A stretch of DNA of 61,577 nt, counting the filler. It is 8 parts of 8 records of this genome, joined end to end, with 100 filler letters (N's around TTAATTAATTAA, not from the genome) between each part and the next. Parts side by side here need not be neighbours in the genome. Positions count along the whole stretch, not along the records: positions 27,220 to 32,812 come from SRR31156797_40303; 7 more parts are not named here. One strand, 5' to 3'. This document shows, piece after piece, positions 1-61,577 of this stretch. A program made the position numbers and the translations under genes. The notes beneath the pieces are model-generated. The model saw nothing but the letters and a program-made list of their open reading frames with translations, did not search any database and had not been told where the DNA came from. The stretch's first letter is position 1, and each line of letters opens with the position of its first letter.

Positions 1-141
1 AGACAAAAGAGGAGTGTCCAACTCCTCAAACTCTTCAAATAAATTAGATGTATAACAAACAAGTAACCCCAACATTAAAAATAAAAACTAAAAACCCACA
101 CTATTAAAACTTTTAATTTCCCTTATAATAAAATTTATATT

Positions 142-771
142 ATGGAAATAGGAAACAACACTTCTACCTTCGGCTACAATGTCGACTATTTTTCACGAGC
201 AACGGCTCAAAGACAAGCTGTAACTGATAAACAGGGCACAGAGCAAGATACTCGTGGTCTTGAAAACAACCAATCTTCAACTCAAACAAATAGTGACCAA
301 AGCCAAGATAGTTCAGATTCTACAAAACTAACTTCAGAAGAAAATGCTCAACTTTCAGAACTAAAAACAATAGATGCAAAAGTTCGTGCGCATGAAGCTG
401 CACATCAAAGTGGTCCAGCAGCAGCCGGTGGAGCTTCATTTACTTATTCTAAAGGCTCTGTTGGTGTTATGTATGCTGTTGGAGGGGAAGTTCCAGTTCG
501 AGTTGAAACAGGTTCAACACCTGAAGAAACACTTGTAAATCTACAAGGTGTAATTGCTACTGCATTGGCTCCTGCTGATCCAAGTCCACAGGATGTCTCG
601 ATAGCTTCAAAAGCAAGAGTTATGATGATGCAAGCACAACAAGAGTTATCTACTCAAATCCAAGAAGAGAAAACAAACACAGATGAATATTCACAAAATG
701 CTAAAAATCAATATGAGCAAAATAGTTCAATTTCTAACAAGGAACAAGAAGATAATAGTATGAGTGCTTAG
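142..771 (+). CDS. SprA-related family protein (putative metalloprotease)
   Basis: Low-complexity N-terminus, then VRAHEAAH, YAVGGEV and ALAPADPSPQD motifs typical of the SprA-related family. Confidence 0.8.
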   Translation: MEIGNNTSTFGYNVDYFSRATAQRQAVTDKQGTEQDTRGLENNQSSTQTNSDQSQDSSDSTKLTSEENAQLSELKTIDAKVRAHEAAHQSGPAAAGGASFTYSKGSVGVMYAVGGEVPVRVETGSTPEETLVNLQGVIATALAPADPSPQDVSIASKARVMMMQAQQELSTQIQEEKTNTDEYSQNAKNQYEQNSSISNKEQEDNSMSA

Positions 772-862
772 GGTTATTTTACTTCTTATTTTAACTTTAA
801 AAACATATATCTACTTCAATCATAGGTTCATCAAGGCAAATAGTATTTTCATTTAAAAGTTG

Positions 863-1228
863 TTACAAAATTGAAAAAGTAAGTAAGGCTTTTGCTACAA
901 TATGAGTATCTTCGGTTTTATACACTAGATGTGAAAAATCTGGGTTTATAGATACAAAAGTGTTTTCTTTAATATTGTATTTTTTTATCCACATTTTATT
1001 CTCATAATATACTATATAAATAGAATCTTCTATTAACTCTTTTTGAGATAAATCAGCAACTACAACTGCTTTATCATTTATTTTAGGTTGCATTGACTTT
1101 CCATCAACTAAAAGAGCAAATAAAGATTGCTCTTTATACTCTTTTGGTAAAAGATGCTTTGAAAAAGATAGTTGTTTTACTTTGTTGTCATCAAAGATAT
1201 CTGTATATTCTAAATTTATTGTTTCCAT
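863..1228 (-). CDS. Stand-alone S24 family (LexA/UmuD-like) peptidase domain protein
   Basis: FALLVDGKSMQPKI (catalytic Ser) and WIKK (catalytic Lys); 121 aa with no HTH. Confidence 0.75.
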   Translation of the reverse strand: METINLEYTDIFDDNKVKQLSFSKHLLPKEYKEQSLFALLVDGKSMQPKINDKAVVVADLSQKELIEDSIYIVYYENKMWIKKYNIKENTFVSINPDFSHLVYKTEDTHIVAKALLTFSIL

Positions 1229-1251
1229 TATGAAGTTTATCTTTCTTTTAT

Positions 1252-1863
1252 TTAATCAAATATAAAAGGAACAACAGATGAAACTAAAAGGAAAGCCATA
1301 ACCATATTAAATGCTCTAATATTGTTTTCATCTTTTATAAATCTTTTTAAAATAACTCCACCTAGTGTCCAAGAATTACAAGATATTACACCAGAAAATA
1401 AAAATATTATTGATATAACTACTACCTGCTCTAAACTATGCTCTCTTGATGTTACAAAAATAGATATTGCAGTGATTGACATAATCCACGCTTTTGGATT
1501 AACCCATTGAAAAAGCGCTGCTTGGATAAAGTTAAAAGGTTTTCCTTCCTCTTTTATCTTTACAGTTCCTTTACTGGTTGCTATCTTAAAAGACATCCAA
1601 AAAAGATATAAAATCCCTACAACTTTTAAAACAGACAAAAGAGTTGGAAACTTTTCAAATACAATTCCTAAACCAATACCAACAAGAAAAACCATAATAG
1701 TAAATCCAAGAATAATCCCTAAAATATGTGAAATAGTTTTTCTGTAACCAAATGTCAAACCTGATGATAAAAGCATAATATTATTTGGTCCTGGTGTGAT
1801 TGTTGCAGTTAATGTAAATGTTAATATTGAAAACATTAACGATATTGAATAAAAGTTTTCCAT
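1252..1863 (-). CDS. LysE/RhtB family translocator
   Basis: ITPGPNN, FQWVNPKAW motifs; about 6 TM helices. Confidence 0.9.
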   Translation of the reverse strand: MENFYSISLMFSILTFTLTATITPGPNNIMLLSSGLTFGYRKTISHILGIILGFTIMVFLVGIGLGIVFEKFPTLLSVLKVVGILYLFWMSFKIATSKGTVKIKEEGKPFNFIQAALFQWVNPKAWIMSITAISIFVTSREHSLEQVVVISIIFLFSGVISCNSWTLGGVILKRFIKDENNIRAFNMVMAFLLVSSVVPFIFD

Positions 1864-2745
1864 TTATACTCCTTTTTTATATTTATAAAATATTTTCTCA
1901 CCAAATATATTTATCGCTAAAGCAAAGATTATCATACTTGAAGCGATAAATTTAATCTCTCCTATTTGTTCATTAAATATTATATATGAACCTGCAATTC
2001 CAAATATTGGTACAAGTAACCCCAGCGGTGCTACACTTGAAACTGGGTAATTGTGAATTAAACTATTCCATATGTAGTACCCAAAAAGTGTAGTTGGATA
2101 TACTTGAAAAGCTATAGAAAAAATAGCAGTCTCATTTAGGTTTTCTATAAACTTTATAAATACAAGCTGACCTCCTGTAAGGTAAGCTAATATAAATAAA
2201 GGTATTGGTGAAAAAAGTGAGGACCAAATCATAAAAGAGAATAGGTTTTTGGTACCCGCTTTTTTTATTATGATATTTGTCAAACTTAATGATAAGGCTC
2301 CAATTAAAACAAAAACAAGACCCAATATTGTGATTGAACCATCTGTTACACTTATAATCAAGGCTAAACCTAATAAGGCAAAAGCAAAAGCAATCTTTTT
2401 GCTTAGGCTAATATCTTCTTTTAGTAATATACTTGCAAGAATAACAGTAAAAAATACACTCATTTGAAGAACTAAAGATGCCATTCCTGCTGAAATGCCA
2501 AAATATATCCCTAAAGATACAATTCCCCATAATCCTACACCAAATAGAAAACCATAAGAGATTAGATATTTGAACTCTACATTTGGTTTTTTTACAAAAA
2601 ATACAAAAGGAATAGCACATAATAAAAATCTCATTCCTGATAAGATGAAAGGGTCAACAAATACCAATCCAAGTTTTATAAAAGAGAAATTGACACCCCA
2701 AATAAATGTGATTAATAGTGCTAAAAATATATCTTTGTTTTTCAT
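1864..2745 (-). CDS. EamA/DMT family transporter
   Basis: IWGVNFSFIKLG start, two EamA repeats, about 10 TM helices; abuts the LysE gene. Confidence 0.9.
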   Translation of the reverse strand: MKNKDIFLALLITFIWGVNFSFIKLGLVFVDPFILSGMRFLLCAIPFVFFVKKPNVEFKYLISYGFLFGVGLWGIVSLGIYFGISAGMASLVLQMSVFFTVILASILLKEDISLSKKIAFAFALLGLALIISVTDGSITILGLVFVLIGALSLSLTNIIIKKAGTKNLFSFMIWSSLFSPIPLFILAYLTGGQLVFIKFIENLNETAIFSIAFQVYPTTLFGYYIWNSLIHNYPVSSVAPLGLLVPIFGIAGSYIIFNEQIGEIKFIASSMIIFALAINIFGEKIFYKYKKGV

Positions 2746-2847
2746 CGTATCCCTTTTGCTTGTAAAATAATAGCAAGTAAAAGAAATTTATTCTTTACTA
2801 AAAGTGTTATAAAAGTTATCTATTTTTGTTATAAAAATGTACATTTT

Positions 2848-3762
2848 ATGATAGAATTATTTAGAATAAGGAATCCAATGCAAAAAAGAAGCACCTATAA
2901 TAAAAATGTTCAAATAGCAAATGATACAATGTATTATATTTATGAGTATATCGATACAGATATAAACATAGATGAATTAGCTGATTCTTTTGGAATAAGT
3001 AAGTTTCATTTTCATAAAATATTTAAAGAGGTGATGGGCTTAAATATATATGAAACAATAAAATCAACAAGACTTCAAAAAGCTTCAAGTCTACTTCTTA
3101 CAAATAAATACTCAACAATAACAGAAATAGCAAAAATGTGCGGTTATAGTTCCCAAACATCTTTTATCAGAACTTTTAAACAAAGATTTAATCAAACTCC
3201 AAAGGAGTGGAGAAATGGTGGATATCAAGTTTATTCAAATAATATTCTTAAAAACTCAAAGCTTACATTTCTTAAAAAAAATGATTTTTCATATATAGAA
3301 CCAGAGATTGTAAAAGTCAAGCCTAGAAAGACATATTATATTCGCCAAAGAGGTTATATTAATGAAGATATAAAAAAAGTTTGGCAAAAAATGCAAGCTT
3401 GGGTATATACAAACTCTATTACAAGATATGAACAGATTGCTGTTTATCACGATAATCCAACGATAACCCCTCACAATGAGTGTTTTTATGTTGCAGGAGT
3501 GATTCCTGAAGATGAAGTTAATCTTACAAATACAAATCTTCCACACTTTTATACTCCAGAGGCTTTGTATGCAACTTTTGAAACAAAAGGAAAACTTGGT
3601 GATATATTAAGGTTTATTCAATGGGTTTATCATGAGTGGCTACCCAAAAGTGGATTTGAAACAACAACCAACCCTTCATATTCTATATTTAAAAGAAACC
3701 ATTTTCTCGAAAAAAATGGAGAGTTTGAAGCAACTTATTATTTGCCTATTCAATATATATAA
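2848..3762 (+). CDS. AraC family regulator with C-terminal GyrI-like domain (start may be 2878)
   Basis: SKFHFHKIFK...RLQKASSLL...CGYSSQTSFIRTFK double HTH; YHDNP and WVYHEWLPKSG GyrI-like motifs. Confidence 0.9.
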   Translation: MIELFRIRNPMQKRSTYNKNVQIANDTMYYIYEYIDTDINIDELADSFGISKFHFHKIFKEVMGLNIYETIKSTRLQKASSLLLTNKYSTITEIAKMCGYSSQTSFIRTFKQRFNQTPKEWRNGGYQVYSNNILKNSKLTFLKKNDFSYIEPEIVKVKPRKTYYIRQRGYINEDIKKVWQKMQAWVYTNSITRYEQIAVYHDNPTITPHNECFYVAGVIPEDEVNLTNTNLPHFYTPEALYATFETKGKLGDILRFIQWVYHEWLPKSGFETTTNPSYSIFKRNHFLEKNGEFEATYYLPIQYI

Positions 3763-3856
3763 GTTTAATATCTAATTTAATGATTATAATAAAACAATCT
3801 TCTTCTCTGGAGCATTTTTATTGTATTTATTTGCAATCAATTTATAAAATTGTAAC

Positions 3857-3882
3857 TATAATGAAATAATTTGTATATACAA
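3857..3882 (+). promoter_or_regulatory. Putative -10 box (TATAAT) and palindromic operator TTGTATATACAA
   Basis: TATAAT at 3857-3862; perfect 12-bp palindrome at 3871-3882 resembling GntR-family GT-N-TA-N-AC sites; lies upstream of the small ORF. Confidence 0.5.
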
Positions 3883-3906
3883 TTATTTATTATAAAAGGA
3901 GAAGCT

Positions 3907-4005
3907 ATGATTTTAAAAAAATATGAAAACACAATATTGTTCTCAGTAATGTCTTTTATGTACTATTCAAGTGCACTTGTTTTTTATATCGTTGCAATAA
4001 ACTAA
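3907..4005 (+). CDS. Small 32-aa putative membrane peptide (not in ORF track)
   Basis: AAAGGAG upstream of ATG; MILKKYENTILFSVMSFMYYSSALVFYIVAIN; hairpin directly after the stop. Confidence 0.6.
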   Translation: MILKKYENTILFSVMSFMYYSSALVFYIVAIN

Positions 4006-4316
4006 AAGGGAAGTTTTAAACTCCTCTTCGTACGAGTACTTATTACATTGATAAAATCTTTTATTAAATGTAAAAGAAAGTTAGATGGTGTATCATTTCA
4101 CCTGATAAGATTAGTTTTTAGTTGCCATCCTAGGAAAACTATTTATAAAGCTAAAACTTCAGAATTGTTACTTTTCTCTTTAAAATTATTATAAAATAAG
4201 CAAAATGGTAAAAACTTCTAAAATATAATTATATAAAATAGTTATTTTCTTATTTTATTTAGAAATCTTTGATGATTAATAAGATAAAATAGTCATAAAA
4301 ACCAAAAGAAACCAAT

Positions 4317-5102
4317 ATGAACTCAGAAAAAAAAGTAATTTTTTTATTTTTGTTATTAATTGTTGTGATAATCTCTTGTGTATATATTCATGCACCAAAA
4401 ATTGCAGAAGATAGAAATATTCAAATACCTCAAAGTAGTGAAATTGAAACAAAAGCAGTAGATGAAAAACAAGATGAAACAAAAGTATTTCCAAGTGATG
4501 TTTATGAACAAAGTCAAGCAGAAGCAGAAATTGCACTAAATAAAGGTGCTGTTGAACCATCTGAAAATGAACTTGAGCAAAATTATGTTCAGAATAACGA
4601 TGAGAATACAAGTGATGAAAATATTGCTGTTATTGAAAAAGTTGAAAAAAAAATAGTAGAACCATTAATCACTACAGATAAAAGATACATTAGAGAAAAT
4701 GGAGAGTCTCCTATTGAAAAACTTTCTTTAGATTCTCAAAGGTTACAAATTGAGTTGAGTAAACTTATGAGAGAGAATCCTATTATTTTTAAGAGAGCAA
4801 GTTACAATGTAACTGAAGCTAGTGAAGAGATTATTGTTCAGATTTCTGATATACTAAAAGAATATCCAAATTTAGTAATCGAAGTAGCAGGGCATACCGA
4901 TGCAGCTGGTGAAGCAAAACTTAATAAATATATTTCTAATGAAAGAGCAAAAGTTGTTAGAAATAGGTTAATAGAGTTGGGAATTGATAAGCAAAGACTT
5001 ATTGCAAGAGGATATGGTGAAAATATACCATTAGTTAAAAATAGTCCAAAAGGTTACTCAAGAGTAAATAGAAGAGTAGAATTTAATATTGTCGAGGAAT
5101 AG
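4317..5102 (+). CDS. OmpA/MotB C-terminal domain protein with N-terminal membrane anchor
   Basis: IEVAGHTDA, SNERAKVV, GYGE and NRRVEF motifs. Confidence 0.9.
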   Translation: MNSEKKVIFLFLLLIVVIISCVYIHAPKIAEDRNIQIPQSSEIETKAVDEKQDETKVFPSDVYEQSQAEAEIALNKGAVEPSENELEQNYVQNNDENTSDENIAVIEKVEKKIVEPLITTDKRYIRENGESPIEKLSLDSQRLQIELSKLMRENPIIFKRASYNVTEASEEIIVQISDILKEYPNLVIEVAGHTDAAGEAKLNKYISNERAKVVRNRLIELGIDKQRLIARGYGENIPLVKNSPKGYSRVNRRVEFNIVEE

Positions 5103-5105
5103 AAA

Positions 5106-5507
5106 GTGATAGAAATAGCATCTCAAATTGTAATATGTTTAGTAATTGCAGCGTTTATTGGATTTTTAATAGGTTTAATTATTGGAAAAGCTTTAGGTGG
5201 TGAAAGAACATCTGTATACAACGCAGTAACTTCTCACGGAGGAGCAGCTGCTGGAAATATATATAATAAACCATTAATTAGAAGTTCCCCTAGACCAACA
5301 GGAAAAGATATTCTTAAAGAGATTGAAGGGATAGACAAAGACCTAGAACTAAAATTAAATGAACTTGGAATCTATCATTTTGATCAAATTGCAAAATGGA
5401 GTGCAAAAAATTGTCACTGGGTTGAAGAGTATTTTACTTTAGAAGATAACCAAATCAAAGAATCTGCTTGGGTAGAACAAGCTAAAAAACTATCTAAAAG
5501 TAGATAG
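5106..5507 (+). CDS. Membrane-anchored helix-hairpin-helix protein (COG3743-like)
   Basis: N-terminal TM helix; DILKEIEGI...LNELGIYHFDQIAKW...WVEQAK motif. Confidence 0.65.
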   Translation: MIEIASQIVICLVIAAFIGFLIGLIIGKALGGERTSVYNAVTSHGGAAAGNIYNKPLIRSSPRPTGKDILKEIEGIDKDLELKLNELGIYHFDQIAKWSAKNCHWVEEYFTLEDNQIKESAWVEQAKKLSKSR

Positions 5508-5509
5508 TT

Positions 5510-5959
5510 TTATTTTATATAACTCGCAAGAAGTTTATTAACACAAGAATCTATCATCTCATAAACCTTGTCAAAGCCTTCTAGACCTTTAAAAAAGTAA
5601 GGGTCTGGAACATCTTCCCCATTGAAGCCAAAATCACCTAATTTTATAGGATTTTTACACCCCATCTCTTTTAAATCATTTAGGTTGCTATCATCTAGTG
5701 CAACAATCAAATCAAACTCAGTAAAATCTTTTGTTGTAACTTGTCTAGCTTTTTGTTTTGAGATATCAACATCGTGTTTTCTTGATATAGCTATAGAGTT
5801 TTCACATGGGTTTTCTCCAATATGCCAACTACTTGTCCCCGCACTATCTACTTTTATATCAAGATTGTTTTCTTCAACATATTTCTCTGTTACACCTTGG
5901 GCTATAGGAGAACGACAAATGTTTCCTAAACATACAAAAAGTATCGATTTTATTTCCAT
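5510..5959 (-). CDS. Low molecular weight protein-tyrosine phosphatase
   Basis: VCLGNICRSP P-loop and DPY motif. Confidence 0.95.
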   Translation of the reverse strand: MEIKSILFVCLGNICRSPIAQGVTEKYVEENNLDIKVDSAGTSSWHIGENPCENSIAISRKHDVDISKQKARQVTTKDFTEFDLIVALDDSNLNDLKEMGCKNPIKLGDFGFNGEDVPDPYFFKGLEGFDKVYEMIDSCVNKLLASYIK

Positions 5960-6678
5960 TTTTTCTTTAATCCTATATCAATATATTTTCTCATATTTTT
6001 AACCACTTCTAAAGACATCTCTTCTTTTATAATCTCTTTGTGGTCGCTTCTAAACTCTTCTCCCCATGGAGTTATTATTCCACTTCCTTTAGCCATATCT
6101 TCATCTGCACTATTTGATGTTAGGACATAACATTGATTTGCTACTGCTAAAGCTTTAGTCATAGTTTCATAGTGCTCTTTTCTTTTTGTTCCCCACATAG
6201 CAGGAACAATCACTAAATCAGCACCTAATATTTTTAGCCAAAGTTCTGGAAATCTAACCTCAAAACATATTAAAGATGCAACTTTTAGTCCATCTATCTC
6301 TATGATTTTTATATTTTCAAGTTTTCCTTTTGTGAAGTTTTCAGGTTCATCTCCTAGTGAAAAAAGTTTATTTTTTGCTTGTGTGTGAACAATCTTACCT
6401 TTATGAAATATGTAAAGATTATTGTAATAATCTAAATCCTCTTTCTCAATAAAAGTCATGGCAATAGTTTTATTTTCTGATAGTTTTCTAATCTTTTTTA
6501 TATACTTGTTCGAAAACTCTGAAGCCTCATCCATTCTTTCATAAGAAAAGCCTGTAAGGCATAGTTCTGGAGCTAAAATAAAAGAGTTATCTTCACACGA
6601 AAGAATTAACTCTTTTAGGTATTTATAATTTACTTTAAAATCTTCGCTTGTTTTAGTTTGAAGTGCTATTAATTTCAT
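5950..6678 (-). CDS. Carbon-nitrogen hydrolase family protein
   Basis: APEL (Glu), KNKLF (Lys), ICFEVRFPE (Cys) catalytic triad. Confidence 0.9.
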   Translation of the reverse strand: MKLIALQTKTSEDFKVNYKYLKELILSCEDNSFILAPELCLTGFSYERMDEASEFSNKYIKKIRKLSENKTIAMTFIEKEDLDYYNNLYIFHKGKIVHTQAKNKLFSLGDEPENFTKGKLENIKIIEIDGLKVASLICFEVRFPELWLKILGADLVIVPAMWGTKRKEHYETMTKALAVANQCYVLTSNSADEDMAKGSGIITPWGEEFRSDHKEIIKEEMSLEVVKNMRKYIDIGLKKKWK

Positions 6679-7906
6679 CTTTTACTTCTTTTATTAGGTT
6701 ATTTAGTTTATCTTCATATTCTTTTGCAAGTATTTGGTCAGTTGATTCAAATCTTGTAACAAGAACTGGTGTTGTATTTGAAGCTCTAACTAGACCCCAA
6801 CCTTTTTCAAATATAACTCTTACTCCATCAACATCAATAATATCAAGTATTTTAGGAAGCTCTTTTGGTGGGTTTTTTAGTTTCTCTTTTAGTCTATCAA
6901 TAAGTATAAATTTTTCATCTTCTGTTGTTTCAACTTTAATCTCTTCTGTTGAGTAAGTTTTTGGTAATAAAGCAATCTCTTTATCAATATTCATACCATT
7001 TTTTATAAGTTCTAAAACTCTAAAAGTTGCATAAACAGCATCATCAAAACCAAAAAATCTGTCATTGAAGAATATATGACCTGAAACTTCTGCTGCTAAG
7101 TCTGCATTTGTCTCTTTTAGTTTGACTTTTAAGTTAGAGTGCCCTGTTTTATACATGATTGCTTTACCTTTTTTGTTTATCAAGTCATACATAATCTGGC
7201 TACATTTAACCTCTCCAACTATTGTTGGGTTTTCCATTGTTTTTGCAAATAGAAGTGCTAGAATGTCACCTTTAACATTGTTTTGTTTTGTTAAAAATGC
7301 AATTCTATCTGCATCTCCGTCATAAGCAAAACCATATTCAAAATCACCTTTTAATGCTTCAATAACATCTTTTAAATTTTCTTCTACACTTGGATCGGGA
7401 TGGTGGTTAGGAAAAGTTCCATCTGGTGTGGCATATAAAACTTCATAGTTTAGTTCAAGTTTATCACAAATCTCTGTTAGAACTGTATCTGCTACACCAT
7501 TTCCACAATCTAGGATGAGTTTTTGTTTCATGCCTTTTAGTGCTTGGAACTCATTTACAACATAATCTACATAAATAGACTTTACATCAATCTCGGAATA
7601 TCTATCATCATCTTTAATCTCTACATTTGAAGAGATTATCTCATCTCCTAAAGAGTATATATCATCTGCAAAAAATGGTGTTTTATCAAGTGTGATTTTA
7701 AAACCATTGTATTGGCTTGGATTGTGGCTCCCTGTAATCATAACTGAAGCACAAGGTTGAATCTCTTTGTCTTCTACTTTAAAAGTTTGATAATTTGAAA
7801 AATAGTTTACTCCTGTAGCAACCATTTTCATACCAAGAACTTTACATCCAGCTTGATTGAAACCACTTGTTAAGTATGAGAAAAGTTCAGGTGAGTGAGT
7901 TCTTGC
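6653..7906 (-). CDS. Phosphomannomutase/phosphoglucomutase, 5' truncated at contig edge
   Basis: TGSHNP, DGDADR and RASNT motifs; frame stays open to the spacer. Confidence 0.95.
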   Translation of the reverse strand, partial: ARTHSPELFSYLTSGFNQAGCKVLGMKMVATGVNYFSNYQTFKVEDKEIQPCASVMITGSHNPSQYNGFKITLDKTPFFADDIYSLGDEIISSNVEIKDDDRYSEIDVKSIYVDYVVNEFQALKGMKQKLILDCGNGVADTVLTEICDKLELNYEVLYATPDGTFPNHHPDPSVEENLKDVIEALKGDFEYGFAYDGDADRIAFLTKQNNVKGDILALLFAKTMENPTIVGEVKCSQIMYDLINKKGKAIMYKTGHSNLKVKLKETNADLAAEVSGHIFFNDRFFGFDDAVYATFRVLELIKNGMNIDKEIALLPKTYSTEEIKVETTEDEKFILIDRLKEKLKNPPKELPKILDIIDVDGVRVIFEKGWGLVRASNTTPVLVTRFESTDQILAKEYEDKLNNLIKEVKDEINSTSN

Positions 7907-7907
7907 A

Positions 7908-8007
7908 NNNNNNNNNNNNNNNNNNNNNNNNNNNNNNNNNNNNNNNNNNNNTTAATTAATTAANNNNNNNNNNNNNNNNNNNNNNNNNNNNNNNNNNNNN
8001 NNNNNNN
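7908..8007. other. Artificial contig spacer
   Basis: 44 N + TTAATTAATTAA (stops in all six frames) + 44 N. Confidence 0.99.
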
Positions 8008-8009
8008 GG

Positions 8010-11000
8010 ATAAATGCAACTATTGCAATAGATCAAAAAGCATTTATTTCAAATACCAGGTCAACTGTCGGCACTTTTTCAGGCATTTATGACCTGCTCA
8101 GACTGCTTTTTTCAAGATTTGGAAAGTATTCTGAAAGTTTTCATAAGGATCAACAACTTTTTATTGGCTCAACAACTATTACCCGTTCCCTTTTCTCTTT
8201 TAACAGCACTGTTGGAGCTTGTCCAAGCTGCCGTGGACACGGGGTCGAAGATTTCATTGAGCCTGAACTTATTGTTATTGATTGGAACTTATCGCTAAGA
8301 GATAGAGCCTTAAAGATCACAGCTCCAAACGGTTACATTATATATTCACAGGTAACACTTGATGTTCTTGACCTTGTTTGCCGTGAGCACGGATTTTCTG
8401 TTGATACTCCTCTTTGCGATCTTTCTAAAGACCAGCTCAATGTGCTCTTTTATGGTTCCGACAAGATTCTTGTCCCTTTTGGAAAGCACACTCTTGAAAG
8501 CAGGATGAAATGGACTGGAATAAAAGCTAAACCAAGAGAGGAAGGACATTATCGCGGCTTTATTAATGTCATGCTTGAAATACTTAAAAGAGATCGTAAC
8601 AAAAATATTCTGCGTTTTGCAAAAAGCCGAAACTGCTCTAAATGCAAAGGGACCAGGCTTGTATCTAAAGCTCTTGAGGTAACATTTTTTGAAAAGAATA
8701 TTGCTGAACTCTCAAACTTTGATCTTTGTGAACTTTTAACTTTTTTTAGATCTATAAAAGATCCCAAACTGGCAAAAGAACTTATCGCTGAAATTATTGA
8801 TACTCTTTCGGCCCTAAAAGACACAGGTCTAGGCCATTTGAAGGTCTCAAGACCAACGAACACTCTTTCAAGCGGAGAAGTTCAAAGGATCAGGATCGCT
8901 TCCATGATGCGATCATCTCTAACCGGAGTTACTTTTATACTTGACGAACCAACTGTAGGACTGCACAGATCTGAAGCTGAAGTTGTTATAAACCTGCTAA
9001 AAAAGCTCAGAGACAATGGAAACACGGTAATCGTTGTTGAACATGATATTGACACAATTTTAGCTGCAGACCACATTGTTGAAACCGGTCCTGTCGGAGG
9101 GTTAAATGGTGGACATATTATTTTCAGCGGTGATCTTAAAGATTTTATTACTCACAATGAACTTTCAATTTCACCAACATGGCTAGCAATAAAAGAAGAC
9201 AAAAAGATTACAGTAAAAGAGCAACGATATAAAGATGAACTCAACGTTAAAGAGAGCAGTCTATCAATTAAATTTGGTGCTTTAAATGGGATAACAGGTC
9301 CCGGGGGATCAGGAAAAAGAACTCTTCTTTCAACAATAAAGAAAACTCTTGAAGCAAATAAGATCAACACATTAAAGATCGACCGCTCACCAATTGGAAA
9401 AACACCTAGATCGAACCCGGCTACATATACCGGAATTTCTGAGAACATTAGAGATATTTTTTCAAAACTTACAGACTCAAAAGAACTCAAGCTCACAAAA
9501 TCATCTTTTTCATTTAATACAAAAGGCGGAAGGTGTGAAGCATGTGAGGGAGCAGGCGTTATCGAAATAGGAATGAAACATTTCGGAGCCATTAGGATAA
9601 CTTGCGACAAATGTAAAGGAAAGCGCTTTAACGATGAAGTCCTTCAGGTTTCATTTAAAGGTCTTTCAATATCAGATATTTATGACCTTTCAATAAATCA
9701 GGCGGCAGAATTCTTTAGCGACCAACCAAAGATATCTAGAACTCTTAATATGATGATAGATCTAGGCATAGGATATTTAAAACTAGGTCAACCTTCATCT
9801 ACTCTTTCCGGTGGAGAAGCCCAGAGAATTAAACTTTCATCTTATCTTTGTAAAAATATTAAAAAGACAGTTTTTCTTTTTGAAGAACCAACAACAGGAC
9901 TTCATCCACAGGATGTAAAAAAACTCATTAAAACTCTTAGATCTCTTTTAAGTTCTGGAAACACAGCGGTTGCAATTGAACATGATCCTGATTTTATATT
10001 GTCATGTGATCATATTGTCGAACTTTCTGGAAAACCTGACAACAACTTTAAAAACGCTGTCTTCCAAGGATCCGTAAAACTACTTGCTACATCAAATACT
10101 CTGACAGGGAAAGTAATTAAGGACTGTGTTTCAAGAAAACCAAGAGAGTTTAACCAACAGACTTTGCCTGCAACAAGGTCAATAAAACTTTCCGGCATTA
10201 ACACAAACAACCTCAAAAACATTGATCTTACGATCAGAAAAGGAAAATTCACCGTTGTTACCGGAGTTTCAGGCAGTGGAAAAAGCTCACTTGTCTTTGA
10301 CACTCTGTTCTCAAAAAGCATGGGCAGTTTTCTTGATGGGTTTTCACCGTATTTTAGGTCTCTTTTTAAAACTTCAGCCTACTCAGTGATCAAAAGTTCT
10401 AACCTTATGGCACCAATTGCAGTTTCTGAAAAGTTCGTTTCTGTTAATTTAAGATCTACCGCTGGAACAGCTTCAGGAATATGGGAAATTTTAAGAATGC
10501 TCTTTTCAAGGACAGGAAAGGTCAATGGGCAAAGCTGTAGCTTTTCTGCAGGAGATTTCTCTTTTAATTCGGCCGCTGGTGCATGCCTGGCCTGTGAAGG
10601 AAAAGGAACTATTCCAAAAGCCGATATCGAAAAAATAATTACAGCCCCTGATAAGTCTTTTATTGAAGGCGCCCTATCAGGTACAACTCCGGGGAAATAT
10701 TTTGGAGATATAGATGGACAGTTCATTCATACTCTCAAAACCGCAGGCCATGAGTTTGGCATAGACTTTTCAAAGCCTGTTAAAGAGCTTGATGACAATG
10801 CTCTTGATTTGGCCTTAAATGGTGCCGGGAACAAAGAGTTTAAAGTTAAGTGGAACTTTTCCAGAGGTAATAGAACAGGAACTCATGAATTTATTGGAAC
10901 TTGGCCTGGGTTTATAAATCTTTACACTGAAGAATACATAAAGGCTATAGGTAATAAGAATGAATCAAAACTATACTCTTTGATGAAGGAAGTCCCATGC

Positions 11001-12509
11001 TCTCATTGTAACGGACTCAGACTTAATAATGAACTTCTTGAAGTTGTCGTAGGATCAAGGAATGTTTCTCAGATCATTAGCATGACCATTTTTGAACTAA
11101 TTAGCTTTCTTGATAATAATTCATTTGACCATAAAAAAGATAAGGCTGTTACCGATCTTCTTTTTGCACAACTTATGCCTCTGCTAAAAACTCTTGATGA
11201 TCTGGGGCTTTCACACCTAAACCTAAACCGCTCCGTATCAGATCTTTCTTTGGGTGAGCGAGAGCGATTAAAACTTGTTAAACTCAGTTCATCATCACTT
11301 ACAGACATTCTCTACATAGTTGATGAGCCTTCCAGAGGAATTCACCTGGCGGATTCAAAGAAAATTGTCTCTTTCTTAAGATCTCTTACACAAAAAGGGA
11401 ACACTGTTGTCGCTGTTGAACATGAACCTTCTATAATTAAAATGGCTGACCATATCATAGAAATGGGTCCTGGAGCAGGAGAACATGGTGGAAAGATATT
11501 GTTTGACGGCACTTTCAAAGATCTTCTAAGATCAAATTTGCCAACCTCACAAATATTCTCAGTGGATAAAGATCTCAAGCAACCTTTTACAGGCAAAATG
11601 CTCTTAATTGATCATCCGGGAGTTTTTAACTTAAAAGAAGGGTCATGCAGTATTGCATCAGGCGGTTTAAATGTAATTACAGGTGTTTCAGGAAGTGGAA
11701 AAACCACTTTATTAAAGAAAGTAATTGCAAAAAAACTCAAAGACAAGACGGTGCTTTATCATGAGAATTTAATAAATTCAGGCGGGGCAAATTCTACGGT
11801 AGCAACTTTTACAAAACTAAAAGACGCAGTTAAAAGGCTTATATCAAAAAACTCAGATCTCAAAAACATCTGGGCAGACTCCACCTGTAAAACATGTAAA
11901 GGAGTAGGCTCGGTAAAAATACCGATGGACCATCTTTGTGATCCTGTTGTCCTATGCTCAGACTGTGAAGGAACCGGGTTTAAAAATAAAGTTCTAGCCA
12001 TCAAATACAAAGAAATGAACATCGCAGAGATCTTATCAATGACAGTTGAACAAGCTCTTGAATTTCTTAATGAGAACAAAAAGATCACGTCTGTATTAAA
12101 GCTGCTTGAAGATTGCGGACTTCAATATCTTCATCTTGACCAGAGCTTCAGATCACTTTCAAGTGGCGAAAAACAACGTCTTTCACTTGTAACTGACCTA
12201 AATGAATTTTCAAATATAAAAGATGTCTGTGAAAAGGTCTTTATGTTTGATGAGCCTTCAACAGGACTTCATTATGCAGACATAAAAGGTTTCCTTGCTC
12301 TATTTGAGAAACTTACTGATAATGGAGCAACTGTTATTTGTGCTGAACACAGAATGCAGATAGTTTCTAAAGGAGACCACATAATCGATCTTGGTCCAGG
12401 AAGCGGGAAAAACGGAGGAAAAGTTGTTTTTGAAGGACCTGTTAAAGATCTTGTTCTTGCAAAAACTAAAACCGGTGAAGCGTTACGTGATTTTTTAAAT
12501 ATGGAGTAA
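8010..12509 (+). CDS. Double-length UvrA-like ABC ATPase (four ABC modules), 5' truncated
   Basis: Frame open from 8010 (IAIDQK...RSTVGT...LRLLFSR). Four signature/Walker B pairs: LSSGE/LDEP, LSGGE/FEEP, LSLGE/VDEP, LSSGE/FDEP. CxxC zinc motifs. Confidence 0.9.
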   Translation: MNATIAIDQKAFISNTRSTVGTFSGIYDLLRLLFSRFGKYSESFHKDQQLFIGSTTITRSLFSFNSTVGACPSCRGHGVEDFIEPELIVIDWNLSLRDRALKITAPNGYIIYSQVTLDVLDLVCREHGFSVDTPLCDLSKDQLNVLFYGSDKILVPFGKHTLESRMKWTGIKAKPREEGHYRGFINVMLEILKRDRNKNILRFAKSRNCSKCKGTRLVSKALEVTFFEKNIAELSNFDLCELLTFFRSIKDPKLAKELIAEIIDTLSALKDTGLGHLKVSRPTNTLSSGEVQRIRIASMMRSSLTGVTFILDEPTVGLHRSEAEVVINLLKKLRDNGNTVIVVEHDIDTILAADHIVETGPVGGLNGGHIIFSGDLKDFITHNELSISPTWLAIKEDKKITVKEQRYKDELNVKESSLSIKFGALNGITGPGGSGKRTLLSTIKKTLEANKINTLKIDRSPIGKTPRSNPATYTGISENIRDIFSKLTDSKELKLTKSSFSFNTKGGRCEACEGAGVIEIGMKHFGAIRITCDKCKGKRFNDEVLQVSFKGLSISDIYDLSINQAAEFFSDQPKISRTLNMMIDLGIGYLKLGQPSSTLSGGEAQRIKLSSYLCKNIKKTVFLFEEPTTGLHPQDVKKLIKTLRSLLSSGNTAVAIEHDPDFILSCDHIVELSGKPDNNFKNAVFQGSVKLLATSNTLTGKVIKDCVSRKPREFNQQTLPATRSIKLSGINTNNLKNIDLTIRKGKFTVVTGVSGSGKSSLVFDTLFSKSMGSFLDGFSPYFRSLFKTSAYSVIKSSNLMAPIAVSEKFVSVNLRSTAGTASGIWEILRMLFSRTGKVNGQSCSFSAGDFSFNSAAGACLACEGKGTIPKADIEKIITAPDKSFIEGALSGTTPGKYFGDIDGQFIHTLKTAGHEFGIDFSKPVKELDDNALDLALNGAGNKEFKVKWNFSRGNRTGTHEFIGTWPGFINLYTEEYIKAIGNKNESKLYSLMKEVPCSHCNGLRLNNELLEVVVGSRNVSQIISMTIFELISFLDNNSFDHKKDKAVTDLLFAQLMPLLKTLDDLGLSHLNLNRSVSDLSLGERERLKLVKLSSSSLTDILYIVDEPSRGIHLADSKKIVSFLRSLTQKGNTVVAVEHEPSIIKMADHIIEMGPGAGEHGGKILFDGTFKDLLRSNLPTSQIFSVDKDLKQPFTGKMLLIDHPGVFNLKEGSCSIASGGLNVITGVSGSGKTTLLKKVIAKKLKDKTVLYHENLINSGGANSTVATFTKLKDAVKRLISKNSDLKNIWADSTCKTCKGVGSVKIPMDHLCDPVVLCSDCEGTGFKNKVLAIKYKEMNIAEILSMTVEQALEFLNENKKITSVLKLLEDCGLQYLHLDQSFRSLSSGEKQRLSLVTDLNEFSNIKDVCEKVFMFDEPSTGLHYADIKGFLALFEKLTDNGATVICAEHRMQIVSKGDHIIDLGPGSGKNGGKVVFEGPVKDLVLAKTKTGEALRDFLNME

Positions 12510-12511
12510 TA

Positions 12512-13303
12512 ATGTATCTGCTTAGACTATCATTTTGCGGAACAAAATATCATGGCTGGCAATATCAGGAAAATGCTGTCAGCGTTCAGGGAATATTAAG
12601 AGACAAACTTGCAAAGATCTTTAAAAAAGAATGTCCATTCCCCGCCGGATGCAGCAGAACTGATACGGGTGTTCATGCACTTGATTTCGTTGCAACTCTT
12701 CCGGAAGTTCTAAAAATACCTGCTGAGTCTCTAAGGAAAGGAGTTAACTCTTTTTTACCAAGAGATATCAGAATTACTGAAGTGAAGATCATTGAAGGCG
12801 ACTTTCTTGACGGCAGAGCATTCGTAGTTGGAAAACACTACCGCTATCTTATCTGCATGACCGAAACAGCATCACCGTTTTCTAAAGATCTCTCATGGCA
12901 CAGTGCATATCCCCTTGACATCCCTGAAATGCAAAAGGCTCTAAACTACTTTATAGGAACTCACGACTTCACAAGCTTTATGGCAACAGGAAGTGATGTA
13001 AAATCAACTGTTAGAACGATCAGAAAAGCTAAGATCCGTGTGATGAACAACTACCTTGTTATGGATTATCTTGGTGACGGGTTTTTAAAACACCAGGTCA
13101 GGATAATTAGCGGAACTCTCGCAGCAGTTGGCCGCGGAAGAATTAAAGCCGATGATATTCCTGAAATAATTAAGGCAAAAGATAGAAACAAAGCTGAATC
13201 TACTCTTCCCGGGAAAGGACTATATCTATATAAACTTTTTCCAACTGAAGAAGAAATGAATGCTTATGAATTTCCTGAAACTTTTAATGATATGATCTGG
13301 TGA
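12512..13303 (+). CDS. truA: tRNA pseudouridine(38-40) synthase
   Basis: GWQYQ, SRTDTGVHA, GTHDFTSF and FLKHQVR motifs. Confidence 0.93.
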   Translation: MYLLRLSFCGTKYHGWQYQENAVSVQGILRDKLAKIFKKECPFPAGCSRTDTGVHALDFVATLPEVLKIPAESLRKGVNSFLPRDIRITEVKIIEGDFLDGRAFVVGKHYRYLICMTETASPFSKDLSWHSAYPLDIPEMQKALNYFIGTHDFTSFMATGSDVKSTVRTIRKAKIRVMNNYLVMDYLGDGFLKHQVRIISGTLAAVGRGRIKADDIPEIIKAKDRNKAESTLPGKGLYLYKLFPTEEEMNAYEFPETFNDMIW

Positions 13304-13305
13304 GT

Positions 13306-13540
<235 letters not shown>

Positions 13541-13640
13541 NNNNNNNNNNNNNNNNNNNNNNNNNNNNNNNNNNNNNNNNNNNNTTAATTAATTAANNNN
13601 NNNNNNNNNNNNNNNNNNNNNNNNNNNNNNNNNNNNNNNN
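13541..13640. other. Artificial contig spacer
   Basis: N44-TTAATTAATTAA-N44. Confidence 0.99.
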
Positions 13641-13641
13641 A

Positions 13642-14292
13642 ACCCTCAAGAGGTTCCAGTTCGGTTTGGCCTTCTAGTTTAACGAGCTTAAAATCACCTT
13701 TGGACACAAGGCCGAGGCCGGATATTAAAGTCCATGTTTGGGATGTGACTCCCATAATAGGTGAGTCCGAAATGCTTTCAATTTTAATAATGTTTCTTTT
13801 TTGTCCAAAGAGGAATTTGTTTTCCCTATTGATGACTCTGCACGTTGCCAAGGATTCTGTGGTCGTCACGTTTCCAAATGTGGTAATAGGTACGGTCCAT
13901 GAGTTTGCTGAAAAGTCCATGAGTATGGTTTCTTTTCCACCGATTTTCATAACTAACTGGCCGTGTTGAATTCGTAATGAATATCGGCTGATTAACTGGC
14001 GTAAACCTTTTTTGTTAGAAGTGGATTCTTTGGTTGATTCGTTTTGTAAAAAAAATATTTTTTCTACTATATCAAGAGTGTCTTGTGTAGCCCCTCTTTT
14101 TGACCATACTTTGAGCAACATACCGCTTGAGTTGCGGAAAAAAAGAGTAACTCCCGGTTTGGGGCCGAGATAAATTCTCGGATCACGTTCTGAACAGTGT
14201 GCGGAAGAGCTTATTATTAATGCCCATAAGCACACAAGAAGTGTAGAAGTAAGTTTAGGAACCGGGAGTCCGTCTAGCCTGCCTCGTATCAT
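13642..14292 (-). CDS. Exported hypothetical protein, candidate immunity partner of the RHS tip (3' truncated; start approximate)
   Basis: Overlaps the RHS stop; signal-like LLVCLWALIISSSAHC; lower GC, like the RHS tip. Confidence 0.55.
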
Positions 14293-15964
14293 AAAGATTC
14301 CATGGGTTAGTTGAAATATAGACATCACCCGCCTCTGGATCACCGCCTTGATATACGGCAATGGCCGGTGCCTTGCGAATTTCACGTTCTTTTTTGCTGC
14401 TTTTTTCAATTTTTGTTTCAATTATGGTAGTCCTTGAGCCACAAGTTCGTATTGTTTTTGCCTCTCTTTTTTTCTGGACGTTAAATATTTGATGCCACGC
14501 TGCTACGCATGATGCACCAAAACAAATTACAGCTGCCAGTTTGTATCCAATGACCTCCCGATCCACTTCAGTCCATTCACCATATTCCTTTTTGAATTCG
14601 CATTTGATCACAACACAGTTGCAGTTTGGATGTGGTTTATCGGGGGCTTCATCTTTGCTTGAGTATACCGTGCCATCCAAAGCTTGGCATTTTTCACAGG
14701 CGTTTGCATTAGCTTGCCATTGCCATTCGTCAGGAAAATGTGGCTCGATAGTATTGTCAAAAGCACCCATCAATCCCGACGAATCCACCATATTTACCGG
14801 ATCATCCAAACAATACCCGTACCAGTCAGCATCTCCGCCAGCGTCGCCGATGGGATCCTGAGCGGTCCAGCGGGCCGTGTCGGGATCATAGTCGCGCCAG
14901 CCGAATCGGACGAAGCCGGTATCCGGGTCGTGGACGCCGCCAGCAAAGCCGATGGGGACGCGCAAGGTTGGATTCGAATCCCACAGGATGTTGCCGAACG
15001 GTCCGTATTGAATGGCCTTTACCACATTCCCGGTTGGTGAGACAACCGCTTTGAGTGAGCCTACCTGGTCGTAATATAAGGTGTAATCCGTGCCGTTGAC
15101 CGTGGCCTTGTATGGGATGCGCTCCTCTTTATCGTAATGGAACTGCCAGTCGTTGACCTCGTCCTTGAAGCGGTCCAGACGGATGAAGTCTTTCCATTGA
15201 TACGCTTCGTCCAGCGTGCCGTTGACGTATCGGGCCTGCCGCCTGCCGTGTTCATCATGGTCAAAGGTGATTTCCCGGCCATCCGGCAGAAGGGCGCCAA
15301 GAAGTCGGTAATCTTTGCTGTACTTGTAGCGGGTGATAGACTCTCCATTGATCTTGGCAGATCGGAAGCCGAGTGCGTCATGTTCGAATTGGAGAGTATC
15401 AACGGCCAACAGCCGGTCGTCATCCGTGTATTGATAGGAGCGCATGAACGGCTCGCGGCCAACGGCATAATCAGCCTTTCTGCGGCCTTTGTCGTCATAT
15501 TCAAAGTCTTCACACCAGCCCGTGTCGCCAATGACCGAGGTCAGACGGCCCGCATCGTCATATTCGAATTCCCATGTTTCGCGGCGACCATTGATGCGTT
15601 CGGTGCGGGATTCGATCCGGTGTGTGTCGTTCAGGTCGAGTTGCAGAAAATACGGGGTGGCTCCGGCCTTGCGTTCCCGTTTGGATTTGTTGCCCCAATT
15701 TTTCGGTTTTGTTTCTTCACCGAGTGTGTGGTTCCAAGAGAAACCGTGACCTTCATGCCACGGACGCCATTGGGCGGGCTTTTTGACAGTCCACCAGTTA
15801 AAATCGGTGCGTTGGGCTTCAAACTTCTTTTTCAAGTTGCCGACCCGGCGCACGGGTTCGAATGTGTTGTCCGCGTATTGAATCCAGTTGCGTTCGTATT
15901 CGCTGGTCTGCGGATTATAAGTAAAACGACAAAATCGATCCTTCATGTGATCATCATAAAGCAT
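14255..15964 (-). CDS. Short RHS/YD-repeat protein with RHS core and variable C-terminal tip
   Basis: YD repeats; PIGFAGG..DPDTGFVRFGWRDYDPDTARWTAQDPIG...DDPVNMVDSSGL core; GGAG 6 nt before the ATG. Confidence 0.92.
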   Translation of the reverse strand: MLYDDHMKDRFCRFTYNPQTSEYERNWIQYADNTFEPVRRVGNLKKKFEAQRTDFNWWTVKKPAQWRPWHEGHGFSWNHTLGEETKPKNWGNKSKRERKAGATPYFLQLDLNDTHRIESRTERINGRRETWEFEYDDAGRLTSVIGDTGWCEDFEYDDKGRRKADYAVGREPFMRSYQYTDDDRLLAVDTLQFEHDALGFRSAKINGESITRYKYSKDYRLLGALLPDGREITFDHDEHGRRQARYVNGTLDEAYQWKDFIRLDRFKDEVNDWQFHYDKEERIPYKATVNGTDYTLYYDQVGSLKAVVSPTGNVVKAIQYGPFGNILWDSNPTLRVPIGFAGGVHDPDTGFVRFGWRDYDPDTARWTAQDPIGDAGGDADWYGYCLDDPVNMVDSSGLMGAFDNTIEPHFPDEWQWQANANACEKCQALDGTVYSSKDEAPDKPHPNCNCVVIKCEFKKEYGEWTEVDREVIGYKLAAVICFGASCVAAWHQIFNVQKKREAKTIRTCGSRTTIIETKIEKSSKKEREIRKAPAIAVYQGGDPEAGDVYISTNPWNLYDTRQARRTPGS

Positions 15965-15991
15965 GTCATGCTCCAGGGGTGCTGATTATGG

Positions 15992-16021
15992 AAAAAGGGG
16001 CGGACCCAATGCCCGCCCCTT
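15992..16021 (-). terminator. Intrinsic terminator-like hairpin in the RHS 5' leader
   Basis: Minus strand AAGGGGCGGGC-ATTGG-GTCCGCCCCTT-TTT, ending 27 nt before the start codon. Confidence 0.65.
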
Positions 16022-16272
16022 GAACCGGGATGCGTGTCCGGGGCCACTCCCCGAACGATCACCGTCAGCATACCCTCGGTTTTTCGGAAAGCAGTGAAAT
16101 GTCAGTGAATGTAGGGTAAAAGCGTTCGAAAAGTATAAAAAATCAACTTGACAGGGGGGTGGCATTTGCTTTGAAAAGAGGATTCCATGCGTTCATTCCC
16201 CCCATTGCCCAAGGCTTTTATTTGGCGGTCAACTCTGCTATGCTTTTTCTTTCAACGAAACAGAGGTGAATT

Positions 16273-16809
16273 ATGAATATATTTCGTCGGATTATAGTCG
16301 TTTTGGCTTTGTCATTGGCTTTAGTCGCCTGTTCAAATGAATCCGGGACCGAGGCCAATACCGGACAGGCCGAAGAGGCCGCCGCGCCTGAATTGATGGC
16401 CAAGCCATCGACCGGGAAGTACCCGTATATGGGTGTGGCTGAGTTGGACAAGTATCTTGCTGACAATACGGGCAAGCCGACAATGCTGTTTTTTTGGGCC
16501 ACATGGTGTCCTTCCTGCAAACAGGAAATTCCTGAATTGGAACAGTTGAATACGACCCATGGAGACTCGGTGAATATCATCGCCCTGTCCGTGGATGAAC
16601 GGGTGGAAGATCTGGACAGATTCTTCAGCAAGGGCGATGTCAATCTGCCCGTGTACTGGGGTGATCAGGCCATTGCCGCCAAGTATAAGGTAGAAGCCAT
16701 TCCCACGATGGTCATTTTCGACAAGAGCGGAAAGCAGATTTTCGCTCAGGCCGGAGTTTTTCCACATTCCATGCTTGTTGCCATGGTGAAAAAGTTGACA
16801 GAGCAGTAG
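16273..16809 (+). CDS. TlpA-family thiol-disulfide oxidoreductase lipoprotein
   Basis: Lipobox LVAC; FWATWCPSC; cis-Pro AIPT. Confidence 0.9.
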   Translation: MNIFRRIIVVLALSLALVACSNESGTEANTGQAEEAAAPELMAKPSTGKYPYMGVAELDKYLADNTGKPTMLFFWATWCPSCKQEIPELEQLNTTHGDSVNIIALSVDERVEDLDRFFSKGDVNLPVYWGDQAIAAKYKVEAIPTMVIFDKSGKQIFAQAGVFPHSMLVAMVKKLTEQ

Positions 16810-16814
16810 ATTTC

Positions 16815-17273
16815 ATGATTCGCAAAGCACGCATTGATGACGTTAAGGCTATTCACGGTTTGCTCATGCACACCGATGAACATGATGCATTGGTTCTTCC
16901 CCGTTCGTTCAGTCAGTTGTATTCGCACCTGCGCGACTTCGTGGTTGCCGTGGACGATGACGACAAGGTCATCGGTTGTTGCGCTCTGAGTTTGATCTGG
17001 GAAAATCTCGCAGAAATTCGTTCTCTGGTGGTGCTTCCGGCGCATCGTGGCAAACAATTGGGCCGCCAACTGGTGGAAACCTGCCTAAACGAGTCCGTGA
17101 CATTGGGCATCCTGAAGGTATACACGCTGACCGAAGAAACGAGTTTCTTTGCCCACCTTGGCTTTGTCGAGGAAGGTATGGAGAACCTGAATCAGAAGAT
17201 ATTTATCGATTGCCTCAACTGTCCGAGATTCCCAGACCATTGCAACGAAGTTGCCATGACTATAAACCTTTAA
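16815..17273 (+). CDS. GNAT N-acetyltransferase (short ArgA-like)
   Basis: LPRS..QLY..LRDF, LAEIRSL, and C-terminal DCLNCP..CNE motif. Confidence 0.8.
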   Translation: MIRKARIDDVKAIHGLLMHTDEHDALVLPRSFSQLYSHLRDFVVAVDDDDKVIGCCALSLIWENLAEIRSLVVLPAHRGKQLGRQLVETCLNESVTLGILKVYTLTEETSFFAHLGFVEEGMENLNQKIFIDCLNCPRFPDHCNEVAMTINL

Positions 17274-17287
17274 CCACACATATTACG

Positions 17288-17824
17288 ATGCCACACAAAT
17301 TGACACCGTTCATTCCCGCAGAAAAAATTGCTGATCGCGTTAACGCCTTGGGCCGTGAAATTACGGATTCCTATGAAGGCGATGGACCGCTGGTCTGCAT
17401 CTGCGTACTCAAGGGCGCATTTTTATTTTTTGCCGATATTATCCGAAAGATTGACCGTGAAATCGAGGTCGATTTTGTCCGCTTGGCCAGTTATGGCACA
17501 GCTACATCCCGATCAGAGGACATCGTTTTTTCCAAAGACCTCGAAGTTTCCATCGAAGGGAAAGACGTGCTTGTTATCGAAGATATCGTGGATACCGGCC
17601 ATTCCATGGATTTCCTTTTGCACGTTTTGCGACGCAGAAACCCAAAGAGTTTGAAAATTTGTGCACTTATTGATAAGCATGAGCGACGGGAAATGGACGT
17701 CTCCGTCGATTTCCCTGGTTTCAAGTTGAGCGACGGATTTATTGTTGGCTACGGTCTGGACTATGCCGAACGATACAGAGAGCTTGACGGAATTTATGAG
17801 TTGTCCACGGCTTCTGATAGTTAA
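17288..17824 (+). CDS. hpt: Hypoxanthine phosphoribosyltransferase
   Basis: VLKGAF, VLVIEDIVDTG PRPP motif, VGYGLDY; start reassigned to the ATG at 17288. Confidence 0.93.
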   Translation: MPHKLTPFIPAEKIADRVNALGREITDSYEGDGPLVCICVLKGAFLFFADIIRKIDREIEVDFVRLASYGTATSRSEDIVFSKDLEVSIEGKDVLVIEDIVDTGHSMDFLLHVLRRRNPKSLKICALIDKHERREMDVSVDFPGFKLSDGFIVGYGLDYAERYRELDGIYELSTASDS

Positions 17825-17851
17825 CCAACCGGTTTTTCTGGAGATCGAAAT

Positions 17852-19093
17852 ATGATCGTCACCTGCCCGAATTGCGAGACCCGTTACAATCTGCCCGACG
17901 ACAAAGTTCCTGCGGGTGGAGCCAAGGTCAAATGCTCCAAGTGCGCGCAAGTGTTCAAGGCTGAACATCCTCCGGTAACACCTGAAGAGGAAGTAGAGGC
18001 CCTTCTCGAAGAAGAAGGGCAGGGTGGGGACACCCAGGCCGGAGACGAGTTCGACGAAACATTTGAAGATGTGGCCGCTGGCACTCCTCCTGAAGAGGAG
18101 GCCTCTGTAGATTCACCCGCAGACGAGCCGCAGGAAGAACCCGTTGTCGAGGACGAAGAGCCTCCCGCGCCAGATGCTGACCCCGCTGACGAAGTGGTGG
18201 AAGAGGATTTGCCGGATACTGACGACCTCTTTGATGATGCAGAAGAAGAGATGCCGGCCCCGGGCGAAGGAGCGACACCGTCTGCCCCGGAATCTGATGA
18301 TTTGGGTGACGATCTCTTTGCTGATATAGGCGAAGATGACGACGAGGACTCAAACGGGTTGTTCGAAGACGACGATGACGAATCGGATGATCTTTTCGCT
18401 GATGACGATGATGTTGATGACGAGGACGATGATGACGAGGATGACGAAGAGTCGGGCAGCGTCTTCGACGACTCTTTATCCATTGACGAAGTGCCTCAGA
18501 AAAAAGACGGCAAATCAATCGGTTGCCTGATTATCCTGTTGGTGCTCGCTCTCGGTTTGGGTGGAGCCATTTATTTCAAGGCATGGACATATATCGGTAT
18601 TGATTTGGGCGACATGCTCAAGAATGTCCCGTTTGTTGGACAGCTGTTCATGGAGGAGACCGGTGGCGATCAGGAAGCTGCTCCCGGCGAATCCCCGGCA
18701 GAGCGAGTCCGCAAGATCGAACTGAAAAATGTCAAACAGTATTATGTACCCAATGAGAAAGTGGGGAATCTGTTTGTTGTTGAAGGGAAGGCCATCAATA
18801 AGTTCTCCTCTCCCAAAGAGCGGATAAAGGTCGAAGTCATCCTGTACGATGAGACCAACAATGTTTTGACTTCGCAGGCATTTCTGTGCGGCAACGTGCT
18901 TTCACAGTTTCAACTTCAGGTTCAGACAAAAAAAGAAATTCAGGACGGGCTGTCCAGTGATGTTGGGATTCTGTCCAACAACACCTTTATCCGGCCTGAT
19001 GCATCGACACCGTTTATGGCTGTGTTTTTCGAACCGCCCGAGGGCGTGAAGGAGTTCATGGTCAAGGTCGTGGATGTTGGTGATCCTGAATAA
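17852..19093 (+). CDS. MJ0042-type zinc ribbon / DUF3426 membrane protein
   Basis: CPNCETRY...VKCSKC, long acidic linker, TM helix, C-terminal beta domain. Confidence 0.85.
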   Translation: MIVTCPNCETRYNLPDDKVPAGGAKVKCSKCAQVFKAEHPPVTPEEEVEALLEEEGQGGDTQAGDEFDETFEDVAAGTPPEEEASVDSPADEPQEEPVVEDEEPPAPDADPADEVVEEDLPDTDDLFDDAEEEMPAPGEGATPSAPESDDLGDDLFADIGEDDDEDSNGLFEDDDDESDDLFADDDDVDDEDDDDEDDEESGSVFDDSLSIDEVPQKKDGKSIGCLIILLVLALGLGGAIYFKAWTYIGIDLGDMLKNVPFVGQLFMEETGGDQEAAPGESPAERVRKIELKNVKQYYVPNEKVGNLFVVEGKAINKFSSPKERIKVEVILYDETNNVLTSQAFLCGNVLSQFQLQVQTKKEIQDGLSSDVGILSNNTFIRPDASTPFMAVFFEPPEGVKEFMVKVVDVGDPE

Positions 19094-19108
19094 AAAAAGA
19101 TGAAACTC

Positions 19109-19143
19109 AAGTGGGAGGGTGGAGACACTCTCCCACTTTTTTT
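19109..19143 (+). terminator. Intrinsic terminator
   Basis: AAGTGGGAGGGTG-GAGA-CACTCTCCCACTT followed by a T run. Confidence 0.85.
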
Positions 19144-19306
19144 GTGGGATAATTAAATCGTGTTTTTTTTGAACAACGGACGAAAAAAAGCTTGCAACCG
19201 CTTGCAAAGCATGCTTTTTTCTGGCCGGCGAAAAAGTGACAAATGAGTGGCTTTTTTGGAAATACCCATTGACGGCAATTGACGGCCTGTGCTACTTCTC
19301 CACCAC

Positions 19307-19324
19307 TTGTGAAGGATTGCACGA
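19307..19324. promoter_or_regulatory. Putative Rex operator upstream of the atp genes
   Basis: TTGTGAA-GGAT-TGCACGA matches TTGTGAA-N4-TTCACAA at 12 of 14 positions; rex lies just downstream. Confidence 0.7.
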
Positions 19325-19388
19325 ATTGCCGATTCCGTTTATGTATCCTAATTGGAATGGCTGACAACAATTTTCACGGGATGTGAAC

Positions 19389-19679
19389 ATGCTCTTTTCA
19401 AAAGACGATCGGTTGGTACGTATCACACAATTGGGTGGTACTGCCGGAACAATGGGATTACACATTGTATCGGCCATCATCGTCGGGCTCACTATCGGGT
19501 ACTTTCTGGATGATTATTTTGGAACCAAGCCCTGGTTGATAATGATCTTCTTCTTAGTAGGAGTCGTTTCCGGGTTTAAAATGGTTTTTGAAGATTTCAG
19601 AAAGCTCCAGAGGCGTGAAGAGGCAAAAAAAGCAAGTTCTTTGAAACAGGACGGAGAAAAAGGTGCTGGACGCGATTAA
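19389..19679 (+). CDS. atpZ: AtpZ/AtpI family ATP synthase accessory protein
   Basis: GYFLDDYFGTKPWLI motif, two TM helices, first gene of the atp cluster. Confidence 0.8.
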   Translation: MLFSKDDRLVRITQLGGTAGTMGLHIVSAIIVGLTIGYFLDDYFGTKPWLIMIFFLVGVVSGFKMVFEDFRKLQRREEAKKASSLKQDGEKGAGRD

Positions 19680-20076
19680 CCAAAGGCTTGAGCAATGGCT
19701 CGTCAAGAGCGGATTTCCTAAGCCGGACGTACGTATCGTTGTCCGCAATCAGATTTATGTGTCGCTGGGGACCTCTCTAGTGATCATGCTGGTAACACTT
19801 CTTTCCCGATGGTCTTTAGCCTATTCGGCGGGGGCGATAATCGCCTTGGTCAACTTCTGGACGCTTGCCCGCGTGACTCAGACGTTGGTGTACGACGAAA
19901 AGCGAGGACCGTTTTTACTGTTTATAATATTCATGGCAAAGATGACTCTAAGCGGGCTGGCCCTTTGGTGGCTGATAGGAGTCGAACGTGTTCCCCATTG
20001 GGGGTTGATTTGTGGCCTCGGGACCGTGGTGGTCAACATCACTGCAACCGGACTGCATCAGCTGGGGAAAAAATAG
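19663..20076 (+). CDS. atpI: ATP synthase subunit I
   Basis: Four TM helices; position between atpZ and atpB. Confidence 0.75.
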   Translation: MLDAINQRLEQWLVKSGFPKPDVRIVVRNQIYVSLGTSLVIMLVTLLSRWSLAYSAGAIIALVNFWTLARVTQTLVYDEKRGPFLLFIIFMAKMTLSGLALWWLIGVERVPHWGLICGLGTVVVNITATGLHQLGKK

Positions 20077-20097
20077 CCTAGTTGCTTATAAGGAGGC

Positions 20098-20826
20098 TTG
20101 GATATGGGTTTTGCAGGTGGATTGGCACATCCTCTCTTATATATGGATATGCTCAAAAGCATCGGCCATTGGGGCGCCAGCGTAGAACATTGGCTCGGCG
20201 TTGAAAGCATCAACCATGTTTTGTATATGTGGTTGGTCATGGCTATCATTCTTTCTCTCGGTCTGCTTGTCCGCAGCCGTTTGCAGTTGGTTCCCGGCGG
20301 TCTCCAGAATCTCTTTGAGACCATCTTCGGCGGTTTGGAAGACTTCGTCGTCTCCAACGTCGGCGAACAGGGCCGTCAGTTCATGCCGCTGCTGTGCACC
20401 ATTTTTATTTTCATTCTGGGCATGAACTGGATTGGTTTGATTCCAGGTTGTGATGCTCCGACCGCAAACATCAACACGCCTGCCGCCATGGCAATCATCG
20501 TGTTCTGTTTCTACCAATTCGTTGGTATGAAAAAATGGGGCTTTGGTTACATCAAGCATTTCATGGGTCCGGTTCCTGCACTGGCACCGCTCATGCTTAT
20601 TCTCGAGCCGGTTTCTCACCTCGCTCGTCCTCTTAGCCTGACACTTCGTCTCTTCGGTAATATCCGTGGTGAGGAAATTGTCCTGATCCTGATGTTCATG
20701 CTGGCTCCGCTCGTCGGTTCCTTGCCCATGTACTTCCTGTTCATTCTGGCTAAGACCATTCAGGCATTCATCTTCTTCATGCTGACGATGCTTTACCTGC
20801 AAGGTGCGACTGAGCACGCTCACTAA
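20098..20826 (+). CDS. atpB: F0 ATP synthase subunit a
   Basis: PTANINT, RPLSLTLRLFGN and IQAFIF motifs. Confidence 0.96.
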   Translation: MDMGFAGGLAHPLLYMDMLKSIGHWGASVEHWLGVESINHVLYMWLVMAIILSLGLLVRSRLQLVPGGLQNLFETIFGGLEDFVVSNVGEQGRQFMPLLCTIFIFILGMNWIGLIPGCDAPTANINTPAAMAIIVFCFYQFVGMKKWGFGYIKHFMGPVPALAPLMLILEPVSHLARPLSLTLRLFGNIRGEEIVLILMFMLAPLVGSLPMYFLFILAKTIQAFIFFMLTMLYLQGATEHAH

Positions 20827-20899
20827 GAGCCGCTCGACAAATTATGGGGAAATGGTCCTTGGACCAAAACATATTACGTAATCCATTTGGAGGATTAAA

Positions 20900-21205
20900 A
20901 TGAAAATCGCTAAAATTCTGTTCACCACCATGGCTATGGTTCTCGTTGCTTCCACTGCTTTCGCTGCTGGCGATCCTGCTGTCATGTCCGCTAAAGCATA
21001 CGCCACTGCCATCGGCATGGGCATCGCTGCCGGTCTCTGCGGCATCGGTCAGGGCATGGGCGTCAAGGGTTGCTGCGAAGGTATCGCTCGTAACCCCGAA
21101 GCTGGCGGACAGCTGTCCACCACTCTGATTCTTGGCCTGGCATTCATCGAGTCCCTGGCTATTTACGCCTTGGTTGTTAACCTGATCCTGCTCTTCGTCG
21201 TCTAG
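20900..21205 (+). CDS. atpE: F0 ATP synthase subunit c
   Basis: [26 protein letters not shown]. Confidence 0.96.
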
Positions 21206-21229
21206 TTTTAGATTTACGAAATGAATATT

Positions 21230-21254
21230 AAGGGAGGCTACGGCCTCCCTTTTT
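21230..21254 (+). terminator. Intrinsic terminator after atpE
   Basis: AAGGGAGGC-TACG-GCCTCCCTT-TTT. Confidence 0.85.
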
Positions 21255-21317
21255 CAGCTCTACTCTCATTCAGGATCACATGTCCGCCGCTATTTCAAGC
21301 GGTAAGAGACAGGAAAA

Positions 21318-21950
21318 ATGAAAAGCGAACATATCCCAAAAGCGACTATCGGCAGGTTGGCCGTCTATATTCAGGTTCTTGAGAACCTGTTGCGCGATGG
21401 CAATGAAGTTATCTCTTCCGAGAAACTGGCGCGTGCCTGTTCAGTCAACTCATCTCAAATCAGAAAAGACCTTGCCTATTTTGGCGAGTTCGGCGTGCGT
21501 GGCGTTGGGTACTACGTTCAAGAGCTGATTACTTCGATCAAGCAGTCGCTTGGTATTGACCGTCTGTGGAAATGCGCACTCATCGGTGTCGGCAATATGG
21601 GCAGCGCCCTCCTTCGTCATCACGATTTCGAGCGGCGTGGATTCAAGATCTGCGCGGCCTTTGACTGCGACCCTGACAAGATCGGGTTGGAGTTTGAAGG
21701 AATGGAAATCGTGTGTCCTACACATCTTAAGGAACAGGCTCCAGAGCTGAACCTTGAAATCGGTATTATTGCCACGCCCCCGGATCGTGCTCAGCGTGCA
21801 GCTAACCACCTTGTGGATGCTAATATTCGGGGAATTATCAATTTTGCGCCTTCACGTATCAACGTTCCTAAACATATTCCTGTTGAGTATGTTGATTTCT
21901 TTGATCATCTCTACGGAATTGCTTTCCAGATTACTCTTGGTAACGATTAG
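21318..21950 (+). CDS. rex: Redox-sensing transcriptional repressor Rex
   Basis: IPKATIGRL..Y, QIRKDLAYFGEFG.RGVGY, Rossmann GVGNMG, INFAP. Confidence 0.96.
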   Translation: MKSEHIPKATIGRLAVYIQVLENLLRDGNEVISSEKLARACSVNSSQIRKDLAYFGEFGVRGVGYYVQELITSIKQSLGIDRLWKCALIGVGNMGSALLRHHDFERRGFKICAAFDCDPDKIGLEFEGMEIVCPTHLKEQAPELNLEIGIIATPPDRAQRAANHLVDANIRGIINFAPSRINVPKHIPVEYVDFFDHLYGIAFQITLGND

Positions 21951-21990
21951 TTGATTCATTGAAGTTCACTAGCACATTTATGTGCGAGGA

Positions 21991-22032
21991 ACGTAAAAAC
22001 CCCCTGACATGTATATCAGGGGGTTTTTACGT
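21991..22032. terminator. Bidirectional terminator
   Basis: 17-bp perfect inverted repeat ACGTAAAAACCCCCTGA/TCAGGGGGTTTTTACGT between convergent genes. Confidence 0.85.
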
Positions 22033-22049
22033 GTTCGATCGTAGGGGAT

Positions 22050-22736
22050 TCAGGCTTTAAAGCGGTACCCAACTCCTCGAATGGTTTCTATCCACGAAGC
22101 ATAAGGCCCAAGCTTTTGGCGAAGTCGTCGGACGTGCGTATCGACAGTTCTGGAATACCCTTCGAAGTGCGTATCCCAGACCGTGTCGAGCAGATTGTCA
22201 CGTGTCTGGACTTTCCCTGCACCCGATATCAGCACGGTCAGGAGTTTGAATTCTGTGGCGGTGAGAGATGTCTCTTCTTCGTCGATGGAAATTTGGTGTG
22301 CCTCAAAATCAATTTTGAGTCCTTCTCGTTCCCAAAATTTCGGAGCGTTGGGTTCGGGTGCGCCGTATCGGCGAAGTATGGCCTTTATGCGTAAAACAAG
22401 TTCTCGTGGAGAGAACGGTTTAACGACATAGTCATCAGCTCCAAGTTCAAGTCCGACGATCTTATCGACCTCTTCCCCTTTAGCGGTGAGCATGATGACA
22501 GGAATACGAGCCAGCGCAGGGTCTCCTTTCAACTGGCGGCAGACTTCCAAACCGTCTGTGCCCGGCATCATGAGGTCGAGCAGGATAATATCAGGTTTGA
22601 ATGCTTGGGCGAGGTTGAGACCCAATTGCCCATCTTCTGCTGCTGCAACATCAAAACCCGCTGCTGATAGATTGTATTTGAGCAGTTCGCGAGTATCTCT
22701 GTGATCTTCGACCACCAAAACTTTCTGGGATGACAC
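22050..22736 (-). CDS. OmpR/PhoB family response regulator (PhoB-like)
   Basis: Receiver LLDLMMP and KPFS, winged helix RTVDTHVRRLR..ETIRGVGY; GTG start at 22736 after AAAGGAG. Confidence 0.92.
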   Translation of the reverse strand: MSSQKVLVVEDHRDTRELLKYNLSAAGFDVAAAEDGQLGLNLAQAFKPDIILLDLMMPGTDGLEVCRQLKGDPALARIPVIMLTAKGEEVDKIVGLELGADDYVVKPFSPRELVLRIKAILRRYGAPEPNAPKFWEREGLKIDFEAHQISIDEEETSLTATEFKLLTVLISGAGKVQTRDNLLDTVWDTHFEGYSRTVDTHVRRLRQKLGPYASWIETIRGVGYRFKA

Positions 22737-22783
22737 TGTTGGCTCCTTTCGGTGTAGTTCGGGTCTGCTATACCCTAAGCCGA

Positions 22784-22812
22784 TGCACATAAGTGTTACA
22801 TCTGAGCGACAA
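22784..22812 (-). promoter_or_regulatory. Pho-box-like 11-bp period direct repeats
   Basis: Minus strand TTGTCGC-TCAG-ATGTAAC-ACTT-ATGTGCA, with TATAGC 11 nt downstream. Confidence 0.45.
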
Positions 22813-22985
22813 TTTAGCAACTTGCAACGATTTGTGAAGTCGGGATTGATGGTCCTAGATCATATTAATATGATGTGGGCTAAATCTTTAATGAGGCAAG
22901 TACAACATATTGAATTGACGAAAGAAGATTTATTCCTTTTGTCCATAAAGCGGTTGGCAATCCGTGCCGATAGGATAAATAACGC

Positions 22986-23237
22986 ATGAGAAATCATAAG
23001 GACGATTGGAGCAAAAGAGTTATGTACTATCACGGATTCGACAAGAAATTTCCTTCAGGCAGTAAATATTGGACCATGTACGATGATCAACTCATTGGCA
23101 TGCTCTTTTCGAAGATAGTCAACAAGACCATGAGCGTTGAAACGCCGTCTGCTGATTCTGAAGAAATCGTGGACGAAATGGTTCAGAACTTATTCGATCT
23201 GTGTTTCTACATTAATAAGGATTTTCACGACTGTTAG
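22986..23237 (+). CDS. Small hypothetical protein
   Basis: 83 aa; AGGA upstream; followed by a terminator. Confidence 0.6.
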   Translation: MRNHKDDWSKRVMYYHGFDKKFPSGSKYWTMYDDQLIGMLFSKIVNKTMSVETPSADSEEIVDEMVQNLFDLCFYINKDFHDC

Positions 23238-23263
23238 TTGATTGTTTGATGTCATATCCATTT

Positions 23264-23296
23264 ATGAAAAAGCCCGGATTGTCCGGGCTTTTTCAT
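23264..23296. terminator. Bidirectional terminator
   Basis: ATGAAAAAGCCCGGA-TTG-TCCGGGCTTTTTCAT between convergent genes. Confidence 0.85.
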
Positions 23297-23298
23297 GT

Positions 23299-24297
23299 TT
23301 AATGACTCGTGAAGGCTTCAATGCGATCATGGACATTTTGTTTTATATTTTCATAAAACAGTGAGTAATCATAGAAGTGGTACACCCCTTTGGGGAATGA
23401 TTTCAGATCGATTGAAACCAATTTCATGTCAGCAGGTTGGACAACAAGGCCAGAGTCTTTGCCTTGGGCAGAGGTAAAGTGCGGGACTGTTGTCGTGGTC
23501 CCGTCATCATTGAAGAAGACAGAGCCGATGTTGCGGTCAGCGGGAACAGGTTCACCGTCGATAGTCCAACTGAGTGGGTTTGTGACGATTGCGCCGGAGC
23601 GGATGGTCGGTGCCACACTCTGTTTGCCGGGAGCGACTGAATTATAGGAAATGAAACAGCCTGTCTGGGTCGAGTCTTCACACATTTTGAGGGTGGGGTT
23701 GTTGATTAAATCATCCTTGGTGATGGACCAGCCTATGATGTAGGCGGCTACCAGTTTTTTTTCTATCCCAAGCTGACCCCAATGTTTGATGAGAAGTTCA
23801 ACCAGTATATCGGACCCCTGACTGTGCCCGGCCAGAATAAAGGGGCGACCCTGATTGAAGTTTTTCAAATAATAGGTGAACGCCTGCCAAACATCTTCCA
23901 TTCCATAGCTGATCAGGTTTTCGACATCTTTTTGCGGGAGCGAGAGGGCTGCCATGTTCATTTGGCGGTAAAGTGGGGCGTACAGGTTAGCCTGATTTGA
24001 GAAGACACTCGCCTGTGTTGTCAGTGAAGTTGCGGCGGCCTTTTGCAACTGTGTGTTGTCCGGCGGCATAAGCCAATGGGTATCGTCATGGAGAATCGTC
24101 GGATAAACCCAGAAGATATCCACGGGGTGCGTGTTTGGGGTTTCCGGGAGTGAGAGCCAACTTGCATGTTCGGTATAGTCAGGTGCAGCCGGTACATTTT
24201 GGGCGGAGAAGGGCGGCAATTGCGCCCCGGCCAGAGCGTGTGAGGCGAGCAGGAGTAGCGTCAGGACTACGCTAATGAGTGTGGCAAGTCGGCGCAT
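23299..24297 (-). CDS. DUF3089 family exported alpha/beta hydrolase
   Basis: Signal peptide; DIFWVYPT, APLYRQ, GRPFILAGHSQG and YHFYDY motifs. Confidence 0.85.
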   Translation of the reverse strand: MRRLATLISVVLTLLLLASHALAGAQLPPFSAQNVPAAPDYTEHASWLSLPETPNTHPVDIFWVYPTILHDDTHWLMPPDNTQLQKAAATSLTTQASVFSNQANLYAPLYRQMNMAALSLPQKDVENLISYGMEDVWQAFTYYLKNFNQGRPFILAGHSQGSDILVELLIKHWGQLGIEKKLVAAYIIGWSITKDDLINNPTLKMCEDSTQTGCFISYNSVAPGKQSVAPTIRSGAIVTNPLSWTIDGEPVPADRNIGSVFFNDDGTTTTVPHFTSAQGKDSGLVVQPADMKLVSIDLKSFPKGVYHFYDYSLFYENIKQNVHDRIEAFTSH

Positions 24298-24299
24298 GT

Positions 24300-25463
24300 T
24301 TAGTCCTCTAAACAGAGTTTAACGGCTTCGATGACATCTGCGACATCGTCGTCGGTCAATTTGGCTGACAGTGGAAGGCTGACGGTTTGGCGTCCGAGGG
24401 CAACGGCATGCGGAGTGTCTTCCAGCTTCCACCCGTAGTGTTCGCGGTAATAAGGATGCTCGGGAACAGCCAAATAATGAACGCCTGTACCAATATTTTG
24501 CCGTGTCATTCGCATGATGAATTCGTCACGGTCAATGCCACAGGGGACCGGGTCCAGCATCAGTGTGTACAAATGACGTGCATGGCGGGTGTTTGGTTCT
24601 TCGGGGGCGGGTTGACCAACAGTCAATGGCTTGAACGCCTCTTGATACATATCCCAAATTTCGCAACGGCGGATGAAGTTTTCCTCGATCCGTTTCAGTT
24701 GATGGATGCCAATTGCTGCTTGAATGTCCATCATGTTGTATTTGAATCCGGCGTGTATCACTTCGTAGTGCTTGTACCCGTCATCGGAAAAACGCTTCCA
24801 GGCATCAGCGGACATACCGTGCAGGCCGAGCACCTTGACGTTTTGAATGTCTTCTTCAGTGCGGGCCATGACCATGCCGCCTTCACCCGTGCAGACATTC
24901 TTGGTCACGTAAAAGGAAAAACAACCGAAGTCTCCGAAGGTTCCGGCGTGTTGCCCCTTGTATGTCGTTTCAATGGCGTGCGCGCAGTCTTCGACTACTT
25001 TGAGGTCAAATTCTTCAGCAAGAGCCATGATGGGGTCCATGTCGCAGGAGCGTCCCGCAAAATGAACAGGCAGAATTGCACGGGTGCGGCTCGTTATTTT
25101 TTCACGAATACATTCTGGGTCGATATTCATTGTTCTGGGGTTGATGTCCGCCAAAACAGGTGTACACCCGGCATGAATAATGGCGTTGACCGAGGCACAA
25201 AAAGTGAGAGGGGTGGTAATGACTTCATCGCCGGGCTTGAGGCCGAGAGCGACCAGACTCAGGTGAAGCGCAGCCGTGCAGGAGTTGCATGCCGCAGCGT
25301 GGCCTGATCCAAGATAGGAGGAAAAATCCTTCTCAAAACGGGCTACTTTGGGGCCGGTTCCAAGCCAGCCGGATTTCATGGAATCAACGACTTCATCAAT
25401 TTCGGCCTGCTCAATACGAGGTGCACCGAATACCAGGAAATTATCTTTTGAACGAACGGGCAT
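24300..25463 (-). CDS. DegT/DnrJ/EryC1/StrS aminotransferase
   Basis: NSCTAAL, EDCAHA and SFYVTKN..GEGG motifs; start at 25463 after AAGGAG. Confidence 0.93.
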   Translation of the reverse strand: MPVRSKDNFLVFGAPRIEQAEIDEVVDSMKSGWLGTGPKVARFEKDFSSYLGSGHAAACNSCTAALHLSLVALGLKPGDEVITTPLTFCASVNAIIHAGCTPVLADINPRTMNIDPECIREKITSRTRAILPVHFAGRSCDMDPIMALAEEFDLKVVEDCAHAIETTYKGQHAGTFGDFGCFSFYVTKNVCTGEGGMVMARTEEDIQNVKVLGLHGMSADAWKRFSDDGYKHYEVIHAGFKYNMMDIQAAIGIHQLKRIEENFIRRCEIWDMYQEAFKPLTVGQPAPEEPNTRHARHLYTLMLDPVPCGIDRDEFIMRMTRQNIGTGVHYLAVPEHPYYREHYGWKLEDTPHAVALGRQTVSLPLSAKLTDDDVADVIEAVKLCLED

Positions 25464-25736
25464 GTTCGCATTCTCCTTATATAGAGTTTGTATTGAGGGG
25501 AGAAATATCAGATATCGGACGGGGGGTAAATGCACGCATGCTGACTCAGATTTGCGGAGTAAAGGAAGTCACTCATTTGGCAAAATGGAGCTTTTGACCC
25601 AGAAGAGTATGGTCTTCATATGTCAATTCCGTAAATCGATGTGCCTGAGAGTTGCGCTTTGGCTTTGCATTCGCTATGTAACCAACCCGGCCCAATCCCG
25701 GGTCGGATACGTAAGTTCTGATATGAGGTACCGCAA

Positions 25737-26111
25737 ATGATCAGACCAGATTTCGAAAAAATGGACGGAATGATCCCGGCCATTGCACAGGACGCCGAGA
25801 CCGGCGAAGTCCTGATGATGGCCTATATGAATGAAGAAGCATGGGATAAAACCCTGGAAACCGGTGAGGCTCATTATTGGAGCCGCAGCCGTAAGACGCT
25901 ATGGCATAAGGGCGGTACCTCGGGCCATACACAGAAGGTGAAGTCTATCCGCATCGATTGCGACGACGACACCTTGGTGCTTCTCATCGACCAGATCGGC
26001 GGTGCGGCCTGTCACTTGGGCTACCGCTCCTGCTTTTTCCGTGAACTCAAAGACGGCGAAGTTAAAAAATGCTCCCCCGTCGTTTTCGACCCCAAAGAGG
26101 TATATAAATAA
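25737..26111 (+). CDS. hisI: Phosphoribosyl-AMP cyclohydrolase
   Basis: YWSRSR..LWHKG.TSG, DCDDD and [10 protein letters not shown] motifs. Confidence 0.96.
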
Positions 26112-26989
26112 TGTCTGATCAATTTCTCCGACTCGGTGTTCCCAAAGGCTCCCTGCAAGATGCAACTTTGAAGCTGTTCAAGAAAGCCGGTTGGAATATC
26201 AAGCTGCATGACCGTAATTATTTCCCGGACATCGATGATGATCGTATCAAGTGCTCGCTTGCTCGTGCACAAGAAATGTCCATGTATGTCGAGAATGGTA
26301 CTTTTGATGTTGGTTTGACCGGCATGGATTGGATCAAGGAAAACAAGTCCGACGTGGTTGTTGTGGATGACTTGATTTATTCCAAGGTCTCCAACCGTAA
26401 GGCCCGTTGGGTATTGTGCGTTAAGGGTGATTCTCCGTACAAACGTCCTGAAGATTTGAATGGCAAAAAGATTTCCACGGAGCTGGTTGGCTTCACAAAG
26501 GAATATTTTGCTTCTCAGAATATTGATGTGGATGTTTCTTTTTCCTGGGGCACTACCGAGGCCAAAGTCGTTGAAGATTTGTGCGACGGTATTGTCGAGA
26601 TCACTGAGACCGGTACGACTATCAAGGCGAATGGATTGCGTATCATCGCTGAGTTGATGCAGACCAATACACAGCTCATTGCGAACAAGGAAGCATGGGA
26701 AGATCCCAAGAAACGCAAGCTCATCAAGGAGATCAACCTGTTGTTGCAGGGTGCGCTCAAGGCTGAGAAAATGGTCGGCCTCAAGATGAACCTGCCTAAA
26801 GACAAGTTGGCTGATTTGAACGGTTCGTTGCCGTCTCTCAACTCTCCCACAGTGGCTGAGTTGCAGGATCCCAATTGGTTGTCTGTTGAAATTATGGTCG
26901 AAGAACAGGTTGTTCGCGATTTGATCCCCCGCCTCGTCGAGTTTGGAGCGGAGGGGATTATTGAATATCCTTTGAATAAGGTTATTTAA
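26111..26989 (+). CDS. hisG: ATP phosphoribosyltransferase (long form)
   Basis: PKGSL, GLTGMDW and TETGTTIKANGL motifs plus C-terminal regulatory domain. Confidence 0.95.
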   Translation: MSDQFLRLGVPKGSLQDATLKLFKKAGWNIKLHDRNYFPDIDDDRIKCSLARAQEMSMYVENGTFDVGLTGMDWIKENKSDVVVVDDLIYSKVSNRKARWVLCVKGDSPYKRPEDLNGKKISTELVGFTKEYFASQNIDVDVSFSWGTTEAKVVEDLCDGIVEITETGTTIKANGLRIIAELMQTNTQLIANKEAWEDPKKRKLIKEINLLLQGALKAEKMVGLKMNLPKDKLADLNGSLPSLNSPTVAELQDPNWLSVEIMVEEQVVRDLIPRLVEFGAEGIIEYPLNKVI

Positions 26990-27020
26990 CGATAGATTTC
27001 GTTTTTTAAAATAAGAATGG

Positions 27021-27059
27021 AAATGCCGGAAGAAGCGCTGCTTCTTCCGGCATTTTTTT
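27021..27059 (+). terminator. Intrinsic terminator after hisG
   Basis: AAATGCCGGAAGAAGC-GCT-GCTTCTTCCGGCATTT followed by a T run. Confidence 0.9.
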
Positions 27060-27119
27060 GTTTGCGTGCTTTCGTAATAAGGAAAGAGAAAAGAGGGACT
27101 TCGTTTTTTGGTGGGCGTT

Positions 27120-27219
27120 NNNNNNNNNNNNNNNNNNNNNNNNNNNNNNNNNNNNNNNNNNNNTTAATTAATTAANNNNNNNNNNNNNNNNNNNNNNNNN
27201 NNNNNNNNNNNNNNNNNNN
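27120..27219. other. Artificial contig spacer
   Basis: N44-TTAATTAATTAA-N44. Confidence 0.99.
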
Positions 27220-30200
27220 AAGATGGATAAATTCAGGGTGATCGGCATTGAGTAGCGTCTTTTCCAATGCATCTTTTCCAATGTATATTTCTGATTGTTT
27301 TGGCCCCAAAATATTGGATATGGCATCCAGTTCACCTTTTGCGTGATGCAGCGGAGCGAAGGAAAGCTCTCCAAGATCAGCAGATCTTTGAACAAGCGAT
27401 GCCGTGCTATCCGTTTGATTTTCTGTTGAAGCCAAATCAAAATCAGGGGCACCCATAAGAAGACACCTGCCGACAAAAGTTTGATCTCCAGTGACACCTA
27501 ACAAGTCCCGGCCGGCAGAGAGATAATTGAATGTATATTCCTCGATAAGGAAGCCTCCATCGGGACTTTGGAGTACTTCAAAGGGCACCAAATTTAAATT
27601 GCCGTCTGGCGAAATAAAGATCGTCTTTTCGGATCCCAGAGCTTTCTGGATCGGTTTGAAGATAACGCCATATAATTCACGGGATGCAGATAGTGCCTCC
27701 TTGATGTTCCTATTGCCGCTGGCCGTCAACCGCCTTTTGTATTCTGCAACAATGTGGTCAATCTCGTCGGCCAAGCCAAGATCAACCATTTTGACGGCAT
27801 TATTGTTGCCGGCTTGAACAATAAACGCGATATAGCGGTTCGGTAACTTTCCAGTTCCATCGAAATATTCGGCCTCGATTCGGGCAAATTCCAGCAGGGC
27901 GGATCCCGGAGTTAGAGCTTTGAGAACCTGTTGGCTGTCCGCCTTGGCGATATTCTGGTTGAGTGCGAATGGCTTACTAATACGGCTTAACTTGGCTTCC
28001 AGACGTTCTCTTTCGGCTTCCAGCTCATCCTTTCTTTGCCTGTATCCATCAACATTCACCCGGTTGGGGAGAAATATAAGCCGAGATAGCTCAGCCCGCA
28101 CACCATTCAGTTTTTCAAACAATCTGGCAGCCTCATCGTTTCCATCGAGGATACTGGCCCGCTGGTATCTTTTCTGAACATCCAAAATCATGCCTTTTCG
28201 TTTGAGCCAGGCATTGAAGGCCTCTCTTTGTTTTTGCTGATTTTGCCGGTATTTCTGATTGACCAGGTTCAGGCAATAATGGAGCCCCCAGTTGTTTGAG
28301 GCAACAAACCGAAGCTTCTGACCCTCGGAAGTAAAACCGACAACTTGATCGATGAGTATATTATCGATTTCCAGGCTACGCATGGCGTAATCATAGGCTT
28401 TTTGAGATTCACCCATATCCGCGTAGAGTTGTGACAAGTGGCCGTAACAGGTGGATACATCAGGGTGGTCAAGACCATATGTTCTGATCCAGATACCCAA
28501 AGCCTTATTGTATAGCGGTTCCGCTTTTTCATATTGGCCTATTTTCAGATAGGACGCTGCCAGATTATGAAGGGTATTTGCATAGGAGGCATTGCCGGTG
28601 CCGATGGTTTCAGCTTTCGCATCCAGTGTCCGTTGATACAGTTGGACAGCCTTGTCATAATCACCCAGAAAAGAATAGAGGGTGGCCAGGTTGTTCAATG
28701 TCTTGGCAACATTGGGATGCTCTGGGCCAAAATGGTTTTTACGGATTTTCAGTGATCGTTGATAAAGCGGCTCTGCCTTCTTGTATTCACCGGCGTATTC
28801 ATAGAGCATCGCCAAGTTATCCAAGGTCGTGGCAACATTTGGATGTTCCGGGCCAAGGGCTTTCTCCCATATGGCCACGGCCCGCTTATAGAGTGTTTCT
28901 GCCCTTTGATTATCCGATAGCTTGCCGTAAAGCTTCCCCATGTTGTTCAGGATATAAGCCACTTGGGTGTGTTCCGGTCCATGGGCTTTTTCAATGATCG
29001 GAAGTGCTCGTTGGTAATGTGCCTCGGCCTTTTCATATTCCCCCATTTTTACATAAAGTGCAGCCATGTTGCTGAGGGCGGTGGCCAGATTGGTCGGATC
29101 TTTCTCAAAATGCTTTTCGCTGATGACGATGGCTCTTGTGTAGAGTTCTTCGGATTTAGGATAGTTCCCTTTGGCCTGGCTCAGAAATGCGAGATAGGAA
29201 AGATTGGATGCCACGCGGGGATGATCGGCTCCAAGTATTTTTTCGAAAATGCCCTGGGCTTCGTTAAGTAAGTTCTCTGCTCTTTCAGCATCGCCCAGGT
29301 GATACCACAAGCCTGCCAGATCCTTGCGGGAGTTGGCCACCTTGATGCTATCCGACCCAAACTGTTTTCCCTTGATGATAAGTGCCCGCTCGTTGAATGA
29401 GACCGCAGCTGAATAGTCACCAAGCATTTCATGCACCCATGCAGCATTTTGAAGCATTACCAACAGTTTGGGATGATTTATGCCAAATGCCTTCTCTCGA
29501 ATGGACAAAGCCTTAACAAACAATGATTTGGCGGTTTCATATTGTTCCAATCCGCAATAAGGTAACGCGAGATTATTCAAAGTGAGACCGACGTCAGGAT
29601 GGTCTGGGCCAAGGAACTTTTCCCTGATGGATAGTGCCTGCTTGTTTGTTGAGATTGATGCTTGATAGTCATTACGTGCGTACTGAAGCCTTCCCAGGTA
29701 GTTCAAACTGTCTGCAAGGTATGGATGCCCCTGTTTGAAGAGCTTTTCTCCAATGGCCAAAGCCCGCCGAATGAACGGTTCGGTTTTTTCGTAATCATCG
29801 GTATCGATGTACCTCCAGGCGAAGGTATTCAGAGTCTCCACGATATCAGGGTGATCTGCAGCAAGTGCTTTTTCTTGGATGGCTAAAGCCTTCTTCAACA
29901 ATGCATCTGCTTCTTTCAGATTATCTGTGGTAATTTGTTTCTTGGCCAAAGCAACCAAGCACCAGGCAACCGTAGGGTGGTCATGCCCAAAGGCTTTTTT
30001 TTTGATAAGCAGAGCCTTATTCAGCGAAGCATCTGCTTTTTCATTCTGTCCAATGAGTGTGTATAACTCACCAAAATGAAAACAACTATCCGCCGTCTCA
30101 ATATAGTCCAGTCCATACAACACATCTCTGCTTGATAACGATTCCAATAACAAAGGTTCTGCCTTAGCGTATCGGCCTGCCAGATAATTGAGGACTCCAA

Positions 30201-30453
30201 GATAATCGAGCGTTCTTGCCAGTTCAGCTTTGTTAAGAGGAACTATAGCTCTTTGATCCGCGAGCACCTTCTCTATATAAGGGATGGCCCTGCTGTAATA
30301 GCCCGCCTTTTTCAGATCCTCAGCCTGCTGCCACAATTCAGATGTCTCGTTAGTGTCAGTCTCCTTTGCATGAGTTAATTGGAATGGAATGAGATGAAGG
30401 CACACCAGAAGGATGGTGAATATCCAAGCTCTCTGAGGTGCCAATATCAACAT
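27220..30453 (-). CDS. TPR-repeat CHAT-domain (caspase-like) protein with signal peptide, 3' truncated
   Basis: Many 42-aa G.(D/E)HP.VA..LNNLA repeats; ISPDGNLNLVPFE and GAPDF motifs; contig ends at FIHL, before the expected ATHG. Confidence 0.9.
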
Positions 30454-30729
30454 GCGATCATTCCTTTTATTATTAAAGGGGGTTTGTAATGTATCGGCAG
30501 GCCAAAAAATATCTTAAGAAACGCCATCCATAACTACCTAAAATTAATTATTTTTCATCACTTCTAACCAATTCCTCCATTTTTCTTCAGAAAATTTGTC
30601 ACCTTTCTGGGTTGGGTTTCGGCAACAGGGACAACTCCGCAAATTAAAGCCTTGCAGGATGGAACAAACGGCTGGCGGGCAACGGAAGTTCAAACCAACC
30701 AATCACTTATTATCAAAAGGAGTAACACC

Positions 30730-32568
30730 ATGAGTAACGAAATGAAGTCCCTGACCCCTGAAGCAGCACAGATTGCCAACACCAACACCCAGAACAAGGA
30801 GACCACAATGACAACTTCCAACAACAATCAGACCAGCACCGGAGATCAGAGAACCATTCAAGAAGTTATGGAGGAAAACATGAACAGCAAAGCCCCTACC
30901 CAAACAGAAAAAGAAACCCAGAATGAAAACACCAACGATTCTATCAAGGAGGAAGCCATGACAGCAGCAACTGATACCAAGACCGAGACCGTAGCCCCGA
31001 TTACCAACTCTCAGATTGTCGATGTGCCCATGGATAAGCTGGCTACACCGGTTAGCCATCCCCGACGTAACAAGGGTGACCTTGAAACACTGCAGAAGAG
31101 CATTCGCAAGAATGGTCTTCTGGAACCCCTGACTGTATGCAAATCCGATGGAGATGACTTCTATATGGTCATCGATGGTACCCGCAGAATGACCGCTTTG
31201 ATCGAGTTTGGCTGGAAAGCGGTTCCTTGTATTGTGCTCGATTCCATGCCGCTCGGTGAGATCGCTCACTTCGCTTTCGAAAAAAACATGGAACGGCGAA
31301 GCCTGAGCCCCATCGAGATTGCCCTCCACCTGAAATCCATGCAGGAAAAGTACGGATACAGCCTTCGGGATCTGGATGCTCTGGGCTACGGCTCAGCAGC
31401 CAAGATTTCTCAACAGATCCGGCTGCTGGACCTGCCGGCCAAGGTAAAAGACATGATTGAGAACGCCGAGCTTACCACAACCCACGGGATTGCCCTTTTC
31501 AAACTACCGAAAGCCGAACAGCAGGAAAAGTTGGCCCAACGTGCTGTTGACTTCGGTTGGCCTGCCAAGCGGCTTGCAACCTCCGTCGATAAACTTGTGA
31601 AAAAGGGAAAAGCCACGCCCAAAGAGAAGATCAGCGTCCCCGAAGGTGAGATTCCCGGTGTTTACTTCAAGGATTCCAAGGACATGAGCGAGTTGCCGGA
31701 CAAGTCGGTACATCTCATAGTGACCAGCCCTCCTTACTGCGTCGGAATGGAGTTCGAGAAGGGCATCTCCTACAAAGAGCACTGGGAAAACATGCAGGAG
31801 GTTATGAAGGAGTCCGCCCGCATCCTGGTCCCTGGTGGCATCATGGCCCTGAACGTCGGTGACATCCACAACTACAAAGGTCCTGAGGGGAAAAACGAAC
31901 AGTCCCAGATCCAGCTGGTCGGCCACAAGTATCAGAGCTTTCTCCGCCGGCACAAAGTTTACCTCAGTGACATCATCATCTGGGTCAAACAAACCCATCC
32001 TCAAAGCTTGGATGTCTCCAAACTCATCTCGGATAAAACACCCCACACAGGATACCGAATCTTGATCAGCCATGACCCTGTCTACATTTTCCGCAAGGCT
32101 GGCGAGCGTGAAGTTCCTTCCGAAGATGCGGCCGCAAATTCCGCCCTGACCAGAGAGGAGTGGAACCGATGGGCCTCCGGTATCTGGCCGATCGGCAAAG
32201 TTCACAAAATGGAAGGTCACCCGGCTATTTATCCCGATGAGCTGGTCTACCGCCTGGTCAAGATGTTCTCCTACGAAGGTGAGACCGTGCTCGATCCTTT
32301 CCTCGGCAGCGGCACGACCATGAAGGTGGCCCGTCAACTCGGTCGCGAGGCCTTCGGTTACGAACGGGAAGACCAGTATAAACAGGTCATCATGGACAAG
32401 CTCGGGGTCGGTGAGGATGGGGTCTTGACCCAGTCCATGGTCGGATTCGTAAAAGAAACAATGCTCCACGAAGATGTGGAGGATGTCCTTGCCCAGGCTG
32501 AGGCCGAAGCTGTGGAGAACCTGCCCAAATCTGAAACAGAAGTACCTGAAACTGAAGTTGTGGAATAA
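30730..32568 (+). CDS. ParB/Spo0J N-terminal domain fused to a beta-class N4/N6 DNA methyltransferase
   Basis: SIRKNGLLEPL..IDGTRR..NMERRSLSPIE (ParB), then VTSPPY, HPAIYP and VLDPFLGSGTT; first SD-supported ATG at 30730. Confidence 0.9.
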   Translation: MSNEMKSLTPEAAQIANTNTQNKETTMTTSNNNQTSTGDQRTIQEVMEENMNSKAPTQTEKETQNENTNDSIKEEAMTAATDTKTETVAPITNSQIVDVPMDKLATPVSHPRRNKGDLETLQKSIRKNGLLEPLTVCKSDGDDFYMVIDGTRRMTALIEFGWKAVPCIVLDSMPLGEIAHFAFEKNMERRSLSPIEIALHLKSMQEKYGYSLRDLDALGYGSAAKISQQIRLLDLPAKVKDMIENAELTTTHGIALFKLPKAEQQEKLAQRAVDFGWPAKRLATSVDKLVKKGKATPKEKISVPEGEIPGVYFKDSKDMSELPDKSVHLIVTSPPYCVGMEFEKGISYKEHWENMQEVMKESARILVPGGIMALNVGDIHNYKGPEGKNEQSQIQLVGHKYQSFLRRHKVYLSDIIIWVKQTHPQSLDVSKLISDKTPHTGYRILISHDPVYIFRKAGEREVPSEDAAANSALTREEWNRWASGIWPIGKVHKMEGHPAIYPDELVYRLVKMFSYEGETVLDPFLGSGTTMKVARQLGREAFGYEREDQYKQVIMDKLGVGEDGVLTQSMVGFVKETMLHEDVEDVLAQAEAEAVENLPKSETEVPETEVVE

Positions 32569-32579
32569 TTCAAACCAAA

Positions 32580-32607
32580 GGTGTGGGGCCAGAAACGGCC
32601 CCACATC
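32580..32607 (+). terminator. Stem-loop after the ParB-MTase gene
   Basis: GGTGTGGGGCC-AGAAAC-GGCCCCACATC followed by TGTTTT. Confidence 0.6.
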
Positions 32608-32648
32608 TGTTTTGATTTAAAAACACAATAATTAGAAAAGGTAAAATC

Positions 32649-32812
32649 ATGATCATCGAAAAAGCAAAAGAGATCCAAGCGGTTATGGCCAAAGTTGAGA
32701 CCAATGCAAAAATCCTGGTCAGTTATCAAGTTGATGCGAGAGCAGCTATTCTCGATGCAATTACAGCGGGGGAAGAAAAACAGGTCGATCTTGGACAAAC
32801 TTTCTGGGCATT
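32649..32812 (+). CDS. Hypothetical protein, 3' truncated
   Basis: AAAAGG upstream of ATG; open to the contig edge. Confidence 0.6.
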
Positions 32813-32912
32813 NNNNNNNNNNNNNNNNNNNNNNNNNNNNNNNNNNNNNNNNNNNNTTAATTAATTAANNNNNNNNNNNNNNNNNNNNNNNNNNNNNNNN
32901 NNNNNNNNNNNN
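32813..32912. other. Artificial contig spacer
   Basis: N44-TTAATTAATTAA-N44. Confidence 0.99.
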
Positions 32913-32913
32913 A

Positions 32914-33102
32914 TCTTCTTGTAATCATATGGACCACATCTCGACACAGTTATTCTATGCATTGTTTGTTGGTGCTGTATCTATAGTTTGTGGATATTTA
33001 CCTGCTGCGTTCTCTATACCTGTAACAGTATTATTACCTATTGGATTACTTGTAATATTCTTAGTAATAAGATTTTATGGGAAACCATATTTAGACAAAT
33101 AA
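32914..33102 (+). CDS. 3' fragment of an NhaC-family Na+/H+ antiporter
   Basis: Manual translation SSCNHMDHISTQLFYAL... matches the NhaC C-terminal C.H.DH..TQ..YA motif. Confidence 0.75.
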   Translation, partial: SSCNHMDHISTQLFYALFVGAVSIVCGYLPAAFSIPVTVLLPIGLLVIFLVIRFYGKPYLDK

Positions 33103-33119
33103 GAAAGGTTTTACCTTTC

Positions 33120-33941
33120 TTATATTTTATTTAGAAGTTTATCTAGAAGAGAAGTAGATAAAACTCTTTTTGCAAAACCTAAGATGTGTGTTGCTTTTGT
33201 AACATAATATCTTGGTTTTGCTTTTTTTGTATTCATTATTTTTAAAACAGTATTTGCAACAGAACTAGCAGGAAGATTAAAAAGTGTATCGTCTTTGTCA
33301 TTTTCTAGTCTTTGCTTTAACTCATTTTCATAAGTTTTTCTAAAAGCACTATTTTCAATATCAATATTTTTTCTAAAATTGTTTAGGGCATTTTCTCTAA
33401 ACTTACTTGTAACTGGTCCAGTGTTTATAGTACTAACAGTGATATTTGTATCACTTAGTTCAAGCCTTAAAGTATCTGCTAAACCTTCAATTGCATATTT
33501 TGAACAGTTATAAGCTCCTCTAAATTTTAAACTTATAATTCCTAAAACAGAAGAGTGTTGGATGATTTTTCCGAAACCTTGCTCTCTCATGAAAGGTAAA
33601 ACTTGTCTTGTAACTTCATGCATTCCAAAAACATTAGATTCAAATTGTTCCCTTAAAACAGAAACTGTAATATCTTCAACTGCTCCTGGTTGTCCAAAGC
33701 CAGCATTATTGAAAACTGCATCAATTTTTCCATCACTATTAACGATATTTTTTATAGCTTCTTCTATTTGAGATGGGTTTGTTACATCCAAAAGAAAAGT
33801 TTGAAAACCTAACTCTCTTAATCTCTCTACATCTTCTTCTTTTCTTGCACTTGCATAAACTTTTATGCCATTTTCTTTAAGGATTTTTGCACTTTCAAAT
33901 CCTATTCCACTTGAGCAACCTGTGATTAATATATTTTGCAT
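33120..33941 (-). CDS. SDR family oxidoreductase
   Basis: TGCSSGIG, NNAG and YNCSK motifs; start reassigned to 33941. Confidence 0.93.
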   Translation of the reverse strand: MQNILITGCSSGIGFESAKILKENGIKVYASARKEEDVERLRELGFQTFLLDVTNPSQIEEAIKNIVNSDGKIDAVFNNAGFGQPGAVEDITVSVLREQFESNVFGMHEVTRQVLPFMREQGFGKIIQHSSVLGIISLKFRGAYNCSKYAIEGLADTLRLELSDTNITVSTINTGPVTSKFRENALNNFRKNIDIENSAFRKTYENELKQRLENDKDDTLFNLPASSVANTVLKIMNTKKAKPRYYVTKATHILGFAKRVLSTSLLDKLLNKI

Positions 33942-34519
33942 TAGAAGCTTCCTAATAAAACATTTTCTAAAGCTCTTTTGGGAACACAATGTTCATCTTT
34001 TTCATTTCTATAATAGTTTGTATCTTCTTGTACATCAACTATATGAATTGTTTCATCCTCTTTTCCCACTGCAATTCCAAGCATTGGTTCAATACCTTTA
34101 GGTAAACTAAAAAGCTCTTTACATAATGCTTTATCAATAGATGCAATAGGACAAGCTTCATAACCTTTTATTTTTAAGCCTAGCATTATAGAGTTTAGAG
34201 AAATTCCACAATCAATCATTGCAAATCCATCTATTGAAGTGTCATTTAAAACTATTATAAAAGCACTTGGTTGTTCATCTTCACTTTGATTCCATTCTTT
34301 CAAGTGTGCAGCCCATTGGCAAGTTTGAGCAAGTTTTTTAACTAAATCTTTTTTTGTTACGGTTACATATTTTAGAGGTTGCATATTTTTTGCACTTGAT
34401 GTTTGTCTTGCCACATCAATCACCTCTTCTAAATCTTTTGAATCTATAGTTATATCTTTTTTAAATCTTCTTGTTGTTCTTGTATTTTTAACTAAATTTT
34501 TATAATCATCAAAGTTCAT
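33941..34519 (-). CDS. Nitroreductase family protein
   Basis: RTTRRF, SSAKNMQPL and VPKR motifs; start reassigned to 34519. Confidence 0.9.
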   Translation of the reverse strand: MNFDDYKNLVKNTRTTRRFKKDITIDSKDLEEVIDVARQTSSAKNMQPLKYVTVTKKDLVKKLAQTCQWAAHLKEWNQSEDEQPSAFIIVLNDTSIDGFAMIDCGISLNSIMLGLKIKGYEACPIASIDKALCKELFSLPKGIEPMLGIAVGKEDETIHIVDVQEDTNYYRNEKDEHCVPKRALENVLLGSF

Positions 34520-34580
34520 TAATATTTCCTTTTTAAATAATTGATATAATACCGAAACAAAGAATAATTTTGGATTTGAA

Positions 34581-35285
34581 ATGGATAAAAAAATAGTCAT
34601 TTTTACAGGTGCTGGACTTAGTGCAAGTAGTGGAATCTTAACCTTCAGAGACAAAGATGGACTTTGGGAAAACCACGATATAAACGATATTTGCTCATTT
34701 GGATGTTTAGAGTGGAACTATGATAATACTATAGAATTTTACAACAAAAGAAGAGAAGATATAAAAGACAAGTTTCCAAACAATGCTCATAAAATGATAG
34801 CAAAGATAAAAGAAAAATATCCAAACAATATAGAAGTTATCACTCAAAATGTAGATGATTTACTAGAAAGAGCAAATTGTAAAGATATACTTCATCTTCA
34901 TGGATTTTTGCAAGAGCTTAGATGTATGGGATGTGAAGATATAATAAATATAAAATATGAGATGCAAAATAGTAAAAATACTACTTGCAAAAAATGTGGC
35001 TCGAAGATGAGACCAAACATAGTTTTCTTTGGCGAAGCAGCTCCTATGTATCAGAAACTTTATGAGGTTTTGGATGATTGTGGATTATTAGTAGTGATTG
35101 GAACAAGTGGATATGTAATAGATGTAAACTTTTTAGCAACACACTCACAAAAAGCTATTTTAAATAATCTAGAACCAAGTGAAGTGATAAATGAAAACTA
35201 TTTTGAAAAAATATATTATGAAGATGCAAATACAGCATATAAAAAAATAGAACAAGATATTGAGGAATATATAAATAACCAATGA
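34581..35285 (+). CDS. cobB: Sir2-family NAD-dependent protein deacylase
   Basis: GAGLSA.SGI.TFR, TQNVDDL, HLHG, two CxxC, RPNIVFFGE, IGTSG. Confidence 0.9.
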   Translation: MDKKIVIFTGAGLSASSGILTFRDKDGLWENHDINDICSFGCLEWNYDNTIEFYNKRREDIKDKFPNNAHKMIAKIKEKYPNNIEVITQNVDDLLERANCKDILHLHGFLQELRCMGCEDIINIKYEMQNSKNTTCKKCGSKMRPNIVFFGEAAPMYQKLYEVLDDCGLLVVIGTSGYVIDVNFLATHSQKAILNNLEPSEVINENYFEKIYYEDANTAYKKIEQDIEEYINNQ

Positions 35286-36061
35286 ATAAAAACGACTTAA
35301 AAATAAAAGAACTTCTAGAAAAAGAGATTGAACAAAGAAATACAAAGTTTGAACTATCATACGAAAAACCAGACCCACTTCTTGTAGCAAGTAGATTTAA
35401 AGATGAATATACAATATTATTGTGTGCACTTTTTGGATACGGAAAAGCTAGTTTAATAGTAAAGTTTTTGGATAGTTTAGACTTTTCTTTACTTGAACAA
35501 AGTGAAGAAAAAATAGAAAAAGAGTTAGATAAGTTTTATTATAGGTTTCAAAATCCTAAAGATGTAAAAACTATCTTTAAAACCTTTAGAAGAATGAAAC
35601 AAGAAAGTTCACTAAATGATATTTTCCTAAAAGGATACCAAAAAGAAAACTCAGTATTAGAGGGCTTGGATTCAATAATAAATAGTATAAACAAATACGC
35701 TTCATATACTTCACAAGGTTTTACTTTTTTAGTATCAAGTCCACTTAAAAGAGATAAAAGTGGAATAATAAAAGAGATAGGAAATTCTCCATATAAAAGA
35801 TGGAATATGTATTTAAGATGGATGGTTAGAGAAGATATTCTAGATTTAGGATTATGGAAAGGAATAGATAAAAAAGATTTAGTACTTCCTCTTGATACCC
35901 ACACTTTCAAAGTATCTCAAAAGCTAGGATTACTTGATAGGAAAACATACGATTTAAAATCAGCACTTCTAGTTACAAAAAAGCTAAGAGAGTTTGATAA
36001 GTTTGACCCTATAAAGTATGATTTTGCTCTTTATAGAATAGGGCAAGAGAAAATAGTATAA
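35282..36061 (+). CDS. TIGR02757/DUF2400 family protein
   Basis: KRWNMYLRWMVR..DLGLW..PLDTH..DPIKYDFAL. Confidence 0.9.
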   Translation: MNKNDLKIKELLEKEIEQRNTKFELSYEKPDPLLVASRFKDEYTILLCALFGYGKASLIVKFLDSLDFSLLEQSEEKIEKELDKFYYRFQNPKDVKTIFKTFRRMKQESSLNDIFLKGYQKENSVLEGLDSIINSINKYASYTSQGFTFLVSSPLKRDKSGIIKEIGNSPYKRWNMYLRWMVREDILDLGLWKGIDKKDLVLPLDTHTFKVSQKLGLLDRKTYDLKSALLVTKKLREFDKFDPIKYDFALYRIGQEKIV

Positions 36062-36105
36062 ATGACTCTAAAATTTTTCAAGCAAGCTTTATAGAATAGG
36101 ACTTT

Positions 36106-36142
36106 TACTACCTTCATATTTAACTTTTTTATGAAGGTAGTA
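36106..36142. terminator. Inverted repeat between convergent genes (probable terminator)
   Basis: 13-bp perfect IR TACTACCTTCATA/TATGAAGGTAGTA. Confidence 0.7.
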
Positions 36143-36194
36143 TTGAGTTTTGTTACAAAATATATTTAATTTTTGTAGATATAAATAGATAAAT

Positions 36195-36824
36195 TTATCT
36201 TGAAGATAGAGCTAGTTTTACAGCTAATCCACCAAGTACAAAAGAAGTTAAAATATTCATGTATTTTACAATACTTGGTTTTTCTACTAACTTTGAACTT
36301 AACAAGTTTCCAGAAATTCCAATTAAAGAAAAAACAATAACTGTTAAAGTCATAAAAATCAATCCTAAAGTAAGCATTTGCATCGGAACATTTCCATTTG
36401 CTGGTGTAACAAATTGTGGTAAAAATGCTAAGAAAAAGATTGATACTTTTGGATTAAGAATATTCATAACAAAACCTTTTATATAAAGCTTTTTAAGTTC
36501 ACAAGATGAGTTTTGAACAGACAAATCAATAGGTTCATTTCTATGTTTAAAAGCTTGATATGCAATGTAAAGTAAGTATGCAGCACCTGCATATTTTACA
36601 ATATTAAAAGCAATTTCTGATGTTTTAAAAATCATAGAGATACCAAAAGCCGCAGCAGTTGTATGCACAATAATTCCAGATGTAAGTCCTAAAGTTGTAA
36701 TAATTGCAGCTTTTTTAGTTTTTGTCATACCTTGAGTTAATACATAAATATTATCAGGTCCAGGAACTAAGCATAATAAAAATGATGCTGCAATAAAAAG
36801 ATAAATATTGGTAAGTTCTAACAT
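36195..36824 (-). CDS. LysE/RhtB family translocator
   Basis: PGPDN and NILNPKV..FFLAFLPQF motifs. Confidence 0.92.
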   Translation of the reverse strand: MLELTNIYLFIAASFLLCLVPGPDNIYVLTQGMTKTKKAAIITTLGLTSGIIVHTTAAAFGISMIFKTSEIAFNIVKYAGAAYLLYIAYQAFKHRNEPIDLSVQNSSCELKKLYIKGFVMNILNPKVSIFFLAFLPQFVTPANGNVPMQMLTLGLIFMTLTVIVFSLIGISGNLLSSKLVEKPSIVKYMNILTSFVLGGLAVKLALSSR

Positions 36825-36933
36825 ATAATAATTCCTTAAAAAAAAAGAATTATATATTAATTCTAATTAAATAAAACATAATATTCATTTATACAAATTA
36901 TGATAAAAACTTATTAACTATTATAGAGGGGAA

Positions 36934-36983
36934 ACAAACTTTAAACAATCTTGTAAATATTTAAAAGATTGTTATAAGTTTGT
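36934..36983. repeat. 50-bp near-perfect palindrome
   Basis: ACAAACTTTAAACAATCTTGTAAAT / ATTTAAAAGATTGTTATAAGTTTGT, 22 of 25 positions pair. Confidence 0.8.
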
Positions 36984-36989
36984 AAAAAA

Positions 36990-37865
36990 CTATTTTATTA
37001 GATACATTATTATTGGAAGTAAAAACAATATACAAATCGTACTTGAAGCAGTCATTACTGCTATTTCTTTATGTGGCCCATTGAAACTAAGTGCAAATAG
37101 GTAGCTTGTCGTAGCTATTGGCATAGAATATTGAATCAATAATGTTGAAATTATGATATTTTCAAAATCTCCAAATAAATACAATGAATAAACAATTGCA
37201 AATCCTAATAACACACGAACTATACCCATTCTTATGGCTTTAAAGTTTTCCCCAATTTTTATACCAACTAGTGAAGAACCAAATGCAATAAGCATTAATG
37301 GAATTACAATTCCACCAAGCATTTTACATACATCTTCTATGATAAATGGAACATCTGTTCCTGTTCCTTTGAAAAATAAAGCTAAAGCAAGCGCATATAT
37401 TACAGGAGTTTGTAAAGCTTTTTTCAAATTAAAAGAATTGTTCGCTAACCATAGTCCAATAGTAAAATGATATACATTTATTAAAATAGAAAATGTAATA
37501 GCGTAAACAAAAGCAGTTTGACCTAATAATACATATACTATTGGAATTCCAAGACCACCAGTGTTTGGGAAAATAAAGCTTTGTAAAAATGGTCTAATTT
37601 CTTTTTTTTCAATTTTTAAATAGATAATAGTAAAAACTGTACAAATGATTACTAGCAATGTTCCATAGATAAGTATTGTTATCATATTATCAAGAGTTAA
37701 ATCTTTATTGTTAATTGATGCAATTAGCAAAGCTGGAGTTCCAAGGTTCATAAGTAGTGAACTTATCATATCTTTATCAAAAGGTAACTCTTTTTTCTTC
37801 CAAATATACCCAATAATAATTAGTATAATAATTGGCATAAGTTTATTAAATAGTAAATCAATCAA
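36990..37865 (-). CDS. AEC (auxin efflux carrier) family transporter
   Basis: GTPALL, FPNTGGLGIP and MPIA motifs; TTG start at 37865 after AAAGG. Confidence 0.88.
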   Translation of the reverse strand: MIDLLFNKLMPIIILIIIGYIWKKKELPFDKDMISSLLMNLGTPALLIASINNKDLTLDNMITILIYGTLLVIICTVFTIIYLKIEKKEIRPFLQSFIFPNTGGLGIPIVYVLLGQTAFVYAITFSILINVYHFTIGLWLANNSFNLKKALQTPVIYALALALFFKGTGTDVPFIIEDVCKMLGGIVIPLMLIAFGSSLVGIKIGENFKAIRMGIVRVLLGFAIVYSLYLFGDFENIIISTLLIQYSMPIATTSYLFALSFNGPHKEIAVMTASSTICILFLLPIIMYLIK

Positions 37866-37941
37866 AATACAACCTTTATTTTTTGTAACTATAAAATATT
37901 TTATGTATAATGTCAAATAATATAAAGTCATATAGTATATA

Positions 37942-38775
37942 ATGGATAGTAATATGGAATCAACACTTTTAAAAGTTTTTGTAGCAGTAGCAAATAAAAA
38001 ATCAATATCATTAGGGGCTCAAACTCTAAACTTCACACAGTCAAATGTAACTAATAGAATTAAACAATTAGAAAAGAATTTAGGATATCTTTTATTTCAT
38101 AGAGTTCCTTCTGGGGTTATATTGACAAAAGAGGGAGAAAAGCTTTATCCCTTGGCAGTAGAGATTGTTAAAAAAGTTGAAGAAGCACAATTAAAAATGC
38201 AAAATATAAACTTTCAAGAAACATTGAGAATTGGTTCTGGACAAGCAAATGTTGCATTAAGACTATTACCTTTTATTAATAAACTAACTAAAAAATTTCC
38301 AAATATGGAGTTAGAATTTTATGTTAATGCTAATCCCCAAATATTAGAGAAGCTTTTGGATTATAAACTTGATATTGCATTTATTACTGATTTCCCAAAC
38401 CATAGTGATTTAATTTCTTTAAAAAGTTTTGATGATGATTTATTTTTAATAGAGCCAAAATTTAAAAATTATGCTAACTGTTTAATCGGGTACAAGAAAG
38501 ACAGTTCCCATTATAAGTTTTTAGTAGAGCATGAAAAATCTAATGATAACAATGAATTTAAAACTATATTTATTGAAAACTATGAAGTGATGTTAGGTTG
38601 TGTAAAAAACGGCATGGGAAAAGCCTATGTATCAAAAAAAATAATAGAAAAATATGGATATATGAATAAGTTAAATTTAACTAAACTTGAAAATGAACAC
38701 AAAACTCACTTAGTATGTAGAAAAGATTACATCCCTTTAATCAGCAGTTATTTAAAGAAAATCCAATTAATTTAA
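37942..38775 (+). CDS. LysR family transcriptional regulator
   Basis: TQSNVTNRIKQLEKNLG..LF.R HTH; divergent from the AEC transporter. Confidence 0.93.
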   Translation: MDSNMESTLLKVFVAVANKKSISLGAQTLNFTQSNVTNRIKQLEKNLGYLLFHRVPSGVILTKEGEKLYPLAVEIVKKVEEAQLKMQNINFQETLRIGSGQANVALRLLPFINKLTKKFPNMELEFYVNANPQILEKLLDYKLDIAFITDFPNHSDLISLKSFDDDLFLIEPKFKNYANCLIGYKKDSSHYKFLVEHEKSNDNNEFKTIFIENYEVMLGCVKNGMGKAYVSKKIIEKYGYMNKLNLTKLENEHKTHLVCRKDYIPLISSYLKKIQLI

Positions 38776-39065
38776 CTATAAGAATAATTTGACAACTCAA
38801 TTAGGTTTTTATCAGGATCTCTTAAATATATTGATTTTATTGCTCCTGTTGCGCCTGTTCTTTCTACAATACTTTCTTCTATATTTATGTTGTTGTTTTC
38901 TAGATAAATAATTATATCTTCCAATTTTTGTTCAACTATAAAACATAAATCAGCACTACCATCTTTTACATTAAATGCTTTAGGCTCAAATTCATTTCCA
39001 AGTTTATGTAGATTTATTTTCTGATTCCCAAATCTCAAAGCAACTCTTGTTTCTTTAAAAATCTC
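38772..39065 (-). CDS. VOC/glyoxalase family protein, 5' truncated
   Basis: FGNQKINLH, GSADLCF and SIYLRDPDKNLIEL motifs. Confidence 0.9.
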   Translation of the reverse strand, partial: EIFKETRVALRFGNQKINLHKLGNEFEPKAFNVKDGSADLCFIVEQKLEDIIIYLENNNINIEESIVERTGATGAIKSIYLRDPDKNLIELSNYSYS

Positions 39066-39066
39066 T

Positions 39067-39166
39067 NNNNNNNNNNNNNNNNNNNNNNNNNNNNNNNNNN
39101 NNNNNNNNNNTTAATTAATTAANNNNNNNNNNNNNNNNNNNNNNNNNNNNNNNNNNNNNNNNNNNN
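39067..39166. other. Artificial contig spacer
   Basis: N44-TTAATTAATTAA-N44. Confidence 0.99.
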
Positions 39167-39282
39167 ATTAAGAGTTTTTAATAGATTAGACTACTACTAA
39201 AAATTATATTAACTATTATTAAACTATAAAACCATAACTTTTCGATATACTATATCCTTTAATTTTATAGGATATATACAAA

Positions 39283-42099
39283 ATGACAGAAACTATCAAA
39301 GTATTTAAAGCAAATGAAAATAATCTAAAAAACATAGACCTAGAGATCCCTAAAAATAAACTTATCGTTTTTACAGGACTCAGTGGAAGTGGAAAGTCAA
39401 CCCTTGCATTTGACACTCTTTATGCAGAGGGGCAAAGAAGATATATAGAATCTCTCTCAGCCTATGCACGACAGTTTTTAGGGAAAATAGGGAAGCCTGA
39501 TGTGGAGAGAATAGAGGGGTTAACTCCTGCAATTGCTATCGATCAAAAGACAACTTCTAAAAATCCACGTTCTACTGTTGGAACAATCACTGAGATATAT
39601 GATTATCTAAGACTTTTATATGCAAGAGTTGGAAAGCAACATTGTCATAAGTGTGGTGAACCTATTTCTCAAATGTCAAGTTCAGATGTTATTGATCAGG
39701 TATTAAAATTACCAGAAAACTCTAAGATAGTTATTATGGCACCTTTAATAAATAGAAAAAAAGGAACTTTTGCCGATCTTTTTGAAAGCTTACGAGCCAA
39801 AGGGTATGTAAGAGCACAAGTTGATGGGGTAATGGTAAGGCTTGATGATGAGATTGAACTTGGAAAGTCTCAGATGCATACTATTAAAGTAGTAATCGAT
39901 AGAGTTGTAGTCAAAGAGGAAAATAAACAAAGAATCGCTGAAGATGTGGAAAAAGGTCTTAAAGAGGCTTTTGGTGAGCTTGAAGTGGAAGTGATGAACT
40001 ATGAAGAAGTAGGGTGTGAGAAGCATATTCACTACTCTGAACATATGGCGTGTTTTGATTGTAAGATATCGTTTGAGCCACTAGAGCCTCTTAGTTTTTC
40101 ATTTAACTCACCAAAAGGTGCCTGTAATGCTTGTGATGGTTTAGGTATCCGATATACCCTTGATATGAAAAAAGTAATTGATGAAGAACTGAGCGTTGAT
40201 GATGGAGCTGTAAAGATCATCTATGGATTTAACAAAGGGTATTACTTTAAGATGTTAAAAGCGTATTGTGAGGGAGCTGGTATTGATACTAGTAAACCTT
40301 TTAAAGAGCTTGATTCTCATGAACGAGGAAAAATACTCAATGGTGGAGTAGAAGAAGCAAAATTTACTTGGAAACGGCATAAACTTACTCGTAAATGGGA
40401 GGGGGTGATCAAGATCGCTTACGATATGGTCAAAGATGAAAAAGATATGGAATCTTTTATGACTGAAAAAGTGTGTGATGTATGTGGTGGACATAGACTA
40501 AAAGCTCCATCACTTGCAGTAAAGGTTGCAAGTAGTGGTATTGCTAATATTTTGGATATGCCGATTGAGCAAAGTCATGCATTTTTCCAAGATGAGAAAA
40601 ACTTTGAATATTTTAACAATCAAGAAGAGATGATCTCAGCTCCTATTTTAAAAGAGATCCGAGAGAGAATTTTCTTTTTATATGATGTAGGTCTTGGATA
40701 TATTACTCTTGGGCGTGATGCTAGAACTATTAGTGGAGGGGAAGCTCAAAGAATTAGAGTAGCTTCTCAAATTGGTTCAGGACTAACTGGAGTAATGTAT
40801 GTACTAGATGAACCGTCTATTGGACTTCATGAAAGAGATACTGCAAAACTTATCAAAACTCTTAAAGCCTTACAAGAAAAAGGAAACACTGTAATCGTAG
40901 TTGAACATGATAAAGAGACTATGGAAGCAGCTGATTTTATTGTAGATATTGGACCAAATGCAGGAAAGTTTGGTGGAGAGGTTGTATTTGCTGGAAGTAT
41001 GAAAGATCTTCTTAAAAAGAAGACTTTAACGGCTCAGTATTTGAATGGAACTAAAAAGATAGAGTATTTTCACAGACGACCACAAGACGAGTTTATCACT
41101 ATTAAAGATGTAAATCTGAATAATATCAAAGATCTTGACGTAAAAATTCCTCTTAAAAACCTTTGTGCGATCACAGGAGTAAGTGGAAGTGGAAAGTCTT
41201 CATTGATCTTACACACACTTTTACCTGTTGCAAAAGAGCTTTTAAATCATGCAAAAAAAGTACAAAAGGTAGATGGTGTAAGTATTGATGGACTTGATAA
41301 ACTTGATAAGGTTATCTATCTTGATCAATCTCCAATTGGTAGAACACCACGATCAAACCCTGCAACATATACGGGAGTAATGGATGATATTAGAAAGCTT
41401 TTTGTTGAAACAAAAGAAGCAAAGCTTCGAGGGTATGCTCCTGGGAGATTTAGTTTTAATGTAAAAGGTGGACGATGTGAGAAATGTCAAGGGGAAGGGG
41501 AGCTCAAGATCGAGATGCACTTCTTACCTGATATTATGGTCAAATGTGAAGACTGTAATGGAGCTAGATATAATCCTCAAACATTAGAGATACTTTATAA
41601 AGGAAAATCGATCTCAGACGTTCTTAATATGTCTATAGAAGAAGCGTATGAGTTCTTTGTAAAAGTTCCTAAGCTTCAACAAAAACTTAAAACGCTTCTA
41701 GACGTTGGTCTTGGATATATTACATTAGGGCAAAATGCAGTCACACTTAGTGGTGGTGAAGCTCAAAGAATTAAGCTAAGTAAAGAGCTTAGTAAAAAAG
41801 ATACAGGAAATACTCTGTATGTATTGGATGAGCCTACTACAGGGCTTCATTTTGCCGATGTGGATAGATTGACTAAAGTATTACATCATCTTGTAGAACT
41901 TGGAAATAGTGTGATTGTGATTGAGCATAACCTAGATGTGGTTAAAAATGCAGATTATGTAATAGATATGGGACCAGAGGGCGGAGCTAAAGGTGGAAAA
42001 GTGATCGCTGAGGGTACACCAGAAGAATTAGCAAATAACCACAAAAAAACAAAAAGTTATACAGGGTATTATTTAGAAAAAGAATTGGAAGGAAAATAA
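39283..42099 (+). CDS. uvrA: Excinuclease ABC subunit A (canonical)
   Basis: 938 aa; GLSGSGKS, AEGQRRY, UvrB-binding region present, two ABC modules. Confidence 0.97.
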   Translation: MTETIKVFKANENNLKNIDLEIPKNKLIVFTGLSGSGKSTLAFDTLYAEGQRRYIESLSAYARQFLGKIGKPDVERIEGLTPAIAIDQKTTSKNPRSTVGTITEIYDYLRLLYARVGKQHCHKCGEPISQMSSSDVIDQVLKLPENSKIVIMAPLINRKKGTFADLFESLRAKGYVRAQVDGVMVRLDDEIELGKSQMHTIKVVIDRVVVKEENKQRIAEDVEKGLKEAFGELEVEVMNYEEVGCEKHIHYSEHMACFDCKISFEPLEPLSFSFNSPKGACNACDGLGIRYTLDMKKVIDEELSVDDGAVKIIYGFNKGYYFKMLKAYCEGAGIDTSKPFKELDSHERGKILNGGVEEAKFTWKRHKLTRKWEGVIKIAYDMVKDEKDMESFMTEKVCDVCGGHRLKAPSLAVKVASSGIANILDMPIEQSHAFFQDEKNFEYFNNQEEMISAPILKEIRERIFFLYDVGLGYITLGRDARTISGGEAQRIRVASQIGSGLTGVMYVLDEPSIGLHERDTAKLIKTLKALQEKGNTVIVVEHDKETMEAADFIVDIGPNAGKFGGEVVFAGSMKDLLKKKTLTAQYLNGTKKIEYFHRRPQDEFITIKDVNLNNIKDLDVKIPLKNLCAITGVSGSGKSSLILHTLLPVAKELLNHAKKVQKVDGVSIDGLDKLDKVIYLDQSPIGRTPRSNPATYTGVMDDIRKLFVETKEAKLRGYAPGRFSFNVKGGRCEKCQGEGELKIEMHFLPDIMVKCEDCNGARYNPQTLEILYKGKSISDVLNMSIEEAYEFFVKVPKLQQKLKTLLDVGLGYITLGQNAVTLSGGEAQRIKLSKELSKKDTGNTLYVLDEPTTGLHFADVDRLTKVLHHLVELGNSVIVIEHNLDVVKNADYVIDMGPEGGAKGGKVIAEGTPEELANNHKKTKSYTGYYLEKELEGK

Positions 42100-42100
42100 A

Positions 42101-44095
42101 ATGTTTAAAGATTTTAAATTTAGTGATTTAGAAGATAAAATACAAGAAGAAAAGTTTAAAAATAGTGCTAAAGAATTAGAAGAGATTATTGAAGCAAATA
42201 AGAAAAAGCTAGAGGATCTTTTAGAAATAGGGGAGAAGACTTATGAGAATTTCGTCGTTCCTTATCAACAAATGGCAGAAGAGTTAGAGCAATTCTGTAC
42301 ACCAATATTCCATCTAGATAGTGTAAAAAATAGTGAATTAACTCAAAAAGTATATGATGAGTGTTTACCTTTAATCTCCATTTATACTTCACAGTTAAGT
42401 TCAAATGAAGATGTTTATAGCTCTTTTAAAGATATACAGTATAAGTATAATAGTACATTAAGTATTGAACAACAAAAAGTTTTAGAAAATGAGATCAGAG
42501 ATTTTAAACTTGGTGGATGTGGGTTAAGTCTTATACAAAAACAAGAGCTAGAAAAGCTTAATTTAGAGATGAGTGAGCTAGGGAAAAAGTTCTCTCAAAA
42601 TCTTTTAAATGCAACCAATGCTTGGGAGATGATCTTAGAAGAGTATGAAGATGTAAAAGAGATACCTAAGAGTGATCTTGAAGCTGCAAAGTTTACAGAT
42701 GAGGATGGAAAAGAAAAATATAAGTTTACTTTACAGATGCCATCATATATTGCTTATATCACTTATGGATCAAATAGAGCTAAAAGAGAAGAGATCTATA
42801 AAGCATATTGTACAAGAGCACCTGAAAACTCTAAGCTGATAGAGAGAATCTTAGAGCTTCGTAAGCAAGAAGCAGAACTATTAGGCTTTAAAAACTTTGC
42901 AGAGCTTTCTTTAGCAACAAAGATGGCAAACAGTGAAGATGAAGTGATAGATTTCCTATATGAGCTTGCAAAGCACGCTAAACCTAAAGCAAAAGAGGAG
43001 CTTGAAGAGGTTAGGGCATTCGCAAAAGAGTTTGATGGCTTAGAGGATCTACAAAGCTATGATACAGCTTATTACAGTCAAAAACTAAAAGAGAAGCAAT
43101 ATGATATAGATGATGAGTATTATCGGCCATATTTTGAAAAGAATACTGTTTTAAAAGGATTATTCGATTTTTTAAAACGAGTATTTGGGATAGAGTTTAC
43201 AAAAGTAGATGTTGATGTTTGGGATCCAAAAGCGCAAATCTATGAAATAAAAGAAGAGGGCAAAGCTATTGCTAGACTTTATGTGGACTTAGAAGCGAGA
43301 AAAGACAAAAGAGGGGGTGCATGGATGAATAACTGGCATACTCACTCTAAAATAGATGGTAAAGAGGAGCTTGCAACAGCTTATATCGTGTGTAACTTTC
43401 CAACCTCTAGTGAAACATCTCCATCACTTCTAAGACATGATGATGTAACAACCCTCTTTCATGAGATGGGACATGCTTTACATCATATGTTAAGTAAAGT
43501 AGAACAACCTTTTGTAAGTGGGATCAATGGCGTTGCTTGGGATACTGTGGAGTTCCCCTCTCAGTTCTTAGAGTATTTTGCATATGATAAAGAGGTGTTA
43601 CAAATGTTTGCAATACATTATCAAACGAATACCGTTTTAGATGATGAGGCTATTGAAAAACTCATACGTGCTAGAAATTTCCAATCATCATTATCAACTC
43701 TTAGACAAGTAGAGTTTGCACTGTTTGATTTTAAACTCCATCAAAGCTTATACAAGGAGGATGAAGTACAGCCATTATTAGATAGTATAAGAGATGAGAT
43801 ATCAGTGATGTTACCACCAGCTTATAATAGCTTTCAAAATGGTTTTGCCCATATTTTTGCAGGTGGATATGCTGCTGGATACTACAGTTATAAATGGGCG
43901 GAAGTGTTAAGCGCAGATGCTTTTTATATGTTTATTGAAAATGGGGTTTTAAATGAACACTTAGCTATAAAATATAAAGATATTGTACTAGGTAAGGGTG
44001 GTAGTGTAGATATGAATATCCTCTTTAAAGATTTTACAAATGGAAAAGAACCTGATGTAAAATCCTTACTTAAGATTGATGGAATTATCAGTTAA
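42101..44095 (+). CDS. prlC: M3 family oligopeptidase A
   Basis: KRGGAWM, FHEMGHALH, WD.VEFPSQ and GGYAAGYYSY.W motifs. Confidence 0.9.
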   Translation: MFKDFKFSDLEDKIQEEKFKNSAKELEEIIEANKKKLEDLLEIGEKTYENFVVPYQQMAEELEQFCTPIFHLDSVKNSELTQKVYDECLPLISIYTSQLSSNEDVYSSFKDIQYKYNSTLSIEQQKVLENEIRDFKLGGCGLSLIQKQELEKLNLEMSELGKKFSQNLLNATNAWEMILEEYEDVKEIPKSDLEAAKFTDEDGKEKYKFTLQMPSYIAYITYGSNRAKREEIYKAYCTRAPENSKLIERILELRKQEAELLGFKNFAELSLATKMANSEDEVIDFLYELAKHAKPKAKEELEEVRAFAKEFDGLEDLQSYDTAYYSQKLKEKQYDIDDEYYRPYFEKNTVLKGLFDFLKRVFGIEFTKVDVDVWDPKAQIYEIKEEGKAIARLYVDLEARKDKRGGAWMNNWHTHSKIDGKEELATAYIVCNFPTSSETSPSLLRHDDVTTLFHEMGHALHHMLSKVEQPFVSGINGVAWDTVEFPSQFLEYFAYDKEVLQMFAIHYQTNTVLDDEAIEKLIRARNFQSSLSTLRQVEFALFDFKLHQSLYKEDEVQPLLDSIRDEISVMLPPAYNSFQNGFAHIFAGGYAAGYYSYKWAEVLSADAFYMFIENGVLNEHLAIKYKDIVLGKGGSVDMNILFKDFTNGKEPDVKSLLKIDGIIS

Positions 44096-44143
44096 ATTTC
44101 GTTAATATTCAAGATATTTTAAAAAGTTTAAAGGGCTATTTTT

Positions 44144-44623
44144 ATGGAAGAAAACAATACGATCATACAATTAAATGAAGCATTAGGTGAGCTTTTAGAT
44201 GCTTACGATAAATTAAAAAGTGAGAATGAAGCTTTAGAAGCAAAGCTAGAAGAAGTGATTGAGACAAAGAATCAAGAGATTGAAGATTTAACAGAACAAA
44301 ATGAAGCGTTAGAAGAAAAAGTTGATTCTTTAACTTCTACTACTAAACACCATTCAAGTGAACTTGACACAATGCTTGGTCGTATTAAGTCTACATTAGG
44401 TTCATCGTTGGAGAAAAAAGAGATTACACAAGAGACTATGGTAGATGAAGATCTAAATAGTTCTGTACAAGTAAGCGATGAAGAAGAGATAGCTGAAGAA
44501 ACATCAGATGAATCTTCTGAAAATGATTCTACACAAGAAGAGCGGCAAGAGCCTAAAAAAGAAGGAAGTAAAGAGATAGACCTAGGAAGAATGCAATCAC
44601 TTCTAAACGGTTTTAATAGCTAA
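44144..44623 (+). CDS. Coiled-coil hypothetical protein with acidic tail
   Basis: Heptad pattern over about 85 aa, acidic linker, short amphipathic end. Confidence 0.7.
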   Translation: MEENNTIIQLNEALGELLDAYDKLKSENEALEAKLEEVIETKNQEIEDLTEQNEALEEKVDSLTSTTKHHSSELDTMLGRIKSTLGSSLEKKEITQETMVDEDLNSSVQVSDEEEIAEETSDESSENDSTQEERQEPKKEGSKEIDLGRMQSLLNGFNS

Positions 44624-44624
44624 T

Positions 44625-44900
44625 TTGATCTTTTTACTGGATTATCAACATTTCTGTCAAACTTTTGACATCAATAGTTTCGATCAAATTGAAAATAAGA
44701 TCGATTCTATGGCACCATCTATTGTAGAGTATTATTTAAGTGATCTAGCATCTACAGTAGATACAAATGTATCTCTTAATTATTCTAGTGTTCAGTATAG
44801 AGTAAATATAGGAGAATACTGTTTAATGCTTGATTATGGAGATAATGTCTATTTAGAGTTTACTGAAAGCCAAGACGATGATACAGAATCACTATGGTAA
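44625..44900 (+). CDS. Hypothetical protein
   Basis: 91 aa, TTG start coupled to the upstream stop. Confidence 0.6.
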   Translation: MIFLLDYQHFCQTFDINSFDQIENKIDSMAPSIVEYYLSDLASTVDTNVSLNYSSVQYRVNIGEYCLMLDYGDNVYLEFTESQDDDTESLW

Positions 44901-44984
44901 GAATCTTTTTTGTAGAGAATTTATATTATGTTAACCAAATATAGTATATTTATTTTGGAATGTCAATATACAATAAGGCCTTGA

Positions 44985-45335
44985 ATGACTGAAACACTTT
45001 TTGTTTACGGCACTCTTATGCCAAACTGTCCCAATGGATATGTATTAGAAAATATTGTTGGTAAATTTACTCCCGCCATTGTACGAGGCAATCTTAAAAA
45101 TGCTGGGTGGAGTGCAAGTATGGGATATCCTGGAATTCATTTAGATGAACAAGGTGATATTGTACATGGATTTCTTTTTAGTTCAAATAACCTTTGTAAC
45201 CACTGGGATTATCTTGATGAGTTTGAGGGAAAAGAGTTTGAACGTCAAGCTGTTACTATTGAAACATATGATGAAATTCTAGTAGATACTTATATCTATG
45301 TTTTAAAAGCAGAAGAGGATATTATCGAAGAATAG
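44985..45335 (+). CDS. Gamma-glutamylcyclotransferase (AIG2-like) family protein
   Basis: LFVYGTL, GYPG and LDEFEG motifs. Confidence 0.9.
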   Translation: MTETLFVYGTLMPNCPNGYVLENIVGKFTPAIVRGNLKNAGWSASMGYPGIHLDEQGDIVHGFLFSSNNLCNHWDYLDEFEGKEFERQAVTIETYDEILVDTYIYVLKAEEDIIEE

Positions 45336-45340
45336 GTTAT

Positions 45341-46483
45341 TTAGATAAGTATCTCCCTATTCCCTTTTGCATTAGCTTCAGATAAAACTCCTGTTTGCTC
45401 TAACTGTTCGATAATAGTAGCTGATCTATTGTACCCTATTTTCAATCTTCTTTGTAAGTAACTAATTGAGCTTTTTTTATCTTGTAAAACAACCATTTTA
45501 GCTTCTTCGTATAGTTCATCAAGATCTCCAACACTAAGTGGTGCATCTCCTGAACTTGTAAAATCAGAGTTTTGATCTTTTAAAAAACTTACATCATAGT
45601 TTGCTTCTCTTTGTTCTTTTAAGAATTCAACTACTTCTTCAATTTCACTTTCATCACTCCATGGAGCATGAACACGAACTATACTACTAGAACCTGGAGG
45701 AGTAAATAACATATCCCCACGTCCAAGAAGTGACTCAGCCCCTTGAGAATCTAAGATGATCTTACTATCAACTTTTTGCCCTACTTTATAACTGATTCTA
45801 CTAGGAAGGTTCGCTTTAATAAGTCCTGTTACAACATCAACTGATGGTCTTTGAGTAGCTACAATTAAGTGAATCCCTGAAGCTCTTGCCATTTGAGCAA
45901 GTCTTGCAATTGAAAGTTCTACTTCTTTTCCACTTGTCATCATAAGGTCAGCTAACTCATCTATGATTACTACTATATAAGGAAACTCTTCATATCCGTT
46001 TTTTCTAGCTTTTTCATTGTAGTTTTCGATGTTTTTTGTTCTTGTATCAGCCATCATTGCATATCTTTTTTCCATTTCAGCTACCATATTTGCTAGTGCA
46101 TTAATAGCTTCAGTTGGTTTTGTGATAACTGGAGTTAAAAGATGTGGAATATCATTATATATAGAAAACTCTAGCATTTTTGGATCGATCATAATAAGTT
46201 TTAGATTATCAGGAGAATTTTTATAAAGCATTGAAAGAATCATACCATTTAGTCCGACACTCTTTCCACTTCCTGTAGTTCCAGCGATTAAAAGGTGAGG
46301 AAGCTTTTTAAGGTCAGTAATAAATGGATTACCAACAATATCTTTCCCTAAGATCATAGTAAGTGGTGATGAGGCATCTTGGAACAATTTACTTTCAAGT
46401 ATTTCTCTAATATAAATAGTTTGAGTCTCTTCATTTGGAACTTCAATTCCCACTACATCTTTTCCTGGAATTGGAGCTTGAAT
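45341..46483 (-). CDS. ftsK: DNA translocase FtsK, 5' truncated
   Basis: AGTTGSGKS, IDELADLMM, ATQRPSVDV and gamma domain LQRRLKIGYNR. Confidence 0.96.
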   Translation of the reverse strand: MQAPIPGKDVVGIEVPNEETQTIYIREILESKLFQDASSPLTMILGKDIVGNPFITDLKKLPHLLIAGTTGSGKSVGLNGMILSMLYKNSPDNLKLIMIDPKMLEFSIYNDIPHLLTPVITKPTEAINALANMVAEMEKRYAMMADTRTKNIENYNEKARKNGYEEFPYIVVIIDELADLMMTSGKEVELSIARLAQMARASGIHLIVATQRPSVDVVTGLIKANLPSRISYKVGQKVDSKIILDSQGAESLLGRGDMLFTPPGSSSIVRVHAPWSDESEIEEVVEFLKEQREANYDVSFLKDQNSDFTSSGDAPLSVGDLDELYEEAKMVVLQDKKSSISYLQRRLKIGYNRSATIIEQLEQTGVLSEANAKGNREILI

Positions 46484-46484
46484 T

Positions 46485-46584
46485 NNNNNNNNNNNNNNNN
46501 NNNNNNNNNNNNNNNNNNNNNNNNNNNNTTAATTAATTAANNNNNNNNNNNNNNNNNNNNNNNNNNNNNNNNNNNNNNNNNNNN
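46485..46584. other. Artificial contig spacer
   Basis: N44-TTAATTAATTAA-N44. Confidence 0.99.
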
Positions 46585-46608
46585 TGCGCGGGCATTAGGT
46601 GATGGTGA

Positions 46609-49600
46609 ATGGTAAAAAGCGGTGACATAAAAGTCATTAAATTTTTTGTATTTCTAGCTGTATTTCTGAGTTGTGCTTTAGAAAATTATTCTACAAGCAC
46701 AAAGGATAGTTATACATATAAATTTTTATCGTTAAATTATTCTGAAAAATCGGATAATTCTACGAAACAGTTTAATTATACCCCTATTCAATCTATTCTC
46801 TTCCGAACAAAGCAAAATCAAAATGAACTTATTTGCCCCGAAAATATATCAACATACACAGATAATAACTCGTGCTCTGCTTATATTTCAGGTAACCTGA
46901 ACGCAACAATCTCAACGAATATTGTATTGTTAACCTGGGAAATGAATGGAGCAACTGAAGAAGCTTCAAACCAAATAGGGATAAACCAAATTAACGATCA
47001 TATTTTCAACGAAGGAACAACCATCATTACTTATACCGCTTACGATTTAAACAACAATGCATTTACCGATTCTTTTACTGTCACTATCTCCGACAATCAG
47101 GTGCCGCAAGTTGTCAACTTACCTAGCGACATATTTGCAAGAACCTTAAATTCTGAATGTTATGCCACCGTTTTTTGGCAAAACCCAACCGCTATCGACA
47201 ACTGTTTCAACCCGGAAGAAATACAATGGTCTGTAACTCACGAGCCCGGAAGTTTATTTCCGCTGGGAACAACAGAAGTTACTTACACACTGGTCGATGG
47301 AATTGAAAACAACAGTGTAAGCCATTCTTTTTTTGTTACTGTAGTGGATAACGAAGCTCCTGTTATTGGCTTCTGCCCAACCGACATTTTTGTGTATACC
47401 GACTCGGGAAGTTGCGACGCCCGGGTTTTATGGAACGAGCCAAATGCAACAGATAATTGTACAGTTGCGGAGAATTTAATCTGGGAAAAATCGCATGAAC
47501 CCGGAAGTACTTTCCCGGTTGGAACCACTGAAGTTTTTTATAAAATAATTGATGAATCGGGCAATATAAACAACCAATGCCGCTTTAATGTTACTGTAGT
47601 TGACAGAACAACCCCGCTTTTTACCGCTCCGCGAAATTTAATTTTAAAATGCAACGACAACCCAATTCCTGCCTGGGAAAATTTAAGTGAGTTCATTTCG
47701 GCAGGTGGAATTGCTGCCGACAATTGCATCCTGGATGAAAACAGTTTCCTGTTAATTTCAGAAAAACAAGACTACATCTCCTGCCCTTTTACCATTACCC
47801 GCACTTATCAAATTTCCGACATCTACGGAAACACCACAACCGCAACACATTCTCAACAGTTTTTTGAACCTTTGGTGTCTTTAAAATCAGGTTTGGAAGT
47901 TTCTGCTATTAATTTGGATGCTTTGCTTACCCCGACCGATGTTTCATGTAATGGAGGAATTGATGGAAGTATTATTACATCTATTATTGATGGAGATCTG
48001 CCCATTTCTTATTTATGGTCAACTTCAGATGGTAGTGGATTAAATCCAACAGCTCAAAACCAAAGCGGGCTAACAGCAGGAACTTATACTGTTGATATTA
48101 CAGATGCTGATGAAACAATCCAATATTCTGTTACAATTAATGAACCTAACCCATTAACAATTACATCTCAACCAGCAGATTTAATCGAATGTGAAGGCCA
48201 CATTGTTTCCTTTAACACTACAGCATCCGATGGCTCAGGAAGCTATTCCTATACATGGCAAAGAAGAAGACCTTCAGAAGGGTCTTTCTCTGATCTTTCG
48301 GCAGGAGGAAATATTTCATTTCCTACACCTGATGAATTAAGAATTGTAAATGTTGGAAGTGCTGATAATCCGGATGGAACAGAATATCGGGTAATAATTG
48401 ACGATGGGTGTGAAACAGTAACTTCAAATACAGCAACTTTAAGCGTAAATGAATTAACTGGAATTACAAATTCGATTAATAGTCCCTCGACAACAAATGT
48501 TATAATTTGTTATGGTGATAACTTTTCATATACCGTTTCCACTTCAGGCGAGACACCTGTATCGTACCAATGGAAGAAATGGATTCTTCCTGGTAGCTGG
48601 GCCAATGTTTCTAACGGAGGTGCAATTTCAGGAGCAACCTCAAACAGTTTAACATTTACAAATGCTACACCTGCAGAAACTGGTGATTACAAAGTAACCG
48701 TTACTTTCCCATCTTCGGGCGCTGACTGCAATGTAACAAGTGATAATTTAGATAGATATCTTACCGTTCGGGATGAATTTATTGAACCTGTTGTTTCAAC
48801 CGACCAAATAATATGTTATAACGAAATTCCGGCACAATTAACAGCAACTGCTTCCACCGGAGGAAGCGGTCCAATTTCATACCAATGGCAAAGCAGCACA
48901 AATGGCGTAACCTTTTCAAACATTACTGGAGAAACAAGCTTAACCTATTCTCCTCCAGCCCTAACAAATACTACTTATTACCGACTCGTTGCAACAGACG
49001 ATGGAACCCCCTCTTGCGGTTCAGTAAACAGCAATTCGATACAAATCACAGTCAATCCATTACCTACAGCATCCATTGCCGGCACAACTTCCCTTTGCCC
49101 TAATGCAGCCCAACCTGATATCACATTTACAGGAGCAAATGGTACCGCACCATACACTTTTACATATAATATTAACGGAGGAGCAAACCAAACCATTACT
49201 ACAACTTCCGGAAATTCAGTTACTCTATCTATTCCTACCAATACAGAAGGAATTTTTAACTATAATTTAGTAAGCGTTTCTGATGCAAATGGTTGTTCTC
49301 AATCTCAAACAGGTACGGCCACAATAACTGTTGAAGATAATATTCTACCAACAATATCCTGCCCTGCAAATATTACACAAACAGCTGACCCTGGCTCATG
49401 CGAAGCGAACATTACCATTCCAGTTCCTACCACTAATGACAACTGCAGCATAGCATCTGTTTTAAATAATTTCAACAATACTTCAAATGCCAGCGATTCA
49501 TATCCTGTTGGAACAACAACGATTATCTGGACGGTTACTGACATCAGTGGAAACATAGCTACTTGCACACAAACAGTTACAATAACAGACGATGAAGCAC

Positions 49601-52600
49601 CTGTTATTTCAAACTGCCCATCCGACATTACCGTAAATACAACTTCAGGAAACTGCACAGGAGTGGCCAGTTGGTTCGACCCAACAGCATCTGACAATTG
49701 TACACCAAACACCAACCTTACCTGGAACCGTTCTCATATTCCGGGAAGTACATTCCCTTCAGGTACAACAGTAGTTACATACGATGTAACCGACATTGCC
49801 GGAAACATAAGCGCTGTTTGCAGTTTTACTGTTACAGTTGAAGATAACCAATCGCCTGTTGCTGAATCATGCCCAAACGATTATGTTGTGGAAACAGATC
49901 TGGATGACTGTTTTGCTACTGTTAATTACACTTTGCCAACGTTTAGCGACAACTGCGATGGCTCCGAACTATCGGGTATTTTAGTTGCAGGATCAGCACC
50001 AGGTTCAGCCTTTTTAACCGGCACAACAACTATAACTTATGAATATACAGATGCAGCAAATAATGGAACTGCTACATGTTCATTCGACATAATTGTTTCA
50101 GACAATCAGGATCCAACCATCACATGCCCGGCCGATATAATTGATTACGTTGATGCCGGCCAGTGTGAAGCAAGTATTTCTGTTCCATTGCCGTTTGCTG
50201 ATGATAACTGTTCTGTAGTTTCATTAATAAATGATTTTAACGGGACAAATGATGCTAGCGACACATATCCCGTTGGAAACACTACCGTATTATGGACAGC
50301 AACTGATAATGCTGGAAATGTTGAACAGTGTTTCCAATCCATTTTAGTAATAGACGATGAACCTCCAACAGCAAATCCACTCCCTGACATTGGACCGTTC
50401 GACTGTTTTGCAGATATTCCGACACCTAATACCGGTGATGTAACAAATATTAACGACAATTGTGGGGGAACAATTAATGTACAATTCTTAAACGATTCTG
50501 GAAGTGGAACATGTTCATATACAATTACAAGAACTTATATCTTAACCGATCAGTACGGAAATACAATTAATATTTCTCAAAATATTCTAATTGACGACAC
50601 CATTGCCCCTACCGCAGATCCAATGCCGGCACTTGGCCCTTACAATTGTTATTCCGATATTCCTGCAGGAAGTGCCAGCAATGTTATAGGTGAAACCGAC
50701 AATTGCGGAGGCATTGTAACGGTTACACTAATTGGAACAGATTCTGATCCGGGATGTTCTGCGACCATTTACCGTTACTATCAGCTGGAAGATGCTTGTG
50801 GAAACCGAGACACAATTTCACAACAAATAATTATTAATGACAATACAGCACCCGTTTTATCTGGAATTCCTTCCAATATTACACTAAATTGTGATGAAAG
50901 CATACCTGCTGTATCTGTTACCGCAACAGATAATTGTGGAGCTTCTCCAACAATTGTAATGGATACCGTTAGCACTACCCAAACATTTAATGGTTCTTGT
51001 AACGACTTTAGTTATACTTATACAAGAAGATGGACAGCTACAGACGATTGTGGAAATAGCTCAACAGCTACTCAAACAATTACATTTATCGACAATACAG
51101 CTCCATCAATAACGGCACCTCCTAATATTATAATCGATTGTTCAGATGTATTAGATACTTCTTTTACAGGTACTCCTATAGTAAGCGACAATTGCGATCC
51201 ATCGCCTGTAATTACATATACCGATGTAATTGTTCCAGTAGGCTGCGCCAACGAAATGTCAATAACCAGAACTTTTACCGTAACCGATGCTTGTGGAAAT
51301 GCTGAAACAGTAGTGCAGCTTATTGGTGTTGAGGATGCCGTTCCTCCTACATTCGATAATTTTCCTGCTGACATAACAGTAACATGCCCTGACGACATTC
51401 CAGAGATAGACACAACACTTACTGCTACAGATAATTGTGGAATAGCCACTGTTGAATATATCGGTGAATCTTATTTTGGGTTAGGCGACCAACCGGGATT
51501 TTGTCCAACATCAGTAGAAGCATACTATCGTGCAACCGATGAATGTGGGAATTATACCGACATGACCCGAATTATTACAATTACAGACGACTGTGGCTGC
51601 AACGAATGTGAATCATCAGTTCCTCACCAAATTGCCGATTTACGATCAAATCCGGATTCAGTTTGGATCGGGGAATGGCTAAAAAGAAATGGAACTTGTT
51701 GCGATCAACCCAGAAATCACGAATGCCAGTCCATTACCTTATATTTAAGTCCTGATGCAATAAGTGTTGTTGTTCAGGATGTAAAAGCTCCTTCATATGG
51801 TAGCGAAACATATCAAGTAGATTGTGGGATAGAAAGTACATTCGGAACCGAACTTTGTGTTGAAGGAGGTGGCGTACATACAATTACAATCTGTAAGCCG
51901 GGAAAAGAAAAACAGCAAATAATGATCACCCAGGTTTCTGGCGTTATTGCACCTGCTAATATTACAACGAGAGTAGGTTGTGATTATGTTGTGACAGTTG
52001 ATGGAGATGTTGATGAATCAACAATAACCTGGAGGGATATTTCAGGGAATGGATATGAAAGTTATCTTTCATGCACTTCAGGTTGTTACACCAGTATTTT
52101 CACTCCTGATGGAGATGCACCAAATACAGTTCAATATGAAGTTTGTGGAAATATATTAGGCAACATTTGTTTAGGAGGTGCCGATGTTTGCGACACAGTT
52201 ACAATTACGGTTATACCAAACATTGACATTGAAGTCGATTCAGTTGAAGTTTGTGAGGGAGAAAATCCAATAATAACTGCAAACCCATTACCCGTTGGAA
52301 CATACAATATATATTGGTATAATGATATAAATGCAGGAGGCTCATTAATTGCTCAGGAAATGGGTGTTTCTTCATCTACATTAGACCCGGGAATATTGCC
52401 AGTTGGAACTTACAATTATTCAGTACTTGCAATCGAAGTAGCCACCGGATTAGAGTGTGCAGAAGATACGGCCAATTTCCAGATTGTTGTCCACCCACTA
52501 CCAGTTTTTGATTTGGGAGACGACGAAGCACTTTGTACGGAAGATATATTAACTTTTGATTTGCCCGATGAATATTCATACACCTGGGCACCTACTACAA

Positions 52601-55071
52601 ATGTTGAATTCGGAAGTGATTCTTCTCAATTTACAATCACACCAACTGGTGCCGGAGTATATACTTATGTTGTAACCGCAACATCAGAATATGGTTGCGT
52701 TTTTTCCGACTCTTTTACTTTAACCGTTGATGTTTGCCTTGATTGCGGTGATACCACTATGTGCCCCGATGGAACAATAACAATAAATACAATATCCGAA
52801 TTTGAAGCTGCGGGAGGAATCGTTGATTTCCCTTGTACTGTTGAAGAAAATAGTATTTCATTAATATCATCTATTTCCGATTATGCTTCTTGTCCTGAAA
52901 CAATAATCAATACGTATGAAGTTTGGGATAATTGTGGGAATACTGCCCAGTGTGACTTTATAATTACATTAACCGACACAGTTCCTCCAACCGTAACTTG
53001 TCCTGCAGATATAACTTTGGATGCCTGTTCATCTTTAGATTTAGAATCTTTAACAGGATTACCGGTTTCGGCTTCGGAATCAACAATTACACTTGCTCAA
53101 TTTCAGGCAACAGGTGGTGATGCAAATGATAATTGTGAATTTACCATCACATACCGCGATGTTGTAACAGGAACATGTCCAACAAGTGTACAACGATTCT
53201 TTACCGTTACCGATTCTTGCGACAATCAGGTACAATGTCAACAAAACATAACAATCAATGATGAAACCCCACCAATCATAAATTGTCCTCCTAATATTTC
53301 AATGCTTTCATGCGATAATAGCGATTTATTAACAATAACAAACCTCCCATTTGCATCAACAAGTACAATTATTACACTTTCAGATTTTAATTTAGCAAAT
53401 GGAACCATTGATGAAGATTGTGGTATTTTTCAAATTTCTTACATCGATTCAGAATCTGGTAGCTGCCCGGTAGTTTTTAACAGAACTTTCACCGTTATCG
53501 ATTTATGTGGAAATGCTGATACTTGCACACAAACTATTACATTAAACGACACTGTGCCACCAGTTATGAGTTGCCCTCCTGATGTAAATACTGAATGCAT
53601 TGAAGATATTCCTGCTGCATATTCTGATTTTGCCTCATTTACAAGTGCCGGTGGATCCGCTTCAGACAATTGTAATTTACTTGAAGCTTCCTTCAACCTG
53701 GAAAGTGAAACCAGAAGTACTGGTGCCTGTCCTATAATAGTTGAAAGAATTTACAGCATTACCGACAATTGTAATAACATTGCATACTGCACACAAACAT
53801 TTACATTCGACGACAATGAAGCACCAGTTTTACACGATATTCCTGATGATGTATCTTTTGAATGTTCAGATTGCATACAAGCCTTTCTAAATGGAGACTT
53901 TGAAGACAATAATTTATCATCATCACAAGGATGGGATTATGAAAATGAAGATGATGTGCCTGGCTGGGATACTGATTCTCCAACTAATAACATTGAGATA
54001 CAACGTTCAGGAAGCATCAACGGTGTTATTTCACATTCAGGCGATTTTCATGCTGAATTAAATGCTGATACTGATGGAGACTTTTATCAGGAATTTTGTA
54101 CTGTCCCAACAACTTGGGTGCAAATTACTTTTTGGCACCGTTGGCGACCACCAATGAGCGTAAATCCATCAGACGATATAATGGGAATTTATGTTGGTCC
54201 TGACCATAATAATGTAAGTCTGGTGGCTACAGTTACTTCTCCGGCAAATGTAGCTTCAGATTTTTGGCAACAATATACTTTTTCCTTTGCTGTTCCAGCC
54301 GGTCAAACTTCTTCAGCATTTCTTTTTAGGGCAATTCAGGGTGCACCAACGAATAATACTTATGGTAATTTAATTGATGATATTCAGGTAACAACTCTTT
54401 TTGATCCATCGGCAATACCGTATGCAACCGACAATTGCGATGCAGCGATTGATCTTACAGAACAACGAATTGACGGGGAATGCGAAGGTAATTATGAATT
54501 AATCAGAACCTGGACAGCCACAGATTATTGTGGAAACTCTACTTCAGCAACACAAACAGTCACTGTTGGTGATTTTGAAGATCCCGTATTACATGGATTA
54601 CCCAATGACACTACTGTAAATTGTGGTGAAATTCCAGACCCACCAGAAGTTACCGCTACCGACAATTGTGCTCTTGATACTCTGATTTATTCTGAACTGG
54701 GAGGTTACGGATGTAATTATGTAATTGAAAGAACATGGACGGCTTCTGACGAGTGTAACCATATAACAACTTACACACAATATATTACTGTTCAAGACAC
54801 AAGTCCACCAACAATTTATTGCCCTGATGACACAATTGTACAATGTATTGATGATATTCCACTTCCCGATATCACACAAGTTATTGCTGTAGACTCATGT
54901 AACGATGCAGTTGTTAGTTTTGTTAGCGACATTTCTGATGGAAATACATGCCCCGAAATAATTACACGAACATACCAGGCGGTTGATAGTTGTGGAAATG
55001 TAGCAACTTGTACTCAAACAATTACAGTTAATGATACAATCCCACCTGAATTCACTGTTCCCGAAGATATT
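46609..55071 (+). CDS. Giant HYR/HYR-like/Ig/SprB-repeat surface protein, 3' truncated
   Basis: More than 2800 aa; repeated P.I.CP.DI..ATDNC..GS.FP.GTT.V.Y (HYR) and ITRT(Y/W)..TD.CGN units; one SprB-like repeat; Ig domains. Confidence 0.88.
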
Positions 55072-55171
55072 NNNNNNNNNNNNNNNNNNNNNNNNNNNNN
55101 NNNNNNNNNNNNNNNTTAATTAATTAANNNNNNNNNNNNNNNNNNNNNNNNNNNNNNNNNNNNNNNNNNNN
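55072..55171. other. Artificial contig spacer
   Basis: N44-TTAATTAATTAA-N44. Confidence 0.99.
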
Positions 55172-55173
55172 AT

Positions 55174-57594
55174 GTATGGGAATGGTGTTGGGATTGGTAT
55201 GGCGTGTACACGAATCAAATATGTGTGAATCCTATTGGAGCATCAACTGGGGAGAGACGAGTGATGCGAGGTGGAAGTTGGCCTGATGAAGCACACGCTT
55301 GTAGAGTCTCAAATCGTGGTGAACGTGATCCTTCATATTGTCTATATAGTGGTTTTCGTTTAGCTAAAAATGGAGATACTCCGCCTGATAATTCAAGACC
55401 AAGCATAGATAATTTAGTGTCTGATACGAATTATGTTAAAATTGGGAATTCAGTACAGATTACTTGTTATGCATCTGATAACGATAACGACGATTTGATT
55501 TATTCTTGGAAGAGTAATGCTGGTGAAATAACTGGTGACAGTGCAATTGCGGTATTTACCGCACCATATGATAAAGAAAATGTAATAATATCATGTATGG
55601 TTTGCGATGGTAAGGGGGGTGAAAGTTATGGAAATATTAGCATTACAGTTGATGATGATATGATTTTTGTTGGAGGTGGGGAATTCTGGATGGGTAATAT
55701 TTGGAATGAAGTTGCAAATCAAAATGACAGACCTGTTCATTTTGTTGCTTTAAGTGATTATTCGATCTCAAAATACGAAATTACACACGAAGATTATATT
55801 ACATTTCTTAATGATATTGATAAATCTATCCTAAGCTATGATGCTTATGGGAATTTATTTATAAATGGAAATATTGCTGTTGAATTAGATGATGGGGATT
55901 GTGAGATTGGTATAGAAAATGGGAAATATTATTTTCAAGGTTCAAATATTGCCAGCAGTCAAAGATGCCCAATAACTGAAGTAAGTTGGTTTGGTGCAAT
56001 AGAATATTGTAACTGGTTGAGTGAAAAATCCGGTTTAGGGAAAGTCTATACTGTAAATAGCTCAGTTGTTGAAATGGATGTTACACAGAATGGTTATCGT
56101 TTACCAACTGAAGCAGAGTGGGAGTTTGCAGCAAGGTCTAGAGGAAGTGAAAATCAAAAGTATAGTGGTACAGTTAATGAAGGACAACTTGTTAATTATG
56201 CTTGGTATAGCAGTAATAGTTTAAATAAAAATCATATTGTTGGGAGTTTAGATCCAAACGAACTTGGTTTATATGATATGAGTGGAAATGCATTCGAGTG
56301 GATTTGGAATTGGGATGCTCCATACGATACTACTTCGAAAATAAACCCAGTTGGACCTCTAACTGGAAATGTGAGAATGAGAAGAGGTGGGTCGTGGAAA
56401 GAAAATAGTTATAGTTGTCGAACGTGTGATAGAAATTCAAAACAGCCTGGTTTATGTGATAATGATCTAAGTTTTAGAATTACAAAAAATGAAGAGTTAA
56501 GATTTAATAATCCCCCTGTAATAAGCAGGATTGATATTTCCCCTAAGTCTATAAAATCAAATTGGGATACTGAGATAAGATGTATTGCATATGATCCTGA
56601 AGGTCAGGAATTAACATATGAATGGTCTTCAAATGGAGGTATTTTTAATAAAAATGATTCAATAGTTACTTTTACATCTACTACAAATGAAGGTGCTTAT
56701 TATATAACATGTAAAGCTTTTGATGGCTATGATGAAACGACACATACCAGTTATTTTGAAATTGAAGATAATATGGTATATATATTTGGCGGTGATTTTA
56801 GAATGGGTGAGATATGGGGGGATGTTGATACGTCTACTATTCCTATTCATAATGTTACATTAAGTGATTTTATTATTGCTGAAGCAGAAGTAACAAATCA
56901 AGCATATATAGATTTTTTAAATGCAAAAGGAATTTCTTTTGATGGAAAATATAATGGAAATTTATTGATTGAAATGGAAGATAGTAGGTGTGCGATTGGA
57001 CATAATGGATCAAACTTTTACTTTAGGGGAGCAGATAAAGCTAACCAAAGTGATTGTCCTGTAATATTAGTTACCTGGATAGGTGCCATAGAATATTGTA
57101 ACTGGTTTAGTACAAATGAAGGACTTAATCCTTGTTATACTATTAATAATTCCAATGTTTCATGTGATTTTAATGCAAATGGTTATAGGCTTCTTACTGA
57201 TGCAGAATGGGAGTATGCAGCAAGAAGTGCAGGCAGAGAAGATAGAAAATATACTGGTACGAATATTTATAATGAAATAGACACTTATGCATGGACTATT
57301 AGAAATAGTTCAAATATTACTCATCCGGTAAAAACTAGAGATCCCAATGATATTGGTATATATGATATGATAGGTAATGTATGGGAGCATTGCTGGGACT
57401 GGTACAGCACAGATGAACAAAATGATCAAATTGATCCAGTGGGGCCCTCAACAGGAACCAGGAGAGTACATAGAGGTGGAGGGTGGGATTCGGACGAACC
57501 AAATTGTAAGACAACACATAGACATAAATATACTTTACAAAAGGGGTGGGATACTTTAGGATTTAGGATTGGAAGAAATATATTAAATCAATAA
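55174..57594 (+). CDS. Protein with at least three FGE-sulfatase (CLec-fold) domains separated by Ig/PKD-like domains, 5' truncated
   Basis: Frame open from VWEWCWDWY; RLPTEAEWE, GLYDMSGN and RGG.W...FR motifs repeated. Confidence 0.9.
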   Translation, partial: VWEWCWDWYGVYTNQICVNPIGASTGERRVMRGGSWPDEAHACRVSNRGERDPSYCLYSGFRLAKNGDTPPDNSRPSIDNLVSDTNYVKIGNSVQITCYASDNDNDDLIYSWKSNAGEITGDSAIAVFTAPYDKENVIISCMVCDGKGGESYGNISITVDDDMIFVGGGEFWMGNIWNEVANQNDRPVHFVALSDYSISKYEITHEDYITFLNDIDKSILSYDAYGNLFINGNIAVELDDGDCEIGIENGKYYFQGSNIASSQRCPITEVSWFGAIEYCNWLSEKSGLGKVYTVNSSVVEMDVTQNGYRLPTEAEWEFAARSRGSENQKYSGTVNEGQLVNYAWYSSNSLNKNHIVGSLDPNELGLYDMSGNAFEWIWNWDAPYDTTSKINPVGPLTGNVRMRRGGSWKENSYSCRTCDRNSKQPGLCDNDLSFRITKNEELRFNNPPVISRIDISPKSIKSNWDTEIRCIAYDPEGQELTYEWSSNGGIFNKNDSIVTFTSTTNEGAYYITCKAFDGYDETTHTSYFEIEDNMVYIFGGDFRMGEIWGDVDTSTIPIHNVTLSDFIIAEAEVTNQAYIDFLNAKGISFDGKYNGNLLIEMEDSRCAIGHNGSNFYFRGADKANQSDCPVILVTWIGAIEYCNWFSTNEGLNPCYTINNSNVSCDFNANGYRLLTDAEWEYAARSAGREDRKYTGTNIYNEIDTYAWTIRNSSNITHPVKTRDPNDIGIYDMIGNVWEHCWDWYSTDEQNDQIDPVGPSTGTRRVHRGGGWDSDEPNCKTTHRHKYTLQKGWDTLGFRIGRNILNQ

Positions 57595-57605
57595 GTAGGT
57601 ACATA

Positions 57606-59336
57606 ATGAGAAGATATTTATTAATAATAATATTAATTGTGAGTTCATTTCTCTTCGCTGACGAATTCATCGTTAAATCATTTACTCAATTGGATAATGA
57701 TCTGTCTGCTCGGAAATATGTAAAGCATGATATTAACGGCGAAGCTTGTGCTTTGCTAAAAATAAAGACGGATATTGAACAAGCTTTGCAATTCGATTCG
57801 AACATGGGACTCCCCGTATCACCTGAAAAGAAAAATTCCGGAGAATATTGGATCTATGTTACTCCCGGTGAACGGGCACTTAAATGTATGGCTGATGGTT
57901 TTATTCCTAAGACAGTGCCATTGGAAAACGAAAGTAAGATCAAATCCTTGACGGTGTATGAACTCCAGTTGTCATCTAAAGAAAAAAATATTCAAAGTCT
58001 GCCTGTGACCATTCTAACAACTCCTGGAGATGCGGAAAAATGGATAGATGGTGAACTTCTTGGTAGTGGGGATAATTATCAAATTCCCGTTGGTGAACAT
58101 AAATTGAAAATTTCTAAAAAGGGTTATAAGAGTTATATTAGCGAAATTGAAATCAATATTGATAATGTGCTGTTTAAGGATATTAAATTACAGGAAATTG
58201 AATCTCTCCCCGTACAAATAACTTCTACTCCTCAGAAAGCCGATCTTTATATTAATGAAGAATTCAAAGGAATGACGAATTATTCAATATTTCTTGTTCC
58301 GGGTAAATATGAGATCCATTTAAGCAAACCGGGTTATATAAGTATTAAAGAGGATCTTGAGATAAACGAAGAAAAGTTCAACGGATTTCATTTTGATCTG
58401 GAAAAGAATGTTGGATACTTATCGCTAAGCATACAACCTGCGGACGCCAAGATCTTGATCGATAGAGTCGAACAGGATATTGCTGCATCTTATGAATTAT
58501 CACCCGGCTTACATAAGATCGCTATTTCAAAAGATGGTTTTACTTCTGTTAATGAAAGTATTGAGATCAAAAAAGGTGAGAAATTAAGTAAAGAAATTGT
58601 ACTTGATCAAATTACAGGTAGTTTGCAATTGACTGTTCAACCTCTTGATGCGAATGTTAGAATGATAACAAAGGGCGACATTGTATATCAGTATTGGCAT
58701 GGGATGAAACAATTAAAGAATATACCTATCGGGAACTATGAATTGGAATTTGTACGGGAAGGTTATGAACCCCAGAAGAAAAGTATAACGATAAGTGAAA
58801 ATAAGAAAACCGTAGTTCATGTCAGCTTGAGCGATCTTAATGCTGATCCTGAGGATCATAAAGAAGAAATGTTCAATATTAAGCCGTCGCCTAAGTATGA
58901 CCAACAGCTGTATAATAAGGTGCAGAAAGAAAGAAAACCATCAAAATTAAAAATCGGTGCTGAATTTGGTCCTTTTACTTTAGGAGCAAAGGTTGCATAC
59001 ATAATAGACAAAAAACAATCTGTAAATATGTATCTATTGCTTCGCCCTGTTGGTGCGTGCATTATGCCGACATTTGAATATTATATACCGCTTTCTGAGA
59101 GAATAGGGTTGGAAGTTGGTCCCGGAGTTCATGTTGGTTACGCTGTTATGCCAATACCGGGAATAACGATTGATAGTGATCTTGCAATAGGGATAAGTGC
59201 GATTCTAGGACTAAAATATTCTTTTGATGATTTACCATTAAAAATTGGATTACAATATCAACCCAGTTATTCAGCTATGGGTTCTTGGGCTGCTTCATGG
59301 ATGGATATAAACATGATGTTAGAGTTGGAAATTTAA
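57606..59336 (+). CDS. Exported PEGA-domain protein with C-terminal beta-barrel-like domain
   Basis: Signal peptide; repeated I.S.P..A.I.ID..PG.Y.I.ISK.GY units; C-terminal amphipathic strands. Confidence 0.8.
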   Translation: MRRYLLIIILIVSSFLFADEFIVKSFTQLDNDLSARKYVKHDINGEACALLKIKTDIEQALQFDSNMGLPVSPEKKNSGEYWIYVTPGERALKCMADGFIPKTVPLENESKIKSLTVYELQLSSKEKNIQSLPVTILTTPGDAEKWIDGELLGSGDNYQIPVGEHKLKISKKGYKSYISEIEINIDNVLFKDIKLQEIESLPVQITSTPQKADLYINEEFKGMTNYSIFLVPGKYEIHLSKPGYISIKEDLEINEEKFNGFHFDLEKNVGYLSLSIQPADAKILIDRVEQDIAASYELSPGLHKIAISKDGFTSVNESIEIKKGEKLSKEIVLDQITGSLQLTVQPLDANVRMITKGDIVYQYWHGMKQLKNIPIGNYELEFVREGYEPQKKSITISENKKTVVHVSLSDLNADPEDHKEEMFNIKPSPKYDQQLYNKVQKERKPSKLKIGAEFGPFTLGAKVAYIIDKKQSVNMYLLLRPVGACIMPTFEYYIPLSERIGLEVGPGVHVGYAVMPIPGITIDSDLAIGISAILGLKYSFDDLPLKIGLQYQPSYSAMGSWAASWMDINMMLELEI

Positions 59337-59340
59337 TAAA

Positions 59341-61577
59341 ATGAGATTGGATTTAATGAAGAATAGATTTGCAAAATACTATTTAATATTCTTGGTATTA
59401 ATGTTAGGATCAACATTATTTGCAGACGAATTTATTGTCAAATCATTTACTGAATTGAAAAATGATCTTTCTGCTAGAAAATATGTCCAATATGATATTA
59501 ATGGCGCTCCCTGTGCTCTGATAAAAGTACGGACAGATATAAACAATCCAATCAGTTTTGATTCAAACATGGGTATCCCGATTGCCCCTGAACTTAAAGT
59601 TAAAGGTGAATATTGGGTTTATGTAGTAGAGGGTGAAAGAGCTCTTAAATTTATGGCGAATGATTTTATTCCAAAGAACTACACATTAGAAAGTGCTGGT
59701 ATAATTAGTTCATTAAAAGTTTATGAACTTTGTTTGAGCTCAGAAGAATTAAATGCTGTTGAATTACCAGTTTTAATTTTAACAGACCCCCCCGATGCTG
59801 AGAAATGGGTGAATGGGGAGTATTTGGGCCGTGAACAAACATATGTTTTACCAGTTGGAAATTATAGGCTATTAATCAAGAAAGATGGTTACTATAATTT
59901 TGAAAAATACATTTCAGTTAATGAAAATAGTGTACTATTTGACAAAATTATTCTAAATAAAATCGAACCATTGCCAATTGAGATTATATCAAATCCCTCA
60001 AATGCTGACATATATATTAACAATACTTATAGAGGTAAGACCAATAAGGGGATGTACTTGTTTCCGGGAGAATATGAGTTGAAATTATTTAAAGCAGATC
60101 ATATAACAACTTCTGATACAATTTGCATTGAAAAGGGTTTAAAAAATACTTTTAATTATTCTTTAGAGTGGAATTATGGATTATTAAATATAAAAGTTGA
60201 GCCTAGAAATGCAACTATACTCATTGATAATACTGAATATATTGATCATACTGATATTAAACTTCAAGAAGGTGAGCACAAAATTGAGATATTTTCAACT
60301 GGTTATAATAGTAAAGTATATAGTATAGATATTGATAAAGGAGATGTTTTAAAGAAGGATTTTAGACTTGAAAAAAGCACTATAACTGTTGAAGTACTTG
60401 TTAATCCAGCAAATGCAACAATACTTATTGATAAGAAAGACTTTACTGAGAAATCAGAGTTAGAATTATCTCCAGGTACTCATTTAATCGAAATTCTAAA
60501 GGAAGGTTATATTGCTCAAAATCATCTTATAGAAATTGATGAAAATATGCCCGATAAATTCAGTTATGAATTACTAAAAAATACTGCACAATTAGAACTG
60601 CGAATTAATCCTACAGATGCTCAAGTAACACTAAATAAAGAAGATATTGATGTAAAGGAGATAATTGAAGTTCCTGAAGGACGTTATTTATTGGAAATTT
60701 CTAAAGAAGGATATGAAAGCATTTCAAAAGAAATTAATGTAAAACTAAATATGAGTAATAAGTTTGATTATAGCCTTAAAGAATTAACAGGAGGTATTCA
60801 GATATCAATTAGTCCAGTGCAAAGTTATTGTAAATTAATTAAAAATGGTGAAGAGGTTATATCATGGACAGGAATGCTAAGAAAGGATGGTATTCATGTT
60901 GGAGATTATGAATTAGTTATTGAGGCTGAGGGATATAAAAGTCAAAGAAAAATAATAACAATAAATAACAATGCAATCAATTACTTAAATATTGAATTGA
61001 TAGATGAAAATACTTCTTCTCAATATGATGATTATACAAAATATGCAAAAGTAATTGATTCTCTTGGAATAGAATTAGCAAACATTCCTGCAGGAAGATA
61101 TTTAATTGGTTCATATAAAAATGACCAAGATGAAAATAAAGTTCATGATGTTTATATTAACGGCTTTCTAATGGCAAAAACAGAAATAACACAACAACAA
61201 TTCGCTAAAGTATTTGGTTCAAAGAAACCTATTGAAAAAAAAGAATTGCCTAAAAGGGATGTAACTTGGGATTTAGCAACACGATTCTGTAATAAACTAA
61301 GTATTTTGTCCGGTCTAGATCCAGTTTATACTTTTACCAAAAATGCAACTTTTTGTGACTTTAATAAGAATGGATTTCGTTTACCTACGGAGGCTGAGTG
61401 GGAATACGCCGCTTGTGGGGGTGAATATTATAGATGGAGTGGAACAAATTTTGAAAAAGAAATTGATGATTATATTTGGTGTGCTAGCAATAGTGATAAA
61501 TCAATCCAAAAAGTTGCAACAAAGAAACCTAATGGCTATGGACTTTTTGATATGAGCGGTAATGTATGGGAATGGTG
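59341..61577 (+). CDS. Exported PEGA-domain protein with C-terminal FGE-sulfatase domain, 3' truncated (absent from ORF track)
   Basis: Open frame M(RLDL)MKNRFAKYYLIFLVLMLGSTLFADEFIVKSF... to GFRLPTEAEWEYAA...GLFDMSGNVWEW at the window end. Confidence 0.88.
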   Translation, partial: MRLDLMKNRFAKYYLIFLVLMLGSTLFADEFIVKSFTELKNDLSARKYVQYDINGAPCALIKVRTDINNPISFDSNMGIPIAPELKVKGEYWVYVVEGERALKFMANDFIPKNYTLESAGIISSLKVYELCLSSEELNAVELPVLILTDPPDAEKWVNGEYLGREQTYVLPVGNYRLLIKKDGYYNFEKYISVNENSVLFDKIILNKIEPLPIEIISNPSNADIYINNTYRGKTNKGMYLFPGEYELKLFKADHITTSDTICIEKGLKNTFNYSLEWNYGLLNIKVEPRNATILIDNTEYIDHTDIKLQEGEHKIEIFSTGYNSKVYSIDIDKGDVLKKDFRLEKSTITVEVLVNPANATILIDKKDFTEKSELELSPGTHLIEILKEGYIAQNHLIEIDENMPDKFSYELLKNTAQLELRINPTDAQVTLNKEDIDVKEIIEVPEGRYLLEISKEGYESISKEINVKLNMSNKFDYSLKELTGGIQISISPVQSYCKLIKNGEEVISWTGMLRKDGIHVGDYELVIEAEGYKSQRKIITINNNAINYLNIELIDENTSSQYDDYTKYAKVIDSLGIELANIPAGRYLIGSYKNDQDENKVHDVYINGFLMAKTEITQQQFAKVFGSKKPIEKKELPKRDVTWDLATRFCNKLSILSGLDPVYTFTKNATFCDFNKNGFRLPTEAEWEYAACGGEYYRWSGTNFEKEIDDYIWCASNSDKSIQKVATKKPNGYGLFDMSGNVWEW

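Follow-up and report, generated by a model that had tools for sequence, protein, structure and literature searches.

A putative decayed tandem array of translation-initiation regions at the 5' end of a ParB-DNA methyltransferase gene

The 5' end of a ParB-N6/N4 DNA methyltransferase gene in the window analyzed here is probably a decayed tandem array whose units derive from the translation-initiation region of the gene itself. Note that the window is a stretch of 61,577 nucleotides composed of eight parts of eight records joined by filler letters, and that positions 27,220 to 32,812, where the gene is located, come from SRR31156797_40303. The putative unit would consist of a Shine-Dalgarno (SD) sequence, a 5-7-nt spacer, an ATG and approximately 19-21 codons. 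Since the units are 72 or 78 nt long and contain no in-frame stop, each added copy would lengthen the reading frame and keep a working-looking ribosome-binding site (RBS), so that up to four sites on a single unstructured, A/C-rich mRNA might each be loaded with ribosomes independently. Translation from these sites would yield nested proteoforms (612, 586, 562 and 536 aa), all with complete ParB and methyltransferase domains and distinguished solely by how long their disordered acidic tail is. From these features we infer that more than one start is used, and the benefit may be a higher or more robust methyltransferase output, or tail-length variants. We give moderate credence to the explanation that the ladder yields nested N-terminal proteoforms, or adds to ribosome loading, in the case of a methyltransferase that belongs to a tRNA-integrated island.

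Results

Four SD-preceded ATGs at the start of the gene

Judged from its domain content, the gene product is a ParB-N6_N4 DNA methyltransferase fusion. Specifically, Pfam searches detected the ParB N-terminal (CTPase-fold) domain (PF02195, E 5.1e-10, 39.7 bits against a cut-off of 26.3, residues 96-171), the ParB HTH domain (PF17762, E 7.2e-15, residues 191-288) and the N6_N4_Mtase domain (PF01555, E 6.7e-38, residues 327-555). The methyltransferase translation contains SPPY and FLGSG, which we take to be the catalytic (D/S)PPY motif and the FxGxG SAM-binding motif of N6_N4_Mtase, respectively. Upstream of the ATG at 30730, no further in-frame ATG was present in the open frame. The features of the gene are as follows.

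30730-32568, + strand: ParB-N6/N4 DNA methyltransferase gene, a 612-aa reading frame from ATG 30730
31015-32568, + strand: gene body with ParB_N, HTH_ParB and N6_N4 DNA methyltransferase domains (Pfam)
30730-31014, + strand: N-terminal extension of 95 codons with four 24/26-codon units, A/C-rich RNA and a T/N/E/Q-rich acidic peptide
30717-30732, + strand: rung 1, AAGGAG at 30717-30722, 7-nt spacer, ATG 30730; -8.2 kcal/mol; predicted 612-aa product
30796-30810, + strand: rung 2, AAGGAG at 30796-30801, 6-nt spacer, ATG 30808; -8.5 kcal/mol; predicted 586-aa product
30870-30882, + strand: rung 3, GGAGG at 30870-30874, 5-nt spacer, ATG 30880; -9.3 kcal/mol; predicted 562-aa product
30946-30960, + strand: rung 4, AAGGAGG at 30946-30952, 5-nt spacer, ATG 30958; -11.4 kcal/mol; predicted 536-aa product

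The four SD+ATG sites, in one frame with ATG spacings of 78, 72 and 78 nt, had been described in the original prediction, and direct reading of the sequence as well as a script located them as described. The fragments said to be shared between units were also present (ACCCAGAA at 30787 and 30916, and AACACCAAC at 30778 and 30928). When SD strength was calculated as the duplex energy to a 9-nt anti-SD, a strong match (-8.2 to -11.4 kcal/mol) was found for only 4 of the gene's 24 in-frame ATGs, all of them within the first 77 codons; the remaining 20 had -6.4 kcal/mol or weaker. The canonical anti-SD is present at the 3' end of the closest host's 16S, and each of the four in-frame start codons has a correctly spaced RBS complementary to it. 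Rung 4, which has the best SD of the four, is likely the ancestral start. Two more in-frame ATGs, which the earlier description did not list, lie within the extension without an SD, at 30742 (-2.2) and 30868 (-2.9).

Expectation of such a ladder by chance

K, E and M are abundant in the extension, and A/G-rich Lys-Glu codons beside Met in a low-complexity region might simply mimic RBSs. Counted on both strands, ATGs reaching -8 kcal/mol numbered 22 of 717 in the locus of the Desulfosarcina cetonica orthologue (L102), and 9 of 530 in a neighbouring 13.5-kb contig of the window. In the comparison with codon-shuffled sequence proposed together with the prediction, codon-order shuffles of the extension reached four strong starts in 3 of 2000 trials (0.15%). 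When synonymous codons were resampled with the window peptide kept, four strong starts were obtained in 3.4% of 2000 trials (P 0.034), and the same procedure gave P 0.12 for the D. cetonica extension; significance in this resampling was thus only modest. Chance is further opposed by the 24/26-residue period, which recurs in 17 of 17 clade members, and by enrichment of [K/Q/E]-E at positions -4/-3 of internal Mets, which was found for 48 of 117 Mets in the extensions vs 30 of 1792 in the bodies of 122 proteins (40 of 96 vs 15 of 1040 when unique 7-mers were counted). A chance origin of the ladder is very unlikely.

Composition and predicted structure of the extension

The extension is A/C-rich, as had been stated (A 0.42, C 0.28, G 0.185 and T 0.115, as compared with approximately 0.26 each and T 0.21 in the gene body). 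The peptide is T/N/E-rich over residues 1-95, where its net charge is -8; residues 1-93 had pLDDT <50 and no secondary structure in the predicted structure, and the extension peptide is predicted to be disordered. The RNA at 30700-30999 was also less folded than its shuffles (MFE -28.1 vs -35.65 ± 3.86; z +1.96), with 196 of 200 shuffles folding at least as well. The mean unpaired probability was 0.63 around the four starts vs 0.45 at the other in-frame ATGs; among the four, it was 0.64-0.78 at rungs 1-3 vs 0.41 at rung 4. Within the gene, identity between units outside the SD and ATG was 0.42, about what the A/C-rich composition itself leads one to expect, and Tandem Repeats Finder detected no DNA-level repeat in the extension.

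Comparison with the D. cetonica orthologue

Pairwise MAFFT alignment with the D. cetonica orthologue showed a gap of 78 columns that corresponds to one whole unit.

30850-30927, + strand: whole unit of 78 nt, present in the window and absent from D. cetonica; owing to the repeats, it can be placed only approximately

D. cetonica, with three putative starts, has retained rungs 2 and 4; its rung 3 unit is missing, and its first SD is weak (-5.6). At rung 2, the SD and ATG are unchanged, and the spacer and flanks are changed. Over the aligned extension, none of the 19 SD/ATG core bases differed between the two genes vs 37 of 185 other bases (p 0.028). The ratio of non-synonymous to synonymous codon changes was 22:4 in the extension vs 91:149 in the body (p 4.8e-6), with 4 synonymous changes in 82 aligned extension codons and 149 in 514 body codons; recent recombination would also explain the small number of synonymous changes in the extension. 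The first 22 codons were identical at 18 of 22 positions with 0 synonymous changes. In addition, Glu at the SD was encoded by GAG in 5 of 5 cases vs 1 of 12 for other Glu codons of the extension, counts that are not independent because the two genes are orthologous. In gene bodies, GAG makes up about 50% of Glu codons and AAG 48-72% of Lys codons. The expectation that SD+ATG units would be kept while the amino acids between them drift was favoured by this limited DNA as well as at the protein level (see below).

Repeat units across homologues

Among 7999 candidates, 589 methyltransferase homologues were found. Note that most of the comparative evidence comes from proteins with starts assigned by gene callers, and that full DNA was from two repeat-bearing clade members. 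Close homologues have 1-4 copies of a 24- or 26-codon unit. The distance from one SD-type Met to the next is 24 or 26 residues in 15 of the 17 proteins of the close clade, and the Met spacing of 50 in P0065 and P0078 equals 24+26 with one Met (the third ATG) lost. Rung 3 is present in P0054. The last SD-type Met of the close-clade proteins is positioned 14-19 residues ahead of the ParB block, and Met1 of single-start homologues aligns by eye with the Met of this last unit, with the SD within the 5' UTR. The unit therefore looks like a duplicated initiation region. An old duplication of an initiation region, as originally proposed, fits the presence of 1-4 units, the strict 24/26-residue period, the whole-unit 78-nt indel and the by-eye alignment of Met1.

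In the 32 units collected, N at -8 (27 units), I at -5 (23), T at +1 (24) and E at +11 (20) were conserved, as were N at +14 and N at +16; conservation outside the SD and ATG fits either a peptide repeat or recent duplication. Position -4 was K, Q or E, all of which can be encoded by NAG, in 29 of the 32 units, and -2 and -1 varied freely, although the set was picked with a motif, so that counts from it at positions -4, -3 and 0 are circular. At distant loci, the SD is spelled in other frames and residues, e.g., Thr-Arg-Arg, Glu-Arg-Ser and Pro-Glu-Gly, indicating identity at the RNA level rather than that of the peptide.

Relationships among extensions did not track the body phylogeny. Extensions 80-93% identical were found on proteins whose methyltransferase parts were 38-39% identical. 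When residues 1-100 of P0008 were used for a unit search, 1 of 26 and 3 of 88 candidates contained the unit, all belonging to the ParB-methyltransferase family. P0121 is one truncated copy bearing the extension. Among the sampled genomes, a repeated extension was found in D. cetonica only, and other matches had one start, or two in the case of L092 and L100. The 80 metagenome loci (L007-L086) recovered with generic methyltransferase search patterns were distant (28-43% identity) and were left out of the comparison. Neither the complete protein nor its ParB part retrieved a relative from IMG/VR, and in a tblastn search of a plasmid collection, 0 of 500 matching records covered at least 80% of the query, all being <60% identical.

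Leader region, neighbouring genes and mobile-element setting

The following features flank the gene.

30590-30665, + strand: conserved non-coding leader, 76-80% identical upstream of orthologues in D. cetonica, G169 and G002
27220-30453, - strand: TPR/CHAT gene (Pfam), divergent, cut by the contig end and syntenic with D. cetonica
32649-32812, + strand: beginning of a small ORF truncated by the contig end, whose translation resembles by eye the small ORF that follows the methyltransferase in D. cetonica

The leader is likely a promoter or operator. Its end in the relatives is formed by a perfect SD-like block of 10 nt that no start codon follows; in the window, this block is degenerate. D. cetonica has a second copy of the leader ahead of an Xis-like gene, which likewise carries a pair of SD+ATG sites in frame, spaced by 66 nt (-9.3 and -8.0). 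When four runs were compared at 80% likeness, only short matches were obtained, from the leader, from the rung-4 core and from within the ParB domain, and stretches without coverage are uninformative; Logan contigs of three runs cover the leader, and those of run X4 match 30930-30968 only, which is the rung-4 core with unlike flanks. None of the public runs listed as containing the sequence was an RNA data set. A structured-RNA reading of the leader was unsupported (consensus fold of -5.0 kcal/mol with one covarying pair). Rfam searches of 30440-31100 gave two chance-level matches (E 3.7 and 4.2), a sigma-70 scan found no promoter-like site or consensus, and a terminator scan found one terminator-like site on the minus strand, a number expected by chance. 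The small ORF at 32649-32812 matched no Pfam or PHROG family.

A mobile-element setting had been presumed for the gene. This holds for the nearest relative, D. cetonica, in which a tyrosine integrase (14834-16111 of L102) abuts a tRNA-Arg gene (16113-16189) 2.2 kb downstream and the island also has an ECF sigma factor; the gene's own contig in the window ends at 32812. Homologues were found in 12 of 401 genomes of the order, 1 of 65 of the family and 12 of 401 of the class.

Discussion

The repetition described above could also be explained at the level of the peptide, with the 24/26-residue unit having its function in the protein, where it might serve as a spacer or short binding motif before the ParB domain, translation beginning essentially at the first ATG only, and the SD-like AAGGAG being leftovers or a Lys-Glu by-product. 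The conserved N -8, I -5, T +1, E +11, N +14 and N +16 agree with such a repeat, as do the 3.4% of synonymous resamplings that reached four strong starts with the peptide kept, and the highly similar extensions on divergent methyltransferase parts. On the other hand, the 22 non-synonymous vs 4 synonymous changes argue for little constraint on the peptide, most of which is predicted to be disordered. Position -4 alternates among K, Q and E, by which the charge changes and the NAG codon stays, and positions -2 and -1 are free. In distant homologues, the SD persists although it is read in a different frame, and the searches with residues 1-100 of P0008 found the unit only in the ParB-methyltransferase family. 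We regard a peptide repeat as rather unlikely.

Another alternative is that only the ParB-proximal ATG at 30958 makes functional protein, and that the upstream units are a long 5' leader with stand-by or decoy SDs, or decaying duplicates. This would accord with the best SD being at that ATG and with its by-eye alignment with the sole start of short homologues, with the gain and loss of upstream rungs among relatives, and with the conserved SD-like block in the relatives' leader that no start codon follows. However, upstream ATGs with good SDs in open RNA are expected to initiate under the established rules of bacterial initiation, and rungs 1-3 are in more open RNA than rung 4. Furthermore, every unit is in frame and stop-free, which is unnecessary for a mere leader, and the first 22 codons are largely shared with D. 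cetonica with no synonymous change. We consider use of a single start at 30958 to be improbable; should just one start be in use, what remains is a decaying repeat within a disordered tail, a finding of modest interest.

For the decayed array of initiation regions that we favour, precedents exist in part. infB has three starts. N-terminal proteoforms made via alternative in-frame starts are described in bacteria for IF2 alpha/beta (infB), ClpB, SafA, PBP1b and SsaQ in passages of PMC13515050, and alternative-start proteoforms are also treated in PMC11005335 and PMC13245402. Like these genes, the window gene would combine one mRNA, several in-frame starts with their own RBSs and a common C-terminal body (PMC13515050). 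Known cases usually have two starts at irregular distances, with the shorter form often being without a domain, whereas the window gene has up to four starts with a strict 72/78-nt period, a putative tandem-duplicated initiation region and predicted forms that differ in the disordered tail only. The words 'methyltransferase' and 'mobile genetic' have 0 occurrences in the main text of the review PMC13515050. Multiple in-frame starts are thus a known trick, of which the duplicated-initiation-region form is probably a curious variant.

Nested in-frame products are also made from plasmid and phage genes, such as RK2 TrfA-44/33, R6K pi, ColIb Sog, T7 gp4A/4B and lambda S107/S105. The window gene would resemble these as a putative mobile-element gene with internal in-frame starts; the known pairs are two sizes of one protein with distinct known activities, and they are not built from repeated initiation cassettes. 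To our knowledge, there is no methyltransferase example among them. ParB-fold/N6_N4 methyltransferase fusions, in passages of bioRxiv 10.1101/2025.10.10.680097, are reported to be enriched in prophage regions, and a part in anti-defence has been suggested for them; the window gene shares its domain architecture with such fusions of phages, prophages and plasmids; N-terminal extensions and isoforms have 0 occurrences as terms in these passages. Orphan methyltransferases are enriched in plasmid leading regions, as stated in PMC11541004, whereas the element seen in the Desulfobacterales relative is an integrase/tRNA island rather than a conjugative leading region. Depletion of internal SD motifs in coding regions is the subject of PMC5100845. 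Against the general rule of avoidance, the gene packs three strong internal SDs, each correctly spaced ahead of an in-frame ATG, within 230 nt. Literal phrase searches of the literature turned up no account of bacterial SD/start ladders that are tandem or duplicated, which does not prove their absence from print.

If the rungs are used, the gene would be a clean natural example of new starts and N-terminal proteoforms arising by in-frame tandem duplication of the initiation region, whose copy number changes between close relatives, and a mobile element's protective methyltransferase would be tunable at the level of ribosome loading. The ladder may also serve to give a burst of the enzyme upon entry into a new host, as originally suggested. 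A more speculative idea, which we think unlikely, is that the ladder is a selected, self-extending initiation cassette, with in-frame duplication serving as an evolutionary dial for output or tail length; the Xis-like gene may share the cassette, and both genes would be co-induced upon induction of the element or its arrival in a new cell. If true, this would constitute a previously undescribed expression tuning via the copy number of whole initiation regions inside a frame. The ladder also matters for annotation, as gene callers disagree on the starts: deposited homologues range from one-unit to four-unit, and the predicted protein changes by up to 76 residues.

Four candidate in-frame starts at the 5' end of the ParB-methyltransferase gene

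The extension at the 5' end of the ParB-methyltransferase gene (30730..31014, plus strand, 95 codons) carries four Shine-Dalgarno (SD) and ATG pairs in one reading frame, at ATG 30730, 30808, 30880 and 30958 (rungs 1-4), exactly where the original prediction had placed them and with the same spacers and spacing. The SD-to-ATG spacers are 7, 6, 5 and 5 nt and the ATG-to-ATG distances 78, 72 and 78 nt. Duplex energies to the 9-nt anti-SD were -8.2, -8.5, -9.3 and -11.4 kcal/mol for rungs 1-4, and -6.4 kcal/mol or weaker for the remaining 20 in-frame ATGs of the gene, of which two inside the extension (30742 and 30868) are without an SD. The contig involved is 5.6 kb long, with GC of about 0.47-0.49.

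Features of the ladder contig and contig joins
27220-32812, contig with the ladder
27220-30453, minus strand, TPR/CHAT gene, a single ORF divergent from the methyltransferase and running off the contig end
30730-32568, plus strand, ParB_N + HTH_ParB + N6_N4_Mtase gene; the third gene on the contig is the start of a small ORF
7908-8007, 13541-13640, 27120-27219, 32813-32912, 39067-39166, 46485-46584 and 55072-55171, joins between the eight contigs, each N44, a 12-base all-frame stop linker and N44

Note that a short out-of-frame ORF of 24 codons (30659-30733), whose own SD is poor, precedes the gene, and its TGA overlaps ATG 30730 (ATGA), as is common in translationally coupled genes. The D. 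cetonica counterpart stops about 20 nt ahead of the start, and in the homologue P0001 it is fused in frame. Within the methyltransferase domain (31797-31812), Gln-Glu-Val-Met-Lys-Glu places GGAGG 2 nt upstream of ATG 31804 and AAGGAG immediately downstream; the spacing of these SD-like strings is wrong (-6.2 kcal/mol in the scored window), and the peptide echoes Gln-Glu-Val-Met-Glu-Glu of unit 3.

The arrangement of the four starts is far from chance, since a strong SD preceded only 22 of the 717 ATGs of a related 20-kb locus and 9 of the 530 ATGs of the neighbouring contig, and since the comparison with codon-shuffled sequence proposed earlier gave four strong starts in 0.15% of 2000 codon-order shuffles of the extension. 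Synonymous-codon resampling with the peptide held gave four in 3.4% of 2000 trials; codon choice taken alone is thus only modestly unusual.

GC across the window's contigs ranges from 0.26-0.30 up to 0.49-0.52, several neighbours of the ladder contig having 0.28-0.37. Because GC differs, the ladder contig and contig 13641-27119 (GC 0.49, with ATP synthase and HisG housekeeping genes) may come from another organism than the AT-rich contigs.

Homologues and origin of the repeat

A search of 5.8 billion proteins, with 7999 candidates scored, yielded 589 homologues, and the available source names pointed to Desulfobacterota; the nearest genome copy is that of Desulfosarcina cetonica (77-81% identity). 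Across the 120 best homologues, the N-termini show that the close clade has one to four copies of a 24- or 26-residue unit, and successive SD-type Mets lie 24 or 26 residues apart in 15 of its 17 members; in P0065 and P0078 a gap of 50 equals 24+26, one of the Mets having been lost. In this clade the last unit's Met sits 14-19 residues ahead of the ParB block. Shorter homologues, with 28-36 residues ahead of the HPR motif, have an SD in the 5' UTR and a Met1 that aligns by eye with the last unit's Met, and more distant loci keep the same SD ahead of the start, spelled through other reading frames or residues.

Relative to the window, D. cetonica lacks one in-frame unit of 78 nt. This indel, the 24/26 period and the variable copy number fit the old duplication of an initiation region that had been suggested, and the simplest history appears to be that the initiation region and the first ~19 codons were tandemly duplicated in frame more than once. 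Tandem Repeats Finder did not detect the repeat in the DNA, presumably because the duplication is old.

Conservation of the starts and of the peptide

In favour of a signal at the RNA level, [K/Q/E]-E stands at -4/-3 of 48 of 117 internal Mets in extensions vs 30 of 1792 in protein bodies (122 proteins, minus those without the anchor motif), or 40 of 96 vs 15 of 1040 unique contexts. Of 32 units, 29 have K, Q or E at position -4, where charge changes and a NAG codon remains possible, and positions -2 and -1 vary widely; the units were picked with the motif, so that positions -4, -3 and 0 are circular in this set. The expectation that SD and ATG are kept while the peptide drifts was favoured by the limited DNA compared. 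Between the window and D. cetonica, the clade's two full sequences in the DNA-level comparison, 0 of 19 SD/ATG core bases changed vs 37 of the 185 remaining aligned bases of the extension (p 0.028), and non-synonymous to synonymous codon changes were 22:4 in the extension vs 91:149 in the body (p 4.8e-6), suggesting little constraint on the extension peptide. However, unit residues outside the SD/ATG are also kept (N -8, I -5, T +1, E +11, N +14 and N +16), which speaks against an RNA-level signal. The first 22 codons show 0 synonymous changes vs 6.4 expected; this scarcity in the extension could stem from recent recombination and not from constraint.

RNA accessibility and the N-terminal tail

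RNA 30700-30999 folded at -28.1 kcal/mol vs -35.65 +/- 3.86 kcal/mol for dinucleotide shuffles (z +1.96); of the 200 shuffles, 196 folded as well or better. Mean unpaired probability was 0.63 around the four starts, 0.45 at other in-frame ATGs and 0.44 at body positions. The base after ATG is A at all four starts, and the D. cetonica 16S rRNA 3' end has the canonical anti-SD. AlphaFold2 (38-sequence alignment) gave residues 1-93 a pLDDT <50 and no secondary structure, so the added residues are predicted to be a disordered tail, acidic in view of the extension's net charge of -8.

Readings of the ladder

We observed the anatomy of the ladder and its comparative pattern directly; use of the starts and its benefit are what we infer. 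Several of the four rungs probably serve as ribosome loading sites, giving nested proteoforms. The products would have 612, 586, 562 and 536 aa, with the full enzyme in each, and each SD and ATG would be retained by selection because extra loading sites or tail variants would benefit an island-borne methyltransferase. A repeat maintained at the peptide level behind one start, which the six kept unit residues would suit and the unchanged SD/ATG cores and the 22:4 ratio would not, seems unlikely. It is more doubtful still that the ancestral ParB-proximal start is the only real one and the upstream units are a leader; Met1 of the shorter homologues, which lines up by eye with that position, speaks for this reading, and the strong SDs of the three upstream rungs speak against it. 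Chance, against which the background rates and codon-order shuffles speak, is very improbable.

Bacterial N-terminal proteoforms from alternative in-frame starts are established, with IF2, ClpB, SafA, PBP1b and SsaQ named in a review (PMC13515050), ParB-methyltransferase fusions are known and tied to prophages and anti-defence (bioRxiv 10.1101/2025.10.10.680097), and plasmid leading regions are enriched in orphan methyltransferases (PMC11541004). Literal phrase searches of open-access main text did not find a periodic ladder of duplicated initiation regions with copy number varying among relatives.

Recombination and a second clade

Recombination has been at work in these genes. The window's extension matches that of P0054 at 80-93% identity, with the methyltransferase parts at 39%, and matches that of the closest orthologue at just 17-77%. 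The 5' module has been exchanged by recombination, the breakpoints lying close to the last unit or to the HPRR motif. The second clade (P0054, P0065, P0078, P0085 and P0115) is 44-48% identical overall, with N-terminal extensions near-identical to those of clade-1 genes. The four full sequences of this clade inspected by eye, P0054, P0065, P0078 and P0085, have other residues in place of the catalytic SPPY motif and may be inactive paralogues. The homologue at L004 (G002:C7:662744-664219) has three in-frame TGA codons and more stops upstream, and is probably a pseudogene or from a lineage reading TGA differently.

Island setting, conserved leader and Xis-like gene

The gene order in D. cetonica is ECF sigma/anti-sigma, CHAT and TPR (minus strand), ParB-methyltransferase, small ORF, Xis-like ORF, tyrosine integrase and tRNA-Arg, the last directly adjoining the integrase. 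The distribution of homologues is patchy, with 12 of 401 genomes carrying one at order level, 1 of 65 at family level and 12 of 401 at class level. This neighbourhood and spread are an integrative-island signature, read in D. cetonica; the window's contig stops short of it.

A conserved leader, non-coding and about 70 nt long, precedes the methyltransferase in the window, in D. cetonica and in two other genomes (G169 and G002), and more weakly in G091, across genomes whose proteins share just 53-67% identity.

Leader copies and D. cetonica features (L102, D. cetonica locus)
window 30590-30665, leader
L102 11977-12144, leader
L102 14346-14416, second leader copy, ahead of the Xis-like ORF
L087 3145-3215, leader
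L108 1501-1574, leader
L102 8068-11876, minus strand, TPR (850 aa) and CHAT (419 aa) as separate ORFs, with the ECF sigma/anti-sigma pair beyond
L102 14507-14713, Xis-like ORF, between methyltransferase and integrase

The leader consists of two invariant blocks with a variable 8-9 nt between them, a layout that may resemble an alternative-sigma-factor promoter, and in the relatives it includes a perfect SD-like block of 10 nt that no start codon follows. The leader gave no supported RNA fold, Rfam match or sigma-70 consensus, and may be a promoter or operator common to the methyltransferase and the Xis-like gene. The Xis-like ORF matches HTH_17 at E 4e-4, under Pfam's cut-off. It has in-frame SD and ATG pairs at 14507 and 14573, 66 nt apart (-9.3 and -8.0), the second preceded by Ile-Lys-Glu, as in the methyltransferase units.
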